64,000 nt of DNA from Rhodospirillaceae bacterium (GTDB lineage Bacteria > Pseudomonadota > Alphaproteobacteria > Rhodospirillales > Rhodospirillaceae), in contig CAXXRP010000008.1 of assembly GCA_963662375.2 (NCBI GenBank), positions 7,738 through 71,737 of the forward strand, written 5' to 3'. A program made the position numbers and the translations under genes. This document shows positions 1 through 64,000 of the stretch, one piece after another (positions within the stretch are counted from its first letter, which is position 1; every line of letters begins with the position of its first letter). The notes beneath the pieces are model-generated. The model saw only the letters and a program-made list of their open reading frames with translations, was not told the origin of the DNA and made no database searches.

Positions 1-759
1 ACCCGCGGTTGCGAGGATCGTACGCAGGTCCTTGACCTGCATGCGCGTCGGCCCGCCGGGTACAAAATTACGATCGAGCATGCGCTGGCCGTGAAGTTTC
101 AAAATCGCGCTATCGGCAAAGCCGCCGCTAAGTGCCTCGCGCACCTTGGCGGGATTCGCACCGCCGGTAGCAGCCAACAACAAGGCCTCGGATACGGCGC
201 CGATGGTTACGGCGACGATAGTCTGATTGGCCAGCTTAGCCAGTTGCCCAGCTCCGCTGGGGCCGATCAATGTTGGTCTTCCCATCACCTCCAGCACCTG
301 CCGCGCTCGCTCGAACGCTTCGAGTGACCCGCCCGCCATGATCGCCAACGCGCCTTCTGCTGCACCCTTGGTTCCGCCTGAAACGGGCGCATCCAAATGC
401 ATAATGCTTTGCTTGGCCAAGCGCGCCGAATGGTCCCGGGCTGTGGCGGGGGGGATGGAGCTCATATCCGCCACGATGGCACCCGGCGAAAGGGTACCGG
501 CTACGCCGCCATCGAAAAGGACACCTCCAACCGCGGGACCATCCGCCAGCATGGTGATGACCATGTCGGCATCGGTTGCTGCCTCGGCGGGGCTTGCGGT
601 GGACCTAGCACCCTTGGCCACAAGCGCCCGAACTTTTTCTGCGGTTCGGTTCCAGACGGTGAGGGAACAACCTGCGTTCAACAAGCGCGCGGCCATGGGT
701 TCACCCATCAGGCCGGTGCCCAGCAGCGCAACAGATTGTACTTGATTGTGACCGCTCAT
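1..759 (-). CDS. NAD(P)-dependent oxidoreductase, 3-hydroxyisobutyrate/6-phosphogluconate dehydrogenase-like family (3' end beyond window edge)
   Basis: Absent from the ORF track because it runs off the left edge. My reverse translation from the ATG at 759 gives MSGHNQVQSVALLGTGLMGEPMAARLLNAGCSLTVWNRTAEKVRALVAKGAR..., the GxGxMGxxMA Rossmann signature of this family. The listed + strand ORFs 227..745 and 397..786 are Ala/Pro/Arg-rich antisense artefacts. Confidence 0.75.
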   Translation of the reverse strand, partial: MSGHNQVQSVALLGTGLMGEPMAARLLNAGCSLTVWNRTAEKVRALVAKGARSTASPAEAATDADMVITMLADGPAVGGVLFDGGVAGTLSPGAIVADMSSIPPATARDHSARLAKQSIMHLDAPVSGGTKGAAEGALAIMAGGSLEAFERARQVLEVMGRPTLIGPSGAGQLAKLANQTIVAVTIGAVSEALLLAATGGANPAKVREALSGGFADSAILKLHGQRMLDRNFVPGGPTRMQVKDLRTILATAG

Positions 760-892
760 GACGCCCCCCATGTATCTTTATGCTAAGGGACTGTACGCGT
801 TATTGCGCTGCGGTGCCGCTACTCTCGTCCAATGCCAATGCTCTTTGGAAGGCGGGCCGCATTGTGCGTCGCGCGTCATAAGCGTTACTCGA

Positions 893-1489
893 CTATTTTT
901 GGCCGGTCACTTGTTTTTGCATTTCGTTCAGCAGGCCGTCGAAGCCGCCAACGCGCGTAATGACCGTCGAATATTCTTGCCGGTATGTAATCGCCATGCT
1001 CACGCCCTCGACAATCACATCTACCACCTGATACTCCGGATTTCGCACTCGCAGACGCCAATTCACCCTGATTGTCGTGCCATTATTGCCGATGATCTCC
1101 GATTTCACAATGGCGCCCTTGTCGCCGTCGGACACGGTGCTGCTCACTTGAAGCGATTGACCGTTGAATTCAGAAAAGCGCCGCGACCACGTTTGCACGA
1201 TGACATCCCCAAAAAGGGCGTTAAATTTTTCCTTTTGCTCGGCCGACGTCAGGCGCCAATAACGGCCCAGAACAAACCGGCCGATATAAGGTACGTCAAA
1301 GTATTCCTCGAACATGGCGCGGAAGCGCCGTTGCTTTTCTTCATCAGGAATTTCTGCGGCGAGGATATCGGAGATGCTTTTCTGAGAGAATTCGCTAATA
1401 AACGTCGCGGGATCAAGCGCCCAGGCCTGATTGAGCGGCGCGAGCATCATTAGGGCGGCAAACCAGGGTACGATGAGACGGTAAAACAT
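893..1489 (-). CDS. mlaC: MlaC/Ttg2D-family periplasmic phospholipid-binding protein
   Basis: Signal-peptide-like N-terminus MFYRLIVPWFAALMMLAPLNQAWA. Family-typical core GRFVLGRYWRLTSAEQKEKF ... YQVVDVIVEGVSMAITYRQEY. Start trimmed from 1639 to the internal ATG at 1489. Adjacent to mlaA. Confidence 0.8.
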   Translation of the reverse strand: MFYRLIVPWFAALMMLAPLNQAWALDPATFISEFSQKSISDILAAEIPDEEKQRRFRAMFEEYFDVPYIGRFVLGRYWRLTSAEQKEKFNALFGDVIVQTWSRRFSEFNGQSLQVSSTVSDGDKGAIVKSEIIGNNGTTIRVNWRLRVRNPEYQVVDVIVEGVSMAITYRQEYSTVITRVGGFDGLLNEMQKQVTGQK

Positions 1490-1529
1490 AGCGGCGCGTC
1501 CTAGAAAAAATTCATAGGTCTGCTGAACT

Positions 1530-2414
1530 TTAATTCGAGTTGGCGAGTGTACCCTGCGTTTCTGGCAAAACGGAGGAGGCCTCGCCGAAATGGGCGCGGG
1601 TATCGGCACCCATTTCGGCGAAATCCTCGAAGTCGTCAAAATATTCCAACGGCGCTGGTGCGCCGTTGCGGATTTCGTCCGCCCTGATCTGCCGATATGC
1701 TGACCTCAGCGCGGCGTAATAGTCGAGTGATGATTTCTGTAATTCATCCGTCGCGTCCATCGTTGTATCTTTGGTTGTGACGAGCAGCATACCGAAGCGG
1801 CCCCACTGCGCCCATTTCAAATTGTTCCGTGGGTTGCCGAGAAACCAACTCAGGGGGTCCACTAGGAACGCATCAACGATAAATCCGAACCAATCGCGGA
1901 AATTAGATGGTCCGAACAATGGAACGTAAAAGTAGGGCCCTTCCTCTGCCCCCCACACGGCCATAGTCTGGCCGAAATCTTCGGTGTGATGGGGCAGGCC
2001 GATTTGTTCGCCTACGTCGAATAACCCGAAAACGCCCACAGTTGAATTCACAACGATCCGGCCCATCGTATCACCCGCCCGTTTCACATCGCCTTGTAAC
2101 ACATCATGAAGCAGTATGATCGGAGACCGGATATGATTCATAAAATTGTTCACGCTTTTGCGCCCGCAGTCTGGCACGACGGCGCGGTAGCCCGTGATGA
2201 TTGGGAGCACCAGAACCTTGTCGAGCGCTTGGTCTGCCTTGAAAAGCATGCGGTTCAGAGGTTCCAACGGGTCGTTGGCCTCCTCAAACGCGGCGACGGC
2301 GAATGGGTCGTCCGCCGGCGGGCGCGTGGCGCAGGCCGTCAGGGCTGCGGAAGCCGTTACCATAAGTATTACGGAAATGTAGCTGGGGGCAGTTCCATTA
2401 CACGAATTTTTCAC
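1530..2414 (-). CDS. mlaA: MlaA/VacJ-family outer-membrane lipoprotein
   Basis: Lipobox AALTAC. Conserved VacJ core NDPLEPLNRMLF...NNFMNHIRSPIILLHDVLQG...NSTVGVFGLFDV. The start is uncertain: GTG at 2414 gives a plausible signal peptide and ATG at 2363 is the alternative. The longer 2630 start is unlikely. Confidence 0.8.
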   Translation of the reverse strand: MKNSCNGTAPSYISVILMVTASAALTACATRPPADDPFAVAAFEEANDPLEPLNRMLFKADQALDKVLVLPIITGYRAVVPDCGRKSVNNFMNHIRSPIILLHDVLQGDVKRAGDTMGRIVVNSTVGVFGLFDVGEQIGLPHHTEDFGQTMAVWGAEEGPYFYVPLFGPSNFRDWFGFIVDAFLVDPLSWFLGNPRNNLKWAQWGRFGMLLVTTKDTTMDATDELQKSSLDYYAALRSAYRQIRADEIRNGAPAPLEYFDDFEDFAEMGADTRAHFGEASSVLPETQGTLANSN

Positions 2415-2692
2415 AGCCTTCGGCGCCCTATGAATCGATAAAAAACCTATATTTTGCACGGCCCTATGTGCTCCAGCGGAGTGGCTAAGTAGCACGTGCG
2501 CCTGCACAAGACTAGCTAGATTTGCGGGGGTGGGCCATGCAGAAATGCAGCCGAATTCCTTCCGGCAATTATGCATTTTTGCCGGTAGGTGCTGTGGATA
2601 AATGCCGTCGGACCAAAAGGGTTGGCCCATTACAGGCGTCTTGGTACATAGCTTTCAGTTTCTTGTTTACATGCAGTCTCGGTGTCATTGTG

Positions 2693-3628
2693 ATGCCCTC
2701 GTGGAGTGAAGGATGTTCATACGTGACGAATTCCTCTGATCCAGGCTTGGCATCTCCGCTTGGTGCCATACCCGAAGGTGTGCGGGTCTCGTTCGAATTT
2801 TTTCCACCAAAAACGGAGAAAATGCAGGACCAACTCTGGGCATCTATCGAGAGACTGGCGCCTTTAAGCCCCCACTTTGTATCTGTCACTTACGGTGCGG
2901 GCGGATCGACCCGCGAGCGCACTCACGAAACAGTAGTACGGATTCAAAACGAAAAAGGCCTGCAAGCGGCGGCGCACCTCACCTGCGTGGGCGCCACACG
3001 TGCTGAGGTCGATTTGGTGGCACAGCACTACTGGGACTCCGGCATTCGCCATATCGTTGCACTTCGTGGGGATCCGCCGGAAGGGGAAGCGAGTTACTCG
3101 CCTTATCCCAGTGGCTACACCTATGCTGTCGACCTCGTGGCCGGGCTAAAAAAAGTTGCGGATTTTGAAGTCAGCGTCGCCGCGTTCCCCGAACCACACC
3201 CGGAGGCGACCAGCGCCGATGCGGACTTGGACAACCTGAAGCGAAAGATTGATGCCGGTGCATCACGCGCCATCACCCAGTTTTTTTTCGATCCCGACGT
3301 CTACCGCCGCTTCCGTGATCGTGCGGTTGCGGTGGGCGTCACGGTTCCCATAGTGCCGGGGCTTATGCCGGTGATGAACTTCGTACAAATGTGCAATTTT
3401 GCGGGGAAGGCAGGCGCGAGTGTACCGCCATGGATGCACGATATATTTGGTGGGTTGGAAAATAATGTGGAGACCCGCCGGTTGGTGGCTGCGTCCGTAG
3501 CCGCCTCACAGGTACGCGCCCTAGTTCGTGACGGTGTGTCGGAATTTCATTTCTATACGCTGAACCGCGCCGATCTCACCTATGCTATTTGCCATATCCT
3601 TGGAATTCGCCCGAAGAGTTCCGGCTAA
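2693..3628 (+). CDS. metF: 5,10-methylenetetrahydrofolate reductase
   Basis: VSFEFFPPKTEKM...FVSVTYGAGGSTRERTHE...AAHLTCVGATRAEV...IRHIVALRGDPP are canonical MetF motifs. Start trimmed to the ATG at 2693, giving about 311 aa. Confidence 0.9.
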   Translation: MPSWSEGCSYVTNSSDPGLASPLGAIPEGVRVSFEFFPPKTEKMQDQLWASIERLAPLSPHFVSVTYGAGGSTRERTHETVVRIQNEKGLQAAAHLTCVGATRAEVDLVAQHYWDSGIRHIVALRGDPPEGEASYSPYPSGYTYAVDLVAGLKKVADFEVSVAAFPEPHPEATSADADLDNLKRKIDAGASRAITQFFFDPDVYRRFRDRAVAVGVTVPIVPGLMPVMNFVQMCNFAGKAGASVPPWMHDIFGGLENNVETRRLVAASVAASQVRALVRDGVSEFHFYTLNRADLTYAICHILGIRPKSSG

Positions 3629-3639
3629 TATAGAGGACG

Positions 3640-5919
3640 ATGTCTGATCCTTTCGATCTTGCGGCCGAGCACGCGGATGAACCGGCGTTAACCCGGCCCT
3701 CAGCACCGCCATCCTGGATTGACGATCTCAACCCCGAGCAGCGTGAAGCGGTTCAGGCCACAGATGGGCCGGTGCTGGTGCTCTCGGGCGCTGGTACGGG
3801 TAAAACCCGCGTGCTAACCACGCGCCTGTCTTACATTCTCGCGCAACGCCTCGCGCGGCCCTGGCAGATTTTGGCGGTAACCTTTACCAACCGAGCCGCG
3901 CGAGAGATGCGCGAGCGCGTCACCGTCCTGGTGGGGCCGACGGCTGAAGCGATTTGGTTGGGCACTTTTCACGCACTTGGTGTGCGAATCCTTCGTCGGC
4001 ACAGCGAACTGATCGGCGTCAAATCCAACTTTACCATTCTCGATTCCGATGACCAGCTGCGCCTTCTGAAGCAGATCATGGAGGCCGACAACACCGACCC
4101 CAAGAAATGGCCAGCGCAGGCGCTCATGGCTGTTATTCAGCGTTGGAAGGATCGGGGCTTGACCCCCGACTGCGTCGGTCACGACAGCGGTAACGACTAC
4201 GCGGCGGGCCGTGCCGTTTCGTTGTATCGGGCCTATCAGAAGCGCCTGATGACGCTCAACGCCTGCGATTTCGGCGATTTACTCCTGCACTGCCTGACAC
4301 TGTTCCAAAAACAACCCGACGTCCTCACCGAATATCAGGACAGATTTCATTACGTTATGGTGGACGAGTACCAGGACACCAATGTGGCCCAGTATCTCTG
4401 GCTGCGTCTGTTGACCCAGTCCCGACGCAACCTTTGTTGTGTGGGTGATGACGACCAGTCCATCTACTCCTGGCGGGGCGCCGAAGTAGGTAACATCCTG
4501 CGTTTTGAGAAAGATTTTACAGACGCCAAGGTCATCCGCCTGGAGCGCAACTACCGATCAACACCGACGATCCTCGCGGCGGCTTCGCACCTCATCACTC
4601 ACAACGAAGATCGGTTGGGCAAGACGCTGCTTCCTGCGCACGGCGATGCAGTGGACCCGGGCTCGCCCATCAAGCTGCGTGGCTTGTGGGACGGGCAGGG
4701 GGAAGCCCGCTGGGTTGTCGACGAGATCGAATCCCTTCAGCGTGATGGTCACAAATTGACGGAAATTTCTATCCTGGTGCGTGCGGGTTTCCAAATGCTC
4801 GAATTCGAAGAACGGCTGATCACCACCGGTGTGCCATACCGCGTCGTTGGGGGGCCGAGATTTTACGAACGCATGGAAATCCGGGATGCCATCGCTTATC
4901 TACGCATTATTTTTCAGCCCGACGACGACCTGGCCTTCGAACGCATCGTCAACAAGCCCAAGCGTGGGATCGGTCAGACCACGATCCAGAAAATTCATGT
5001 CCTGGCTCGGGCGCAATCAATCTCACTCATGGAAGCGGCCATGCGCATGATCGAGACTGACGAATTGCGCACCCAAGCACGCAGCACCCTTCGCGCCCTG
5101 ATCGCTGATTTCGCTCGCTGGCGCAGTTTGGCCGATACGATGACGTCGGCTGAGCTTGCAGGCATGGTGCTAGAGGAGTCCGGCTACATCGACATGTGGC
5201 AGAAGGATAAATCCCCCGAAGCACCGGGGCGGCTTGACAACCTGCGCGAATTCGTAACCGGTCTTGAGGAGTGGGGCAGCATCGCTGAGTTCGTAGAACA
5301 CGTAAGTTTGGTCATGGATAACGATGCGCAATCGAACGACGAGGGCATTACCCTTATGACTTTGCACGCAGCTAAGGGCTTGGAGTTCGACACCGTCTTT
5401 CTCCCCGGTTGGGAAGAGGATATTTTCCCAAACCGCCGGTCCCTGGATGAGTGCGGGCAAAAGTCGTTGGAGGAGGAGCGGCGGCTGGCCTATGTGGGGC
5501 TGACGCGTGCGCGCAAACGGGTGTTCGTATCTTTTGCTGCCAACCGGCGAGTCTACAATCAGTGGCAGTCCAGCATTCCATCGCGGTTCATTTCGGAGCT
5601 GCCCAAAGACGCGGTGGAGGAGGAGTCCGATGCCGGCCTATATGGCCAGAGCGGCGGTGGTTTTGGCTGGCCGGGGGTTTCTGAGGGCGGCGTGTCACGG
5701 GCTGGGACCGGCATGCGCTGGGCGCCGCGGCTAATCGAGGGCGAGAGTTACAACATCACACCTCGGGACGAGGCGTCCGCCTTTCAACCCGGCGACCGTA
5801 TCTTTCATCAAAAGTTCGGCTACGGGACCATCGAAGAGATTGAAGGCTCAAAGTTGGAAATCGCTTTCGAAAAAGCCGGACGCAAGAAGGTTTTGGATAG
5901 CTTCGTCCAGTCTGCTTGA
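3640..5919 (+). CDS. uvrD: UvrD/PcrA-type ATP-dependent DNA helicase II
   Basis: SF1 helicase motifs: Walker A LSGAGTGKTRVLT, motif II VMVDEYQDTN, YRSTPTIL, and LMTLHAAKGLEFDTVFLPGWEE...RRLAYVGLTRARKRV. Confidence 0.9.
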   Translation: MSDPFDLAAEHADEPALTRPSAPPSWIDDLNPEQREAVQATDGPVLVLSGAGTGKTRVLTTRLSYILAQRLARPWQILAVTFTNRAAREMRERVTVLVGPTAEAIWLGTFHALGVRILRRHSELIGVKSNFTILDSDDQLRLLKQIMEADNTDPKKWPAQALMAVIQRWKDRGLTPDCVGHDSGNDYAAGRAVSLYRAYQKRLMTLNACDFGDLLLHCLTLFQKQPDVLTEYQDRFHYVMVDEYQDTNVAQYLWLRLLTQSRRNLCCVGDDDQSIYSWRGAEVGNILRFEKDFTDAKVIRLERNYRSTPTILAAASHLITHNEDRLGKTLLPAHGDAVDPGSPIKLRGLWDGQGEARWVVDEIESLQRDGHKLTEISILVRAGFQMLEFEERLITTGVPYRVVGGPRFYERMEIRDAIAYLRIIFQPDDDLAFERIVNKPKRGIGQTTIQKIHVLARAQSISLMEAAMRMIETDELRTQARSTLRALIADFARWRSLADTMTSAELAGMVLEESGYIDMWQKDKSPEAPGRLDNLREFVTGLEEWGSIAEFVEHVSLVMDNDAQSNDEGITLMTLHAAKGLEFDTVFLPGWEEDIFPNRRSLDECGQKSLEEERRLAYVGLTRARKRVFVSFAANRRVYNQWQSSIPSRFISELPKDAVEEESDAGLYGQSGGGFGWPGVSEGGVSRAGTGMRWAPRLIEGESYNITPRDEASAFQPGDRIFHQKFGYGTIEEIEGSKLEIAFEKAGRKKVLDSFVQSA

Positions 5920-6157
5920 GGGGCTTTATTCGCTAATCTATGCGTAGCGTCATCAAAACTTAGCCGAAACGGCCACTCCCTGGCCGCGTAAAGCTAGGTA
6001 CGATTTTATATTTTTCAATAGGTTATATGGATTCCGCTGCGTGGCACGGCACTTGATAATGAGAAGACGTGCCGTCCATTGGGTGTGCGTCGTCGGAATA
6101 TTTGGAACAGAAGACTTGTTAAACTAACGGAGAGTTTAGCCCATCTTGTTTGTCATT

Positions 6158-7138
6158 TTAGGCGGCGGATTTGCGGTGTTGCAAGCGCCGTTGGTTGATG
6201 GTTTTTCGTTTGATCCTTTCCCGTTCGAGTAAAATGGTTTCACCGCGTCCGAAGTAGACATCAGCAGGTGTCAGATTGCCGAGGCTCTCATGGTAGCGGT
6301 GGTTGTTGTAGGAGGTGACGAAGCGCCCGATATTTGCTTTGAGATCGCCCGGTAGGAAGTAGTTCTCCAACAAGATGCGGTTTTTCAAGGTCTGATGCCA
6401 ACGTTCGATCTTGCCCTGTGTCTGTGGGTGATAGGGGGCTCCGCAAACGTGATCCATGCCTTTGTCATTCAGCCACTCGGCGAGCTCGCCAGAGATGTAA
6501 GACGCCCCATTGTCTGACAGCAGCCGTGGCTTGTGACGGACATTGACCTGATCACAGCCAGAGGCCTGTAAGGCCAGTTCCAATGTGTCAGTCACATCGC
6601 CGGCCTTCATGGTCGTGCAGAGCTTCCAGGCGATGATGTAACGCGAGTAATCATCCAGGATGGTCGAAAGATAAAACCAGCCCCAACCGATGACCTTGAT
6701 GTAGGTGAAGTCAGTTTGCCACATCTGGTTGATACAGCTCGTCTTGTCTTTGAACTCACTGCTCGCCTTAATCACCACAAACGCAGGGCTGGTGATCAGG
6801 TCATGGGACTTCAACAGCCGATAGACGGAAGCTTCTGAGACGAAGTAGGCCTGCGTATCTGTGAACCGCACAGCCAATTCCCGGGGTGACAGGTCAGGCT
6901 CTTCCAGAGCGAGGTCAACGATCCGGTCACGAATGTCGTCAGGAATACGGTTCCACACCCGCGATGGCTTGGGAGCTTTATCCTCCAATGCCGCCACACC
7001 GCCATCCAGATACTTGTCGTACCAGCGGTAAAACGTCGTGCGCGAAATGCCGAGCTTATCCAACGTACGCTTGGCAGGCAGGTGCGAGTGTTCAGCCAGC
7101 CGGATGATCTCAAGCTTCTCGGAGGATGGGTATCTCAT
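6158..7138 (-). CDS. IS3-family transposase OrfB (HTH plus DDE/rve integrase core)
   Basis: DDE-type core WQTDFTYIKV...LLSDNGASYIS...YHPQTQGKIERWHQTLK. Its start overlaps the orfA stop (ATGA). It is in the -1 frame relative to orfA. Confidence 0.9.
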   Translation of the reverse strand: MRYPSSEKLEIIRLAEHSHLPAKRTLDKLGISRTTFYRWYDKYLDGGVAALEDKAPKPSRVWNRIPDDIRDRIVDLALEEPDLSPRELAVRFTDTQAYFVSEASVYRLLKSHDLITSPAFVVIKASSEFKDKTSCINQMWQTDFTYIKVIGWGWFYLSTILDDYSRYIIAWKLCTTMKAGDVTDTLELALQASGCDQVNVRHKPRLLSDNGASYISGELAEWLNDKGMDHVCGAPYHPQTQGKIERWHQTLKNRILLENYFLPGDLKANIGRFVTSYNNHRYHESLGNLTPADVYFGRGETILLERERIKRKTINQRRLQHRKSAA

Positions 7139-7464
7139 TCCTCGTCTCCCCCATCCCCGATCATGCTTTTTTTGAGCAGACGCAGTTCAAGCGCCTGTTC
7201 GGCTACGACCTCCTTGAGATCACGAGCCTCACGGCGAAGGTCCTTCACCTCGCCGGTATTAGCCTCACGCGCCGTATCGCCGGGCAATCGCTTCTTCCCA
7301 GCCTCAAGGAACTCCTTCGACCAGCTGTAATACAGACCCTGGGCAATGCCCTCCTGGCAACACAACTCGGCAATGCTGTCCTCGCCCCGCAATCCGGCTA
7401 GCACAATGCGGATCTTCTCCTCAGAGGAATATCGCTTGCGCGTCTTGCACCAGATGTCCTTCAA
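7135..7464 (-). CDS. IS3-family transposase OrfA (HTH/leucine-zipper)
   Basis: RKRYSSEEKIRIVLAGLRGEDSIAELCCQEGIAQGLYYSWSKEFLEAGKKRL is typical of IS3 OrfA. Uses a TTG start, which is uncertain. Confidence 0.85.
   Translation of the reverse strand: MKDIWCKTRKRYSSEEKIRIVLAGLRGEDSIAELCCQEGIAQGLYYSWSKEFLEAGKKRLPGDTAREANTGEVKDLRREARDLKEVVAEQALELRLLKKSMIGDGGDEE
7166..7173 (-). promoter_or_regulatory. Programmed -1 ribosomal frameshift slippery site (A AAA AAA G) for the OrfAB fusion transposase
   Basis: The minus strand reads CTC AAA AAA AGC. After a -1 slip the frame is open and runs K-H-D-R-G-W-G-R-R-G-M-R-Y-P-S-S-E-K directly into orfB. Confidence 0.7.
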
Positions 7465-7813
7465 AGTCCGCTCGTGTGGCGTCCTGATGACGTTCTGTTC
7501 TATGTCTCATCGTTCACTCCTCAATGGTGACGATGAGCCAAAAACACTCCTTTAGGCAATTACACTAGTTTGTCCCAGTAGTGCTGACGTCAGACAGCCT
7601 GTCACGCGGTGCCATGATGCACCATTTTTTTCAACCGTTTAATGGTGCACCTGACCCAGAATTTTCTTGAGGGCGAGCCGAGGGCCCTATCGCCGACAAT
7701 TCGATTGAGTTCGGCGCGGGAGTAGCTGCGCCGCAATATTCAGCCGATCGAAGGTGATAAAACGGGGCTAGAAGCGTGCCTTTCCATATAACCAGGGGGT
7801 TCAGGCGGCCGCG

Positions 7814-7828
7814 GGTGCGCTGCGCACC
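7814..7828. promoter_or_regulatory. Perfect palindrome GGTGCGC-T-GCGCACC followed by CTATAT, about 95 nt upstream of cofE (candidate operator or -10 region)
   Basis: Read directly from the sequence. CTATAT matches the alphaproteobacterial -10 consensus. No convincing -35 element was found. Confidence 0.25.
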
Positions 7829-7921
7829 GCTATATCTGCTAAAACAAAGAGTAAGGTCGTCACTCGCCGTGAATCAAATTAGAATCACCGCCGAAACGAT
7901 ATTCACAATGATGGGAACGGC

Positions 7922-8680
7922 GTGAGCAAGAAACTAACGATCGAAGCACTTCCAGGCATTTCCAGGGTCAACAAAGGGGCCGATCTTGTAGCCCTGATCG
8001 GGGACGCGATGGACCGATGTGATCGCCGCGCTGCGGACGGAGACGTTTTTGTCATTGCCCAGAAAATCGTCTCGAAGGCCGAAGGCCGAGTAGTCAAACT
8101 TGCCGATGTCAATCCATCGGAAGAGGCGAAGACGCTGGCCCGAAAGACTGATAAGGACCCGCGCTTAGTGGAGCTTATTCTTGGCGAAGCCGACGAAGTT
8201 GTTCGCTACCGCAAGGACGTTCTGGTTGTTGCCCACCGCCTCGGTATTGTACATGCTAACGCTGGCATCGATCGGTCCAATGTTGACAGCGAGGATGTTG
8301 TTCTTTTATTGCCAGAAGCCCCCGATGCCTCGGCAAGGGAGATTCGAAAGGGCCTGGAAGCGCGTTATGGTGTGCGCCTCGGTGTTGTGATTAGCGATAG
8401 CACGGGGCGGGCCTGGCGCATCGGCACCGTTGGCCTCGCCATTGGCGCATCTGGCGTAGAAACCGTACAGGATCTTTTGGGACGGCCGGATCTCTTTGGT
8501 CGACCGCTTGAAGCCACTGTCATTGGGCACGGCGATGAGCTTGCCGCTGCCGCGTCGATCATCATGGGCCAAGCTGATGAAGGGACACCAGTGGTCCTAA
8601 TCAGCGGCTTGCGGGCATCGACGACCAATCAAACTGCGGCTGATCTTTTGCGATCAAAGACTGAGGACTTGTTCCGATGA
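7922..8680 (+). CDS. cofE: Coenzyme F420-0:L-glutamate ligase, stand-alone CofE (no FbiB-type C-terminal domain)
   Basis: GDVFVIAQKIVSKAEGR...VAHRLGIVHANAGIDRSN...VVISDSTGRAWRIGTVGLAIG...DELAAAASIIMGQADEGTPVVLI is CofE-family. It is 252 aa with a GTG start. The stop overlaps the cofD ATG (ATGA). Confidence 0.9.
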   Translation: MSKKLTIEALPGISRVNKGADLVALIGDAMDRCDRRAADGDVFVIAQKIVSKAEGRVVKLADVNPSEEAKTLARKTDKDPRLVELILGEADEVVRYRKDVLVVAHRLGIVHANAGIDRSNVDSEDVVLLLPEAPDASAREIRKGLEARYGVRLGVVISDSTGRAWRIGTVGLAIGASGVETVQDLLGRPDLFGRPLEATVIGHGDELAAAASIIMGQADEGTPVVLISGLRASTTNQTAADLLRSKTEDLFR

Positions 8681-9636
8681 GCGAGCATTTCGTCGCTTTG
8701 TCCGGTGGCATTGGAGGAGGCAAGCTGGCGCTTGGTCTGTCCAGGATTCTTGCGGCGGAAGAACTGACCATTGTAGCCAATACCGGCGATGATTTTGTCC
8801 ATTTGGGGCTACATATAGCGCCAGACCTCGACACCATCATGTATACGCTCGCAGGTGTTTCGAACGCCGAGACCGGGTGGGGTCGTGGCGGTGAAACCTG
8901 GAACTTTATGGCCGCGCTCAAGGGTCTTGGCGGTGAAACCTGGTTCAATCTGGGCGACAAGGATTTGGCCACTCATGTCGAACGCGCTGAACGTTTCCGG
9001 CGGGGCGAGTCTTTGAGCCAGGTCACATCTGCCCTGTCAAGAGCTTTGGGTATCGAACACGCCATCGTGCCAATGAGCGACGATCCGGTTCGTACCATCA
9101 TCAGCACGTCGGATGGCGATCTCGCGTTTCAGCATTATTTTGTGCGTGAGAGATGCGAGCCCCGGATCACTGCTGTTCGCTTCGACGGCGCGGAAGCGGC
9201 CCGGCCCGCTCCTGCTTTTCTTCAGGCATTGGAAGAAGCGGATCTCACAGGTGTAATTATCTGTCCGTCGAATCCCTATGTCAGCATTGATCCCATTCTC
9301 GCATTACCGGGCATCCAGGAGTCGCTGGGCAGTATTGCAGTCCCGGTTGTGGCCGTATCACCGATCATCAAGGGGATGGCCATAAAGGGCCCTACCGCAA
9401 AGATGATGGCCGAATTAGGTATGGAGGCCAATGTCGAAACGGTAGCCCGGCATTACCGTGGCCTTGTCGATGGTATGGTCATTGATGATCAGGACGTTTC
9501 GTCCCGGGCTTCTGTCGAGGCAGAGGGCGCGGTGGTCGGGATCACTAACACGATCATGAATACGCTCACCGATCGAGAAAATCTGGCGCAGTACGTAATC
9601 GATTTCACAAGACAATTGAAACGGTCCGGGCAGTGA
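8677..9636 (+). CDS. cofD: 2-phospho-L-lactate (LPPG:FO) transferase
   Basis: ALSGGIGGGKLALGL...IVANTGDDFVHLGLHIAPDLDTIMYTLAG...GETWNFM...ICPSNPYVSIDPIL are CofD/FbiA hallmarks. Confidence 0.9.
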   Translation: MSEHFVALSGGIGGGKLALGLSRILAAEELTIVANTGDDFVHLGLHIAPDLDTIMYTLAGVSNAETGWGRGGETWNFMAALKGLGGETWFNLGDKDLATHVERAERFRRGESLSQVTSALSRALGIEHAIVPMSDDPVRTIISTSDGDLAFQHYFVRERCEPRITAVRFDGAEAARPAPAFLQALEEADLTGVIICPSNPYVSIDPILALPGIQESLGSIAVPVVAVSPIIKGMAIKGPTAKMMAELGMEANVETVARHYRGLVDGMVIDDQDVSSRASVEAEGAVVGITNTIMNTLTDRENLAQYVIDFTRQLKRSGQ

Positions 9637-10316
9637 GCAAGAAGGTGGAAGAGAAGGCGGTCTGGGCGGTTCTTCCGATAAAGGCCCTGCGCGGGGCCAA
9701 GGAAAGACTAGCTGACGTTCTTGGAGCGGAAGAACGGGCCGGCTTGGCAACCGCCATGGCGCAGGACATGCTTGCCAGCCTGACTGCAACAGCGGGCGTA
9801 GAGGGCGTCCTTGTCGTCTCGAACGCCGAGGAGGTAAGGGTGCTTGCCGGACAGTACGGCGTTAAAGTTCTACCAGAGAGTGATGGCCAAGGGCTTTCCG
9901 CGGCAGTGACCATCGCGGCTCAAGTCCTTACAAGAGAGCAGGTCCAGGCAATGATGGTTGTTCACGGGGATATTCCGCTGGCCACGCCGGCCGATTTCGA
10001 ACTGGTGCTGGACAGCGCCGCTCCATCGCCATCTATCACCGTTGTTCCATGCAGAAATGAAGACGGATCCAATGTGATGATTTGCACACCTCCCGATGCT
10101 ATCCCATTTCGTTATGGGCCGGGAAGCTACAACGCCCACCAACGGGCCGCCCGAGACGCAGGCATTGACGCCAAAATCTTGCGGGTGCCGGGCCTCGCCC
10201 TCGATATCGATATACCGGAAGACTTGGCGGCGCTTCTTCAGCACCTTAATAGTGGAAAAATAGGTCCCAACACCGAGCGGTTTCTCTCTGAAAGACGCCT
10301 TGGGGAACAGCTGTAG
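9633..10316 (+). CDS. cofC: Phospho-acid guanylyltransferase of F420 biosynthesis (CofC/FbiD family)
   Basis: WAVLPIKALRGAKERL...MAQDMLASL...VVHGDIPLATPADF...GSYNAHQRAA match CofC/FbiD. GTG start in a 4-nt GTGA overlap with the cofD stop. Confidence 0.85.
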   Translation: MSKKVEEKAVWAVLPIKALRGAKERLADVLGAEERAGLATAMAQDMLASLTATAGVEGVLVVSNAEEVRVLAGQYGVKVLPESDGQGLSAAVTIAAQVLTREQVQAMMVVHGDIPLATPADFELVLDSAAPSPSITVVPCRNEDGSNVMICTPPDAIPFRYGPGSYNAHQRAARDAGIDAKILRVPGLALDIDIPEDLAALLQHLNSGKIGPNTERFLSERRLGEQL

Positions 10317-10323
10317 CATTCAC

Positions 10324-10737
10324 TCATTGCACAGGACAAAACATCGGCACGGAAATTTCGTCCGACCAATCTTCGAATATGACCTCCACAGCCATGCCTA
10401 TACATATTTTCTCAGGGTCGCAATCCAAGATGTTACTCATCATTTGGACGTCTTCTTCCAATCTGATCAGCGCCAGGACGGTCACACCACCGTCGGCGTA
10501 GGCCTTCGATATCACGCGGCGCATGATGGTGTAGCTAACAATTTGGCCTCGCCCGCTGGCCTCGACCCACTCGATATTGTCGCCCATACAATGGCTACAA
10601 AAGGTTCGTGGATAGAACTGGTGCTTTCCGCAGTTAACGCATTTCTGGATAAGCAACTGATGACTTTGGCACGCTTTCCAATAGGGGGCCGTCTCGGGCG
10701 TAGGTACCGGGAAGCGTTTAGTCGGTTGCTTGTTCAT
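10324..10737 (-). CDS. DUF35 OB-fold/Zn-ribbon protein (thiolase- or aldolase-associated)
   Basis: Zn-ribbon CVNCGKHQFYPRTFCSHC followed by an OB-fold (GQIVSYTIMRR...). Start trimmed to the ATG at 10737, which overlaps the upstream stop by 1 nt (TAATG). Confidence 0.8.
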   Translation of the reverse strand: MNKQPTKRFPVPTPETAPYWKACQSHQLLIQKCVNCGKHQFYPRTFCSHCMGDNIEWVEASGRGQIVSYTIMRRVISKAYADGGVTVLALIRLEEDVQMMSNILDCDPEKICIGMAVEVIFEDWSDEISVPMFCPVQ

Positions 10738-11906
10738 TAGCTCCGCTCCCTTCCTAAAACCAACGTACAATGGCTCGACATGATACCACCCTGGGCGTGA
10801 ACCAGAGCTCTCTCGGCGTTCTTCACCTGTCTTTTACCGGCGGCGTGGCGCAACTGCTGCACGGCCTCGGTCAATGCAAACATTGAACCGGGATTTCCCG
10901 GGTGACAGTGGGACAACAATCCTCCGTGTGTGTTGGTGGGAAGCGATCCGTCAAGGCCCAGGTTCCCTGCCTCGATAAAAGCACCAGCTTCACCCTTATC
11001 GCAAAAACCTAAATCCTCAAGCTCAATCAATACTACCGGAGTGAAGCAGTCATATAACTCAGCAAAATCGATATCCTCTGGTCCCAGTTCCGCCATTTCA
11101 TAGGCGCGCTTGCCGGAGTCTACGGCAGCTGAAGTGGTAAGGCTGTGTGCCTGGCTTATATGCTCATGCCGGTAGCCTTCCCCGGCACCCAACAAATAGA
11201 CCGGCGGCTGTATCATATCCGCTGCACGCTCCGCCGAGGTCAGCACGACTGCTGCACCCCCATCGGAGACCAATGAACAGTCTAGCAAGTGAAGCGGGTC
11301 GGCGATCAAGCGGGATGCCAACACGTCCTCCACAGTGATTGGCTCCCGCATTTGCGCGTGGGGATTTAACTGGGCGTGGTTCCGGCTGTTCACGGCCACC
11401 GCAGCTAGCTGTTCGGGCGTTGTGCCGTAAGCCTCCATATAGGCGCGGGCGATCAGGGCATAGAAGGCTGGTGCGGTCGGTGTGTAGGGGCTTTCGAACT
11501 GGGGGTGGCCGGACGACGACTGGAATGTCATTACCCGCTCACGCGTCATGCCGCTACGCAGGCTGTCAGCCATGCTGACAACTACCGTTTTACATACACC
11601 CATGGCAATCGCAGAAGCTGCGTGGTGCAGAACGGCAAACGACGTTCCTCCGCCAGCACCGACGCTCAGACAATAGCGTGGGAAAATCTGCAGATATTCG
11701 GCAATCATCCCCGCATGATACATAGAGGGATCCGCCATGGAGTTGCAGGTAATCAGGCCATCGACATCATCCTTGCTGATGCCGGTATCATCCAGTGCAC
11801 GCGTGATCGCATCAACGCAGAGCCCGGTTGCCCCCATGTGCGGCACCACGCCAACCTCAGTATCAGCGGCGCCGACAATCGCCACTTTTCCCCGCAGCGC
11901 GTTCAA
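10737..11906 (-). CDS. Thiolase-fold SCP-x/Ltp2-like protein lacking the nucleophilic Cys (probable retro-aldolase rather than thiolase)
   Basis: Thiolase-fold layout with NTHGGLLSHCHPGNPGS. The segment where thiolases carry C-(A/S)-(S/G)-G reads SVGAGGGTSFAVLHHAASAI, with no Cys. The C-terminal CxGGG element is replaced by HAQGGIMSSH. Confidence 0.75.
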   Translation of the reverse strand: MNALRGKVAIVGAADTEVGVVPHMGATGLCVDAITRALDDTGISKDDVDGLITCNSMADPSMYHAGMIAEYLQIFPRYCLSVGAGGGTSFAVLHHAASAIAMGVCKTVVVSMADSLRSGMTRERVMTFQSSSGHPQFESPYTPTAPAFYALIARAYMEAYGTTPEQLAAVAVNSRNHAQLNPHAQMREPITVEDVLASRLIADPLHLLDCSLVSDGGAAVVLTSAERAADMIQPPVYLLGAGEGYRHEHISQAHSLTTSAAVDSGKRAYEMAELGPEDIDFAELYDCFTPVVLIELEDLGFCDKGEAGAFIEAGNLGLDGSLPTNTHGGLLSHCHPGNPGSMFALTEAVQQLRHAAGKRQVKNAERALVHAQGGIMSSHCTLVLGRERS

Positions 11907-12334
11907 CTTCGCCTCCCCCTTTTTTTGTTGAAACGCGCCAGCGCCTGCCCCGGTGTTATGATCCGATCATTGATGCCGCGTACATTGACCTCAATCTCAA
12001 CTTCACGGGTATCGGGATCCACCGACAGCACTTTCCCTTCCGACCGCAGCGACTCGCCAACGCAGGAGTATTTCCGGTTGGTATAGCTAATAGTGGTGAG
12101 TACTCCGTCATCGCCGAGCCACTCCAGGACACATTGCGTCAACCAATCTCCCATCAGCGGCCCTGGGATCACAAGGCCCGGATATTTTTCTTCGTCCGTG
12201 GCGTAGGGATAGTCAAAGTGAATCCTATGGGCGTTCCACAGCGCCGCATTGTAAAGAAATAACTGAATTGTGTTGGGCTCGAACATGCGTTCGGGAAGCT
12301 TGTCACCTGGCTGCACGGTTTCGATTCGTGACAT
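11903..12334 (-). CDS. MaoC-like hotdog-fold (R)-hydratase subunit
   Basis: YNAALWNAHRIHFDYPYA...PGLVIPGPLM resembles the MaoC dehydratase motif. The gene is about 143 aa and overlaps the downstream gene by 4 nt. Confidence 0.75.
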   Translation of the reverse strand: MSRIETVQPGDKLPERMFEPNTIQLFLYNAALWNAHRIHFDYPYATDEEKYPGLVIPGPLMGDWLTQCVLEWLGDDGVLTTISYTNRKYSCVGESLRSEGKVLSVDPDTREVEIEVNVRGINDRIITPGQALARFNKKRGRRS

Positions 12335-12339
12335 AGCCG

Positions 12340-12795
12340 TTACCGCATGATTCTGGTTGTCTTTTCGGTCAGCACTTGGTCACCTGATTTGGTTTCGACT
12401 TCCATGTCGATTTCGTAAAAAATAAGCGGTCCCTGAGACCCCTGTTTTTCGTAAATACCAGTCAAAGTACGTTTGGCGACCAACACATCTCCCGGGCGAA
12501 TGGGCCGATGATATTCGATCTTTAGGCCGCCTGCCATGGCTCTTTCAAGGGGCAGTTTTGGCACCAGCGCGTCAATAAAAACACCGTCCGGGGTCAGTTG
12601 GTTCTGTTCCACAACATCCCAGAACAGGGCCACGTGAAACATGGGCGGGGCTTCATCTCCGGCAAGATATTTTTTCAGACGTTGACCTGTGGCGACTGAA
12701 TATTTGCGGATATCCCGGCGAGTCACCAATTCTTTCTTGGGAGGCGCCTCGCGCCCGATGTGAGCTAATAATTCCGGGGTTATCAATGAACTCAT
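12340..12795 (-). CDS. Hotdog-fold hydratase partner subunit (MaoC N-terminal-like/FAS1-like)
   Basis: 151 aa, with PPMFHVALFW...GGLKIEYHRPIRPGDVL. Paired with the adjacent MaoC-like gene as in heteromeric ChsH1/ChsH2-type hydratases. Confidence 0.7.
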   Translation of the reverse strand: MSSLITPELLAHIGREAPPKKELVTRRDIRKYSVATGQRLKKYLAGDEAPPMFHVALFWDVVEQNQLTPDGVFIDALVPKLPLERAMAGGLKIEYHRPIRPGDVLVAKRTLTGIYEKQGSQGPLIFYEIDMEVETKSGDQVLTEKTTRIMR

Positions 12796-12929
12796 ACTCG
12801 TTTCTTTGCATTCTTCATCAGGCAGCCCGATCGTCGCGATTGCCTGAACAGTTCCGTGCGGTGAGATTGCGCTCTGCCGCCGTCTGGTTCAACATGCCCA
12901 TGAACAGTGTCATGTGCGCTGTGCCTGTA

Positions 12930-13343
12930 TCAATATGGCAGGTCAAGGCCCAGATCACGCACAGAGATTAGCCAGTCGCTATCCACTTTAATCACCTTGT
13001 CGCGATAGACGCCGGTCGCAATCAGTCTATTCTTTCCGTTTTCAGTGCCAAACAATGTCACGTAAGAGACAACTGTGGCATCGGCGTTCCCTTCCGCCTC
13101 AAAGAACACGTTGGTAATGACATGGCGCCGCTTATCGGTCTGCCCTGACATCGAGTCCGCCATCAGCTTCATAATGGCCTCACGCCCCTTAAAAGGTCCC
13201 ACATCGTCGCTATTGGCTATGCGCACTACCATGCTTGCCTCGGGGGCAAAGCACTTCTCAACCATGTCGAGATCGTGCTCATCGTACCCGTATGCCGCGC
13301 GGCTCAGGAGTTCTTGTATCGCCAGTTTATCCGTTGTTTCCAT
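12930..13343 (-). CDS. SnoaL-like/NTF2-fold protein
   Basis: 137 aa. DKLAIQELLSRAAYGYDEHDLDMVEKCF...HVITNVFFE follows the NTF2-like pattern. Confidence 0.65.
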   Translation of the reverse strand: METTDKLAIQELLSRAAYGYDEHDLDMVEKCFAPEASMVVRIANSDDVGPFKGREAIMKLMADSMSGQTDKRRHVITNVFFEAEGNADATVVSYVTLFGTENGKNRLIATGVYRDKVIKVDSDWLISVRDLGLDLPY

Positions 13344-13406
13344 GATTTTTGTTTCCCAATTTTGGAGTTCTAAACATGTCGAGTGAACCTGCCCAAGCTA
13401 ACGTTT

Positions 13407-14009
13407 TCACCCTTTCTCAGTCAAACCAGCAATCTTTAGCATTGTCGTATGAAAGAGGCGATGGGCCTCGAGCAGAGTAAAGCCTTTGTCGAAATATACA
13501 GCAGTGCGCAGGCCTATCAGTGTCGCGTAAGCGACCTCGGCAGAATCCTCTGCACCAGAGAGGAACCCGCATGGGGTTTGTTCGAGTAATTCCGTCAAAT
13601 AGGCTTTGCATTTCGCGTCCAGTTCAGCCTTATTGCGCCTCAGCACCTTATCATTGACAGCCACGCCAAAGCACTCAAGCATGAGCCCAATTTCGGATTT
13701 TGTTATTCCCGTACCAGCAAAGAAGAACTTGGCCAAAAGATCGATCTGGCGACGCGGGCTCTCCTCTCGTATTTTATCCAGGCGGCGAAGAACCTGGTTT
13801 GAAACTTTCTGAAAATATTGTTGAAGTATCGCATCCTTGCCATCAAAATAATAAAGTAGATGGCTGGGGTACATTCCAGCGACTTCAGCCACATCCGCGA
13901 GCGTTGTCTTTGCATAACCCACTTTGATCATGCAGTCGTGAAGCGCCCACAGGATATCTTTCCGGCGTTTGTCCCCGCGTTCCTGGGCGGGTTTCTTCTG
14001 CGCTTTCAC
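13407..14009 (-). CDS. TetR-family transcriptional regulator
   Basis: HTH region RRKDILWALHDCMIKVGYAKTTLADVAEVAGMYPSHLLYYF. The start is uncertain: GTG at 14009, or TTG at 14096 as in the ORF track. Either start overlaps the tail of the upstream SDR ORF. Confidence 0.8.
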   Translation of the reverse strand: MKAQKKPAQERGDKRRKDILWALHDCMIKVGYAKTTLADVAEVAGMYPSHLLYYFDGKDAILQQYFQKVSNQVLRRLDKIREESPRRQIDLLAKFFFAGTGITKSEIGLMLECFGVAVNDKVLRRNKAELDAKCKAYLTELLEQTPCGFLSGAEDSAEVAYATLIGLRTAVYFDKGFTLLEAHRLFHTTMLKIAGLTEKG

Positions 14010-14814
14010 CCGATTTTTCTCTCGAACTACGGCGGGCAACTCTATGCTGAACGGCTTGGTCGTTAGAGTTTGCAGGATTCGCCCCGTCAATGACAAAAAC
14101 TCCGCCAGTCACGAAATCAGACTTGCTTGACGCCAGATAACAGACCAGCGGTCCAATCTCTTCGGGCGCACCCATACGGCGGGCGGGAATCTTGGCTAAT
14201 CGGCGTTTTAGGATGTCCGGTGATTCCAGAACCGCGCTCTGCGCGTCTGTCTCAAACGCACCGGGTGCAATCGCGTTCACCTGGATACCGTTCTTGGCCC
14301 ATTCGGAAGCAAGCGCCTTGGTGAATTGCAGCAGCGCACCTTTGGATGATGAATAGGCCACCAGCATTACCTTGCCTAGAATTCCCGAAGTTGACGCGAT
14401 ATTGATGATTTTTCCAGATCCCTGCTTGGCCATGTGCTTTCCGGCGGCGCGAGCCAGAATCGCCGGCGCGGTAACATTCACCGCCATCACCTTTTCCCAA
14501 ACTGAAAGGTCTTGCTCCAGAAACTTGCCGGCGGGTGCAATCCCAGCGTTATTCACGACGATATCGATACCTCCGAACGTATCGATCGCCACCTGCGGTA
14601 GTCTGGCGACCGTTTCGGTATCGCTCATATCGCACTGCACAGGGTGAATATGATCGGGTGACGTCGCCTTGAAATCGGTCAGAGCATCAATCGACCTTGC
14701 CGCGGCAACGACGAATGCGCCCTGCTCGACCAGGGCGGCTGCCGCCGCGCGCCCAAGCCCGCGGCTGGCGCCAGTGACAATTGCCACCCGCCCTTCGAGC
14801 TCCAGGTCCATCAT
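13885..14814 (-). CDS. Short-chain dehydrogenase/reductase with an atypical ~60-aa C-terminal extension
   Basis: TGASRGLG, NNAG and YSSSKGA(x)...K, then PGAFET and VTGGVFVIDG. The normal SDR fold ends near residue 245. The remaining tail is low-complexity and lies out of frame over the TetR 5' region. Confidence 0.85.
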   Translation of the reverse strand: MMDLELEGRVAIVTGASRGLGRAAAAALVEQGAFVVAAARSIDALTDFKATSPDHIHPVQCDMSDTETVARLPQVAIDTFGGIDIVVNNAGIAPAGKFLEQDLSVWEKVMAVNVTAPAILARAAGKHMAKQGSGKIINIASTSGILGKVMLVAYSSSKGALLQFTKALASEWAKNGIQVNAIAPGAFETDAQSAVLESPDILKRRLAKIPARRMGAPEEIGPLVCYLASSKSDFVTGGVFVIDGANPANSNDQAVQHRVARRSSREKSGESAEETRPGTRGQTPERYPVGASRLHDQSGLCKDNARGCG

Positions 14815-15941
14815 GGCACGATCCTGGTAAGTTCACTCGCAATGCCAAGGCGTAACACTTCTGAGGATCCTTCATATATGCGCATCGGCCGCGCCTGACG
14901 ATACAGGCGCTCGATCTTTGAATCCTGAACAAGCCCCCAACGGCCCATCATCTGAACGCAGCGGTCAACCACCCGCGAAGCCATCTCGCTGGCAGCAAGC
15001 TTGGCCATCGAGGAATAGGGCAGGTTCGCCGACGGATCGCTTCGGGCCATTGTGGCAGCCCTGTAAGTCAGGAGCCTTGCCATCTCCACCTCGGTCCAGC
15101 TATCCGCAAGCATTTGTGCGACCGATCCTAATTTTGCGAGGGGTTTGCCAAACTGTTCCCTGGACCGGGTGTGGCGGACAGCCTCTTCCAGCGCGGCCTG
15201 GGCCAGGCCTACGGCAGCACCGGCAACCGATACCCGAAACACTGACAAAGTTGACAACACTAGCGCCAGTCCCTTTCCAGCCGGCCCGAGGCGGGCGTCG
15301 CTCGGTAGTGAGACGTTGCTGAATTCGATTTCGCCCAATACATGCGGTGCGATTAACCCAGGCGTGGGCGTGATCGATAAACCCTCCGCATCCGCCGGAA
15401 CCAGCACCATTGAAAAACCAGCCCCTTCCTTTGCAAAAACAACATAGAAGGTCGCGTATCCGGCATTGGAAATAAATGACTTTGATCCGTTCAAGACAAG
15501 ACCGTCTCCATCGGAGACAATTTCCGTGGTAACCGACTTGAGGTCGGAACCGGCGACAGGTTCGGTCAGGGCCAGCGCCGGTAAGACTTCTGCTGTCGCA
15601 ATTCGGGGAAGCCACTGTGACCGCTGCAGATCAGAGCCGGCCGCGGTCACTGCAAAACTGCCAATTCCCTGAAGGGCGAACAGAGAGTCCATATGAGAGG
15701 ACGTTGCCATCAGCACTTCCCTAACGAGGCAGATGGCGAGGGGATCAATTTCTTCGAACCTGCCACCGTATCGCGAGGGCACCATCAGGTTGGCCAATTT
15801 GCTGGTTTGCAGTGCTTCCAGCATACCGGGGTGAAGCTCATTGGATGCGTCCGCCTCGCAGGCGAAATGATCGACGGACTGTGCAAGCGCCTGGGCTTCG
15901 CGCTGGATCTCCAGATACTTGGCGTCGAGATCAAAATTCAT
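14811..15941 (-). CDS. Acyl-CoA dehydrogenase
   Basis: ALTEPVAGSDL...GSKSFISNA...QFGKPL...IYEGSSEV are canonical ACAD motifs. Confidence 0.9.
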   Translation of the reverse strand: MNFDLDAKYLEIQREAQALAQSVDHFACEADASNELHPGMLEALQTSKLANLMVPSRYGGRFEEIDPLAICLVREVLMATSSHMDSLFALQGIGSFAVTAAGSDLQRSQWLPRIATAEVLPALALTEPVAGSDLKSVTTEIVSDGDGLVLNGSKSFISNAGYATFYVVFAKEGAGFSMVLVPADAEGLSITPTPGLIAPHVLGEIEFSNVSLPSDARLGPAGKGLALVLSTLSVFRVSVAGAAVGLAQAALEEAVRHTRSREQFGKPLAKLGSVAQMLADSWTEVEMARLLTYRAATMARSDPSANLPYSSMAKLAASEMASRVVDRCVQMMGRWGLVQDSKIERLYRQARPMRIYEGSSEVLRLGIASELTRIVP

Positions 15942-15991
15942 TTCGGACGATCTTCCCTCGTTCTAATTCCCTGGCGCAGGAAGCGAGGAAA

Positions 15992-16774
15992 TTAGCCGTC
16001 CTCCCGTTTCGCCCGCCCCTTGAACTGGGGGCGCCGCTTTTCCATGAAGGCGCTGGCACCTTCAATCATGTCTTCGGAGCCTATGGCCTGAACCAGTATG
16101 CTAAGACCGCTTAGATAGGCGTCGCGGCATTGGTTCCACCAGACATTGGAACTAACCTTGGCAATTTCCAGGTAACGCGGACTCATACAGAGAAGTTCCT
16201 CAGCCCACTTGGTGACTTCCTCATCCAGCTTATCGTCTGGAACAACTGCGTTGATCCAGCCCATGTCACATGCCTCCTGCGCATTTATACCGGCGGCACA
16301 TAAACGCCACTTCCTTGGCTCGTTTTTCCCCGATATTGATGGCAAGAAAGTTGGTGACCCCCCAGAACCGGGGCGCTACCGACCCGAACGCCGGTCTGGC
16401 CAAAGGTCGCCGATTCGGCTGCGATGGCCAGATCACAAGCCACCACTAGTTCATTGCCACCACCGGCTGCTGCTCCATTTACCGCCGCGATTACGGGCCG
16501 GGGGCTTGTACGGATGGACTCGTATACATCGAGTGATCCGTAAAACATGCTGCGCAATTCTTCTGGATCCGGATCGCTCAGGTTGGCCAAGTAACCTCCG
16601 GCACAGAAGGCGCGGCCGGTTCCCGTCAGAACAATGACGCCGCTGCGGGATGAGCTTCGGATTGCTTTGATGAGTTCCTCGGCCATTTCCGCATCGTAAG
16701 CGTTCATGCGTTCCGGACGGTTCAGGCGGATCCAGGCAACCTCACCCCCTCACTTTAATTTCTATGTCAGACAT
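15992..16774 (-). pseudogene. Enoyl-CoA hydratase/isomerase (crotonase) family gene disrupted by at least 3 frameshifts
   Basis: My hand translation passes through three frames. It runs MSDIEIKVRG | GEVAWIRLNRPERMNAYDAEM...AAVNGAAAGGGNELVVACDLAIAAESATFGQTGVRVGSAPVLGG | TNFLAINIGEKRAKEVAFMCRRY | NAQEACDMGWINAVVPDDKL...FMEKRRPQFKGR. The shifts lie at a C5 run (16745-16749), a C6 run (16358-16363) and near 16284-16288. Confidence 0.8.
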
Positions 16775-16996
16775 GCCAATTCCCCTTCAGAATCCAGATA
16801 CCTGCGCATCCGGTTTAAGCCTCACGAAAGTGTCTGTCTGATAGCACTTCACCTTCGCCACCAGCGACTTTGTATTGACCTATTCCGATTTCTGCAGCGG
16901 ACGTCCAAGAGAGACATTGGAGATGCATGTACTGTTGGCCCATCTCCAGATTACTGAGCACCATATGAGAAATTTGAATTATGTTCAAGTTTAGCT

Positions 16997-17014
16997 TGAC
17001 AGCGCAATCTGTCA
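16997..17014. promoter_or_regulatory. Perfect inverted repeat TGACAG-N6-CTGTCA in the divergent intergenic region (candidate operator; overlaps a TTGACA -35-like hexamer)
   Basis: Read directly from the sequence. It lies between the minus-strand catabolic operon and the plus-strand PQQ dehydrogenase gene. A TetR regulator is encoded in the operon. Confidence 0.3.
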
Positions 17015-17103
17015 GACGTCCCGCTACCGTCGGCCAATAAATAAGAATCGATGCGGTGTGGGCCTGACGATGCGCTTGCGCCGTTACCTATTTTGACAGT
17101 ACC

Positions 17104-19032
17104 GTGGGGTCCTGTAAGATTATTGCCGTGAAAAACCTTCGAATTACCCCTCTTCCCAGACTTTTTGTGACGCTTTGCTGCGTCCTTGCCGGGTGCGATG
17201 ACGCCGCTGACAACACTGGGGTGGTTGCGCCTGAAACCGCAAGAGCTACTGCAGCGTCAATGATTGACGGCAAGGCTTTGTATTCTTCCAACTGTGCAGA
17301 ATGTCACGAAGGACAAATATCCAGATCGCCGCATTTCAGCCTGCTTGAGCAAATGACACCTCGCGCAATTTTTGCCGCTCAGGAAACCGGCCTTATGAAA
17401 AGTCAAGCTGATGCCTTTTCATCAGCCCAGCGACAGGCAGTGGCCGAATTTATAAGTGGCCGGACGATGGGCGAAAAAAGTGACACGATAAGCGTTATAG
17501 CCTGTGCTGCTGGCACCAGCGCCTTCGATTATGCGGCGCCTCCCGATGTTGATGGCTGGGGGATGACCTACGGCAATCAACGTTATCTTCCACGCTCGGT
17601 GACAGGATTGAGCAAGGAGGATGTCCCTAGGCTGCGTCTGAAATGGGCATTTGCCTATCCCGATGCGATCAAGGCCCGTTCCCAGCCAGTTGTTGCAGGT
17701 GGTGCGCTTTTTGTCGGCAGTCACGATGGGACTGTTTTCTCGCTGGATCGGAAAACCGGTTGTGTCCGCTGGGCCTTCAAAGCCAGCGGGGAAGTGCGTA
17801 CTGGCATCGTTGCTGAAAAGTGGGATGCCGGAGATGACGATTCCAGCCCGAAGCTGTTTTTCGGGGACATCCTAGGAAATATCTATGCCGTCGATGCAGT
17901 CACTGGCCGCCTTATCTGGCGCGACCGGCCCGGCGACCATCCAAGTCTAACTATCACCGCTGCACCGGTACTGTATGAAGGACGGCTTTATGTTCCATTG
18001 TCTTCCCTGGAAGTGACAGCGGCAGCCAATCCGGAGTACGCCTGTTGCACCTTCCGCGGTGGCGTTGCCGCTTATGATGCTGCGAGCGGGGAAAACATAT
18101 GGACCACGCGGACTATTGCTGAAGAGCCCAGAGAAGTTGGCAAGAACAGCATTGGTACACCGAGAATTGCGCCATCTGGTGCGCCGGTTTGGGCAGGTGT
18201 GACCGTCGATGAGAAAAGACGCCTCCTCTACATCGGCACTGGTGAGAATTACTCGTCCCCTGCCGATGGATCAAGCGATGCCATCATCGCCTTAAACATT
18301 GATAGTGGCGCGGTCGTGTGGATCATGCAGGCCTCTGCAGGTGACGCCTGGAATATGGCGTGCGAGGCAGAGGATCGAGTCAATTGCCCGCCTGAGGACG
18401 GACCTGATTACGATTTCGGGGCCGCACCCATCCTGGCTACGACACCCGACGGCAAGGATATCATTCTCGCGGGGCAGAAGTCTGGTGAGGTATTCGGCCT
18501 CGATCCCGATGATGGTGGCAAAATACTCTGGAGGAAAAAGCTGGGCCGTGGCGGCATCCAGGGCGGCGTTCACTTTGGCATGGCTGCGGACGGCAACATT
18601 TTGTATGTGCCGATGTCGGATTTTTTCGGCGGACCAAGGTGGCCCGGTGAAGCGAAGCCGGGAATGTTTGCGCTGAACATCGCCGATGGCGAGACGCTCT
18701 GGTTTTCGCCCGCACCCAACCCTTGTGAAGACAGGCAGTATTGCGATCCTGGCTATTCTGCGGCTGCGACAGCCATACCCGGAGCCGTTTTTGCCGGTTC
18801 AATGGATGGCCATTTGCGAGCCTTTGACAAAGACACTGGCGCAGTTATCTGGGATTTTGACACGGCGAAAGAGTTTGAGACCGTGTCCGGCGAGACAGCC
18901 CGGGGCGGGTCGTTCGGAGGAGGACTGGGGCCGGTATTCAAAGACGGTATGATGTACATCAATTCCGGATACGGCTTTGCTTTTCATATGCCGGGAAATG
19001 TCCTTCTAGCCTTCAGCCTGGAGGATCAATAG
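17104..19032 (+). CDS. Cytochrome c-fused PQQ-type beta-propeller dehydrogenase (polyvinyl-alcohol-dehydrogenase-like), probable lipoprotein
   Basis: Lipobox VLAGC. Haem c site NCAECHEG. Repeated beta-propeller blocks follow (VVAGGALFVGSHDGTVFSLDRKTG, GNIYAVDAVTGRLIW, GEVFGLDPDDGGKILW, GHLRAFDKDTGAVIW). The start is either GTG at 17104 or GTG at 17128. Confidence 0.75.
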   Translation: MGSCKIIAVKNLRITPLPRLFVTLCCVLAGCDDAADNTGVVAPETARATAASMIDGKALYSSNCAECHEGQISRSPHFSLLEQMTPRAIFAAQETGLMKSQADAFSSAQRQAVAEFISGRTMGEKSDTISVIACAAGTSAFDYAAPPDVDGWGMTYGNQRYLPRSVTGLSKEDVPRLRLKWAFAYPDAIKARSQPVVAGGALFVGSHDGTVFSLDRKTGCVRWAFKASGEVRTGIVAEKWDAGDDDSSPKLFFGDILGNIYAVDAVTGRLIWRDRPGDHPSLTITAAPVLYEGRLYVPLSSLEVTAAANPEYACCTFRGGVAAYDAASGENIWTTRTIAEEPREVGKNSIGTPRIAPSGAPVWAGVTVDEKRRLLYIGTGENYSSPADGSSDAIIALNIDSGAVVWIMQASAGDAWNMACEAEDRVNCPPEDGPDYDFGAAPILATTPDGKDIILAGQKSGEVFGLDPDDGGKILWRKKLGRGGIQGGVHFGMAADGNILYVPMSDFFGGPRWPGEAKPGMFALNIADGETLWFSPAPNPCEDRQYCDPGYSAAATAIPGAVFAGSMDGHLRAFDKDTGAVIWDFDTAKEFETVSGETARGGSFGGGLGPVFKDGMMYINSGYGFAFHMPGNVLLAFSLEDQ

Positions 19033-19138
19033 CACCACATGGGCAGGTGGTATTTTCTTCTCCCTGGCACCACAGCGGTGCAGCGGTCAGCACCTAATGG
19101 TCGCTTGACGACAGAACATCTGCAGTCCAGAATTTGAG

Positions 19139-19167
19139 TATAATTCTAAACTCTCGATCAATCGAGA
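19139..19167 (+). promoter_or_regulatory. TATAAT hexamer followed 7 nt later by the perfect palindrome TCTCGAT-CA-ATCGAGA (candidate promoter/operator for the low-GC two-gene module)
   Basis: TATAAT lies at 19139-19144 and the palindrome at 19152-19167. No good -35 element was seen. Confidence 0.3.
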
Positions 19168-19279
19168 CAGATGGACCCAAGGCAACCTGACCAACAGGTC
19201 AATCAATTCCGTTACCTGGAGGAGAGTAAATTGTGGCCGACGATGAAGTAGAAAATGGCGACGCCCGGTATTCGATCCG

Positions 19280-19834
19280 GTGAAACTTGAGCAAGTCGAT
19301 GTCAACAAAGACTATCCGATGGAGCCGGATGAATTCGATATACTGTACAAGCACAACTGTTATTGCTTCATGGCCCACATTTCCAAGTATGGCTACCCCA
19401 TCGTGACGCCGATGTTCTATGTCGTGCTGGAAGACGGGTATGTTTACATCAGCAGCGTGCAGAAATACCGTCATAAGATCGATCAGCTGATCGCCAATCC
19501 AAAAATTTCCGTCAGCATCTGTAATGACGGTTCAAACGCCAAGTGCCAAAAGTCCATCCAGATCATCGGCAATGCAGAAATATCTTTTGATCAAGAGCTG
19601 CTGACCAAAGTGCACTGGGCCATCATCGACAAATACTGGTGGGATCTGAAAAGCGAAGAAATACGTCAAGCTGCCTTTAAAGGGGTGCATACGCCGAACA
19701 GGGCTATCATCAAGGTGATCCCCAACAAGAATTCACCAACGTCATGGGATTTTGGCAAAATGGTAAACATGTATGAACGTGGTATCTGGTTCAACGAGGC
19801 GTACCAAATGTGCAGCCCACACGACGTTCGGTAA
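19280..19834 (+). CDS. Pyridoxamine-5'-phosphate-oxidase-like split beta-barrel protein (FDOR/PPOX class, possibly F420-dependent)
   Basis: CFMAHISKYGYPIVTPMFYVVLEDGYVYISSVQKYRHKIDQLIANPKISVSI...IQIIGNAEI follows the PPOX/FDOR pattern. The cofactor (FMN, F420 or haem) cannot be assigned from sequence alone. The start is GTG at 19280 or ATG at 19319. GC content is visibly lower than in the neighbouring genes. Confidence 0.55.
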   Translation: MKLEQVDVNKDYPMEPDEFDILYKHNCYCFMAHISKYGYPIVTPMFYVVLEDGYVYISSVQKYRHKIDQLIANPKISVSICNDGSNAKCQKSIQIIGNAEISFDQELLTKVHWAIIDKYWWDLKSEEIRQAAFKGVHTPNRAIIKVIPNKNSPTSWDFGKMVNMYERGIWFNEAYQMCSPHDVR

Positions 19835-19912
19835 AACCACCATTCAATAACTGTGGCAGGGCTTGACCATGGCAGAAATGGGCGAGCCCTGTTTTTTCTG
19901 AGGAGCTCAAAA

Positions 19913-21574
19913 ATGGGCCAGTGGGACGATAAATCTGAAAAAGCTGCGCGGAAGTGGGAGTCGTGGAACATGCAGGAATACGCTCAGGAGGAGCGTGTTC
20001 TCACCGATATCATCGAAGACAAGGCCCGACAAAATCCCAACCATGTAGTTTTCCAGTTTTGTGACGACCCCATCACACTGGGTGAACTCAACGACCAGAT
20101 CAACAAGGTCGCCAATGGGTTTTTGGCGTTGGGCGTCAAGAAGGGCGACAAGGTGGCGATCATGCTGCCGAACTGCCCAGAATTTCTCTACACTTGGTTC
20201 GGATTAAACAAGATCGGCGCTGTCGAAGTGCCGATCAATTCGGCCCTAAAAGGGGATGGCCTGACCTATCAGATCGTGCATTCTGATTGTGTGGCTCTCG
20301 TGGCGGATACACAATTCCTAGAAAACTTGAACAATGTGGCAGAAAAGCTGACGAAGGTCCGCTATACGATTTTTCTCGATACACAGGGGTCACAAGACGG
20401 CGTGCCCAAATTACCGGGTTGCGAAGAAATGAGCTTCGCCGACTTCAGTGATAGGCCATCGACGAGCCCGGACGTCAAGGTCCACTTCAATGACATGGCC
20501 TGCATTCTTTTTACCTCGGGCACCACAGGCGTTTCCAAGGGCGTGGAGATTAGTAACCATTACTGGTACGAAATCTGGTCTGAATCGGTGAAATATTCGC
20601 GCTATACCGAAGACGATACCCTCTATACGGGATTACCGTTTTTCCATGGCAATGCCCAGGGCATTACCATCGGCCCGGCCATTCTAGCCGATGCCAAAGC
20701 TGTTATTGTCGAACGCTTTTCGGCTAGCAGCCTGTGGGACGATTGCCGTCGGTGGGAGTGTACCGAAGCCAACTATATCGGTGGCATAATCCCGATCTTG
20801 CTGAAACAAGAAAAACGGGAGAACGATGCTGATAACCCAATTCGTTTGATGGTTGGTGCCGCCGCCCCGCAAGACGAATGGCACGAGTTCCAGCGGCGTT
20901 TCAACACGAAGATCCTGGAAGTCTACGGCATGACCGAGTGTTACTGCTGCCTCGCCAGCCCTTATGATGAACCTCGCGCAGGCTCATGCGGCAAGGCCAT
21001 CACCGGCTGGGATGTAAAGATAGTTGACGATGACAACAATGAATGCGTGCCCGGTAAGCTCGGCGAATTTACTACTCGGTCCCAACGGGAATATGTCGGC
21101 ACGACAGGTTATTACAACAATCCGGAAGCCACGTCCGACCTTATCCGGAAAGGCTGGATTCATACTGGTGATCTGGGTCGCATGGACGAAGACGGCTATT
21201 TCTTTTTTGTTGACAGAAAAAAGCAGGCGATCAGGCGTCGCGGCGAAAATATTTCGTCATTTGAAGTGGAATCAGTCATCAGCAGTCACGACGCGGTCCT
21301 GGAATCCTGCGTCGTCGGTGTGCCTTCGGATGTTGGCGAGGAAGAAGTGAAGGCCGTCATCGTGCTGAAAGATGGCCAGACCGCCACCGAAGAAGACTTG
21401 ATACATTGGTGTGAGCCGCGCTTGGCCTATTTTGCCATACCCCGCTACATCGCCATCCGCAAGGAATTGCCCAAGACGCCCAGCGAGAGGGTGGAAAAAT
21501 TCAAGATCAAGAAGGAAGGCATCACCGAAGACTGCTGGGACCGCGAGGAGGCGGGCATCGTGCTGAAGCGATAG
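19913..21574 (+). CDS. AMP-forming acyl-CoA synthetase/ligase (ANL superfamily)
   Basis: LFTSGTTGVSKGV, YGMTE, GWIHTGDLGRMDEDGYFFFVDRKK and the C-terminal PKTPSERVEKF. Start trimmed to the ATG at 19913, which is preceded by GAGGAG. Confidence 0.85.
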   Translation: MGQWDDKSEKAARKWESWNMQEYAQEERVLTDIIEDKARQNPNHVVFQFCDDPITLGELNDQINKVANGFLALGVKKGDKVAIMLPNCPEFLYTWFGLNKIGAVEVPINSALKGDGLTYQIVHSDCVALVADTQFLENLNNVAEKLTKVRYTIFLDTQGSQDGVPKLPGCEEMSFADFSDRPSTSPDVKVHFNDMACILFTSGTTGVSKGVEISNHYWYEIWSESVKYSRYTEDDTLYTGLPFFHGNAQGITIGPAILADAKAVIVERFSASSLWDDCRRWECTEANYIGGIIPILLKQEKRENDADNPIRLMVGAAAPQDEWHEFQRRFNTKILEVYGMTECYCCLASPYDEPRAGSCGKAITGWDVKIVDDDNNECVPGKLGEFTTRSQREYVGTTGYYNNPEATSDLIRKGWIHTGDLGRMDEDGYFFFVDRKKQAIRRRGENISSFEVESVISSHDAVLESCVVGVPSDVGEEEVKAVIVLKDGQTATEEDLIHWCEPRLAYFAIPRYIAIRKELPKTPSERVEKFKIKKEGITEDCWDREEAGIVLKR

Positions 21575-21621
21575 CGGGAGCTCGCGGTTTTGCGCTGGTC
21601 CATTGATCGAAAGGACAGCAT

Positions 21622-23376
21622 ATGGCCAAGCAACAGGACAACCAACAAAACGGAATGACGCGACGCCGGGTTCTCGCTGGCGCGGGCGCAACCACTGCGG
21701 CGCTAGGCGCTGTAAGCCTCACTTCGGCCTGTGCGGTTGAGGGATACACATGGGACCACGAAGCGGACATCGTGGTGGTTGGCAGCGGTATAGGCGCGGC
21801 AACTGCGGCGGTAACGGCGCGCGAGCAAGGAGATTCGGTCACGCTGATCGAAAAGGACGTCTTTTTTGGCGGCACCTCTTCGAAAACCGCCGCCGTCCTC
21901 TGGATTCCCAACAACTTCACGCTGCGGGAAAAGGGAATCAAGGACAGCAAGGAAGATTGCCTTCGTTATCTAGCGCGGTTTTCCTATCCCGAAAAATTTA
22001 CAGCCGACAGCCCGACGCTGGGGCTGAGCGATAGCGCCTACGCGTTGCTTGGGGCCTTTTATGACAATGCGTCTGATGCGATCGATAAGTTGCGTAACGT
22101 GGGCGCACTCAATACCACCGAATGGCGCATGTCCTCTCTGGCCGGCCCGACGCCTGATTATCTAGATAATGTGCCCGAGAACAAGGTGCCGGCCGGTCGG
22201 GGGCTTGGCGTGCTCGACGAGAATGGCGACATCGGTTTGGGCGGCGAGATGATGGAGCAAATGCACGCCGCCGTCGAAAGTCGCCAGGTCACAATACTTT
22301 ACGAGCACCGAGCGATACGGTTGGTAATGGATAACAATGGCCGCGCTATAGGTGTTGAAGCTGACAATAATGGAACGAAAGTGTCTTTGCGCGCCCGGAA
22401 GGGCCTGATCTTCGGAACCGGTGGCTACGCCCATAACCCTGAGGCGGTGGCGCGCTATCAGCGAAATCATCTGTACGGTTCTTGCGCCATGCCCGCCGCG
22501 ACCGGCGATTTTATCGATATTGCCAGCGCCGCCGGCGCACGTCTCGGCAATATGTCGGGCGCATGGCGTACCCAGGTTGTCCTGGAAGGAGCGCTGGAGG
22601 ATTCGCTGCTGGCCGGAGGCATCTTTTACCCGCCCGGCGACTCCATGTTTCAGGTCAACAAATACGGTGTTCGAGTAGTCAACGAGAACCGCAACTACAA
22701 CGACCGCACTGAGGCACACGGGCATTACGATCCGTCAAAGGCCGAATATCCCAACCAGCTCTTGTTCATGATCTATGACCAGCGCACGGCTGAAGCCTAT
22801 GCTGGTGCTTATCCGCTACCTTCCAGCCCGACCGGAGCCGATGAAGTGGTGTCTGCGGATTCCCTGAACGGTCTGGCCGGCGAGATTGGAAGGCGCCTTA
22901 AAAAGCTTTCGGCGCGGGTTGGCGGCTTTACGCTTGATGCCTCCTTCGCCGGCAACCTCAAAGACACTGTGGCGCGCTTTAATAGTTTTGCCCGGGCCGG
23001 TAAGGATGAGGATTTCGGACGGGGTGAAGCTGCCTACGACATTGAATGGTTTCAGTTCTTCTCACCGATGCAGCCTGATACCGACTGGCTAGAAAATGAG
23101 TATCCTATCGTGACGATGCATCCACTCCGGGACGAGGGCCCATATTACGCCATCATCCTGGCCGCTGGAGCGTTGGACACCAATGGCGGGCCAGTGATTG
23201 ACGCCAGTGCCCGCGTTCTGGACAACCACGGCGAGCCGATTCCCGGCCTTTATGGCGTCGGCAATTGTATCGCTAGCCCTTCGCGAGATGCCTATTGGGG
23301 AGGAGGTTGCCCGTTGGGACTGTCGTGCACATTCGGCTATATAGCCGCAAATGCGGCCCACGCTGACGGCAATTAG
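21622..23376 (+). CDS. Tat-exported FAD-dependent oxidoreductase (3-ketosteroid-delta1-dehydrogenase/fumarate-reductase flavoprotein-like)
   Basis: Twin-arginine signal MTRRRVLAGAGATTAALGAVSL. FAD dinucleotide fold DIVVVGSGIGAATAAVTAREQGDSVTLIEK..FGGTS. C-terminal GLYGVGNC. Confidence 0.8.
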   Translation: MAKQQDNQQNGMTRRRVLAGAGATTAALGAVSLTSACAVEGYTWDHEADIVVVGSGIGAATAAVTAREQGDSVTLIEKDVFFGGTSSKTAAVLWIPNNFTLREKGIKDSKEDCLRYLARFSYPEKFTADSPTLGLSDSAYALLGAFYDNASDAIDKLRNVGALNTTEWRMSSLAGPTPDYLDNVPENKVPAGRGLGVLDENGDIGLGGEMMEQMHAAVESRQVTILYEHRAIRLVMDNNGRAIGVEADNNGTKVSLRARKGLIFGTGGYAHNPEAVARYQRNHLYGSCAMPAATGDFIDIASAAGARLGNMSGAWRTQVVLEGALEDSLLAGGIFYPPGDSMFQVNKYGVRVVNENRNYNDRTEAHGHYDPSKAEYPNQLLFMIYDQRTAEAYAGAYPLPSSPTGADEVVSADSLNGLAGEIGRRLKKLSARVGGFTLDASFAGNLKDTVARFNSFARAGKDEDFGRGEAAYDIEWFQFFSPMQPDTDWLENEYPIVTMHPLRDEGPYYAIILAAGALDTNGGPVIDASARVLDNHGEPIPGLYGVGNCIASPSRDAYWGGGCPLGLSCTFGYIAANAAHADGN

Positions 23377-23420
23377 AATGGGCGGGCCTAGCGAGGTCTA
23401 TTGGAAAAAGGCACGGCCTC

Positions 23421-23921
23421 GTGACTGCTAACGATAACTGGCAAGCCCAAATCGAGGCTTTGTTGCGCCGTGTGGACGAACTGGAAAGCCGTGCCGCGCT
23501 GCGCGACTTGGTCACCGACTATTGCCTTGGATTTGATAACCACAATTGGGATCAGTTCATTGCGATCTGGCACAAAGATGCCGTTTGGGAAATTGGCGCT
23601 CCGTTCGGCACCTTTACCGGCCACACTGGCATCCGGAAAGCGGTCTTTGACGTTCTTTATCCTGTCTGGCGCGAAACCCATCACTTGACATCCAATCTCC
23701 GCCTGGAGTTTAACGATGCCGACCATGCCCGGGGCGTCTGCAATGTCGACTGCATGGGCGCAACCAAGGACGACATTGTGCAGATGATCAGCGCCACCTA
23801 CGCTGATGATTTTGAGCGCCGCGACGGGGTCTGGAAAATCGCTAATCGCGCCGTCACCATCCACTATTTCAATCCCATTCCGGGCGCTGAGATGGGTGCT
23901 CCGGAAGTGGCGGAGGACTGA
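23421..23921 (+). CDS. SnoaL-like/NTF2-fold protein
   Basis: 166 aa. LRDLVTDYCLGFDNHNWDQFIAIWHKDAVW...HHLTSNLRLEF follows the NTF2-like pattern. GTG start. Confidence 0.65.
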   Translation: MTANDNWQAQIEALLRRVDELESRAALRDLVTDYCLGFDNHNWDQFIAIWHKDAVWEIGAPFGTFTGHTGIRKAVFDVLYPVWRETHHLTSNLRLEFNDADHARGVCNVDCMGATKDDIVQMISATYADDFERRDGVWKIANRAVTIHYFNPIPGAEMGAPEVAED

Positions 23922-23950
23922 ACTTTACGCGATCTGCCGCGAAAGTCAGG

Positions 23951-24958
23951 ATGGCGCGCATGAATGATCGAAGCGAATGGCTGTCGACGACCGTCGAGGA
24001 GCCGCTGGACCCGGACCTGGAAATTTGCGACGCCCACCATCATCTCTGGGATCGTGGAGGCCACTACTATCTTGCCAATGAATTCATCGAAGACACCAAG
24101 GGCCACTGCGTTACCAAATCTGTCTACGTCGAGTGTCTATCAATGTATTGCGAGGATGGTCCCGAGGCACTCTATCCCGTCGGTGAAACCGAATTTGTCG
24201 AGCGCATCACTTCCACCGCACAATCACACGTGAGCGGTCTGCAAGTGGCGGCGGGCATCATTGGATTCGCCGAATTGACTCTGGGCGCTACGGTTCTCCC
24301 CGTGCTGGAGGCTCATATTGAAGCCAGCCCGCGGTTTCGGGGTATCCGGTACGCGACCGCATGGGATGCCAGCGACAAAATCCACAACGCCCATACAACG
24401 CCCAGCCAATATTTGTTTGGTGAGGCTGATTTTCGCGAGGGATTTTCTTGCCTGGGTGAGCTTGATTTGACCTTTGACGCCTCGCTCTATTTCCACCAGA
24501 TTCCCGAACTCGTCGATCTGGCCAGAACCTTCCCCACTACAACTATCATCCTCAACCATGTCGGTGCGCCCATCGGCATCGGTCCGTACGCCGGCAGGCG
24601 GGATGAAGTTTTTGCCACTTGGAAAGCGCACATTTCTGAGCTTGCCAAGTGCGACAATGTTTTAGTTAAGTTGGGTGGTTTGACCATGGCCATGGCCGGG
24701 TTCGGTTGGCATAGGCGAGACAAACCTGCCAGTTCCATGGATTTGGCCGAAGCGATGTCCCCCTACTACCGGGTTTGCATTGAACGTTTCGGCCCGGATC
24801 GCTGTATGTTCGAAAGCAATTTCCCGGTCGATGGCACCGGCGCGTCCTACACGATTCTGTGGAATGCTTTCAAGCGGGTCGCTAAAGAATATACGGAGGA
24901 TGAGCAACGCGCGCTCTTTTATGCCACCGCTGTCCACGCATACAGATTGGGGCGCTAG
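23951..24958 (+). CDS. Amidohydrolase-2 family metal-dependent hydrolase (lactonase/decarboxylase-type TIM barrel)
   Basis: ICDAHHHLWD metal-binding start, then ILNHVGAP, and FESNFPVD near the C-terminus. Confidence 0.8.
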   Translation: MARMNDRSEWLSTTVEEPLDPDLEICDAHHHLWDRGGHYYLANEFIEDTKGHCVTKSVYVECLSMYCEDGPEALYPVGETEFVERITSTAQSHVSGLQVAAGIIGFAELTLGATVLPVLEAHIEASPRFRGIRYATAWDASDKIHNAHTTPSQYLFGEADFREGFSCLGELDLTFDASLYFHQIPELVDLARTFPTTTIILNHVGAPIGIGPYAGRRDEVFATWKAHISELAKCDNVLVKLGGLTMAMAGFGWHRRDKPASSMDLAEAMSPYYRVCIERFGPDRCMFESNFPVDGTGASYTILWNAFKRVAKEYTEDEQRALFYATAVHAYRLGR

Positions 24959-25722
24959 TATTTCATACGCAAACCAGCATCAAGCCGGATCGTTTCCCCA
25001 TTGATGTACGGATTGAACACAATATGCTCGGCAAGCCAGGCGAACTCTTTGGGCTTGGCGAGGCGGCTAGGAAAGGGAATATCCTTGGCCAGATCTTCCT
25101 TGATTTCTGGCGCCAGCCCTTTGAGGATCGGTGTCTCGCATAAACCTGGCGCGATTGTCACGACGCGCACACCGTAAGACGCCAGGTCGCGCGCGATCGG
25201 CAAGGTAATGCCAACAAGTCCGCCCTTGCTGGCGGCGTATGCGACCTGCCCCTTCTGTCCCTCAAAGGCAGCGATTGACGCGGTGTTGATTACAACGCCG
25301 CGCTCACCGTTTTCATTTGGCTCATTCTCGCTCATCTTTTCGACAGCTTGCGTGAGTACATTAAATGTACCGATCAGGTTGATGTTTATAACGTGCCTGA
25401 ACAGCTCCATCGGGAAGCGCCCTTTCCTTCCGTAGGTCTTGGTGGCGCCGCCACCGCGGCCAGCGCAATTGACGCAGACATGGATGGCGCTGAGGGTCTT
25501 CATAACCCGATCAATTCCGGCGCTGACAGATGCATCGTCGGCCACATTGACCTGGCAAAAGATTACGTCCTCACCCAGTTCCTCCGCTAACGCATTGCCC
25601 CGCTCCTCGTTCAGGTCGAAGATTGCGACTTTTGCTTCCTGTTCGGCAAACTGCCGTACCGTTGCTTCGCCGAGCCCCGATGCGCCGCCGGTTACAATCG
25701 CCACATTATTCTGCAAATTCAT
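24955..25722 (-). CDS. SDR, type-2 3-hydroxyacyl-CoA dehydrogenase (HSD10-like)
   Basis: [47 protein letters not shown] and [14 protein letters not shown]. Start trimmed to the ATG at 25722, which is preceded by GGAGAA. Confidence 0.85.
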
Positions 25723-25945
25723 CACTTTCTCCGCTTGCTCGAACACGCCGGTATCCATGACTTAAAGAAGAGCTATTGCTCTCTGGATTCCGGTTATTTT
25801 TGAATATATTTCAAAAAAATACTACCGTCCCTTTTCATTTTGGCAGACCCTTGGGATCGGATCAGGCACGGCATAATTTTGGATGGCTCAATGTAATGGT
25901 ATTGGCTGATCGTCGACAGAAATTTGAGTATTTGTGAGAGTAGGA

Positions 25946-27151
25946 ATGGCCATAGCATATGTATTTGATCACGTTCGGACACCTCGGGGAAAAGGACGCC
26001 CCAACGGCGCCCTGCACAGCGTTTCGCCGGTAAACTTGCTGGCGCAGGTGTTGATAAACCTGCGAGAGCGGAACGAACTTGACACATCTCTGGTCGAGGA
26101 CGTCATCGCTGGTTGCGGATCGCCCATTGGCGAACAGGGTAGTGCTATCGGGCGCAGCGCGTGTCTGGCAGCCAATTATGCCGTGACCACGCCTGGCCAG
26201 CAAATCCACCGCTTTTGCTCGTCGGGCCTTGAGGCGGTCAACATGGCGGCGGCCAAAATTGTTTCCGGGCAATGCGATCTGGTCATAGCCTGCGGCGTAG
26301 AGAGTATGTCGCGGATTCCCATTGGTTCGTCGGGAGGTGCCTGGTCATCCGACCCGTCGCTGGCTCACGAAATCTATTTTATTCCGCAAGGCATTTCCGC
26401 AGATCTAATCGCCACGATCCACGGATTTTCCCGTGCCGATGCAGATGCCTATGCAGTGGAAAGCCAGCGTCGCACTGGTTCGGCTTGGGACAAAGGGTAC
26501 TTTGACCACTCGGTCATTAGAGTAGTGGACGAGATTGGGATGACTCTACTGGAGCGCGACGAAGCCATGCGACCGGCGACGACCGTTGATGATCTGGATA
26601 GGTTGCCGCCAGCTTTTACCGGCCTCGGGGCAATGGGGTTCGACCAGCTGGCCGTCTTGAAATTCCCAGATGTAGAGAAGATTAACCACATTCATACTGC
26701 GGGCAATTCCAGTGCCATCGTCGATGGTGCAGGTTGCGCACTGATTGGCTCTGCCGAGATGGGTAAAAAACTTGGCCTGACACCGCGCGCTCGAATCCGC
26801 TCATGCGCTTCAGTGGGTACTGACCCGACACTCATGCTGACAGGCCCCACGCCGTCGGCCCAGAAGGCGCTGGAAAAGGCGGGCATGGAGAAATCTGATA
26901 TCGATCTGTTCGAACTCAATGAAGCCTTCGCCTCGGTCGTTTTGTTGTACATGGACGAGATGAACATTCCGCACGAGCAGATCAACGTTAATGGCGGCGC
27001 CATCGCCATGGGCCATCCGATTGGCGCAACTGGTCTCATGATCATGGGGACGGCCCTTGATGAGATGGAGCGGCGCGGCATCGGGACCGCGCTGGTTAAT
27101 CTGTGTGTAGGCGCCGGTATGGGCACTGCTACTATCATCGAACGCGCGTAA
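25946..27151 (+). CDS. Acetyl-CoA C-acyltransferase (true thiolase, FadA-like)
   Basis: The nucleophile motif RFCSSGLEAV is present, as are NVNGGAIAMGHPIGATG and the C-terminal LCVGAGMG. Confidence 0.9.
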   Translation: MAIAYVFDHVRTPRGKGRPNGALHSVSPVNLLAQVLINLRERNELDTSLVEDVIAGCGSPIGEQGSAIGRSACLAANYAVTTPGQQIHRFCSSGLEAVNMAAAKIVSGQCDLVIACGVESMSRIPIGSSGGAWSSDPSLAHEIYFIPQGISADLIATIHGFSRADADAYAVESQRRTGSAWDKGYFDHSVIRVVDEIGMTLLERDEAMRPATTVDDLDRLPPAFTGLGAMGFDQLAVLKFPDVEKINHIHTAGNSSAIVDGAGCALIGSAEMGKKLGLTPRARIRSCASVGTDPTLMLTGPTPSAQKALEKAGMEKSDIDLFELNEAFASVVLLYMDEMNIPHEQINVNGGAIAMGHPIGATGLMIMGTALDEMERRGIGTALVNLCVGAGMGTATIIERA

Positions 27152-27171
27152 GCGTCGGCGAGGACTTATTC

Positions 27172-28617
27172 ATGCCTGATCCCACCCAATTCGACACCAT
27201 GAGCTATAAAGTCGCGGAAAATGGCGTCGCCTTCATCGCTATTGATTTGAAGGACCGGTCTGTGAACGTGCTGACGCCTGAGATGCATCAGGACGTTGGC
27301 AAGGTGGCCGAGAAACTGGCGACCGACGAAACCGCCATTGGTGCTGTTGTGCACTCAGGCAAGTCGTCGTTCATGGCTGGCGGCGATCTCAATCGAATTG
27401 TGCTGTATTATGACATGAACCGGTCGCCTGAAGAGGCCTATACGCAGTCGCGCACCTACACCGAATCTTTGAGAAAGCTTGAGACCTGCGGCAAGCCGGT
27501 CGCGGTCGCAATAAACGGCACGGCTCTAGGCGGTGGCTTGGAACTAGCTCTGGCCTGTCATTATCGGGTCGTGACAGACGACCCCGGATTGTTGTTGGGC
27601 TTGCCGGAAGTCACGCTCGGCCTGTTGCCGGGTGGTGGTGGTACTCAGCGTTTGCCACGTCTGATAGGCCTCAAACAGGCGGCGAATCTTATTTTATCGG
27701 GCAAACGCGTCAACCCGGCAGAGGCGGTGGAACTAGGCATAATCGACGAAGTGGTGCCCGCTGATGATCTGGTGGCTGCGGCGGAGAAATGGGTACTTGA
27801 GAAGGGCAATCCACAACAGCCTTGGGACGAGCGAGGTTTTAAGGTGCCCGGCGGTTCTGGGCTCAACGACATCAATGTTGGCAGGTTATTTCAGAAGCTG
27901 ACCGCTCAGGTGGGCGCTGATTACAGGCACAATTATCCGGCGCCAATCGCTATATTGAGGTGTCTTTTTAACGGCACGACGGTTTCTTCAATTGATGCCG
28001 CACTCAAGATAGAGACCAGGGAGTTTTCGGCGCTGACCCGCGATCCGGTGGCGCGGAACATGATCCGCACAATATTTATAAACAAAGGCAAGGCCGGACG
28101 CCCGGATGAGGAACAGCAGGAGCGCAATGAGAAGCTCAAACAAAGTTGTCAGGGAGCCTATATCCGCGAAGGACTGAGTATGGTTCGTGAGGGTGTAAAA
28201 CCGGTTCTGATTGAGAATGCCGCTTTTGCAGCTGGTCTGATGCCCGGCCCTTTGGCGCTGGCGGAGGAGCAGGCGCTTGTCGATGCGCACGCGGCGCTGC
28301 CTGAGGATGGCCCGGTCATTACGCCCGATGCCGAAGACGTGAAGCAACGCCTGCTGGGTGCCCAGGCGTTGGCGGCCGCTGAATGCTGGGAAAAAGGATT
28401 AATTGAGCCGGTTGATGCCGATCTCGCTTCCGTGTTGGGCTGGAGGTTTCCCACATATACTGGCGGCGTGATATCATACATCGACACTATGGGCTTGAGC
28501 ACATTTATAGCCCGGTGCGATCGGTTTGTCGGACAGGATGGTGTATCAGGCAGGCCATCTGACTGGTTGCGCAGAAAGGCGAAAGATCATGAGCGCATTT
28601 ATCCTTTGATGGCTTGA
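27172..28617 (+). CDS. FadB/FadJ-like enoyl-CoA hydratase with 3HCDH C-terminal domains but no NAD-binding Rossmann domain
   Basis: Crotonase core AINGTALGGGLELALACHYRV...LGLPEVTLGLLPGGGGTQRL. C-terminal 3-hydroxyacyl-CoA-dehydrogenase-C-like segments (IREGLSMVREGV...; LGWRFPTYTGGVISYID). It is only about 481 aa, and no GxGxxG dehydrogenase domain lies between the two parts. Confidence 0.75.
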   Translation: MPDPTQFDTMSYKVAENGVAFIAIDLKDRSVNVLTPEMHQDVGKVAEKLATDETAIGAVVHSGKSSFMAGGDLNRIVLYYDMNRSPEEAYTQSRTYTESLRKLETCGKPVAVAINGTALGGGLELALACHYRVVTDDPGLLLGLPEVTLGLLPGGGGTQRLPRLIGLKQAANLILSGKRVNPAEAVELGIIDEVVPADDLVAAAEKWVLEKGNPQQPWDERGFKVPGGSGLNDINVGRLFQKLTAQVGADYRHNYPAPIAILRCLFNGTTVSSIDAALKIETREFSALTRDPVARNMIRTIFINKGKAGRPDEEQQERNEKLKQSCQGAYIREGLSMVREGVKPVLIENAAFAAGLMPGPLALAEEQALVDAHAALPEDGPVITPDAEDVKQRLLGAQALAAAECWEKGLIEPVDADLASVLGWRFPTYTGGVISYIDTMGLSTFIARCDRFVGQDGVSGRPSDWLRRKAKDHERIYPLMA

Positions 28618-28889
28618 TCAACGTGCCTTAAACCATCAAATCGCCGGTAACCTGAGGGCTTGCAGAGTTTGGACTAAGCGGAGGTGTTTGTTTTTTTTAG
28701 GAGGTGATAGAATCGACAGCACTCAGGGAAAGGAGTCTCTTGAATAGCTATATTTGTAGGCGCAAAGTTGCAATAATCTTCAGCGAGTATTGGTGTAGGC
28801 GTTACAGTAACGTCAGACTGAACTGAAGAGTTAGAAAAGTTAAGCGGGGTAAGTCATCGGTAACTTATCATACGTAGGAGGACCGCCAA

Positions 28890-30170
28890 TTGGCAGCAGA
28901 GAATTTAGACGAAAGATCGGTACAAGTCATCGCCAGATTTCGCGGGTTGCTCGAGGAAGGCGCCGACCCACATGAGTGGGCCTTTTCCTGGCGCACCGAG
29001 CTTAACCGCGGCGGCTTCCCGGCGGTCGATCTCCTCATGGAGGAAGTCGTCAAGCCAGGAAAATGTGTCGGCTGCGCGGCCTGTGTCGCCATTTGCCCCG
29101 TCGATGTATTCGACTATGTGGATGAAAATCCAGTCAACGCGCGCCCTGAGGCCTGCGTCAATTGTGTCCTGTGCGCTGATGTATGCCCGGTATTGAGGCC
29201 GCCCGACAATGATCTCCCTGATTTTCTGGGGCTGCAGGAACCGGCTAAGGATGAGGGCTACGGCCCTTACGCCTATGGATTTTATGTTCGTGCCACGGAC
29301 CCCGAAATTCTGGCCAAAGGCCAGGACGGCGGCATGGTCTCTGCGCTGATCCTGCACGGGTTTGAAAAGGGCACACTGGGCGGTGCCATTCTCGGCGATG
29401 TATTGCCTGACAACAGGCAAATCGGCTACCAAAAATTGGCGCGAAACAGGAAGGACGTGCTGAGCTGCGCGGCGTCCCGATACACATACTCACCCAATAC
29501 ACTCGCGCTTCAGAAGGCAATGCGCGAGAACGTCAGCCCGCTTGCGGTTGTTGGTGTGCCCTGCCAAGTCGACGGCGTTCGATTGCAGCAAAATTCGAGC
29601 ATTCGTCTCGAAATAGCCAGATGGTACCGGGAGAATATCAGCCTGGTTTTCGGGTTGTTCTGTTCGGAAGCCTTCACCCACGAGAGCATCGAAAAACTTG
29701 GTGAAATGATCGACGTCGATCCAAAAAGCATCGAAAACATAAATATCAAGGGCAAGGTTATCGCCCGTCTTGATAGCGGAGAAACCAAAACTGTATCGCT
29801 GAAGAAGTATCGCGATTTTGCCCGACCCGCCTGTCTCTACTGTCTCGATTACGGCGGTGAAAATGCGGATATCGGAGCGGGCGGGATTGGCCTGGATGGG
29901 TGGACCTATACCTTGATTCGCACCAGGCGAGGTCACGAGGCCTTTCAAGCCGCTCTGAAAGATGGGTGGATTGAAACGCGGCCCCTCTCTGATGAGCCGC
30001 GGGGTGAGTTCCTGATGAATAAGCTTTCTGCGAATAAGAAGAAGAATCGCCCGCTGCCGGCGCAGATGCCAACCCACGCTGAACGCGAGGCAATGGGAAG
30101 CCTATGCCCAAAAACATTTTACACGACCGGTCCAGGGGCGCCGCCCCCGGATGAAGAGTCTAGGCAGTGA
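28890..30170 (+). CDS. FrhB/FdhB/FpoF-family (coenzyme F420 hydrogenase/dehydrogenase beta-like) protein with N-terminal 2x[4Fe-4S] ferredoxin domain
   Basis: Two CxxCxxCxxxCP motifs (CVGCAACVAICP, CVNCVLCADVCP). FrhB-like N- and C-domains follow: GQDGGMVSALIL, AVVGVPCQVDGVR, VFGLFCSEAF and ACLYCLDYGGENADIGAGGIG. TTG start preceded by AGGAGG. Confidence 0.85.
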   Translation: MAAENLDERSVQVIARFRGLLEEGADPHEWAFSWRTELNRGGFPAVDLLMEEVVKPGKCVGCAACVAICPVDVFDYVDENPVNARPEACVNCVLCADVCPVLRPPDNDLPDFLGLQEPAKDEGYGPYAYGFYVRATDPEILAKGQDGGMVSALILHGFEKGTLGGAILGDVLPDNRQIGYQKLARNRKDVLSCAASRYTYSPNTLALQKAMRENVSPLAVVGVPCQVDGVRLQQNSSIRLEIARWYRENISLVFGLFCSEAFTHESIEKLGEMIDVDPKSIENINIKGKVIARLDSGETKTVSLKKYRDFARPACLYCLDYGGENADIGAGGIGLDGWTYTLIRTRRGHEAFQAALKDGWIETRPLSDEPRGEFLMNKLSANKKKNRPLPAQMPTHAEREAMGSLCPKTFYTTGPGAPPPDEESRQ

Positions 30171-31969
30171 ACGCTCGCACCCAAAACCGGGAAGCCGAAT
30201 CCGGCAGAAGTCTAACAACTCGAGCCCGCGAAGACGTGACTGTGATGGTTGCCGGTCAGGGCGGAGATGGCTCACTCACGGTCATCGCTTTTCTGGCCCG
30301 GGCTCTTTCACAGCGCGGCTTATATCTTTTTCGCACCAGCAATATAGCCTCGCGCATCAAGGGCGGGCACGCCGCCGCTGTACTTCGCGGGTCTGCCCTG
30401 CGCCGTGGCTGCCTTGGAGACAAGCTCGATATCCTGGTTGCCTTTGACGATGAAGCCATTGAGAAGGCGGGGCCGTCAGTCGCCGACGATGGCATCGTTA
30501 TTTACGATGTTTCAAGAGGGCCGCTGCCGGGGGGGATTCTCCCGTCAACTGCGCAGGTGATCGAAGTGCCCTTTGGCCGGCTTGCCGTTCGTGATCTGCG
30601 GCGCGACCTATTTAAAAATTGCTTTGGCTTCGGTGTGTTGTCGCGCGTTATGGGTTTGTCGGACGATGAGGCACTCGACTGTCTCAAACACCGCTTTCGG
30701 AGACTGTCGGAAGAGGATTTGAGGCCAAACATCGGCGCCCTTGAGAATGGCCTTTCGTTCGCCGACGACCTCGGCATGACGGTCGATCATGGTTTGTTCA
30801 GACTGCCCCGTCTAGAAAAGGAAGACCGGATCGTGATTACCGGTAACGAAGCGACCGCCTTTGGATTTCTTGCCGCGGGCGGGCGATTTTTTGCTGGTTA
30901 CCCCATTACACCGGCCACGGATATCATGGACTGGTTGGGAAAGAGATTTCCACAATTTGGTGGCGTGGCGATGCAGGCCGAAGATGAACTGTCAGCGATC
31001 AATCTGGCCATTGGGGCTTCGTTTGCGGGCGCAAAAGCCATGACTGCGTCTTCAGGGCCGGGCATTGCGCTTATGCAGGAGGGTATCGGGCATTGCGGTT
31101 CGGCAGAGATCCCGCTTGTGATCGTCGATTGCCAACGCGCGGGGCCATCGACCGGTATGCCGACAAAGCCGGAGCAGAGCGATATTGGCCTAATGACCCA
31201 GGGCGCTCCGGGTGACATTCCACGCGTTGTTTTGTGTCCGGGCACTCCCGAGGAATGTTTCGAATATGGGGTCTTGGCCACGAATCTGGCGCAGGTTGCT
31301 CAATGCCCGATTTACATCGCTCTGGATGGCCTGTGCCAGTCCGCCCACATGGTGCCGGCGTTTGATCTAGATTCGATAGAAATCGACAACGGCAAAAGAT
31401 TGGACGATGCCGAGATATCGAAGCTGGATGAGTACCGCCGTTATGCGATAACCGAAGATGGCATTTCGCCCTGGGCGATCCCTGGCCAGCGCCAAGGCAT
31501 GAACCTGGTAACCGGCAACGAGCGCAATGAATGGGGGCAGGTTTCAACCGATCCGGTAAATCGCGCAGCGATGGTAGACAAGCGTGCCCGCAAGATTGAT
31601 AGCGTCCGGCATCAACTGCCACGCGCATACGAGTGGGGTGACGAGCAGGCGAACGTTGGTGTGATCTGTGTTGGCATGGTGGGAGATGTTCTTATTGAGG
31701 CCCGCGAGCGGCTGACTGGGCACGGCATAGGCCTGCGTTGCCACCGGCCGCGTACGCTGTGGCCACTTCCTGACGATACGGTGGATTTCGTCAAAAGCTG
31801 CGAGAGAGTTTATGTCGTTGAATACAACAAGGGCGGCCAATTAGCGGATCTAATCCGATCCGTCGGCGCGCCCGCAGAAGGCATGCATAGCATTCTAAAA
31901 TATGATGGTGTGCCAATGAGTGTGGCACAACTGGTCGAGGCAATCCTGGAAAAGGAGAAAGCCCGATGA
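30167..31969 (+). CDS. korA: 2-oxoacid:acceptor oxidoreductase alpha subunit (fused gamma-alpha, KorA-type)
   Basis: Gamma-like domain VAGQGGDGSL...SRIKGGH. Alpha domain ITGNEATAFGFLAAGGRFFAGYPITPATDI...AEDELSAINLAIGASFAGAKAMTASSGPG. A GTG start at 30167 overlaps the upstream stop (GTGA); ATG at 30245 is the alternative. Confidence 0.9.
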   Translation: MNARTQNREAESGRSLTTRAREDVTVMVAGQGGDGSLTVIAFLARALSQRGLYLFRTSNIASRIKGGHAAAVLRGSALRRGCLGDKLDILVAFDDEAIEKAGPSVADDGIVIYDVSRGPLPGGILPSTAQVIEVPFGRLAVRDLRRDLFKNCFGFGVLSRVMGLSDDEALDCLKHRFRRLSEEDLRPNIGALENGLSFADDLGMTVDHGLFRLPRLEKEDRIVITGNEATAFGFLAAGGRFFAGYPITPATDIMDWLGKRFPQFGGVAMQAEDELSAINLAIGASFAGAKAMTASSGPGIALMQEGIGHCGSAEIPLVIVDCQRAGPSTGMPTKPEQSDIGLMTQGAPGDIPRVVLCPGTPEECFEYGVLATNLAQVAQCPIYIALDGLCQSAHMVPAFDLDSIEIDNGKRLDDAEISKLDEYRRYAITEDGISPWAIPGQRQGMNLVTGNERNEWGQVSTDPVNRAAMVDKRARKIDSVRHQLPRAYEWGDEQANVGVICVGMVGDVLIEARERLTGHGIGLRCHRPRTLWPLPDDTVDFVKSCERVYVVEYNKGGQLADLIRSVGAPAEGMHSILKYDGVPMSVAQLVEAILEKEKAR

Positions 31970-32829
31970 CAACAAATTACAAGCCGAACCAACCGATATG
32001 GTGTGCCGGCTGTGGACATTTCGGTGTTCAGGGCGCGCTAAACCATGCCCTGAAAGCCCTGGAAATTCCGCCGCACGAAACGGTAATCCTCGCTGGAATC
32101 GGTTGTTCGGGTTCAATTCAGAATAATTTGAGCACTTACGGTTATCACGCAATGCATGGCCGTGTTCTGCCTACAGCAATCGGCACTGCTCTTGCCAACC
32201 CCGCACTTACCGTCGTCGCTTCGGGCGGCGACGGCGACGGCTATGCGATCGGTGTCGGGCATTTTGTTCATAGCCTGAAACGGAATCCTTCGCTTGTCTA
32301 TATTGTCATGAACAATGGGACCTATGGTTTGACCAAGGGCCAGGATTCACCAACAAAGGACGCACCCGATTGGGCACCGGAGGAAGACGCCCTCGATGCA
32401 ATAATGCTGGGCCTATCTATTGGCAGCTCGACTTTTCTTGCCCGTGGCTTTGCAAGCGCGCCGGAACAGCTCAACGATTTGACGATCAAGGCACTTGAGC
32501 ATGCACAGGCGGGCAGGGGCTTCGCCTTTCTTGAAGTGCTTTCGCCATGCGTCACCTACAACGACACTTATCCCCTGTGGGAGGCCATGGTTCACGACGT
32601 TGACAAGGATGCAGATTACGATTCAGGTGATAGGTCTCTGGCTTTCACAACCTGTATGCGTCTGAAAAACGATCACCGCATTCCCACGGGCTTGATTTAC
32701 CAGGGTGACCATCCGACCCTGGAAAAGGCGCTGCTGGAAGAGGGCGCGAGACCCATCGCCCAGATCGAAAGCGATATATCGGGTTACCGTCCTAAGCTCG
32801 ATGCTATTCTGGCAAGCTATCGGGTGTGA
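31966..32829 (+). CDS. korB: 2-oxoacid:acceptor oxidoreductase beta subunit (TPP and [4Fe-4S], KorB-type)
   Basis: WCAGCGHFG and GIGCSGS cluster cysteines. TPP motif SGGDGDGYAIG...IVMNNGTYGLTKGQ. ATGA overlap with the korA stop. Confidence 0.9.
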   Translation: MTTNYKPNQPIWCAGCGHFGVQGALNHALKALEIPPHETVILAGIGCSGSIQNNLSTYGYHAMHGRVLPTAIGTALANPALTVVASGGDGDGYAIGVGHFVHSLKRNPSLVYIVMNNGTYGLTKGQDSPTKDAPDWAPEEDALDAIMLGLSIGSSTFLARGFASAPEQLNDLTIKALEHAQAGRGFAFLEVLSPCVTYNDTYPLWEAMVHDVDKDADYDSGDRSLAFTTCMRLKNDHRIPTGLIYQGDHPTLEKALLEEGARPIAQIESDISGYRPKLDAILASYRV

Positions 32830-32862
32830 TGTCTGCGGGGCATAGCGCCACCTGAAAGCCCA

Positions 32863-35283
32863 TCAATTAACGACTATATTCGAATACTTCCTGGCGGGTA
32901 TATTGATTGATGGTTGAAGGGCCGGCATATCATGGTCACCGATACTGTCCTCTTCCGCCACTTCACCGTACAAAGTTGTGCGTTGCCGGGTGGGGCGCCC
33001 GACGCTGGCGGCAATCCGCGCCATTTCCGGTGCCGGCAGTTCCTGGCCGAATTCACTGCCCGCCGCGCGCGAGATAGATTCGTTCATCAGCGTGCCGCCA
33101 AGGTCATTCACCCCGGCGCGAAGGCTTAATGCGACCGCTTCCGGCCCCATCTTGGGCCAAGAGACCTGAATATTGGGGATCAGCGGGTGTAAAACCAGGC
33201 GCGCCACGGCATGCATAAGAAGTGCTTCCCTCAGCGTTGGTCCCCGCCGTGCCTGGCCCAGCTTAAAAAAAGGAGCCTCCCTGGCCACGAATGGTAGTGG
33301 TACGAATTCCGTGAATCCTCCAGTTTTTTCCTGAAGGGTTCGGATAATAAGCAGGTGTCGGGCCCAATCCCGGTAGTTGTCCACATGCCCAAACATGATG
33401 GTCGCTGTGGTTCTAAGGCCTACATCATGTGCCGCACCCATGACCGTTAGCCATTCGGCGCTACTCAGCTTGTCAGGGCATATTATCCGGCGAACCTCGT
33501 CCACAAGTATCTCTGCGGCGGTTCCCGGCAAAGAGCCCAACCCGGCATCACGTAGGGTCTCAAGGAACTGGCGAACCGGTACGCCAAGGGAAGCGGCGCC
33601 TGTGAAAATCTCCAATGGCGAAAAAGCGTGGACGTGAATCTCGGGCACAGCCTTCTTGATCGCCTTGAGGATTGCCAGATAGGTCTTGCCTGTATAGTCC
33701 GGGTGGATGCCGCCCTGCAGGCACACTTCGGTAGCACCGCGCTCGCGTGCCTCGATGGTCCGGCGGACGACCTCTTCAAGTGTCAGGTCATAGGGCCGGC
33801 CACGCAGGATCTCGCTTCCTCGTCCCTTCGAGAAGGCGCAGAAGCGGCAGCGATAGGTGCAGACATTGGTGTAATTGATATTGCGGTTGACGACGTGAGT
33901 CACAACTTCACCAACTGTCTCCGCCCGCAACCGGTCGGCAACCTCCAATACAGCCCCGGCTTCTCCGTCGCGCGCCCGGAACAGGCGTACGATGCTTTCT
34001 TCATTTAGGGCGTTGCCCGCCACTGACCGGTCGAGGATTTCATCGATGCCCCCGGATTTTAGTGCCGTCGGCCGCAGGACCGCCTGCTCGATTTCTCCAA
34101 CGCCGGGCTGGCCGGTTATCCAAATCCCATCGCGGGCGAGGCCACCAGCGTCTATGCGCTTTAGTACATGGGGACGCAGAATGGGATCGGTCCATTTTCC
34201 GAGATCGCTGATATATTCGGGATAAAGGGCAAGCCGCGGGCACAGAATCTTGCCTCTCGACTCAGTGCCCTTGCGCAGGCGTTCGATCTCTGGCCAGGGC
34301 GCTTCCGGATTGACGTAATCCGGAGTTACCGGCGAAACGCCGCCCCAATCATTGATCCCGGCGAAAATCAAATCAGGATAGGTCTTGGAAGACAGGTTCG
34401 GTGGCGCCTGAATATTCATATCCGGCCCGAGCAGAAGTCTGGCAACGGCGATCGTCCACATTAGGTCTTCGAAGCAGGGTTGCGCCTGATCCGCCATTTT
34501 GGTGCCTGCTTTAGGTTGGAATGCCTGGATAATGACTTCCTGAATGTGGCCGTAGCGGTCATGAATGTCGCGGATGGCCTTCAACGCCTCCAGCCGTTCT
34601 TCCCGAGTTTCGCCGATGCCAATCAGGATGCCGGTGGTGAAGGGTATGCGGCGTTCGCCGGCCAACTCGAGGACCCTAAGCCGCTCGGCAGGCCGTTTGT
34701 CAGGCGACCCGTGATGGGGCTGCCCCTTTTCACACAGACGCTCGGAGACGGATTCGAGCATCAAACCCTGTGATACTGAAACGGCCCGCAGCTGATCCAG
34801 CTGATTGCCGGTGACGATTCCGGGATTGACGTGGGGCAGGAGACCGGTTTCATCCAGGACGAGCCGGCACATGGCCTCAAGATAGTCGATCGTCGTAGCG
34901 TAGCCCAATCTGTCGAGGGCCTCACGTGCTACCGCGTAGCGCATCTCTGGCTTGTCCCCAAGAGTAAAGAGCACCTCGTGGCATCCCTTCCGGGCACCTG
35001 CCTGGGCGATCCTGAGAACCTGATCGGGCAACAAATAGGCAGCATCCAACTTACCAGGCGTCTGGGCGAAAGTGCAGTAATGGCACACATCCCTGCACAG
35101 GTGGGTCAACGGCACAAAAACCTTGGGAGAATAAGTAACAAGATGTCTGTGACCCCTGTCCCGAAGGCTGGATGCGGCGGCGAGAAGGGCGTCTGCATCT
35201 CCGATATCGGCCATCGTGATTTCCGCAAGATCGCTCGAATCCCGGTCAATCAGAATTGTGTTATTGCGTAAAAGTTTGTTCAT
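32863..35283 (-). CDS. fbiC: Bifunctional FO synthase (fused CofG-CofH radical SAM domains)
   Basis: Two radical-SAM cluster motifs, CRDVCHYCTF (CofG half) and CTYRCRFCAF (CofH half), within about 806 aa. Start trimmed to the ATG at 35283, which is preceded by AGGAGAGG. Confidence 0.9.
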   Translation of the reverse strand: MNKLLRNNTILIDRDSSDLAEITMADIGDADALLAAASSLRDRGHRHLVTYSPKVFVPLTHLCRDVCHYCTFAQTPGKLDAAYLLPDQVLRIAQAGARKGCHEVLFTLGDKPEMRYAVAREALDRLGYATTIDYLEAMCRLVLDETGLLPHVNPGIVTGNQLDQLRAVSVSQGLMLESVSERLCEKGQPHHGSPDKRPAERLRVLELAGERRIPFTTGILIGIGETREERLEALKAIRDIHDRYGHIQEVIIQAFQPKAGTKMADQAQPCFEDLMWTIAVARLLLGPDMNIQAPPNLSSKTYPDLIFAGINDWGGVSPVTPDYVNPEAPWPEIERLRKGTESRGKILCPRLALYPEYISDLGKWTDPILRPHVLKRIDAGGLARDGIWITGQPGVGEIEQAVLRPTALKSGGIDEILDRSVAGNALNEESIVRLFRARDGEAGAVLEVADRLRAETVGEVVTHVVNRNINYTNVCTYRCRFCAFSKGRGSEILRGRPYDLTLEEVVRRTIEARERGATEVCLQGGIHPDYTGKTYLAILKAIKKAVPEIHVHAFSPLEIFTGAASLGVPVRQFLETLRDAGLGSLPGTAAEILVDEVRRIICPDKLSSAEWLTVMGAAHDVGLRTTATIMFGHVDNYRDWARHLLIIRTLQEKTGGFTEFVPLPFVAREAPFFKLGQARRGPTLREALLMHAVARLVLHPLIPNIQVSWPKMGPEAVALSLRAGVNDLGGTLMNESISRAAGSEFGQELPAPEMARIAASVGRPTRQRTTLYGEVAEEDSIGDHDMPALQPSINIPARKYSNIVVN

Positions 35284-35543
35284 GACCTCTCCTGGATCGC
35301 TGCACTCATTTGGCTTAAGCATCCCATCTTGTTTACCGAGTTTCCGTTCGCGCGCTTTCCAGTCTTTTCGGGTTGTTCGGCGGAGTTGACATACGTTTCT
35401 TTCTAAGCGGCTTTGAATATTATTCAATATACTCAATGTGAATAGACGCGCAAGCTGCTAAGAAGCCAGACTCGAATCATATGTAGGCCTAGGGTCGAAC
35501 CTTTCCAGCTTTGAGTGTTGGAGGCAATATTAGAGGTAAGAAG

Positions 35544-36707
35544 ATGAGCCTGGATTTGAGTGAAGAAGACCGGCTATTTCGCGATATGACGCGAAAGTGG
35601 GTGGATAAGGAGTTTCCCAAAGACTGGTGCCGGAATCTGGAACGTAAAGAGTATGAATTTCCGCATGAGTTTTGGGACAAGCTTGTTGAGTACGGCGCTA
35701 CAGGCATAGGCATTCTGGAAGAATATGGTGGTCAGGGCGGGAGCATCATTACCCAGGCGCTGTTTGCTCGTGAGCTTGCCCGGACAGCTGCAGGCCTTGG
35801 GTGGATATGGGGTGTTACATCCTTTTCCGGCAGCAAGGCGATCGAATTTTGTGGCTCAGAGGACCAGAAGCGTCTTTTTCTACCTAAAATAGCCACAGGT
35901 GATCTTAAAACTGCCATGAGCTATTCTGAGCCTGGCGGTGGAACCGACCTGCTGGGCGGTATGAAGACTACCGCAAAAAAAACAGATGGTGGGTGGATTA
36001 TCAACGGCGAGAAAATCTGGAGCACACTCGCCAATGTGGCCGATTATCTCCTGCTAATGGCGCGCAGTAACAAGGATGTTGCCAAACGCTCTGACGGTGT
36101 TTCTATCTTTTTTGTACCGCGCCGGACCAGCGGTATTACCGTGACCGAAATGCCAAAGCTGGGGATGCGGGCTGCGAGTTCTTGTTCTATACATCTGGAA
36201 GACGTTTTTGTGCCTGACGAATTGCTGTTGGGGGAAGAAGGCTCGGGCTGGTATCACTCCACCAAGACTCTGAACAATGAGCGCCTCATCAACGCGGCTA
36301 GTTGTCTGGGGATGCTCGACGGGGTTATCGAAGACGCTGTCGAGCATATGAAAACGCGTCGTGCATTTGGCAAACCTATCGGGCAGTTTCAGGTGCTTCA
36401 GCATTACATCGCAGATATGGCCATGTGGCAAAAACAAGGGGAGTTGATGGTGCACCATACCGCCGCTCTGCAGACGCAAGGCCGCTCCAGCGCGATTGAA
36501 TCCGCCATGGTGAAGACACTCTGCTCCGAGTATGTCAGTAAGGCAGCCGATCTGGGGATTCAAATATTGGGGGGAATGGGTTATTCCGCCGAAACCGATA
36601 TGCAGCGCTATTGGCGCGATTCACGCCTCCTGCGCATTGGGCCGGTCAGCAATGAGATGGCCCGCAATCAGATCGCCGAGAGTTTCGGCCTGCCACGCTC
36701 ATACTGA
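35544..36707 (+). CDS. Acyl-CoA dehydrogenase
   Basis: SEPGGGTDL, GEKIWSTLA, AFGKPIGQFQ and the C-terminal IGPVSNEM. Start trimmed to the ATG at 35544, which is preceded by GAGGTAAG. Confidence 0.9.
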   Translation: MSLDLSEEDRLFRDMTRKWVDKEFPKDWCRNLERKEYEFPHEFWDKLVEYGATGIGILEEYGGQGGSIITQALFARELARTAAGLGWIWGVTSFSGSKAIEFCGSEDQKRLFLPKIATGDLKTAMSYSEPGGGTDLLGGMKTTAKKTDGGWIINGEKIWSTLANVADYLLLMARSNKDVAKRSDGVSIFFVPRRTSGITVTEMPKLGMRAASSCSIHLEDVFVPDELLLGEEGSGWYHSTKTLNNERLINAASCLGMLDGVIEDAVEHMKTRRAFGKPIGQFQVLQHYIADMAMWQKQGELMVHHTAALQTQGRSSAIESAMVKTLCSEYVSKAADLGIQILGGMGYSAETDMQRYWRDSRLLRIGPVSNEMARNQIAESFGLPRSY

Positions 36708-36716
36708 TGTTACGAG

Positions 36717-37118
36717 ATGAGTAATTCCAACAAAGATATTGTGCTGGCCTTTCTGGATGCCTCTGTCAGGGGGGACAAGGAAGCCATGCGAAACTTGCTG
36801 CATCCCGATGCGCAAGTCATTGTGGCGGACTCTCTACCCTACGGCGGCATTAGCGAAGGCCCCGAAGGCATTATCAAGTTAATAAGACGTGTTTTTAAAA
36901 CCTGGGAAAACACAGATGTCACGGTGCAACAGGTGCTTGGCGATGGGGATCGCGTAGTTCTGTTGGCAGAGATGACCGGGCGGGGCCGTGCGACTGGCAA
37001 AGCATTTCAGATGCCGATAGCGGAGATATGGCTGCTGGATAATGGCAAGATAAAGGAGGTACGCCCCTTTTATTTCGACACCAAGTTACTCCACGATATA
37101 TATTCAGAATCAAATTAA
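36717..37118 (+). CDS. SnoaL-like/NTF2-fold protein
   Basis: NKDIVLAFLDASVRGDKEAMRNLLHPDAQ...IAEIWLLDNGKIKEVRPFYFD is the ketosteroid-isomerase/SnoaL-like pattern. Confidence 0.7.
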   Translation: MSNSNKDIVLAFLDASVRGDKEAMRNLLHPDAQVIVADSLPYGGISEGPEGIIKLIRRVFKTWENTDVTVQQVLGDGDRVVLLAEMTGRGRATGKAFQMPIAEIWLLDNGKIKEVRPFYFDTKLLHDIYSESN

Positions 37119-37138
37119 CAGACCCGAAAGGACAGGCC

Positions 37139-37432
37139 ATGGCAGTGACAGTATTGGTGGAACTAAAAGCGAAGCCCGATTGCGCCCAGGCTCTGAAGTC
37201 GTTGTGGAGAGGCTGTATGGCTGACACCCGGGCCTATGATGGTTGCATCGATATCTTCGTCTACGAAAATCAGGACGAGCCGGCTAATTTCGTTCTCATT
37301 GAGAACTGGGAGAGCAAGGCTCAGTATGACAGGTATCTGGCTTGGCGCACTGAAACCGGATTTGTGGAGCAGGTGATCTCGAAGTGTGAGGGTGACCTGC
37401 GTTTTGGGTTTTATGATAGATCGGATATATGA
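37139..37432 (+). CDS. Antibiotic-biosynthesis-monooxygenase (ABM) domain protein
   Basis: 97 aa. VLVELKAKPD...DGCIDIFVYENQDEPANFVLIENWESKAQYDRYLAW follows the ABM ferredoxin-like pattern. Confidence 0.7.
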   Translation: MAVTVLVELKAKPDCAQALKSLWRGCMADTRAYDGCIDIFVYENQDEPANFVLIENWESKAQYDRYLAWRTETGFVEQVISKCEGDLRFGFYDRSDI

Positions 37433-37872
37433 TATGGGCGATTTCTTGGCTGGATCAAATCAGAATGAGTTGTCGACAGTTCTGTCCAGACCCTAGCTCT
37501 TTATGCCGACATGGCCCATCCGACGGCGCATAAGAATTTCCCCGCTCGTCAGTCTCTGTTCCTTTATTAGGATTGTTGGTCAGAAGAGACGCTTCGGTCA
37601 TGCGAAGATCTTGAAGAACTTAAGCACCTAATAACTTGTTCATCGCCTACAAGGGAAAAATGCTTTAAAAAAGTAAGCCCGCATTTCAAAATATGGGCAG
37701 CGTGAATTGTGCGTTGCAAAAAGGCTCTAAAAGGCTGCAAAAGCTACAGATAAACGCATTCTATGAAGCATTACCTCATATCTAACGAACGGTGCTATAA
37801 GGTCATTGGGTATTCATGGTTTTCCCAGTTGCTCGAGCCACCCGACGGCATTGCATGGATGGAAACTAACCG

Positions 37873-38325
37873 GTGGCAGCTTCATTTGTCGAGCGCTTGA
37901 AGCGTTCGCTTTTCGGCGTTGCCACGGAGTGTTGCAATGTCATTCAGGAAGCAAGGAATGAAGACGAGCATCTTGGCTATCAGGTGAGGAGTTCATGGTA
38001 TTTACGCGAGTCGATGAAATCGTTCGCTTACTTTATTCAAACATTGGCTGGGCAACCAGAAGGTGATGGCTCGTTGCTTGATCATTCGTTGATCTATGCG
38101 CATTCTGACACCGAGTTTGCCAAGACTCATAATATTGATGGTTCCCCGATGTTTACGGTCGGACGTGCGAGTGGTCGACTCAAGACCGGTTTACATATCG
38201 ACGGAAAAGGCGAAATAGCAACCCGGCTGGGTTATACCGTGCAACGAGTGATGGGACTGCCAATCGATGAATGGGGCATAGCCTCTCTACGTACATCACG
38301 AGAAATCGGTGAAATCCTCGTCTAG
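37873..38325 (+). pseudogene. C-terminal fragment of a DUF1552-family protein (5' two-thirds missing)
   Basis: GDGSLLDHSLIYAHSDTEFAKTHNIDGSPMFTVGRASGRLKTGLHIDG resembles the conserved DUF1552 C-terminus; full-length members are about 3x longer. It is preceded by 440 bp of AT-rich sequence without ORFs. Confidence 0.5.
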
Positions 38326-38356
38326 ACATTCCAGATAAAGGTAAGCGCTGAACCAC

Positions 38357-39616
38357 ATGCGCACTTTTCTTATTTTACCCATCGTCGGGCTTCTGTTGAG
38401 CGCCTTTAACCCGGCGATGGCTGCTGCAGATATAAAAACCTCAGCAGAGCCTATTCCAAGTGCGGTGTTTATCGGGTCTTCTGACTGGGCCGGGCCAATC
38501 TATACAACGTCGGCCGGCATGACGCTCTATACGACTGCCATGGACGAGCGCAAGCCTGGTGTTTTTGGCTGCAGCGGCACCCGCAGCGAAAAGGGGAGAA
38601 GAGGGGGCGGATTCCCGCTGCCGAGGTATGAACACCGGCGAACGTGCATTCAGCGGTGGCTACCTTTTGCACCTATTGCGGGGGTAGAGCCGATCGGTCG
38701 ATGGACCATCCTCACGCGCCCGAATGACCAGAAGCAGTGGGCTTTTGATGGAAAGCCAGTTTATACCTCCACCAGAGATAAAGCCCCAGGGGACGTCAAT
38801 GGCACGATGGGCTTTGCGAGGCATGGGGTGTGGAGACTTGTGGAGGTGCCTCGGCGTTTTCCGCGCGGCGTGAAGGTGATTTTTAAGGTTGACGGTCTAA
38901 TGCTCGCTGACGAGAAGACCGACCGCCTTTTGTTCAGCACCGGCACAAAGACAAACTCTGGTAATGCGGAATGGACGGCGGTGTTTGCATCAGAACTTGA
39001 TATGCCATTTGATGATTGGGACCTAGCCGTGCACACTGGTGGCGGTCGGCAGTGGACTTTTAAAGGAATGCCGCTTTATCGTCCTCGCGACGGGGCCCAA
39101 GTCAGCAAAAATGTTGCGGCTGGAAGATGGCAGCCGATTGTGTTCCACAAGGCGAAGGATAGGCCGGCGTTTCTCACGATGCAGATGACCGTCCCTGAAG
39201 TTGGGTGGGTCTATGCGAATGCCCGGGGGCGGACGTTATACGCATTTTCTTGTTTCGACGGTCCAGACCAACTCCCTTGCGATGAACCGGGGGATGCCGC
39301 GGCACACCGTTCCGCGCTTTGTGGCACTGGTGAGCAATGCGCCCGCGAATGGCGCCCTGTTTTGGCCGCGCCTGACGACGCGCCGGTCGGGTACTGGGGC
39401 ATTGACAAAGTCCTCGATCCACCCTTTGCAGATGCGGCGGGTGCATATGGGGAGAACGTTCCAACTGTGCGCGCCTGGACGTATCACGGCCGGCCGGTAT
39501 ATACGTTTTCGGGCGATAAATACCCAGGTGAGGCTCTTGCGCATGGCATGATGGGCACCTCGAGTGCATTCGGTGTCATTACCTTAGTGCGTGATAGATT
39601 CCCATTTAGACCATAG
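38357..39616 (+). CDS. Secreted repeat protein of the Yx(FWY)xxD-motif lipoprotein family
   Basis: Signal peptide MRTFLILPIVGLLLSAFNPAMAA. Repeated blocks GMTLYTTAMDE, GKPVYTSTRDKAPGDVNG, GMPLYRPRDG, GRTLYAFSCFD and GRPVYTFSGDKYPGEALAHG. Confidence 0.7.
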   Translation: MRTFLILPIVGLLLSAFNPAMAAADIKTSAEPIPSAVFIGSSDWAGPIYTTSAGMTLYTTAMDERKPGVFGCSGTRSEKGRRGGGFPLPRYEHRRTCIQRWLPFAPIAGVEPIGRWTILTRPNDQKQWAFDGKPVYTSTRDKAPGDVNGTMGFARHGVWRLVEVPRRFPRGVKVIFKVDGLMLADEKTDRLLFSTGTKTNSGNAEWTAVFASELDMPFDDWDLAVHTGGGRQWTFKGMPLYRPRDGAQVSKNVAAGRWQPIVFHKAKDRPAFLTMQMTVPEVGWVYANARGRTLYAFSCFDGPDQLPCDEPGDAAAHRSALCGTGEQCAREWRPVLAAPDDAPVGYWGIDKVLDPPFADAAGAYGENVPTVRAWTYHGRPVYTFSGDKYPGEALAHGMMGTSSAFGVITLVRDRFPFRP

Positions 39617-39811
39617 GCGAATAAGGATTTGTATTATGTGCATATGCATGTCTTCAGATTGTGAAGGATCGGGAATCAATGCATTGTCTTTGTGTCGGTG
39701 GTTCATGCAGACGCTCCTTGATCTTACGTTGTCACAGCAGCGATCACGAGCCTCTTCCGTTTGTTGATCCCGTTCGCAAACTCTAACTATTAGTAATAAT
39801 TGTAGGTACTT

Positions 39812-40972
39812 ATGGATTTCAGGCTCTCGTCAGATCAGATGGATTTACAACGAGCGGCGCGAGATTTTGCGAATGCTGAATTACCGGCTATTGCGCAGGA
39901 ATTAGAGCAAGAAGACAAGCCTCCGAGTCCAAAACTGATTCAGAAATTTGCGGAGTTGGGTTTTCTCGGAATCAATGTATCAGCCGACCTCGGGGGTCTA
40001 GGGCTGGGGGATCTTGATGCGCTAATTGTGCTGGAAGAATTTGCGAAAATCTCCTCCGCCGTAGCGTGGCCAGTGTTTGAGTCGTCCGTCGGACCAGTCC
40101 GTGCGATCGAGCATTTCGGCTCAGCTTCGTTGAAACGGCGTGTTGTACCGGCGGTCTGCAGGGGGGAAATGATTGTGGCCATATCGATGTCGGAACCAGA
40201 CGCTGGTAGCGCCCTCACTGACCTTAAAACCAAGGGCGAGGTTCGAGGTGATAAGGTTTTTCTAAACGGCACTAAACGGTGGTGTTCGGGAGGCGGTCAC
40301 GCCGATGGCTACGTAGTCTACTGCCGGATGTCGGATGAACCTGGCGCAAGGGGCATTGGTGCAGTCGTTGTGGAGAAAGGCGCCAAAGGTTTGAGTTTTG
40401 GAGCGACCGAGAAATTAATGGGGTTTCGCGGCATTCCGGCCTCAGATCTTTATTTCGATGACTGTGAGGTGCCGCTCGAAAACATCCTCGTCTCGGCTGG
40501 TGGCTTCAAAAAACTGATGGAGGCATTTGACTTAGAACGTTGTGGGAATGCCACAATGGCACTCGGTCAAGCGTCAGGAGCTTTGGATTTCGTCTTAGAA
40601 TATGTCCGCGAGCGTAAGCAGTTCGGAAAACCGATAATGGAGTTTCAGGCCGTTCAACTTAAGCTCGCAGAATCGCAAATGAAAGTCGATGCTGCGAGGT
40701 TGTTAATATGGCGAGCCGCGGCTAACGCCGCAAACGGTTTGCCGTCGATCCTAGATAGCTCCGTCGCTAAGTGCTTTGCCAACTCTATTTCGCGTGAAGT
40801 CACAGGTGATGCACTTCAGCTAATGGGAGCCTATGGCTACTCCAAGGAGTTCCCAATGGAACGCCGCTTACGTGATAGCTGGGGGTGGGGTATTGCTGGC
40901 GGCGCCATTGACATCCAAAAAGTGAATATTGCAAGCGCTTTGCTTGGGCGGCGGTTCGATCAGCGGCGGTGA
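39812..40972 (+). CDS. Acyl-CoA dehydrogenase
   Basis: MSEPDAGSAL, GTKRWCSGG, QFGKPIMEFQ and GYSKEFPMERRLRD. Confidence 0.9.
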   Translation: MDFRLSSDQMDLQRAARDFANAELPAIAQELEQEDKPPSPKLIQKFAELGFLGINVSADLGGLGLGDLDALIVLEEFAKISSAVAWPVFESSVGPVRAIEHFGSASLKRRVVPAVCRGEMIVAISMSEPDAGSALTDLKTKGEVRGDKVFLNGTKRWCSGGGHADGYVVYCRMSDEPGARGIGAVVVEKGAKGLSFGATEKLMGFRGIPASDLYFDDCEVPLENILVSAGGFKKLMEAFDLERCGNATMALGQASGALDFVLEYVRERKQFGKPIMEFQAVQLKLAESQMKVDAARLLIWRAAANAANGLPSILDSSVAKCFANSISREVTGDALQLMGAYGYSKEFPMERRLRDSWGWGIAGGAIDIQKVNIASALLGRRFDQRR

Positions 40973-41061
40973 GGTAAGCGGGGCGGTTTGCGCCCCATCC
41001 CTAAAAACGGCATTGTCAGAGGAAAACTAACTGGCCTGGAAAGGCTATGATGCAACGGCAC

Positions 41062-41561
41062 TTAGGCTGCAAGTTGCTGCCATGCGACCAGAGCGGCCGT
41101 GCGGTTGAACTTGAAAACTTGGCGGCTGTTGAGATGGCGTTCCTGGTTGAAGTGGTTATGGACTGAAGCGTGGATCGAAGCGAATTTCTGAAGCGATCTT
41201 GAACTTCTAAATCTCGCCATCGCTTGCTCTCGTCGTCGGAACGGCTGATGCGAGTTCTCGGCCCGGTTGTTGATCCAACGACCGGTTTCCTGGCGAAATG
41301 TATTCCCGATCCCTCTCATCGCTGCGCAGTATGAGCGGAGCCGATCCGTTACGATGACTTCTGGGCTGCCATATCGTTTCATGGCTTTACGTAAAAATAT
41401 CAGCGCAGCCGCGCGATCACGCTTCTTTGCAACGAACACCTCAAGAACTTCACCTTCGTGATCAACAGCCCGCCAGGGGTAGTGCACTTCGCCATTGATT
41501 CGCACGAAAACCTCGTCCAGATGCCAGCGCCATTGGGCACTGATCCGCATCTCTGCGGAAC
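41062..41561 (-). pseudogene. IS6-family transposase, C-terminal part (split by IS21 insertion)
   Basis: MRISAQWRWHLDEVFVRINGEVHYPWRAVDHEGEVLEVFV...TDRLRSY...NNRAENSHQPFRRRE is the IS6 DDE core. Confidence 0.85.
41523..41561. repeat. 39-bp direct repeat, left copy, immediately flanking IS21 (identical to 44143..44181)
   Basis: GCCAGCGCCATTGGGCACTGATCCGCATCTCTGCGGAAC, compared base by base with the right copy. It is IS6 transposase coding sequence. Confidence 0.95.
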
Positions 41562-41675
41562 TGAGAACGGCGGTGACAAATTAGTCCACGGAAGCGGCGG
41601 GATTTCCCAGCCGCGGGCGGAGTAAAACTCTGCCACCTGTAGCCTTCGATCTTTTTTGAGATGGAAGGCGGGAGG

Positions 41676-43175
41676 ATGTACACCGTGGACCTATATCTGC
41701 GCGTTCGGCTGGCCTGCCATGTTGATGGTCTGAGCCAGCGAGAGGCGGCAAGTCGGTTTGGCATTGCGCGCGAGACGGTGAGGAAGATGCTGCGGCATTC
41801 GGAACCGCCGGGATATCGGCGACGCCAGCCACCGAAACGCCCGAAACTGGCCCCCTTCACGGATATCATCGACCGTATTCTGGAGGAGGACCGAACGGTT
41901 CACCGTAAGCAGAACCACACGGCGAAGCGTATCTTCGAGCGCCTTCGCGACGAACATGGCTTCACGGGCAAAGAGACCATCGTGAAGGATTACGTTCGGG
42001 AACGGCGCCTTCGTCGGCGTGAGATGTTTGTGCCGTTGTCACATCCTCCGGGCCATGCTCAAGCGGACTTTGGCGAGGCGGATGCGATCATCGCCGGCGT
42101 CAAGTATCGGGCGCATTTTTTCGTCATGACACTTCCCCACAGCGATGCCTGCTTCGTTGCGGCCTACCCGGCGGCGACGACGGAGGCCTGGCTGGACGGG
42201 CACAACAGAGCCTTTGTTTTTTTCGGCGGCGTTCCCCAATCGATTCTTTACGACAACGACAAGTGTCTGGTGTCGCGCATCTTGTCAGATGGCACGCGGC
42301 AACGAACGCGGGCGTTCAGCGGGCTGCAGTCCCATTACCTCTTCGAGGACCGCTACGGCCGTCCCGGCAAGGGTAACGACAAAGGCAATGTGGAGGGGGT
42401 GGTCGGCTATGCCCGGCGGAACTTCATGACGCCGCTTCCCCGGTTCGCGAGCTGGGACGCCTTCAATGGCCACCTGGAAGAGCAATGCCGCAACCGGCAA
42501 GGCAACGTCCTGCGCGGCCACCGCGAGAGCATCGGCGAACGGTTTGTGCGTGACCGCGAAGCGTTGAAGAGGCCACTGCCGGCACCGTTCGACGCGTGCG
42601 ACAAGCAGGGCACGCGGGTCAACTCGCTGTCCCTGGTGCGCTACCGGACGAATGACTATTCCGTGCCCGTCGCCTACGGCCATCAGGAAGTCTGGATCCG
42701 TGGCTATGTCCACGAGGTGGTTATCGGTTGCGGCGCCGGGATCATTGCCCGACACCCCCGTTCCTACGACCGGGAAGATATGGTCTTCGATCCGATCCAC
42801 TACCTGCCTTTGCTGGAGCACAAGATCGGTGCCCTGGATCAGGCCGCGCCGCTAGCCGGATGGGAACTGCCTGATGCCTTCCCAACCCTGCGCCGTCTCC
42901 TGGAGGCGCGCATGGGCAAGGCCGGCAAGCGGGAATACGTCCAGGTCCTTCGGCTTGTGGAGACCTTCGATCTCGAGGTGCTTCACGGCGCGGTGAAGGA
43001 CGCCCTGCGCCTGGGTGCGATCGGCTACGACGCCGTCAAACACCTTGTGCTGTGCCGTATCGAGCGACGCCCGCCCAAACTCGACCTGGATATCTATCCC
43101 TACCTGCCTCGGGCCAACGTGGCGACCACGGCCGCCGCCAGTTATATGAGCTTGTTGGGTGGAGGCGCGTCATGA
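41676..43175 (+). CDS. istA: IS21-family transposase IstA
   Basis: N-terminal HTH (GLSQREAASRFGIARETVRKM). DDE core region (HAQADFGEA...ILYDNDKCLV...KGNVEG). Start trimmed to the ATG at 41676. Confidence 0.9.
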   Translation: MYTVDLYLRVRLACHVDGLSQREAASRFGIARETVRKMLRHSEPPGYRRRQPPKRPKLAPFTDIIDRILEEDRTVHRKQNHTAKRIFERLRDEHGFTGKETIVKDYVRERRLRRREMFVPLSHPPGHAQADFGEADAIIAGVKYRAHFFVMTLPHSDACFVAAYPAATTEAWLDGHNRAFVFFGGVPQSILYDNDKCLVSRILSDGTRQRTRAFSGLQSHYLFEDRYGRPGKGNDKGNVEGVVGYARRNFMTPLPRFASWDAFNGHLEEQCRNRQGNVLRGHRESIGERFVRDREALKRPLPAPFDACDKQGTRVNSLSLVRYRTNDYSVPVAYGHQEVWIRGYVHEVVIGCGAGIIARHPRSYDREDMVFDPIHYLPLLEHKIGALDQAAPLAGWELPDAFPTLRRLLEARMGKAGKREYVQVLRLVETFDLEVLHGAVKDALRLGAIGYDAVKHLVLCRIERRPPKLDLDIYPYLPRANVATTAAASYMSLLGGGAS

Positions 43176-43942
43176 CCGATACGCCGCAAGTGTTGCTGGC
43201 CCATCACCTCAAGACCCTGAAACTGCCGACGTTCCTGCGCGAATACGACAAGCTGGCCCGCCAATGCGCCACCGAGGGCGCCGACCATGTGCGGTATCTT
43301 GTCCGTCTGACCGAGTTGGAACTGATCGACCGTGAGCGCCGCATGGTCGAGCGGCGGATCAGACAGGCCAGGTTCCCCGCCGTCAAAAGCCTCGACAGCT
43401 TCGACTTCAAGGCCATCGCATCGCTCAACAAGATGCTGGTTCTGGAGTTGGCGCGATGCGAATACGTCGAGCGTCGTGAGAATATCATCGCGCTCGGCAA
43501 CAGCGGAACCGGCAAGACCCATATCGCCCTCGGTCTCGGTCTGGCGGCCTGCCAAAAGGGGCTCTCCGTCGGCTTCCTCACGGCCGCTGCCCTGGTTCAT
43601 GAACTGATGGAGGCCAGGGATGAAAAACGCCTGTTGCGCCTGCAGAAGCAACTGGCAAAGTATCACCTTCTGATCATCGACGAACTCGGCTTCGTGCCGC
43701 TCTCGAAGACCGGCGCCGAGCTGCTGTTCGAAGTCTTCAGCCAGCGCTACGAGCGGGGCTCGATCCTGGTGACCTCCAACTTGCCGTTCGATGAGTGGAC
43801 GGAGATATTCGGCTCGGAACGCCTGACCGGGGCTTTGCTGGACCGCCTCACCCACCATGTCCATATCCTGGAAATGAACGGCGAGAGCTATCGTCTCAAC
43901 CAAAGCCAAAAACGGCGGAAATCCCCAAAAATACCTGCTTAA
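43172..43942 (+). CDS. istB: IS21-family helper ATPase IstB
   Basis: Walker A GNSGTGKTHIALGLG and Walker B LLIIDELGF. ATGA overlap with the istA stop. Start trimmed from 43052. Confidence 0.9.
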   Translation: MTDTPQVLLAHHLKTLKLPTFLREYDKLARQCATEGADHVRYLVRLTELELIDRERRMVERRIRQARFPAVKSLDSFDFKAIASLNKMLVLELARCEYVERRENIIALGNSGTGKTHIALGLGLAACQKGLSVGFLTAAALVHELMEARDEKRLLRLQKQLAKYHLLIIDELGFVPLSKTGAELLFEVFSQRYERGSILVTSNLPFDEWTEIFGSERLTGALLDRLTHHVHILEMNGESYRLNQSQKRRKSPKIPA

Positions 43943-44142
43943 CCGCCGGTGCAATGGTTGACCAGGTGGGCCCACAGGAACCTCCCACGCTGCTTCGCTC
44001 CGCGTAACGCAAGCGCTACACGAAGCAGCGCGGGTCCCTCCTATGGACTACCGGGACAACCCCCCAACACCGCGTACCGCATAACGTTAAGTGGACTAGT
44101 TTTGCTCCGCCCGGGTGGACTAATTTTGCTCCGCCGTTGACA

Positions 44143-44181
44143 GCCAGCGCCATTGGGCACTGATCCGCATCTCTGCGGAAC
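44143..44181. repeat. 39-bp direct repeat, right copy, flanking IS21
   Basis: Identical to 41523..41561. Confidence 0.95.
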
Positions 44182-44380
44182 GCTTCTTCTTGATTTTGGC
44201 CGCGAACGTAGGGCCGAACCGATTCCACCAAGCCCGCACCGTCTCATGGCAGATATCGATCCCTCGTTCATGGAGCAGGTCCTCGACCTGTCTTAACGAG
44301 AGCGGAAATCGAATATACATCATCACGGCAAGGTAGATGATCTCGGGTGAAGTCTTGAAATATCGGAGGGGACTGCTCAT
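44143..44380 (-). pseudogene. IS6-family transposase, N-terminal part (split by IS21 insertion)
   Basis: MSSPLRYFKTSPEIIYLAVMMYIRFPLSLRQVEDLLHERGIDICHETVRAWWNRFGPTFAAKIKKKRSAEMRISAQWRW, after which the frame runs into the IS21 end. Confidence 0.85.
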
Positions 44381-44388
44381 CCGAGGAC

Positions 44389-44488
44389 GCTATGAGACAG
44401 CCCCTGCCGACTCAAGCCGTTTTCCCCTGACAATGCCCGCTATGAGACTCGATTTGTCGGCTCAAGCGCCTTTCCTCTGACAACGCCG
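44389..44488. repeat. 2 x 50-bp tandem of the IS6 terminal region (second unit ~72% identical, carrying a degenerate solo IR CCTCTGACAACGCC)
   Basis: Units 44389..44438 and 44439..44488 were aligned by eye. Both begin with GCTATGAGAC and end with the IS6 IR core. Confidence 0.7.
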
Positions 44489-44565
44489 TTACATAGCCAC
44501 CATAATTTCGCCCTACTTTATCAGAATAATACACGCTACCTTAACGCCTGAACATGGAGGCAGGC

Positions 44566-44955
44566 ATGAACTTCGGTCCGCTCTGTATGCTATCGACCGC
44601 TCTCGCGATCACCATGGCATTTACATTTAACTCACCCTTTGCCTGGGCCGAAGGTGAAGCCGTTGGCGATACCCAGAGCTGCATTCAACTCTCCCGCATT
44701 GATGAATCTCCGGCGGTGGACAGCCGTACGATACTGATCAAGATGCGTGGTCGCCACGGTGGCTACAAACGCATTGATTTGGCCGGCCCCTGCCCAGGCA
44801 TCACCTTCAGTGGATACATGCACAGCACGTACATAGATCGCCTATGCAAGTTCGATACCCTGCGTGTGCTGCAACCAATCGGCGCCGTCTGTTTGATCGA
44901 CAGGATTGTCACCATTGATGAGGCCGAAGCTAAAGCCCTGGCGGCCAGAAAATAG
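44566..44955 (+). CDS. Small secreted protein (DUF6491-like), cargo between two inverted IS6 copies
   Basis: Signal peptide MNFGPLCMLSTALAITMAFTFNSPFAWA. The pattern CIQLSRIDESPAVDSRTILIKMRGRHGGYKRIDLAGPCPGITF...LCKFDTLRVL...GAVCLIDRIV recalls DUF6491, a family call made from memory only. Start at the ATG preceded by GGAGG. Confidence 0.5.
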   Translation: MNFGPLCMLSTALAITMAFTFNSPFAWAEGEAVGDTQSCIQLSRIDESPAVDSRTILIKMRGRHGGYKRIDLAGPCPGITFSGYMHSTYIDRLCKFDTLRVLQPIGAVCLIDRIVTIDEAEAKALAARK

Positions 44956-45052
44956 ATACAAAGCGGGAGAAAGCGCGAGAATGTCATCGAGCTGGCAGGG
45001 TGCGCCGACGTAAGATCGGCGAAAGTGATAACGCACGGGGCACTGTCAGAGG

Positions 45053-45860
45053 GGCATTGTCAGAGGAAAGCGTCTTGAGCCGGTGAAGCGCATCTCGTAG
45101 CGTCCTCGGATGAACAATCCCTTCCGATATTTCAAGACTTCGCCCGAGATCATTCGCCTTGCCGTGATGATGTATGTGCGATTTCCACTGTCGTTACGGT
45201 AGGTCGAGGACTTGCTCCATGAACGCTGCATAGACACTAGCTACGAAACGATTCGTTATTGGTGGAACCGGTTTGGCCCTACATTCGCGGCCGAAATCAA
45301 GAAGAAGCGTTCCGCGCAAATGCGGACCGGCACGCAATGGCGCTGGCATCTAGATGAGGTATTCGTACGAATCAATGGCGAAGTGCACTACCTCTGGCGG
45401 GCCGTGGATCACGAAGGCGAAGTGCTTGAGGCCTTCGTCACAAAGAGGCGCGATCGCACGGCGGCGCTGAGGTTTTTACGCAAAGCCATGAAGCGGTATG
45501 GACGACCAGAAGTCATCGTAACGGACAGGTTGCGTTCATACGGCGCGGCTATGCGAGAGATCGGCAACGAAGCCCGTCAGGAGACGGGAAGGTGGCTCAA
45601 CAATCGGGCCGAGAACTCGCATCAGCCGTTCCGACGACGAGAGCGAGCGATGGCGAGATTCAGAAGTTCGAAATCGCTTCAGAAATTCGCTTCGATCCAC
45701 GCTTCAGTCCATAACCACTTCAACCAGGACCGTCATCTCAACAGCCGCCAAGTTTTCAAGCTCCATCGTTCAGCCGCGTTAGCTGAGTGGCGACAACTTG
45801 CAGCCTAAGTGCCGCTGCGTCATAGTCTTTGCAAACCAGTGGTTTTCCTCTGACAATGCC
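45053..45860 (+). mobile_element. IS6-family element, copy 2 (808 bp), in inverted orientation relative to copy 1
   Basis: IRs GGCATTGTCAGAGGAAAGC at 45053 and, on the reverse complement at 45860, GGCATTGTCAGAGGAAAAC. An extra solo IR core, GGCACTGTCAGAGG, abuts it at 45039..45052. Confidence 0.85.
45110..45808 (+). pseudogene. IS6-family transposase with an in-frame TAG (Gln codon position)
   Basis: MNNPFRYFKTSPEIIRLAVMMYVRFPLSLR*VEDLLHERCIDTSYETIRYWWNRFGP.... The TAG at 45200..45202 aligns with the Q of SLRQVEDLL in copy 1. Confidence 0.85.
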
Positions 45861-46007
45861 CAAGAAAATTCACTCCGTTTGTAGGGATTATAAACCCCCA
45901 ATGCAGTTTGCATTTAACCCTAGAAAAAGGCCGGGTGAATCATTATAGGGTGCGTTCCCTTAGAAACCCGCCCGCTTATATGCCGGGCATCGACAATGAG
46001 GCGTGTC

Positions 46008-47408
46008 ATGGCGACGCATAAGGCAGCCAAGTGGAGCCGCGAAAGCTGGCGGACTAGGCCCATCGTGCAAGTGCCGGATTATCCGGACGCTAATGCGCTG
46101 GCGGCTGTGGAAAAGCAGCTGCGCGGCTTTCCGCCATTGGTGTTCGCGGGCGAGGCGCGCCGTCTCAAGGCCGAATTGGCTAAAGTGGCTGAGGGCCGTG
46201 CCTTTCTACTTCAGGGCGGCGACTGTGCGGAAAGCTTTGCTGAATTTCACCCTGACAACATCCGCGATACTTTTCGCGTGCTTTTGCAAATGGCGGTTGT
46301 CCTGACTTACGGCGCTTCGTTGCCTATCGTAAAAGTAGGGCGGCTGGCTGGCCAATTTGCCAAACCCCGTTCGACGAGCACGGAAACAATCGATGGCGTC
46401 GAGCTGCCGTCGTACCGCGGCGATATCATCAATGGCATGGATTTCACGACCGAGGCGCGCGTGCCCGATCCTGCGCGCATGGTGCAGGCCTTCAATCAAT
46501 CCGCCGCGACCCTAAATTTGCTGCGCGCCTTTGCTCAGGGCGGCTACGCCGATCTGCACAAGGTCCATCAATGGACACTCGGATTTTTATCCGATACGCC
46601 GACGGCGGAGAAATACAGTCAGTTCGCCGACCGTATTCAGGACACTCTCGAATTTATGGAAGCGTGCGGCATCACCGCGGAAACTGTGCCGCAGATGCGC
46701 GAAACGGAATTTTACACCTCGCACGAAGCGTTGTTGCTGCCTTACGAAGAAGCTCTCACCCGCAACGATTCAACCTCCGGTCAGTGGTACGGTTGCTCGG
46801 CGCATATGCTGTGGCTGGGCGAACGCACCCGCCAATTGGATGGTGCGCACCTTGAATTTTTGCGTGGCATACAAAATCCGATTGGCGTGAAAGTCGGACC
46901 TAAAACAACGCCCGACGACCTCATGGCTCTTTGCGATGCCTTAAACCCCGATAACGAAGCCGGGCGGCTAACGGTTATTACGCGCATGGGCGCCGAGCGC
47001 GTTGCAGAACATTTACCTAGCTTGGTTCGCGCTGCGGTACGCGAAGGCCGCAAGATTGTTTGGTCTTGTGATCCGATGCACGCCAATACAGTAAAAAGCG
47101 CCAGCGGGTTCAAAACGCGCCAGTTCGACCGTATTCTCGCGGAAGTAAAAGCATTCTTTGCGGTGCACCGCGCGGAAGGTACCCACGCTGGCGGTGTGCA
47201 TTTCGAGTTAACCGGGGCTGATGTCACTGAATGTGTCGGCGGCGCTCAGGCCATTACCGACGCGAATTTGGGTGACCGCTATCACACCCATTGCGATCCG
47301 CGCCTTAACGCCTCCCAGGCGTTGGAACTGGCGTTTCAGTTGGCAGAGGGATTAAAGGACGAGCGCCACCAGCGCCAGAAGAAGACGCACATCGCCGTCG
47401 CACAATAA
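46008..47408 (+). CDS. Class II (plant-type) 3-deoxy-7-phosphoheptulonate (DAHP) synthase
   Basis: [19 protein letters not shown]...[13 protein letters not shown]...[11 protein letters not shown]...[14 protein letters not shown]...CDPMHANT are class II DAHPS signatures. The start is ATG at 46008 or 45996. Confidence 0.9.
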
Positions 47409-47447
47409 GCGGTTGGTCGTTGCGCGTGTAAGGACTATGACGTCCAG

Positions 47448-49139
47448 ATGACCACGTCCCTAAAAATCGCTCTTGCACAAATCAATCCCAACGTTGGTGA
47501 CGTTTCTGGCAACGTTGCATTGGTCAAGACCGTGCGTGCTGAGGCTGCAAAGGCCGGCGCGGATTTGGTCGTATTTTCCGAATTGGTGGTCAGTGGATAT
47601 CCACCGGAAGATCTTATGTGCCGGACTGCAGTTTTGGACGCGGTTGAGCGGGGCGTGAATGATCTTGCTGCGATTACGGCTGACGGCGGCCCGGGGCTTC
47701 TCGTTGGCTCGCCGTGGCGCGGACAGGATGAGAAAAAAGATAATGGCAAGCCGCAAGTCTACAACGCGGGCTTGTTGCTGGACGGCGGCAAAGTATCGGG
47801 TGCACGGTTTAAGCACAATCTACCGAACTATGGCGTGTTCGACGAATATCGCGTCTTCATGCCAGGTCCGGTACCCGAGCCCGTAATGTTTCGCGGCGTG
47901 CGCATCGGCGCCATGATCTGTGAAGATATGTGGTTTGAGGATGTGGCCGAGGCCCTGGCGGAGTCCGGTGCTGAACTTCTTGTCGTTTTGAATGGCTCAC
48001 CCTTCGAGTTAGACAAGCTCGATGTACGCCTTAACCACGCGGTCGCGCGTGTCACCGAAACCAAACTTCCGCTGATTTATGTCAATCAAGTGGGCGGGCA
48101 GGACGATTTGGTCTTTGACGGCGGATCTTTTGTGCTGGGTGCTGATCGCGCGTTGACGCTGCAGTTGCCAAGCTGGCGTTCGGACCTATCAGTTAGTGAT
48201 TGGTATAACAAAGACGGGGTTTGGGCCTGCGCGGCGCAAGAACTGCATGAACCACTCGACCGCCTAGAGAACATTTACAGGGCGCTCATGCTGGGGTTGG
48301 GCGACTATGTGCGGAAGAATGGTTTTCCCGGTGTTGTCATCGGCCTATCCGGCGGTGTCGACAGCGCGCTGACGGCTGCCGTGGCCGTGGATGCTCTTGG
48401 GCCCGATAAAGTCCGCTGCGTCATGATGCCGTCACCCTATACGTCGCAGGAGAGCCTTGAGGATGCGGACGGAACCGCGAAGCTGTTAGGGGCGCGATTG
48501 GATACCGTGAATATCGGTCCGGCCATGAAGGCCTATGACTCAATGCTGGAGCCGCTGTTTACCGGGACCGAACCCGATACCACAGAGGAAAATATTCAGG
48601 CCCGGGCACGCGGCATCACCCTCATGGCACTGTCGAACAAGTTCGGCCACATGGTATTATCGACCGGTAACAAGAGTGAGATGAGCGTCGGGTATTCCAC
48701 ACTCTACGGCGACTTATGTGGCGGGTATTCGGTTCTTAAAGATGTCTATAAAACGACGGTATTCGACCTATCCCGCTGGCGTAATGCCCATAAACCTGAC
48801 GGTGCTCTAGGGCTTGATGGGCCGATCATGCCCGAGCGGATTATCACTAAACCGCCCACGGCAGAACTGAAGCCCAATCAGACGGACCAGGACACGTTGC
48901 CGCCCTATGACGTTCTCGATGGTATTTTGAAGGGACTTATTGAAGGGGAAATGGGCGTTGCCGCCGTTGCCGCTGGGGGCTTCGATGACACTGTGGTGCG
49001 CCGAATTTTCCGTATGCTCAAAATAGCCGAGTACAAGCGGCGTCAGGCTCCGCCGGGCGTCAAAATCACGCATATCGCTTTTGGCCGGGATTACCGTTAT
49101 CCCATCACCAACGGCTTTGACGATGCGACCGGGCCGTGA
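47448..49139 (+). CDS. nadE: Glutamine-dependent NAD+ synthetase (nitrilase-like N-domain plus synthetase domain)
   Basis: CN-hydrolase domain ([10 protein letters not shown]...ICEDMW). ATP pyrophosphatase motif [10 protein letters not shown]. Confidence 0.9.
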
Positions 49140-49170
49140 GCTAAAAAATAAGAGCGATCTAGGAAGCGCT

Positions 49171-50829
49171 ATGTCTGATGAAGAGCCTGTGCCGGTCGCG
49201 AATTTCATCCGCGATATTGTCAAAAGCGACGTGACAGAAGGGTGGACTCAAGGGGTTGTTACGCGCTTCCCGCCGGAACCCAACGGCTATCTTCATATCG
49301 GCCATGCTAAAGCGATCTGCCTCAATTTTGGTATAGCGACCGACTTCGGTGGCCGGTGCCATTTGCGTTTCGACGATACAAATCCAGCCAGAGAGGAACA
49401 GGAGTACATCGACGCCATTCAGCGCGACGTGCGCTGGCTCGGGTTTGATTGGGGCAAACACCTTCATTACGCCTCGGATTACTTCAAGCAGTTGTATAAT
49501 TGGGCTGAAGACCTGATTGCGAATAACCATGCCTACGTCGATGATCAGACGGCGGACGAAATTCGCGCAAACCGCGGTACACTGACCGCGCCCGGCACAA
49601 ACAGCCCCTACCGCGACCGCAGCCCCGACGAAAACTTCGACTTGTTTCGCCGCATGCGCACGGGGGAATTCCCCAACGGAGCGCGAGTGTTGCGCGCCAA
49701 AATCGACATGGCGTCGGGCAACATCAATCTGCGTGACCCGGTGCTTTACCGCATCATTCACACCTCGCATCCGCGGACAGGCACAACTTGGTGCATTTAC
49801 CCCAACTACGATTTTGCTCATGGCCAATCGGACGCTATTGAGGGCGTGACCCACTCGCTCTGCACTCTAGAATTTGAAGACCACCGCCCGCTGTACGACT
49901 GGCTGCTCGAGAATCTTCCGGTGCCTTCGCGGCCGCGCCAGTACGAATTCGCTCGGTTGAACATCGCCTATACTATCCTGTCCAAGCGCGTTCTGACTCA
50001 GCTTGTTCGTGATGGACATGTTAGTGGTTGGGATGATCCACGTATGCCGACACTGGCGGGGCTGCGCCGGCGTGGGGTGCCGCCCGAATCTCTACGTGAT
50101 TTTATCAATCGCATCGGTGTCGCGCGCGCGAGCAGCATGGTCGAAGTTGCCATGTTTGATGCATGCGTACGTGAGTATCTGAACAAGACCGCGCCGCGCT
50201 ATATGGTCGTGTTGCGGCCGCTCAAAGTCATCATCGAGAACTATCCAGAAGGTGAGGGAGAAGAGCTTAACGCGGTCAACAATCCGGAAGATTACTCTGC
50301 TGGTTCCCGTAAAGTACCATTTAGCCGCGAGCTCTACATCGAACAAGACGATTTCATGGAGGACCCGCCGAAGAAATTTTTTCGCTTGTCCCCCGGCAAG
50401 GAAGTCCGTTTGCGCTACGCCTATTTCATCACATGCCGTGAGGCGGTCAAGAATGCCGCTGGTGAGGTGGTTGAGTTGCGTTGCATCTACGACTCCGCGA
50501 CCCGCGGCGGCAATGCGCCCGATGGCCGCAAAGTCAAAGCCACCTTGCATTGGGTTTCTGCGCCTCATGCCAAGACGGCGGAGGTACGGCTCTACAATCC
50601 GCTCTTCACCCGACCCGACCCGGGCGCGAACGGCGATCCCATTGCGGCCCTCAATCCGGACTCATTGGAAGTTATTCCAGCCGTGCGGATCGAACCGGCG
50701 CTCGAGGCCGCGCCGGTTGGCGGAACTGTGCAGTTCGAAAGGCTTGGCTATTTTTGCCGTGACCCCGACGCTGGCCTTGTCTTCAATCGCACCGTTGGCT
50801 TGCGTGACACCTATGCGAAAACGCGATAA
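49171..50829 (+). CDS. glnS: Glutaminyl-tRNA synthetase
   Basis: The class I HIGH motif ([13 protein letters not shown]) and the KMSKS-equivalent region (ILSKR) are present, together with the GlnRS-specific C-terminal anticodon-binding domain. Start trimmed to the ATG at 49171, which is preceded by AGGAAG. Confidence 0.9.
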
Positions 50830-50878
50830 ATCAGAAGTCATCAAATCCAAATCCCGCGTAACGGGTCTCGCCGCTAAC

Positions 50879-51439
50879 ATGACAGCGCGCGCCATCACAT
50901 CAACTAACTGGCCGGCAGTCAAATCTGTTTAGAAAGAACGGTGCCTGTGGCACGTGCTGGTACATGTTCTGGCGTCTACCCAAGGGCGACTCGTTCTGGC
51001 AAGAGCAAAAGGGCACGCTCAACTGCAAGCATTCAAGACTCTCGTCACCGGCGGCTACGCACTGGGTGTTCTTGCGTTCGCGGGAGATGCGCCCGTGGGC
51101 TGATGCTCAGTGGCCCCGAAAGAAGACTTCGCCTATTTCAACCGTTCACGTGTGCTCAATGTTACCTCTTCGCTGGGAACATGGAGCGTAACCTGTTTCT
51201 ACGTGGCGGCAAAGTGGCGCGACAAGGGCGTGGCCGCGGCGTTGCTCCGCGAGGCTATGGCGTTCGCCAAGCGCGATAAAGCGGCAGCCGTTGAAGGGTA
51301 TCCGGTTGTGCCGTCTTCGCAACGAAAAATACCCGCCGCTTTCGCATGGACCGGCGTGCCAGGGTTATTCGCCAAGGCGGGGTTCAAGAAACTCAAGCGC
51401 TTGGCAGGCGTGCGGCCGATCTACCGCCTCGACTTTTAG
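50879..51439 (+). pseudogene. GNAT-family N-acetyltransferase with 2 frameshifts and 1 nonsense codon
   Basis: My hand translation reads MTARAITSTNWPAVKSV(TAG 50930) | frame +2: LFRKNGACGTCWYMFWRLPKGDSFWQEQKGTLN | back to frame 1: QAFKTLVTGGYALGVLAFAGDAPVG(TGA 51101)CSVAPKEDFAYFNRS...VAAKWRDKGVAAALLREAMAFAK.... The TGA sits where Trp is expected (VGWCSV). Confidence 0.75.
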
Positions 51440-51444
51440 GGGAC

Positions 51445-52458
51445 TTATCGACTTGTAAAGTACTGCCCCATCGTCACGATGACCTTGTCGATGTCAGAGG
51501 CCGTCACGTCCAAGTGTGTAACCAAGCGGGCAGAGGGCATTTTGCGCATATCCGCGAATATCCCGTGATCCGTAAGGTAGCACGACAAGTCTTGAGCGCG
51601 CCCTTCGGGGACGCGGACGAACACCATGTTCGTGGCCTGGGATATCACCTCTATTTCCGGTATCTGCGCTAGCCCGCGGGCTAAACTTTCCGCATTCGCA
51701 TGATCTTCCGCTAATCGCTCGATGTTGTGCTCCAAGGCGTAGAGGCATGCGGCCGCGAGAATGCCGGCCTGGCGCATGCCCCCGCCCAGAACTTTGCGCC
51801 AGCGGTGTGCGCGATCTATGGTTTCCAGATCTCCGACAAGAACCGATCCGACTGGTGCGCCAAGGCCTTTTGAGAAACAGATGGAAACCGTATCGAAGGG
51901 TCCGCATAGCTCCGGCAGCGGCATTTTTGAAGCGATCCCAGCATTTAAGATGCGTGCGCCATCTAAATGTATGCTCAACCCGTGGCGTCGCGCCAGGTTT
52001 GTCGCGTCCGTTACGTAGGTGGACGGCAGCACTTTGCCGCTTATGGTGTTCTCGAGGGCCAGCAGGCGCGTGCGGGCAAAGTGATCGTCCCGCGGTTTGA
52101 TTGCCGCAGCTACTTTCTCTAGCGGCAATGTTCCGTCCGGTGCGTTTTCAATGGGCTGAGGCTGCACGCTGCCCAGCACCGCCGCGCCGCCGCCCTCGAA
52201 TTTATAGGTGTGGGCGTTCTGGCCGACGATGTACTCGTCGCCGCGTTCGCAGTGGGACATGATTCCCGCCAGGTTGCTCTGAGTGCCGGAAGGAAAGAAG
52301 AGTCCCGCTTTCTTTCCCGCTTGCGCTGCAAGGGTTTCTTGCAACCGGTTCACCGTGGGATCGTCGCCCCAAACGTCGTCACCCACTTCGGCGTCCAGCA
52401 TGGCCTTGCGCATGCCGGGACTGGGGCGCGTGACGGTATCGCTGCGCAGGTCGATCAA
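51445..52458 (-). CDS. ltaE: Low-specificity L-threonine aldolase
   Basis: IDLRSDTVTRPSPGMRKAM...GDDVWGDDPTVNRLQE...FPSGTQSN...SICFSKGLGAPVGS (PLP Lys). Confidence 0.85.
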   Translation of the reverse strand: MIDLRSDTVTRPSPGMRKAMLDAEVGDDVWGDDPTVNRLQETLAAQAGKKAGLFFPSGTQSNLAGIMSHCERGDEYIVGQNAHTYKFEGGGAAVLGSVQPQPIENAPDGTLPLEKVAAAIKPRDDHFARTRLLALENTISGKVLPSTYVTDATNLARRHGLSIHLDGARILNAGIASKMPLPELCGPFDTVSICFSKGLGAPVGSVLVGDLETIDRAHRWRKVLGGGMRQAGILAAACLYALEHNIERLAEDHANAESLARGLAQIPEIEVISQATNMVFVRVPEGRAQDLSCYLTDHGIFADMRKMPSARLVTHLDVTASDIDKVIVTMGQYFTSR

Positions 52459-52470
52459 TTTTCTACTTCC

Positions 52471-53601
52471 TCAAATGCTTATCAAAAACAACTTCACGAT
52501 CACGTCGAGGGCTTCCTGTGTCTCGGGCACTTCAACGTTGTAAGTGAAAGCGTGCCACATGTCTTCCCAGGCGTAGAAGTATGACTCAACGCCGAGTTTG
52601 GCCATTTGCGTGTGAGTATACGCGACGCTGCTTAGGTCCAGGCTGCGGGCGCCGGTGTTCAGAAAAGTCAGTGGGAATTTCGATAAAAATTTCGGATGAA
52701 ACACCGGTGCGACCATGGGGCCGCGCGGGTCCACGTCACTGAAATAGGCCATCGGAAACGGCGGCGGGTTGGGTGCGGGCGGCGGCAGTGCGGCACTGAA
52801 AAATACGCCCATCGGCAAGGCCCAGAAACGAGAATCGCCGCCCGAGACGCTCTCGGCCGCGGCGCACAAAATGCCAACGGTGCCCGCCGTGGACAGACCC
52901 TCGTTCAGAATCCAGGCGGTAGATTGCGCGGTCATGACGCCGCCGCCGGAGCAGTCAAAAACGCCGACGTTTTCAGGTCGGTAGTCGTTCAAGAGATCAC
53001 GGTAAACCGCCGCAACGTCCTCACTGCCGGCGGGCAATTTATGCTCCGGGCCCTGGCGGTAATCGACGGCAACGATTTTGATTTTGCCGAGACTGGCGAT
53101 GGGTATGGGTTCAATGCGCCCGCCGTGGACAGCACCGAGCATAAAACTGCCGGCGTGAACCTCTATTAGTACACGGTCTTGATTCTTCTCGGAAATACCG
53201 TCCCGCGGCGTGATGATTTCGACATGAACGCTGCCGATGTGGGTGTCTTCAATATCGACGGGGTAAAGTTTTGCCGCCTTCTCCAGCCGCGGACCGTAGA
53301 AGAGTTTGTTGTGAGTTTCGCGGTGTTTCTCAATGCCCTGGTCGGTGATCACCGGTTCGGGATTGCGGATACCCTCAACATAAACCTCCCTGGCGTTCTC
53401 ACTCATATAATTGGAAAGCGGGACCGAGTAGGCTGGAATATGCACGGTGCCGTCCTGGTCGACGGTCACATTCTGCACAGTGTCGGCACGGTTTTGCGCG
53501 TTCTCTGCACGGTCACAGCCTGTTAATGCGACCGCCGCCGACATAATGAGCAGAAAGGAACCCCAAGATTTGAAACAGGGCTTCATCGTCTTTATGGTCA
53601 T
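52471..53601 (-). CDS. Alpha/beta-hydrolase (fold-3/HSL-like) lipoprotein with degenerate catalytic motifs
   Basis: Lipobox ALTGC. HAGSF replaces the usual HGGGF oxyanion motif and FDCSGGG replaces GDSAGG. The start is uncertain (53601, 53586 or 53610). Confidence 0.65.
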   Translation of the reverse strand: MTIKTMKPCFKSWGSFLLIMSAAVALTGCDRAENAQNRADTVQNVTVDQDGTVHIPAYSVPLSNYMSENAREVYVEGIRNPEPVITDQGIEKHRETHNKLFYGPRLEKAAKLYPVDIEDTHIGSVHVEIITPRDGISEKNQDRVLIEVHAGSFMLGAVHGGRIEPIPIASLGKIKIVAVDYRQGPEHKLPAGSEDVAAVYRDLLNDYRPENVGVFDCSGGGVMTAQSTAWILNEGLSTAGTVGILCAAAESVSGGDSRFWALPMGVFFSAALPPPAPNPPPFPMAYFSDVDPRGPMVAPVFHPKFLSKFPLTFLNTGARSLDLSSVAYTHTQMAKLGVESYFYAWEDMWHAFTYNVEVPETQEALDVIVKLFLISI

Positions 53602-53645
53602 CGCAACCACTCTCCCGAATTTCAGCCCGGTGAAAGGCCCAAACT

Positions 53646-54059
53646 ATGCCGATAGTATATGTTGCCATGAGTAACGTCATGCAGGAATGGGGCGCGGACG
53701 TGGGCGTGAGCAAGCGATTGTATAAAATCGGTTTGGTGGACGGCGATCCGCAAGAGGCCGTTCAAGATTTGTGCGCTGAAAATTACGCGGGCCATTCGGA
53801 CTGGCAGCTCGTAAGCAGCCGCGAGGTGGACGGGCTGGATGCGGAAACCGTTCTGCAACGCGCCAGTGAGCGGCAGAAAATGCTCGACCCGTTATATTAC
53901 CCACACATTAAGGGCGTCAAAGACATCGTCAGACTGGACCAGCGCAAAGTGGAGGCCAACATTGTGATTAAGAAAACGATGGAGGGCCGGGACAGTAAGG
54001 TGCCAAAACTCAAGCCCGCCGACTTTGCCGAGTTTCTCATCGAAAGTGTGCTCCAATAG
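53646..54059 (+). CDS. Hypothetical protein (weak GIY-YIG/T5orf172-like N-terminal pattern)
   Basis: 137-aa ORF with normal composition. IVYVAMSN...SKRLYKIGLVDGDPQEAVQDL is only loosely reminiscent of T5orf172-type domains, so no confident family assignment is made. Confidence 0.4.
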   Translation: MPIVYVAMSNVMQEWGADVGVSKRLYKIGLVDGDPQEAVQDLCAENYAGHSDWQLVSSREVDGLDAETVLQRASERQKMLDPLYYPHIKGVKDIVRLDQRKVEANIVIKKTMEGRDSKVPKLKPADFAEFLIESVLQ

Positions 54060-54108
54060 CTCGCGTTTGGAGGAGCGACGGGATCAACGCTATATGGGCG
54101 GTTGACCT

Positions 54109-54966
54109 ATGACCAAAGCTGAGCCGGGCCGTACACAATCTACATCTTACGCCGAGAAGGCGCGCCTGCCAGCGCGGGCAGGAAAGAATCCACCAGCAGT
54201 AATTTTGGTCGAGCCGCAACTGGCCGAGAACATGGGCACCGCCGCGCGGGCGATGATGAACACCGGCCTTGAAGATCTGCGGCTGGTCGATCCGAAACAG
54301 GCCTGGTTGAACGAAAAGGCGGTTGCCGCATCGTCCGGTGCGGAGCGAATTCTCAAGGCGGCGAAACGCTTCGATACCGTTCGGGCCGCTCTGGCCGATC
54401 TTGAAATCGTCTATGCTACGACCGCGCGCCAGCGCGACATGGTCAAGCTGCTGATGACAGGGCGAGCAGCGGCGGCCGACATGCGCGCCCATGCGGCGGC
54501 GGGCAGAAAGGTGGGTATTCTGTTCGGACGCGAGCGGGACGGCTTGTCCAACGACGAGGTGAGTCTCGCCAACATTATCGTTGAGGTGCCGCTTAATCCG
54601 GAGCATTCCTCGCTCAATTTGGCACAAGCGGTTTTGATCATCGGCTATGAGTGGTTTCAGGCAGGATACGGCGGCCCTGATGCGCTCGTTACGCTCAAAA
54701 GGACCTCGCCTGCCGAACAGCGGATGCTTCAGGGCCTGTTCAACCACCTCGAGCAAGAGCTGGTGATTTGCGGATTCTTGCGTGTCGACGAGAAGCGCCC
54801 GAGCATGATGGTCAACATCCGCAACATGCTGCAGCGGGCAGACCTAACGGAACAGGAAGTCCGCACCTTGCACGGCGTGATCACCGAGCTGCGCTACGGA
54901 CGGCGGGGCGACCGGCCGAAAAGGCAAACGGACTTCGCTGAAAAAATAAATATTCCGGAGAAGTAG
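54109..54966 (+). CDS. trmJ: SpoU/TrmH-family RNA 2'-O-methyltransferase (TrmJ-like)
   Basis: ILVEPQLAENMGTAARAMMNTGL...ILFGRERDGLSNDEV...VEVPLNPEHSSLNLAQAVLIIGYEW are the SPOUT class motifs. Confidence 0.8.
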   Translation: MTKAEPGRTQSTSYAEKARLPARAGKNPPAVILVEPQLAENMGTAARAMMNTGLEDLRLVDPKQAWLNEKAVAASSGAERILKAAKRFDTVRAALADLEIVYATTARQRDMVKLLMTGRAAAADMRAHAAAGRKVGILFGRERDGLSNDEVSLANIIVEVPLNPEHSSLNLAQAVLIIGYEWFQAGYGGPDALVTLKRTSPAEQRMLQGLFNHLEQELVICGFLRVDEKRPSMMVNIRNMLQRADLTEQEVRTLHGVITELRYGRRGDRPKRQTDFAEKINIPEK

Positions 54967-54967
54967 C

Positions 54968-55384
54968 TTGGACATTGTCATCTACCAGCCCGAGCACTTC
55001 GATGACGTAAATTCGCTATGGCACGAGGTGTTTCCCGACTATCCACCATGGAACGCGGCAGAAGTCACAATACCTGCAAAAATAGAAACGCAACCCGATT
55101 TATTTCTTGTTGCTGTTCACGACGGTTGAGTTTTGGGCTCCATCATGGCTGGCTACGATGGTCACAGCGGATGACTTTACTTGGTAGCTGTCTTGCAATC
55201 TCACCGAAGTCAAGGCATCGGCACCGCACTTGTTCGGGAAACAGAGAACCGACTCAGGTTTTTAAGATGCAAGAAAATCAACTTGCAAGTCCGATCGTCC
55301 AACACTGACGTTGTCGAATTTTATCGGCTCCTTGGTTACGTGGTTGAGGAGCGGGTGAGCATGGGGAAACGGCTGCCCAGCTGA
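54968..55384 (+). pseudogene. YpeA-like GNAT acetyltransferase with two in-frame TGA codons and no frameshift
   Basis: (TTG)DIVIYQPEHFDDVNSLWHEVFPDYPPWNAAEVTIPAKIETQPDLFLVAVHDG*VLGSIMAGYDGHSG*LYLVAVLQSHRSQGIGTALVRETENRLRFLRCKKINLQVRSSNTDVVEFYRLLGYVVEERVSMGKRL. The TGAs lie at 55127 and 55172. The protein is collinear with E. coli YpeA as I recall it (GYDGHRG...LGV...GRGI...YERLGY...SLGKRL). Confidence 0.7.
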
Positions 55385-55651
55385 GAAATGTCACTTACTT
55401 TCGTCGGATCAACTTCACGATTACGGTCCGGCAATCTCCGCGGTGGCGGATTGATTCCATATAACCATATGATTCTTATACGATACTTAAGTGGGCCGAC
55501 GGCGGGCCCCGTATTGACTTCCGGCGCCCCATCCCTATACTCCGCCGCCTTATTTCCGGGAACGCATGTGGCGGTCAAAAGTGCCGCTTCATCGCCCCCT
55601 GGTCTTCGGACCGGACGGGACTACCGGGACAATATAAAAAATAGGCCAATC

Positions 55652-56266
55652 ATGACTAAGCGCGCATCATCCAAGTATAAAATTGACCGCCGTCTACAGG
55701 TCAATCTCTGGGGCCGGCCCAAGAGCCCGATCAACAAGCGGGAATACGGACCCGGACAACACGGCCAACGCCGCAAGAAGCCATCCGACTACGGCGTGCA
55801 GCTGATGGCCAAGCAGAAACTCAAAGGCTACTACGGGAACATCTCGGAAAAGCAGTTCCGCAAGTACTACCATGAAGCCATGCGCCGCAAAGGCGACAAC
55901 GGCGAAAACCTGGTGGGTATTTTGGAATGTCGCTTGGATGCAGTCGTTTACCGCATGAAATTCGTACCCACTGTTTTCGCAGCGCGGCAGTTCGTGAACC
56001 ACGGCCACGTCACCGTGAACGGCAAACGTGTCACTATTCCCTCGTATATGGTGAAGGTGGGCGACCGGATCGAGGTGCGCGCCAAATCAAAGGAATTGGG
56101 CACCGTGATCGCTGCTGTTGAGTTGCCGGAACGCGACGTGCCCGAGTACATCGTTGTAGATCACAACAAGCTGGTCGGTGAAATGGTCCGCGTTCCCGGG
56201 CTTAAGGACATTCCTTATCCGGTGCGAATGGAACCGAATCTCGTCATCGAGTTCTACTCCCGTTAA
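55652..56266 (+). CDS. rpsD: 30S ribosomal protein S4
   Basis: [26 protein letters not shown]...[16 protein letters not shown]...[12 protein letters not shown]...[17 protein letters not shown]. Start trimmed from 55388 to the ATG at 55652, giving 204 aa. Confidence 0.95.
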
Positions 56267-56380
56267 AACCAACAGGGTTCCTTGTGGGGCCTTTTTGAGT
56301 ATCCGCCCATGCGGCCATCTTTCCGCGGCAATCATAGAATTGAGCCATGACGGATAGCGAGCAGGCCGTGCGCTGGCTTT

Positions 56381-56797
56381 ATGACGCCTTCAGGTGATTT
56401 CGTACTCTGCGTCGCCTGCCGGCTGGGGATCGCCTGTGAAAAGCTTCTTGAAGAGGGCAAGGGCCACACCCTCGTGACGCGTCCCACCAACCAGGCGGGT
56501 AGCCCCGGCGTTGCTCACGGCGGCTGGACGGCCTCACTGCTGGATGGGATGTTGGGACACCTTGCTTTGTTCATCGGCACGTTCACCGTCACTTCATCAT
56601 TGAGCGTTGAATATCTCTGCCCAGTGCCGGTGGAGCGCGAACTGGAGGGCTTCGCCTGGATCGTGCGGCGAGAGGACGGGCGTTGGGATGTAGCGGGCGA
56701 GCTCAGGCTCGCGGGCACAAAGACGCGGTTGGTGCGTGCGACGGGGTGTTTATCGAGCGCGACGCCACCCATTTTCAAAAACATGAGGCGTGGTTGA
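56381..56797 (+). CDS. PaaI-type hotdog thioesterase (C-terminus possibly frameshifted)
   Basis: GVAHGGWTASLLDGMLG and SLSVEYLCPVP are typical PaaI/4HBT motifs. After ...LVRATG an alternative frame reads VFIERDATHFQKHEAWL, which looks more protein-like than the annotated tail. This is unresolved. Confidence 0.6.
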   Translation: MTPSGDFVLCVACRLGIACEKLLEEGKGHTLVTRPTNQAGSPGVAHGGWTASLLDGMLGHLALFIGTFTVTSSLSVEYLCPVPVERELEGFAWIVRREDGRWDVAGELRLAGTKTRLVRATGCLSSATPPIFKNMRRG

Positions 56798-56869
56798 GTC
56801 GGCACGACGGGCCCTCGGGTGCACCAGGGGACGGATGATGTATCCGTTCACGTTGAGGCAAGCGGCGCA

Positions 56870-56908
56870 CAAAAAAACGGGGCCTTTGAAAGGCCCCGTT
56901 TGTATTTC
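56870..56908. terminator. Bidirectional Rho-independent terminator between the thioesterase gene and grxD
   Basis: AAAAAAACGGGGCC-TTTGAA-AGGCCCCGTTTGTATTT is a GC-rich 8-9 bp stem. On the minus strand it is followed by T7, and on the plus strand by a T-rich tract. Confidence 0.8.
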
Positions 56909-56924
56909 TAGGACAGCGGGATGA

Positions 56925-57257
56925 TCAGGCGGCCGCTACGTCCTTTTGTTTCATCAACTCAGCCAACTCGCCGCTTTCAGCCATCTCGCGGATGATATCG
57001 CAGCCACCGACGAACTCGCCCTTCACGTAAAGCTGCGGAATGGTGGGCCAGTCGGCGAAGTCTTTAATGCCCTGGCGTATACCCTCATCCTCAAGCACGT
57101 TGACGCTCTTGAACTGGACGCGGAGGTGGCTGAGTACCTGAATCACGGCGGCGGAGAAGCCGCATTGTGGGAAGACAGGCGTGCCCTTCATAAATACCAC
57201 GACGTCGTTCTCGCTGATGTCTTTCTTGATTTGGTCGATTGTCGGATTGTCGGTCAT
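56925..57257 (-). CDS. grxD: Monothiol (Grx4-type, CGFS) glutaredoxin
   Basis: VVVFMKGTPVFPQCGFS...WPTIPQLYVKGEFVGGCDI. Confidence 0.9.
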   Translation of the reverse strand: MTDNPTIDQIKKDISENDVVVFMKGTPVFPQCGFSAAVIQVLSHLRVQFKSVNVLEDEGIRQGIKDFADWPTIPQLYVKGEFVGGCDIIREMAESGELAELMKQKDVAAA

Positions 57258-57347
57258 GGATGTCCTCGTTATCTGCGGCCTGTATTGTTACGGGCAATAT
57301 AGGCGGCCCGCGGGAAATCACAAGGGGCGTGAACGAACAGTTCCGCC

Positions 57348-57587
57348 CTAAGCGCCTTCCGGTGCGCTGGTTTGCAGGGCCAGGGCGTGTAGCTCGCCGC
57401 CCATTTTGCCCTTAAGAGCCGCGTAGACCATCTGATGCTGCTGGACCCGGTTCTTGCTCTTGAACGCCTCGGAGACAACCACGGCGGCATAGTGGTCGCC
57501 GTCGCCGCGTAGGTCCTCGATCGACACCCGGGCATCGGGAAAAGCTTCCTTGATCAGGGATTCGATTTCTGATGCGTTCATTGCCAT
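57348..57587 (-). CDS. BolA/IbaG-family protein
   Basis: 79 aa. DLRGDGDHYAAVVVSEAFKSKNRVQQHQMVYAAL...LHALALQT is the BolA fold pattern. The conserved pairing with grxD supports the call. Confidence 0.85.
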   Translation of the reverse strand: MAMNASEIESLIKEAFPDARVSIEDLRGDGDHYAAVVVSEAFKSKNRVQQHQMVYAALKGKMGGELHALALQTSAPEGA

Positions 57588-57608
57588 GGCGAAACCCTTT
57601 CGTACCGA

Positions 57609-59819
57609 TCAAGTCTTGGAGGCCATATAAGACGGGAACCATCCTTCGTTCAAGGTGCGGAGATTTGACAGCTTAATTTTATCCCCTGCAAACGTAATAA
57701 CCGTACCGCCCGTTGTGCCGATATTTTGTAAAGGCACACCCGCTCTTGATGCTTCGTCCTGGATGGTGGCAGCGTCACCCGCCGTCGCCGAGATGATGTA
57801 GCGTGCTTGATCCTCGCCAAACAGCCTGCCGTGAACCGGACCTTTAAACTCGGTCAGCGCGCATCCGATATTTCCCGCGAGCGCCATTTCAGCCACGGCA
57901 ACCATCAGGCCGCCGTCAGCGACGTCGTGGCATGCGCTGGCGCGGGCGGTGTGAATGAGGCCGCGCACAAAATCACCCACGGCGCGCTCGTGGGCGAGGT
58001 CCACCGGTGGCGGGGCGCCGTCTTCCCGCCCGCAAATCTCGCGCAGATAGAGCGATTGGCCCAGCCAACCCTCGGCATTTTCCTTCTGGCCCACGAGCAG
58101 AATGACGTCGCCATCGTTCTTAAAGCCGGGCGTTGCCATGTGATCGAGGTTTTCGAGAAGGCCGACGCCGCCGATCGCCGGTGTTGGCAGGATCGCTTTG
58201 CCGCCGGTCTCGTTGTACAGCGAGACATTGCCGGAAATCACCGGGTAGTTGAGCGCGGCGCAGGCAGTGCCGATGCCTTCGACGGTTTCGACGATCTGGC
58301 CCATGATTTCCGGTTTCTCCGGATTGCCGAAATTGAGGTTGTCGGTAATGGCCATTGGTTTGCCGCCAACGGCGGTTATGTTGCGCCAGGTTTCGGCAAC
58401 GGCTTGCTTGCCACCCTCGAATGGATCGGCTTTCACGTAACGCGGTGTGCAGTCGGTGGTGATGGCGAGCGCGCGGTTGGAGGCGTGCAGGCGGACGACC
58501 GCCGCGTCGCCGCCGGGGTGCTGGGCAGTATCGGCCATGACCATGTGGTCGTATTGCTCCCATACCCAACGGCGGCTGGCGAGATCGGGACAGCCCATCA
58601 GGATCGACAGGGCCTCGGTCCAGGGCATGTCCTTCACGTCCTTGGCTGCGATAACGGGCTGCTTGGGCGAAGGGACCCAGGGGCGGTTATACTCCGGCGA
58701 AGCTTGGGCAAGAGGACCGATGGGCAGGTCGGCGACAACATCGCCGTGCATCTTTAAGACCATGCGGCCGGTGTCGGTCAGGATGCCGATGACGGCGAAA
58801 TCTAGTTCCCACTTCTCAAAGATGCGTTTGGCGACGTCTTCCTTGCCGGGCTGCAGGATCATGAGCATGCGTTCCTGGCTTTCGGACAGCATCATCTCGT
58901 AGGGTGTCATACCCTCTTCGCGGGTGGGCACCTGGTCCATGTATAGCTCGACGCCCATGCCGCCTTTCGAGGCCATCTCGAAGGATGAACTGGTAAGGCC
59001 GGCGGCGCCCATGTCTTGGATGGCGACAATGGTGTCGGTAGTCATCAATTCCATACACGCCTCGATAAGAAGTTTTTCAGTGAACGGATCGCCAACCTGA
59101 ACCGTGGGGCGCTTTGCATCTGAGTTCTCCCCGAACTCTGTCGAGGCCATGGTAGCACCGTGGATGCCGTCGCGCCCGGTTCTTGAACCGACATAAACGA
59201 CGGGGTTTCCCGCGCCAGAGGCGGCGGAATAAAAAATCTTGTTCTTGTCGGCGAGGCCGATGGTCATGGCATTGACGAGGATGTTGCCATTGTAGCTGGA
59301 ATGGAAATTCACCTCGCCGCCGACGGTGGGTACCCCAACGCAATTGCCATAGCCGCTGATTCCGGCGACGACACCGGAAACGAGGTGGCGGGTCTTGGGG
59401 TGGGACGGATCGCCGAAGCGCAGGGCGTTCATGTTGGCGATGGGCCGCGCGCCCATAGTGAACACATCGCGTAATATGCCGCCGACGCCGGTCGCCGCCC
59501 CCTGATAAGGTTCGATGTACGACGGATGATTGTGGCTCTCCATTTTAAAGATCGCCGCGAGCCCTTCGCCAATGTCGATGACGCCCGCATTCTCGCCGGG
59601 TCCGCAGATGACCCACGGCGCGGTGGTGGGGAGGGTCTTCAGCCACTTCTTGGAGGACTTGTAAGAGCAGTGCTCCGACCACATGACTGAGAAGATGCCG
59701 AGCTCGACGAGGTTCGGTGCACGTCCACCGAGAATCTCGAGGATGCGCGCATATTCATCGTTGGAGAGGCCGTGGGAGACGACGTCGTCAGCGGTGATCG
59801 GTTCATTCGGCGGAGTCAT
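57609..59819 (-). CDS. purL: Phosphoribosylformylglycinamidine synthase subunit PurL
   Basis: [14 protein letters not shown]...[25 protein letters not shown]...; 736 aa, the small-PurL type. Confidence 0.95.
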
Positions 59820-60505
59820 GACAGGCGGTCCACAAGGCCGTCGAACATGGCGCGGCCGCCGAGCCCGCCCAATTTAGGATCAGCGAGGCGTTCAGGGTGT
59901 GGCATCATGCCGAGGACGGTTTTGGCCTTGTTGAAGATGCCCGCAATGCCGTGCTGCGAACCGTTGACGTTAGCGGCCTCGGAGATTTGGCCATCTGGTC
60001 CGCAATACCGGAACGCGACGCGACCTTCGTCCTCCAGCGCGGCCAATGTTTGATCGTCGGCGAAGTAGTTGCCCTCGTGGTGAGCAATGGGAACGCGAAT
60101 CACGGCGCCCGACTTATAAGCGTTTGTGAACGCACTGCTTGTATCTTCGACTTTCAAATGCACGTCGCGGCAGATGAATTTGAGATCGCGATTGCGCATC
60201 AGCACGCCGGGCAAGAGGCCCGTTTCTGTGAGGATTTGGAATCCGTTGCAGATACCGAGAACACGCACGCCCTGTTCGGCTTTGCATTTGACGTCCCCCA
60301 TGATCGGCGAGTGGGCGGCCATGGCACCGCAGCGCAGGTAGTCGCCATAAGAGAACCCGCCGGGCACGACGATGAGATCGAGGTCCGGAAGCTCCGTGTT
60401 CCGGTGCCAGATCATTTGGGGCGGCCGGCCCATACTTTGTTCGAGGGCAACGGCGATGTCGCGGTCGCAATTGGACCCCGGGAAAACGATGACAGCAGCC
60501 TTCAT
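59816..60505 (-). CDS. purQ: Phosphoribosylformylglycinamidine synthase glutaminase subunit PurQ
   Basis: [16 protein letters not shown]...[11 protein letters not shown]...MPHPER is the triad amidotransferase pattern. Confidence 0.95.
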
Positions 60506-60509
60506 GGGC

Positions 60510-60752
60510 TCAATCTAAAATCTCGACGCTGTAATTCTCGATGACGGTATTGGCGAGCAACGCCCGGCACATGTCTTCGACCTTGGACTTGGCCACAGCT
60601 TTATCACTTTCGGGCACATCGAGTTCGATGTACTTACCTTGGTGCACATCTGAAACTCCGGCGAAGCCCAAGCCGTGAAGCGAATGTTCGATCGCCTTGC
60701 CTTGAGGGTCGAGCACGCCGTTTTTTAAAGTGATGTGAACTTTCGCCTTCAA
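60510..60752 (-). CDS. purS: Phosphoribosylformylglycinamidine synthase subunit PurS
   Basis: 80 aa. [30 protein letters not shown]... Confidence 0.9.
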
Positions 60753-60801
60753 CGCAAGCTCCTAAAACTCCAACCCCCGGACTTGTGCCGGGGGCCTGAC
60801 G

Positions 60802-61569
60802 CTATTGCAAGGTGGACGGGCCTTGCTGATCAGCTGGGCCACTTTCCGGCAATATACCGAGCCGCCGCGCCACCGCTTGGTAGGCCTCCTCGACACCGCC
60901 CATGTCGAGGCGAAAACGGTCCTTGTCCATCTTTTCGTTGGTTTGCGAATCCCACAAGCGGCAGTTGTCGGGTGATAGCTCGTCCGCCAACACCACCTGG
61001 ATATCGCCGTTCTCATGGAATAGACGTCCGAATTCGAGCTTGAAGTCGACCAGCTTGATTCCAATGCCGAGAAACAAACCCGATAGGTAGTCGTTGACGC
61101 GCAGCGCCATGTTCAGCATTTCATCCACTTCGTGGATGGTAGCCCAGCCGAAACCGGTAATGTGCTCTTCGGATATGAGCGGGTCGCCGAGCTGATCGTT
61201 CTTATAATAATACTCGACGATGGACCGCGGCAGGCGGGTGCCTTCAGGAATGGCGAATCGCTCGGAGATAGAACCCGCAGCGACGTTGCGTACCACGACC
61301 TCTACCGGAATGATCTCGACTTCCTTCACCAACTGTTCGCGCATATTGAGGCGGCGTACGAAATGGGTGGGGATGCCGATCTCCTCCAGCTTCATCATCA
61401 GGTATTCGGAGATACGGTTGTTGAGCACCCCCTTACCAGTGATCGTGCCTTTTTTTTTGTTGTTGAACGCGGTGGCATCGTCCTTGAAGTACTGGACGAG
61501 AGTGCCGGGCTCCGGGCCTTCGAAAATGACTTTGGCTTTGCCTTCGTAGATTTGTTTACGGCGGACCAT
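60802..61569 (-). CDS. purC: Phosphoribosylaminoimidazole-succinocarboxamide (SAICAR) synthase
   Basis: [12 protein letters not shown]...[18 protein letters not shown]...[12 protein letters not shown]...[14 protein letters not shown]. Confidence 0.95.
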
Positions 61570-61644
61570 GCGCCTCTCACTTGTAAATTAACGTACTAAA
61601 CCGAGGCCCGCTGACCATTCGATGACCGATGTGGCGGGCAGCCC

Positions 61645-61672
61645 ATATAGCAGGTGGAAGGGGCTGCTACAA
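61645..61672 (-). promoter_or_regulatory. Candidate sigma70-type promoter for purC (TTGTAG-N16-CTATAT on the minus strand)
   Basis: Read from the reverse complement, about 75 nt upstream of the purC ATG. It matches the alphaproteobacterial CTATAT -10 preference. Confidence 0.3.
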
Positions 61673-61738
61673 CGCGTGCGCCCACTGACGGTAAAATCGC
61701 TGAAATCCAGCGTCGGCACCACTCTTGGGCGTCGTTTT

Positions 61739-62533
61739 TCAGATATCTACCGGAGTGAAGTCTGCAGATTCGGGTGGGCCCGGGGCAAAAAGCCAGACTG
61801 GGCGTTTGGCGCCGGGTCCATGAGCCGTATCAACAGATGGCAGGGCTAAGAGCGAGGACGAGGACGTTCCAAAACCACTATCCATGCGGAAACTCATAGC
61901 GTTAAAGACGGCGCCCTGGCTGTCCGTCGCACCTAAGAGGTCACGCCACGCGGTCCAGTCGCCGGTGTCAGGATCCGGCGGGCTCGCGGCCTCAAATAGC
62001 GGTAGATAGGCGGCAATACGCCCATCGGACGTGTCGTTGCGGTCATATGCGGTGAAGACGGACAGCCCTTCGGGGATGGGCGCGGTGCGCACGCCTTGTC
62101 CGGATGCTTCCGCATTTTCTGTGAAGGCCAGCCACCAAGCGTCCGTGTTGTCCGCAACAATCATGTTGAAGGGCCGGTAGGCCGCGGGACTAATGTCGGC
62201 CAGTGCTGCGGCGGCCGGGGCTGCATCTGCGTGGTCCAGCGCTTCGATAACCAACTCGCCGCGGCTGCGTTTGCCCGGCGCCGGGCCCAGGGAGCCATGG
62301 CGATTGAGTATGCAGGCGGTCACGCCGGCGTCATTCAGTCCCATCCACGTGCCGCCGGCCAGTTCATCCCGGCCGGCAACGACGTCGGCCCGGTCGGGCC
62401 AGTGACGCCCAGGCGGCGTCCACGGTCGGTTGAGCATTTCATCCCGGTTGGCGCCGACAATGACAGGCCAGGCGTGATCTGGGCGGCGAAGAATGACAAC
62501 TGTGCACACGGCTGCGGTCAGGCAATGATTCAA
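61739..62533 (-). CDS. NRDE-family (TANGO2/DUF833-like) protein
   Basis: N-terminal C-T, then PVIVGANRDE...GGTWMGLN.... Confidence 0.75.
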   Translation of the reverse strand: MNHCLTAAVCTVVILRRPDHAWPVIVGANRDEMLNRPWTPPGRHWPDRADVVAGRDELAGGTWMGLNDAGVTACILNRHGSLGPAPGKRSRGELVIEALDHADAAPAAAALADISPAAYRPFNMIVADNTDAWWLAFTENAEASGQGVRTAPIPEGLSVFTAYDRNDTSDGRIAAYLPLFEAASPPDPDTGDWTAWRDLLGATDSQGAVFNAMSFRMDSGFGTSSSSLLALPSVDTAHGPGAKRPVWLFAPGPPESADFTPVDI

Positions 62534-62671
62534 ATTAAGTGCGGTACTCCAGGAACGTAATGCTGTTGCCGCGGTTACGCCAGTTGCGCCTGACCGGCCG
62601 CGCCTTTATACGAGGACTTCAGTTGCGGACCCGCCGCGCTGCATCCAGCCACGATTCTAGTGGAGAAGATA

Positions 62672-63004
62672 ATGAACGACGCGTTTCAAGACCGCGAAAA
62701 AGGCTTTGAGCGTAAATTCCAGTTGGACCAGGACCAGCAGTTCCGGGTCCGGTCGCGCCGCGACCGATTGTTCGGCAACTGGGTGGCGGGTAAGCTGGGA
62801 CTGTCGGGTCCACAGGTGGATACGTATGCCCGTGAGGTTGTAGAGTCGAACATTCAAAAGCCCGGCGGCGGCGACTTAATGGATAAGGTGCACAGCGACC
62901 TTCAAGCCAAGCAGGTGAGTATTTTCGACGCGGACCTCTATAAAGCGCTGCACGACTGCCACGCTGAGGCCACGCGCCAGATCGCCGCGGAATCAAAAAA
63001 ATAA
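62672..63004 (+). CDS. DUF1476-family protein (alphaproteobacterial F1-ATPase inhibitor zeta-subunit-like)
   Basis: FQDREKGFERKFQLDQDQQFRVRSRRDRLFGNWVAGKLGL parallels the Paracoccus zeta subunit N-terminus as I recall it. Start at the ATG preceded by GGAGAAG. Confidence 0.7.
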   Translation: MNDAFQDREKGFERKFQLDQDQQFRVRSRRDRLFGNWVAGKLGLSGPQVDTYAREVVESNIQKPGGGDLMDKVHSDLQAKQVSIFDADLYKALHDCHAEATRQIAAESKK

Positions 63005-63018
63005 TAGTGGTCGACTGA

Positions 63019-64000
63019 TCAGTTTTCAGCGAACACTCGCTTGAAAAGCGTATCCACGTGTTTGGTGTGGTAGCCTATATCGAACAGCTTTTTTAGCTCG
63101 CCGGCCTTCAAGTACCCGGTGACATCCTTGTCCTGCAGCAGGTGATCCTGCAGCTGCCCGCCTTCATTCCAGACTTTCATGGCGTTGCGCTGGACGATCG
63201 CGTAGGCATCCTCGCGGCTGGCTCTGGCCTGGATGAGGGCGAGCAGGACGCGCTGCGAGAAGATCAGCCCGCCCATCATGTTCAGATTTTTCTCGGCGGC
63301 GTCCGGATAAATTACTAGTTTGTCGATCACGCCTGTGAGCCGGGCCAACGCGAAGTCCAGGGTGATGGTGGCATCGGGGCCGATATAGCGCTCCACCGAC
63401 GAATGCGAGATATCGCGTTCGTGCCAGAGAGCCACGTTTTCCAGGGCAGGCGTCACGTAGCCGCGCACCATGCGCGCAAGGCCGGTCAGGTTTTCGGTCA
63501 GGATCGGGTTGCGCTTGTGGGGCATGGCCGACGAGCCTTTTTGCCCAGCGGCGAAGAATTCCTCGACCTCGCGCACTTCGGTACGTTGCAGGTGGCGAAT
63601 TTCGGTGGCCACCCGTTCAATGGAACTGGCAATCACGCCAAGGGTTGCAAAAAAGTAGGCGTGACGGTCGCGCGGGATGACTTGGGTGGAAATAGGCTCG
63701 ACACGCAAGCCCATCTTGTTCGCCATGTGTTGTTCGACGGACGGATCGATATTGGCGAAGGTGCCGACAGCGCCCGAGATATTGCATGTCGCGATGTCGT
63801 GGCGGGCGGCCTTGAGTCGGCGGCGGTTGCGGACGAACTCGGCGTAAAAACTGGCGAACTTGAGGCCGATGGTTACGGGCTCTGCATGGATGCCGTGGCT
63901 GCGGCCCATGGCGATGGTCATTTTATGTTCCATGGCCCGGCGCTTGAGCGCGGCCAGCAACTCGTCGATGTCCTGATGCAGGATGTCGGCGGATTGGGTG
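63019..64000 (-). CDS. purB: Adenylosuccinate lyase (5' end beyond window edge)
   Basis: [12 protein letters not shown]...GAVGTFAN...[17 protein letters not shown]...[10 protein letters not shown] are the fumarate-lyase superfamily signature and the PurB C-terminus. Confidence 0.9.

Follow-up and report, generated by a model that had tools for sequence, protein, structure and literature searches.

Three overlapping genes in a Rhodospirillaceae genome probably encode a single enzyme, a 2-oxoacid:coenzyme F420 oxidoreductase that would generate F420H2, and judging from the sequences we put the probability of this reading at about 65%. The first gene, frhB-like, specifies a protein that joins a ferredoxin-like domain to an FrhB-type core (Fd-FrhB), and the other two, korA and korB, specify a 2-oxoacid oxidoreductase (OFOR). 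A preliminary description of the window (the whole 64,000-nucleotide stretch of DNA analysed) had proposed that this OFOR is wired through the dicluster-FrhB protein to F420 and serves as the F420H2 source of the island, and the proposal is favored by the affinity of Fd-FrhB, the linkage of its gene to korAB, the proximity of cof genes, and the absence of a rival Fno or Fgd from the window. The feature far exceeds what chance would produce, given E-values of 1e-14 to 1e-163 and conservation in 41 other genomes.

The three genes are co-directional, and the sequence shows a 4-bp overlap at each of the two junctions. The frhB-like stop codon overlaps the korA start (caGTGAac), and korA and korB share an ATGA overlap (cgATGAca), which bears out the operon structure originally described, including the GTG start. 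These two overlaps indicate translational coupling, and the same arrangement is present at both junctions in all four related loci with gene calls (L043, L045-L047). An in-frame TAG at 28875-28877 excludes an earlier frhB-like start, and the operon contains no further Fer4-containing ORF.

Features of the triad and of associated genes in the window
Feature	Position	Strand	Basis
Shine-Dalgarno AGGAGG, 8 nt 5' of frhB-like TTG	28876..28881	+	direct sequence reading
frhB-like, Fd-FrhB subunit gene, 426 aa, TTG start	28890..30170	+	ORF, Pfam, nearest solved relatives
Clade-specific N-terminal extension, residues 1-50	28890..29039	+	conservation in 39 close homologues and 31 triads
Ferredoxin-like domain, residues 51-105	29040..29204	+	Pfam Fer4 families; invariant Cys
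FrhB-type core, residues 124-387	29259..30050	+	alignment to FrhB 3ZFS_C/4OMF
Clade-specific C-terminal extension, residues 388-426, P-rich, partly conserved	30051..30167	+	homologue/triad conservation
korA, fused gamma-alpha subunit, 600 aa, GTG start	30167..31969	+	ORF, TIGR03710, Pfam
korB, TPP-binding beta subunit, 287 aa, ATG start	31966..32829	+	ORF, Pfam, alignments
fbiC, bifunctional CofG/CofH FO synthase	32863..35436	-	NF006687, 1096 bits (cutoff 1018)
cofE, F420-0:glutamate ligase	7922-8680	+	TIGR01916/TIGR01819/TIGR03552 set, above equivalog cutoff
cofD, 2-phospho-L-lactate transferase	8677-9636	+	TIGR01916/TIGR01819/TIGR03552 set, above equivalog cutoff
cofC, guanylyltransferase	9633-10316	+	TIGR01916/TIGR01819/TIGR03552 set, above equivalog cutoff
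PNPOx_N (FDOR-like) protein	19280..19834	+	Pfam PF01243, E=1.6e-9; no NCBIfam match

Pfam searches divide Fd-FrhB into a Fer4 dicluster (residues 53-101; Fer4_7, Fer4_9, Fer4_10), an FrhB_FdhB_N domain (residues 131-207, 54 bits against a cutoff of 22), and an FrhB_FdhB_C domain (residues 218-368, 117 bits against a cutoff of 23). The preliminary description had listed FrhB-family motifs and two CxxCxxCxxxCP motifs for this protein, and every one of them is found in the translation, which contains CVGCAACVAICP, CVNCVLCADVCP, GQDGGMVSA, GVPCQVDG, GLFCSEAF, and CLYCLDYGGENADIGAGGIG. The two cysteine motifs (C59/62/65/69 and C89/92/95/99) lie in the ferredoxin-like domain, which is predicted to bind two [4Fe-4S] clusters. 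In the core, the FAD motifs are Q145-D-G-G148, R197-Y-T199, and C258-S-E..F262, and the predicted ligands of another [4Fe-4S] cluster are C225, C258, C315, and C318. For FrhB, both the FAD loops and Cys134 as a cluster ligand have been described (PMC3930138); the three core cysteines beyond the Cys134 equivalent were assigned as ligands from alignment and invariance. All 12 Fe-S cysteines, including the eight of the ferredoxin-like domain, are invariant across 31 triads, as are the FAD motifs QDGG, RYT, and CSE.F.

Two clade-specific extensions flank these domains. The N-terminal one, with invariant residues W30, W34, R35, E37, N39, and G41-G42-F43, is present in the Fd-FrhB clade but missing from FrhB, and it may be a docking element for KorAB. 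A C-terminal extension is also found in the ACDS zeta subunit, where it serves dimerisation (PMC11493965). The AlphaFold model of Fd-FrhB is of only moderate confidence (pLDDT 65.6).

Among solved relatives, Fd-FrhB is closest by sequence to FrhB (E=1e-37), 8RJA_E (2.5e-36), 8RIU_B (2.5e-33), and Fsr (1e-28), whereas HCAR (5DQR), a ferredoxin-dependent relative, reaches only 6.7e-6. A fold search ranks the relatives in the same way, and by both searches the closest characterised proteins are all F420-reactive. Whether the protein groups with such modules or with HCAR was a question raised at the outset, and these results place it with the former. The chains 8RJA_E and 8RIU_B are F420-reductase subunits of Ca. 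Ethanoperedens, belonging to its F420-reducing CO dehydrogenase and formylmethanofuran dehydrogenase, and share the architecture of Fd-FrhB, namely a ferredoxin domain, an F420-reductase domain, and a C-terminal extension.

The genomic surroundings likewise point to F420. In the window, fbiC is convergent with the operon and ends 33 bp from the korB stop codon, and together with cofE-cofD-cofC it covers FO synthesis, tail attachment, and glutamylation. The identities previously given to these four genes are upheld by scores above the profile cutoffs, and a dehydro-F420-0 reductase is absent from the window. As had also been claimed, no Fno (F420_oxidored) or Fgd/luciferase-like Pfam match occurs among the approximately 54 window ORFs scanned, which comprise every ORF of at least about 130 aa and a few shorter ones. 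The PNPOx_N protein might conceivably be an F420H2-consuming reductase of the island. A gene similar to that for the PNPOx_N protein adjoins an acyl-CoA ligase gene in locus L043.

Across 41 bacterial loci that carry the triad, cofC/D/E or fbiC lies within 10 kb in 18, and in 8 of the 15 with full 10-kb flanks; chance alone would give about 2% per locus. The triad sits between cofE/D on one side and cofC/fbiC on the other in several loci (L003-L006, L011), the order in L004 being cofD-cofE, triad, cofC-fbiC, and a Rhodobacteraceae MAG (L047) carries a seven-gene co-directional array, frhBL-korA-korB-cofD-cofE-cofC-fbiC. No F420 biosynthesis gene is nearby in the seven remaining loci with full flanks (Chloroflexi L020 and L021; Proteobacteria L030, L032, and L039; Myxococcota L033; Actinomycetes L041), and neighbor scans around these seven revealed no enrichment of F420-dependent enzyme families. 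A divergent triad subclade (56-61% identity) never has such a gene nearby.

These seven loci and the divergent subclade speak for an alternative that we regard as unlikely, wherein Fd-FrhB works without F420 and delivers KorAB electrons to NAD(P)+, a quinone, free flavin, or oxygen, as an FAD/Fe-S exit module like HCAR or BciB. The FrhB_FdhB family does include F420-independent members, as the recovery of HCAR by both searches illustrates, and because no FrhB-type structure holds bound F420, the residues that confer F420 specificity on such modules are not experimentally defined. However, the match of Fd-FrhB to F420-reactive modules surpasses that to HCAR by over 30 orders of magnitude, and the NCBIfam FrhB models score it at 166-189 bits. 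Moreover, the frequency with which F420 biosynthesis genes neighbor the triad, in some cases interleaved or co-directional with it, would be hard to explain if the protein were F420-independent.

The partner proteins are readily classified. KorA carries POR (gamma), POR_N, and PFOR_II domains in the order III, I, II, exceeds the cutoff of TIGR03710 (2-oxoacid:acceptor oxidoreductase alpha; 543.7 bits against 482.75), and has Magnetococcus OGOR as its nearest structure (6N2N_A, E=2.6e-97). KorB carries TPP_enzyme_C and PFO_beta_C domains, and alignment to 6N2N_B and 5B46_B predicts a [4Fe-4S] site at C13, C16, C47, and C196. The KorA YPITP motif (residues 245-249), the KorB cluster cysteines, and its GDG...NN TPP motif are invariant among triads. 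With the Fer4, FrhB_FdhB_N/C, POR, POR_N, and TPP_enzyme_C families all matched in the three proteins, the assignment of a two-subunit gamma-alpha plus beta OFOR lacking a ferredoxin subunit agrees with every profile and motif. Like its nearest structures, 6N2N and 5B46, KorAB is of the type that has no internal ferredoxin domain and requires an external acceptor.

All carriers of the triad that were retrieved are uncultured MAGs, and they span at least eight phyla, with representatives in Alpha- and Gammaproteobacteria, Acidimicrobiia and other Actinomycetota, Chloroflexi, Armatimonadetes, Myxococcota, Dadabacteria, and Spirochaetales. In all 39 informative loci korA lies directly 3' of frhB-like, and korB is next wherever the contig extends. 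The subunits have been passed on together: pairwise distances for the FrhB-like protein and KorA correlate with r=0.85 in 31 triads, among which the FrhB-like subunit evolves most slowly. These data favor the proposed pairing of a KorAB-type OFOR with a dicluster-FrhB subunit. This linkage is clade-specific, in that an exhaustive search found identities of 68% and then of 44% or less, and korAB is absent beside all five inspected relatives in the next group (34-44% identity).

It is similarly doubtful that KorAB is an ordinary ferredoxin-dependent OFOR merely co-expressed with a separate, soluble ferredoxin:F420 oxidoreductase, an arrangement that would yield identical net chemistry without a complex. 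There is precedent for the latter in the soluble FpoF of Methanosarcina. Welte and Deppenmeier 2011 is cited for the FDRC family in a 2021 F420 review. The nearest outgroup consists of stand-alone Fd-FrhB proteins (42-44% identity) without OFOR neighbors, the ferredoxin-like domain scores as a generic Fer4 domain and not specifically as an OFOR delta subunit, and the ten of the longest hits that were scanned include no fusion of FrhB with POR domains. Against this arrangement, none of the loci has a ferredoxin gene as part of the unit, gene order is strictly kept with 4-bp overlaps at both junctions, the subunits share their inheritance with the strongest constraint on Fd-FrhB, and the conserved extensions resemble docking elements. 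Furthermore, the ACDS zeta subunit, of like architecture, anchors to its partner enzyme via its ferredoxin domain (PMC11493965), and entries 8RJA and 8RIU both hold an F420-reductase-type subunit inside a partner-enzyme complex.

We consider it quite improbable that the triad is instead an accessory of F420 biosynthesis, for example one that furnishes electrons for dehydro-F420-0 reduction rather than for redox cycling. Its interleaving with cof genes fits this idea, as do a window CofE (252 aa) that matches the F420 ligase model only, without an FbiB-type nitroreductase domain, and the lack of any PF00881-type nitroreductase protein in Pfam scans of the window. However, FrhB modules transfer hydride to the deazaflavin C5 and not to the enolpyruvyl tail, a biosynthetic step fed with electrons by a TPP- and Fe-S-dependent OFOR would be extravagant, and some triads lie far from all cof genes. 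In addition, Proteobacterial CofC can take 3-phosphoglycerate or 2-phospholactate, such that no reduction step is needed (PMC8498797).

If the triad is indeed a 2-oxoacid:F420 oxidoreductase, KorAB would use TPP, CoA, and the single beta-subunit [4Fe-4S] cluster to oxidatively decarboxylate pyruvate, 2-oxoglutarate, or another 2-oxoacid to acyl-CoA and CO2. Two electrons would then leave the KorB cluster one at a time and, with no free ferredoxin, move through the two clusters of the ferredoxin-like domain and then the [4Fe-4S] cluster of the Fd-FrhB core to its FAD. With potentials of about -500 mV for the 2-oxoacid/acyl-CoA+CO2 couple and about -340 to -350 mV for F420, the reaction would be essentially one-way towards F420 reduction (roughly -30 kJ/mol). 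The enzyme would thus accompany F420 biosynthesis genes as the F420H2 supplier, in place of the Fno or Fgd of other bacteria. Although OFORs are in principle reversible and Magnetococcus OGOR, to which KorAB is closest among solved structures, serves the reverse TCA cycle, operation in reverse as a 2-oxoacid synthase, with F420H2 driving the reductive carboxylation of acyl-CoA, is the least credible reading, in that F420H2 is approximately 150 mV too positive for this carboxylation, purified methanogen pyruvate oxidoreductase neither reduces F420 nor oxidises F420H2 (PMC9012536), and the hosts appear to be aerobic heterotrophs, with genes for beta-oxidation and for a cytochrome c domain-containing PQQ dehydrogenase in the window.

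Because the triad joins 2-oxoacid oxidation to an F420-type module and lies inside the F420 biosynthesis cluster in many uncultured bacteria, it probably represents an unrecognised bacterial way of charging F420 with electrons. The enzyme had been called uncharacterised, and this stands for the bacterial KorAB-linked form, of which we found no description in the literature, but the idea itself has archaeal precedents. In the 2021 F420 review, FrhB-type enzymes appear for Euryarchaeota only, and FrhB paralogs beside PFOR genes in ANME-1 archaea have already been proposed to reduce F420 (PMC9012536). For the 8RIU_B and 8RJA_E subunits, structure and assay show that CODH and Fwd, which normally depend on ferredoxin, have been rewired to F420 (PMC11493965). 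The principle that an FrhB-type module can divert the electrons of an enzyme to F420 is established in archaea.

The preliminary description placed an frhB-like gene, korA and korB in one operon of three co-directional, overlapping open reading frames (ORFs), and the coordinates that we obtained bear this out. Consecutive genes of this triad are joined through GTGA and ATGA, respectively, each a 4-bp overlap of stop and start codons, and the same overlap occurs at both junctions in all four of the other loci that have gene calls. Because the frhB-like TTG codon is preceded by AGGAGG at a distance of 8 nt and by an in-frame TAG five codons upstream, we consider this start to be well defined. 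The operon includes no gene for a delta or ferredoxin subunit, and terminator and promoter predictions around it gave only background-level signals.

Genes and mobile elements of the window that bear on the triad
Feature	Window position	Strand or orientation	Description
rve-type IS	6158-7138 or 6158-7464		transposase gene
cofE, cofD, cofC	7922-10316		F420 biosynthesis genes
cofE	7922-8680		252-aa product
Catabolic gene set	10324-16000 and 21622-28617		lipid/steroid-side-chain-like
PNPOx_N gene	19280-19834		FDOR-like
frhB-like gene	28890-30170	+	ORF, 426 aa, TTG start
korA	30167-31969	+	ORF, 600 aa, GTG start
korB	31966-32829	+	ORF, 287 aa, ATG start
fbiC (CofGH)		convergent	end 33 bp from korB stop
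IS6 fragments	41062-41550 and 45212-45808		transposase genes
IS21-like istA/istB pair	41661-43942		transposase genes

The first gene product, here called the Fd-FrhB subunit, carries a 2x[4Fe-4S] ferredoxin (Fd) domain with CxxCxxCxxxCP motifs at C59-C69 and C89-C99, together with FrhB_FdhB_N (54.2 bits; Pfam cutoff 22) and FrhB_FdhB_C (117.4 bits; cutoff 23.3) domains. These domains and motifs agree with its original description as an FrhB-family protein with two cluster-binding motifs, and the combination of PF04422 and PF04432 places it in the FrhB/FdhB/FpoF family, termed ‘FDRC’ in the F420 literature. All 12 of its Fe-S cysteines, eight in the ferredoxin domain plus C225, C258, C315 and C318 in the core, are invariant among 31 complete triads from at least eight phyla, as are the FAD loops Q145-D-G-G148, R197-Y-T199 and C258-S-E-x-F262. 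The corresponding loops of FrhB are 24-QDGG, G73-T77 and I132-F138, the last of which includes the cluster ligand Cys134 (PMC3930138). Residues Q145-G148, S196-T199 and C258-F262 align with residues 24-27, 73-77 and 132-138 of Methanothermobacter FrhB, and the core retains the FAD loops and the four cysteine ligands of the cluster that characterise the family. Two additional elements are specific to the triad clade and absent in FrhB: an N-terminal extension of about 50 residues with conserved W30, W34, R35, E37, N39 and GGF, and a proline-rich C-terminal extension. We infer that these are candidate docking elements. An AlphaFold2 monomer of the subunit, which is free of cofactors (pLDDT 65.6, pTM 0.68), models the core well and the ferredoxin domain poorly.

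To place this subunit among characterised proteins, we used a sequence search against the PDB and a Foldseek search with the AlphaFold2 model. The sequence search returned FrhB of three methanogens (E=1e-37 to 4e-36), 8RJA_E (E=2.5e-36), 8RIU_B (E=2.5e-33), Fsr (E=1e-28), the beta subunit of F420-dependent formate dehydrogenase (E=2e-14 and weaker) and HCAR (E=6.7e-6). The chains 8RIU_B and 8RJA_E are, respectively, the zeta subunit of F420-reducing CO dehydrogenase and the FwdI subunit of F420-reducing formylmethanofuran dehydrogenase from Ca. Ethanoperedens thermophilum (Lemaire et al. 2024, PMC11493965). Foldseek ranked the solved relatives in the same order, with HCAR 13th or lower. The earlier expectation that this protein groups with F420-reactive modules and not with HCAR/BciB therefore holds, given E=1e-37 for FrhB versus 6.7e-6 for HCAR.

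More specific assignments within the family were rejected. Scores fall well below the NCBIfam cutoffs for FrhB proper (165.9 versus 331.5 bits on the equivalog model TIGR03289, and 189.3 versus 269 on the subfamily model NF006807) and for FpoF/FqoF (about 109-110 bits on NF006808 and NF040616, versus cutoffs of 444 and 475), and so we do not regard the protein as a hydrogenase (FrhB) or Fpo subunit. The window has no hydrogenase genes (frhA/frhG), and no genes for a complex I-like Fpo/Fqo membrane complex lie near the triad. The architecture that does match is that of the ACDS zeta/FwdI type, with a ferredoxin domain, an F420-reductase domain and a C-terminal extension, here at about 27% identity and with KorAB as the partner.

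KorA, in which the gamma and alpha subunits of a 2-oxoacid:acceptor oxidoreductase are fused, reaches 543.7 bits on TIGR03710 (cutoff 482.75) and has YPITP at residues 245-249. KorB has TPP_enzyme_C and PFO_beta_C domains above the Pfam cutoffs, four cysteines for a single [4Fe-4S] cluster, and a GDG...NN TPP motif. YPITP and these KorB elements are all invariant in the 31 triads. On TIGR02177 KorB reaches 218.6 bits (cutoff 261.9), and it attains no beta equivalog cutoff, by which measure it appears to be a divergent beta subunit. The KorA model score and the domains and motifs of the two proteins agree with the earlier description of a gamma-alpha plus beta 2-oxoacid:ferredoxin oxidoreductase (OFOR) that has no ferredoxin subunit of its own. 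The nearest structures are the Magnetococcus OGOR 6N2N, a 2-oxoglutarate enzyme, and the Sulfurisphaera OFOR 5B46. KorAB reached no equivalog NCBIfam model that would assign specificity for pyruvate, 2-oxoglutarate or branched-chain 2-oxoacids. From its sequence, KorAB would belong to the two-subunit type of OFOR, in which the beta-subunit cluster is the only one and an external acceptor is required.

We propose that the triad encodes a 2-oxoacid:F420 oxidoreductase, a reading to which we assign a probability of roughly two in three. From the architecture, ligand invariance, gene linkage and F420 association that we observe, we infer that the three proteins form a complex, that F420 is its acceptor and that F420H2 supply is its physiological role. 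In this enzyme, the KorB [4Fe-4S] cluster would take electrons from the TPP-bound intermediate and pass them to the two [4Fe-4S] clusters of the ferredoxin domain. These clusters would in turn reduce the [4Fe-4S] cluster of the FrhB core and then FAD, from which a hydride would be transferred to F420. Comparative genomics supports this interpretation, which had been offered in the preliminary description, as far as gene content and sequence can speak to it.

The first line of such evidence concerns distribution. With the Fd-FrhB subunit as query, a protein search gave 1173 relatives below the limit of E<=1e-10. The top 120 clusters all share at least 71% identity, and where these proteins bear names the names are generic (‘coenzyme F420 hydrogenase subunit beta’, ‘4Fe-4S binding protein’). 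A pattern-based scan in which each GTDB species was represented by one genome yielded 41 loci from bacteria and a distant one from an archaeon. Every genome and protein match from these searches is a metagenome-assembled genome (MAG). Carriers include Alpha- and Gammaproteobacteria (among them Rhodobacteraceae, Thalassospiraceae, Lysobacterales and Spongiibacteraceae), Acidimicrobiia, Thermoleophilia, Gaiellales, Chloroflexi, Armatimonadetes, Myxococcota, Dadabacteria and Spirochaetales. No match turned up in 72,556 plasmids searched by tblastn.

The three genes travel together. In all 39 loci that are intact and whose contig continues, korA comes directly 3' of the frhB-like gene and shares its strand, and in the bacterial loci korB follows korA wherever the contig extends. 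Pairwise distances of the Fd-FrhB subunit and KorA are correlated (r=0.85 in the 31 complete triads), and the Fd-FrhB subunit evolves most slowly, with a mean pairwise distance of 0.35 versus 0.45 for KorA and 0.41 for KorB. In an exhaustive HMMER search of 1.84 billion representatives at 50% identity, a single full-length sequence (68% identity, 658 bits) stood for the whole clade, and below it there is a gap down to relatives at no more than 44% identity. The five of these that we inspected (34-44% identity) either are archaeal genes standing alone or have unrelated genes as partners, and none of the five adjoins korAB; linkage to KorAB therefore defines the clade.

A possible alternative is that the FrhB-like protein forms no physical complex with KorAB and acts as a free ferredoxin:F420 oxidoreductase. 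We consider this unlikely, given that the operon has no ferredoxin gene, that its genes are translationally coupled and inherited as a unit, and that the Fd-FrhB subunit has clade-specific extensions.

Several observations were made on variant loci. Among the 150 best representatives, ten, mostly the longest, were scanned for an FrhB-POR fusion and none was found; these have extra Fer4, HTH or GltD-like domains instead. One relative, the 906-aa protein P0267, has the Fd-FrhB module fused to a GltD-like Fer4_20 plus Pyr_redox_2 module, and is another example of the free recombination of the Fd-FrhB module with different redox partners. In locus L040 (positions 3021-4534) the frhB-like match ends at residue 236, korA is absent and the ORFs are fragmented, and in L037, L038 and L041 the match is broken into two HSPs. 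These four loci may be degraded or mis-assembled, representing either pseudogenes or MAG frameshift errors. A Bathyarchaeota MAG (L042, 10001-12512) has an FrhB-like gene of 27% identity about 1.2 kb from a cofE homologue, without korAB.

A second line of evidence connects the triad with F420 biosynthesis. ORF positions and profile scores uphold the earlier observation that fbiC closely adjoins the operon end and that cofE, cofD and cofC are part of the same island. At least one of cofC, cofD, cofE and fbiC is present within the fetched flank of 18 of the 41 bacterial loci, and of eight of the 15 with full 10-kb flanks, compared with a chance expectation that we estimate at ~2% per locus for four biosynthesis genes in a 4-5 Mb genome. 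The triad and these genes are closely arranged: cofD-cofE / triad / cofC-fbiC in L004 and L005, triad-cofD-cofE-cofC-fbiC in L012 and L014, and cofE directly upstream of the triad in the actinobacterial loci L025-L027. In a Rhodobacteraceae MAG (L047), a TetR gene is followed by frhB-like-korA-korB-cofD-cofE-cofC-fbiC, all co-directional, and a luciferase-like gene lies in the neighbouring divergent operon. A further observation concerns L043 (17818-20937), where a single 1039-aa product joins CofC to FbiC (CofC, radical SAM and CofH_C domains), apparently an unusual fusion.

For other bacteria, the F420-related genes depicted in the surroundings of the biosynthesis genes are those for Fno and Fgd (PMC8498797). 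As the preliminary description had noted, no Fno or Fgd is found in the window, and our Pfam and NCBIfam scans of about 54 of its ORFs (all of roughly 130 aa or longer, plus a few shorter ones) also found no luciferase-like protein.

The acceptor of the enzyme might be something other than F420. Seven loci lack cof genes near the triad even though their flanks are long: L020 and L021 from Chloroflexi, L030, L032 and L039 from Proteobacteria, L033 from Myxococcota and L041 from Actinomycetes. In addition, none of the loci in a subclade of 56-61% identity has a cof gene nearby, and a Pfam survey of 100 neighbouring ORFs of the seven cof-less loci found no enrichment of F420-related families, a result that speaks neither for nor against F420. 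F420 density is absent from the structures described in the Frh cryo-EM and Fsr papers (PMC3930138, PMC10229431), and since no FrhB-type structure contains bound F420, there is no residue signature for F420 binding to which the subunit could be compared. The loci devoid of cof genes and the missing signature leave room for another acceptor, but the similarity ranking and the linkage to cof genes speak for F420, and we judge a different acceptor to be improbable.

Another explanation, which we find very unlikely, is that the triad serves F420 biosynthesis itself, for example by reducing dehydro-F420-0. CofE of the window is a short, ligase-only form that does not include the FbiB-type nitroreductase domain, as this explanation would anticipate, and we saw no gene of the nitroreductase family elsewhere in the window. 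If CofC uses PEP, a dehydro-F420-0 reductase is missing; otherwise, F420 would be made from 2-phospholactate or 3-phosphoglycerate. A biosynthetic role for the triad has no direct support.

The energetics of the proposed 2-oxoacid:F420 oxidoreductase are favourable. The 2-oxoacid/acyl-CoA+CO2 couple has a potential of about -500 mV. F420 has a potential of about -350 mV (PMC10229431). With these values, F420 reduction would release about 30 kJ/mol and would in practice proceed in one direction only, and operation in reverse, as an F420H2-driven synthase, is thermodynamically implausible. Purified methanogen pyruvate oxidoreductase alone is unreactive with F420 (PMC9012536), and for this reason an adaptor subunit would be needed.

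The triad resides in a ~34-kb region (roughly 7.1-41 kb) that is flanked on both sides by transposase genes and that also includes cofEDC and fbiC, a gene of FDOR-like type and numerous catabolic genes of the acyl-CoA and steroid-side-chain-like kinds. These features suggest a mobile or recently acquired F420-plus-catabolism island. In an Emcibacter MAG (L045), an IS6/IS240 fragment adjoins fbiC. The catabolic set of the window comprises genes for a DUF35/ChsH2-OB protein, an Ltp-type thiolase, MaoC/FAS1-type hydratases, SnoaL-like proteins, a TetR regulator, SDRs, acyl-CoA dehydrogenases, a KstD-like flavoprotein, an Amidohydro_2 protein, a thiolase and an enoyl-CoA hydratase/3-hydroxyacyl-CoA dehydrogenase. 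Much of this set recurs in L043 (2295-9765), while L045 has only SDR, thiolase and hydratase genes, adjoining the triad. An Amidohydro_2 gene is directly upstream of the triad in L002/L043, whereas in L004 cofD-cofE come between the two and the distance is about 2 kb. Closely related gene sets are found beside the triad in a gammaproteobacterial MAG and the Emcibacter MAG, a recurrence that fits horizontal transfer of a module in which F420 and catabolic genes are combined. Small PNPOx_N (FDOR-like) genes also recur near the triad, both in the window and in L043 (1337-1912) and L046 (7384-8225), and in the window and L043 this gene adjoins an acyl-CoA ligase gene. The PNPOx_N protein of the window has no NCBIfam match. 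We consider these proteins to be candidate F420H2-dependent reductases, which would consume the F420H2 that the triad would make.

Full-text literature searches yielded no description of the bacterial triad and archaeal precedents only. To our knowledge, no OFOR-linked FrhB-type enzyme has been characterised, and F420 reduction in many known or predicted F420 producers outside the actinobacteria is poorly understood. A 2021 review lists the FrhB-type (‘FDRC’) family in Euryarchaeota only, and mentions no bacterial F420 reducers or candidates besides Fno and Fgd (PMC8498797). For archaeal CODH and Fwd it is established that an FrhB-type add-on subunit rewires a ferredoxin-type enzyme to F420 (PMC11493965), and the PFOR-linked paralog FrhB6 of ANME-1 genomes has been interpreted in the same manner (Chadwick et al. 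2022, PMC9012536). What is new in the triad is the partner enzyme, the domain of life and the association with a biosynthesis operon; the module and its logic were already known.

Our broader proposal, which we advance with about even confidence, is that the triad is both the first bacterial FrhB (‘FDRC’)-type enzyme and the first 2-oxoacid:F420 oxidoreductase. It would be a three-subunit main generator of F420H2 in many uncultured lineages (Alpha- and Gammaproteobacteria, Acidimicrobiia, Chloroflexi, Myxococcota, Dadabacteria and others) that ties F420 reduction to central carbon metabolism. It would also have spread horizontally with fbiC and cofCDE as a ‘make-and-charge’ cassette, which in the window is inside a transposase-bracketed catabolic island. 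If the triad is in fact a dedicated 2-oxoacid:F420 oxidoreductase, bacteria would have a third, mechanistically different route to F420H2, and the archaeal principle of rewiring a ferredoxin enzyme to F420 would reach both bacteria and OFORs. The fate of low-potential OFOR electrons in aerobes that have no obvious ferredoxin sink would be explained, strongly exergonic and NADPH-independent regeneration of F420H2 would become available for F420-dependent biocatalysis, and the gene triad would offer a practical genomic marker of F420 use in metagenomes.

Among known systems, the ferredoxin-dependent chlorophyll reductases HCAR and BciB share the superfamily fold with the FrhB-like protein (Foldseek E about 1e-12), but they act on another substrate, use no F420, have no OFOR partner and are much weaker in sequence similarity. 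Fno and Fgd have the role proposed for the triad, F420H2 supply, although their folds are unrelated (Rossmann and TIM barrel) and hydride is transferred directly from NADPH or glucose-6-phosphate without an Fe-S/flavin relay. FrhB (3ZFS/4OMF, 6QGR, 9R51) is the best match to the core (E=1e-37; target-normalised TM-score 0.75-0.79) and shares with it four cysteine ligands of the cluster as well as the loops for FAD (QDGG, G(T/S)(K/R)YT and YCMENF-like). However, FrhB has no fused ferredoxin domain, a role that is filled by FrhG, whereas the triad subunit has one.

The closest architectural parallels are ACDS zeta and FwdI. The zeta subunit has an N-terminal two-cluster ferredoxin domain, which anchors it to an enzyme that uses ferredoxin elsewhere, an F420-reductase domain with FAD and a [4Fe-4S] cluster, and a C-terminal extension, and the purified F420-reducing CODH and Fwd complexes both carry out coupled F420 reduction (PMC11493965). 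Residues 46-387 of the window protein, which span both the ferredoxin and reductase domains, align with 8RIU_B and 8RJA_E (Foldseek probability 1.0). The logic proposed for the triad is the same: an add-on subunit would send the electrons of a CO2-releasing enzyme that normally depends on ferredoxin to F420. In contrast to zeta and FwdI, which serve CODH and Fwd in anaerobic archaea, the triad subunit is partnered with a TPP-dependent two-subunit OFOR in aerobic-looking bacteria, has the clade-specific N-terminal extension and is only distantly similar in sequence. The ANME-1 FrhB6 paralogs, to which we liken the triad by their description, lie beside pyruvate:ferredoxin oxidoreductase genes and led to the same coupling hypothesis from gene clustering (PMC9012536), yet they are archaeal, uncharacterised and without a link to F420 biosynthesis genes. 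Finally, like Magnetococcus marinus OGOR (6N2N/6N2O) and Sulfurisphaera tokodaii OFOR (5B46-5B48), KorAB has fused domains III-I-II in KorA, domain VI with a single [4Fe-4S] cluster in KorB, the YPITP and TPP motifs, and no internal ferredoxin domain. Those two enzymes deliver electrons to free ferredoxin, whereas in every member of the triad clade a dedicated Fd-FrhB gene is located directly upstream and is translationally coupled to korA.
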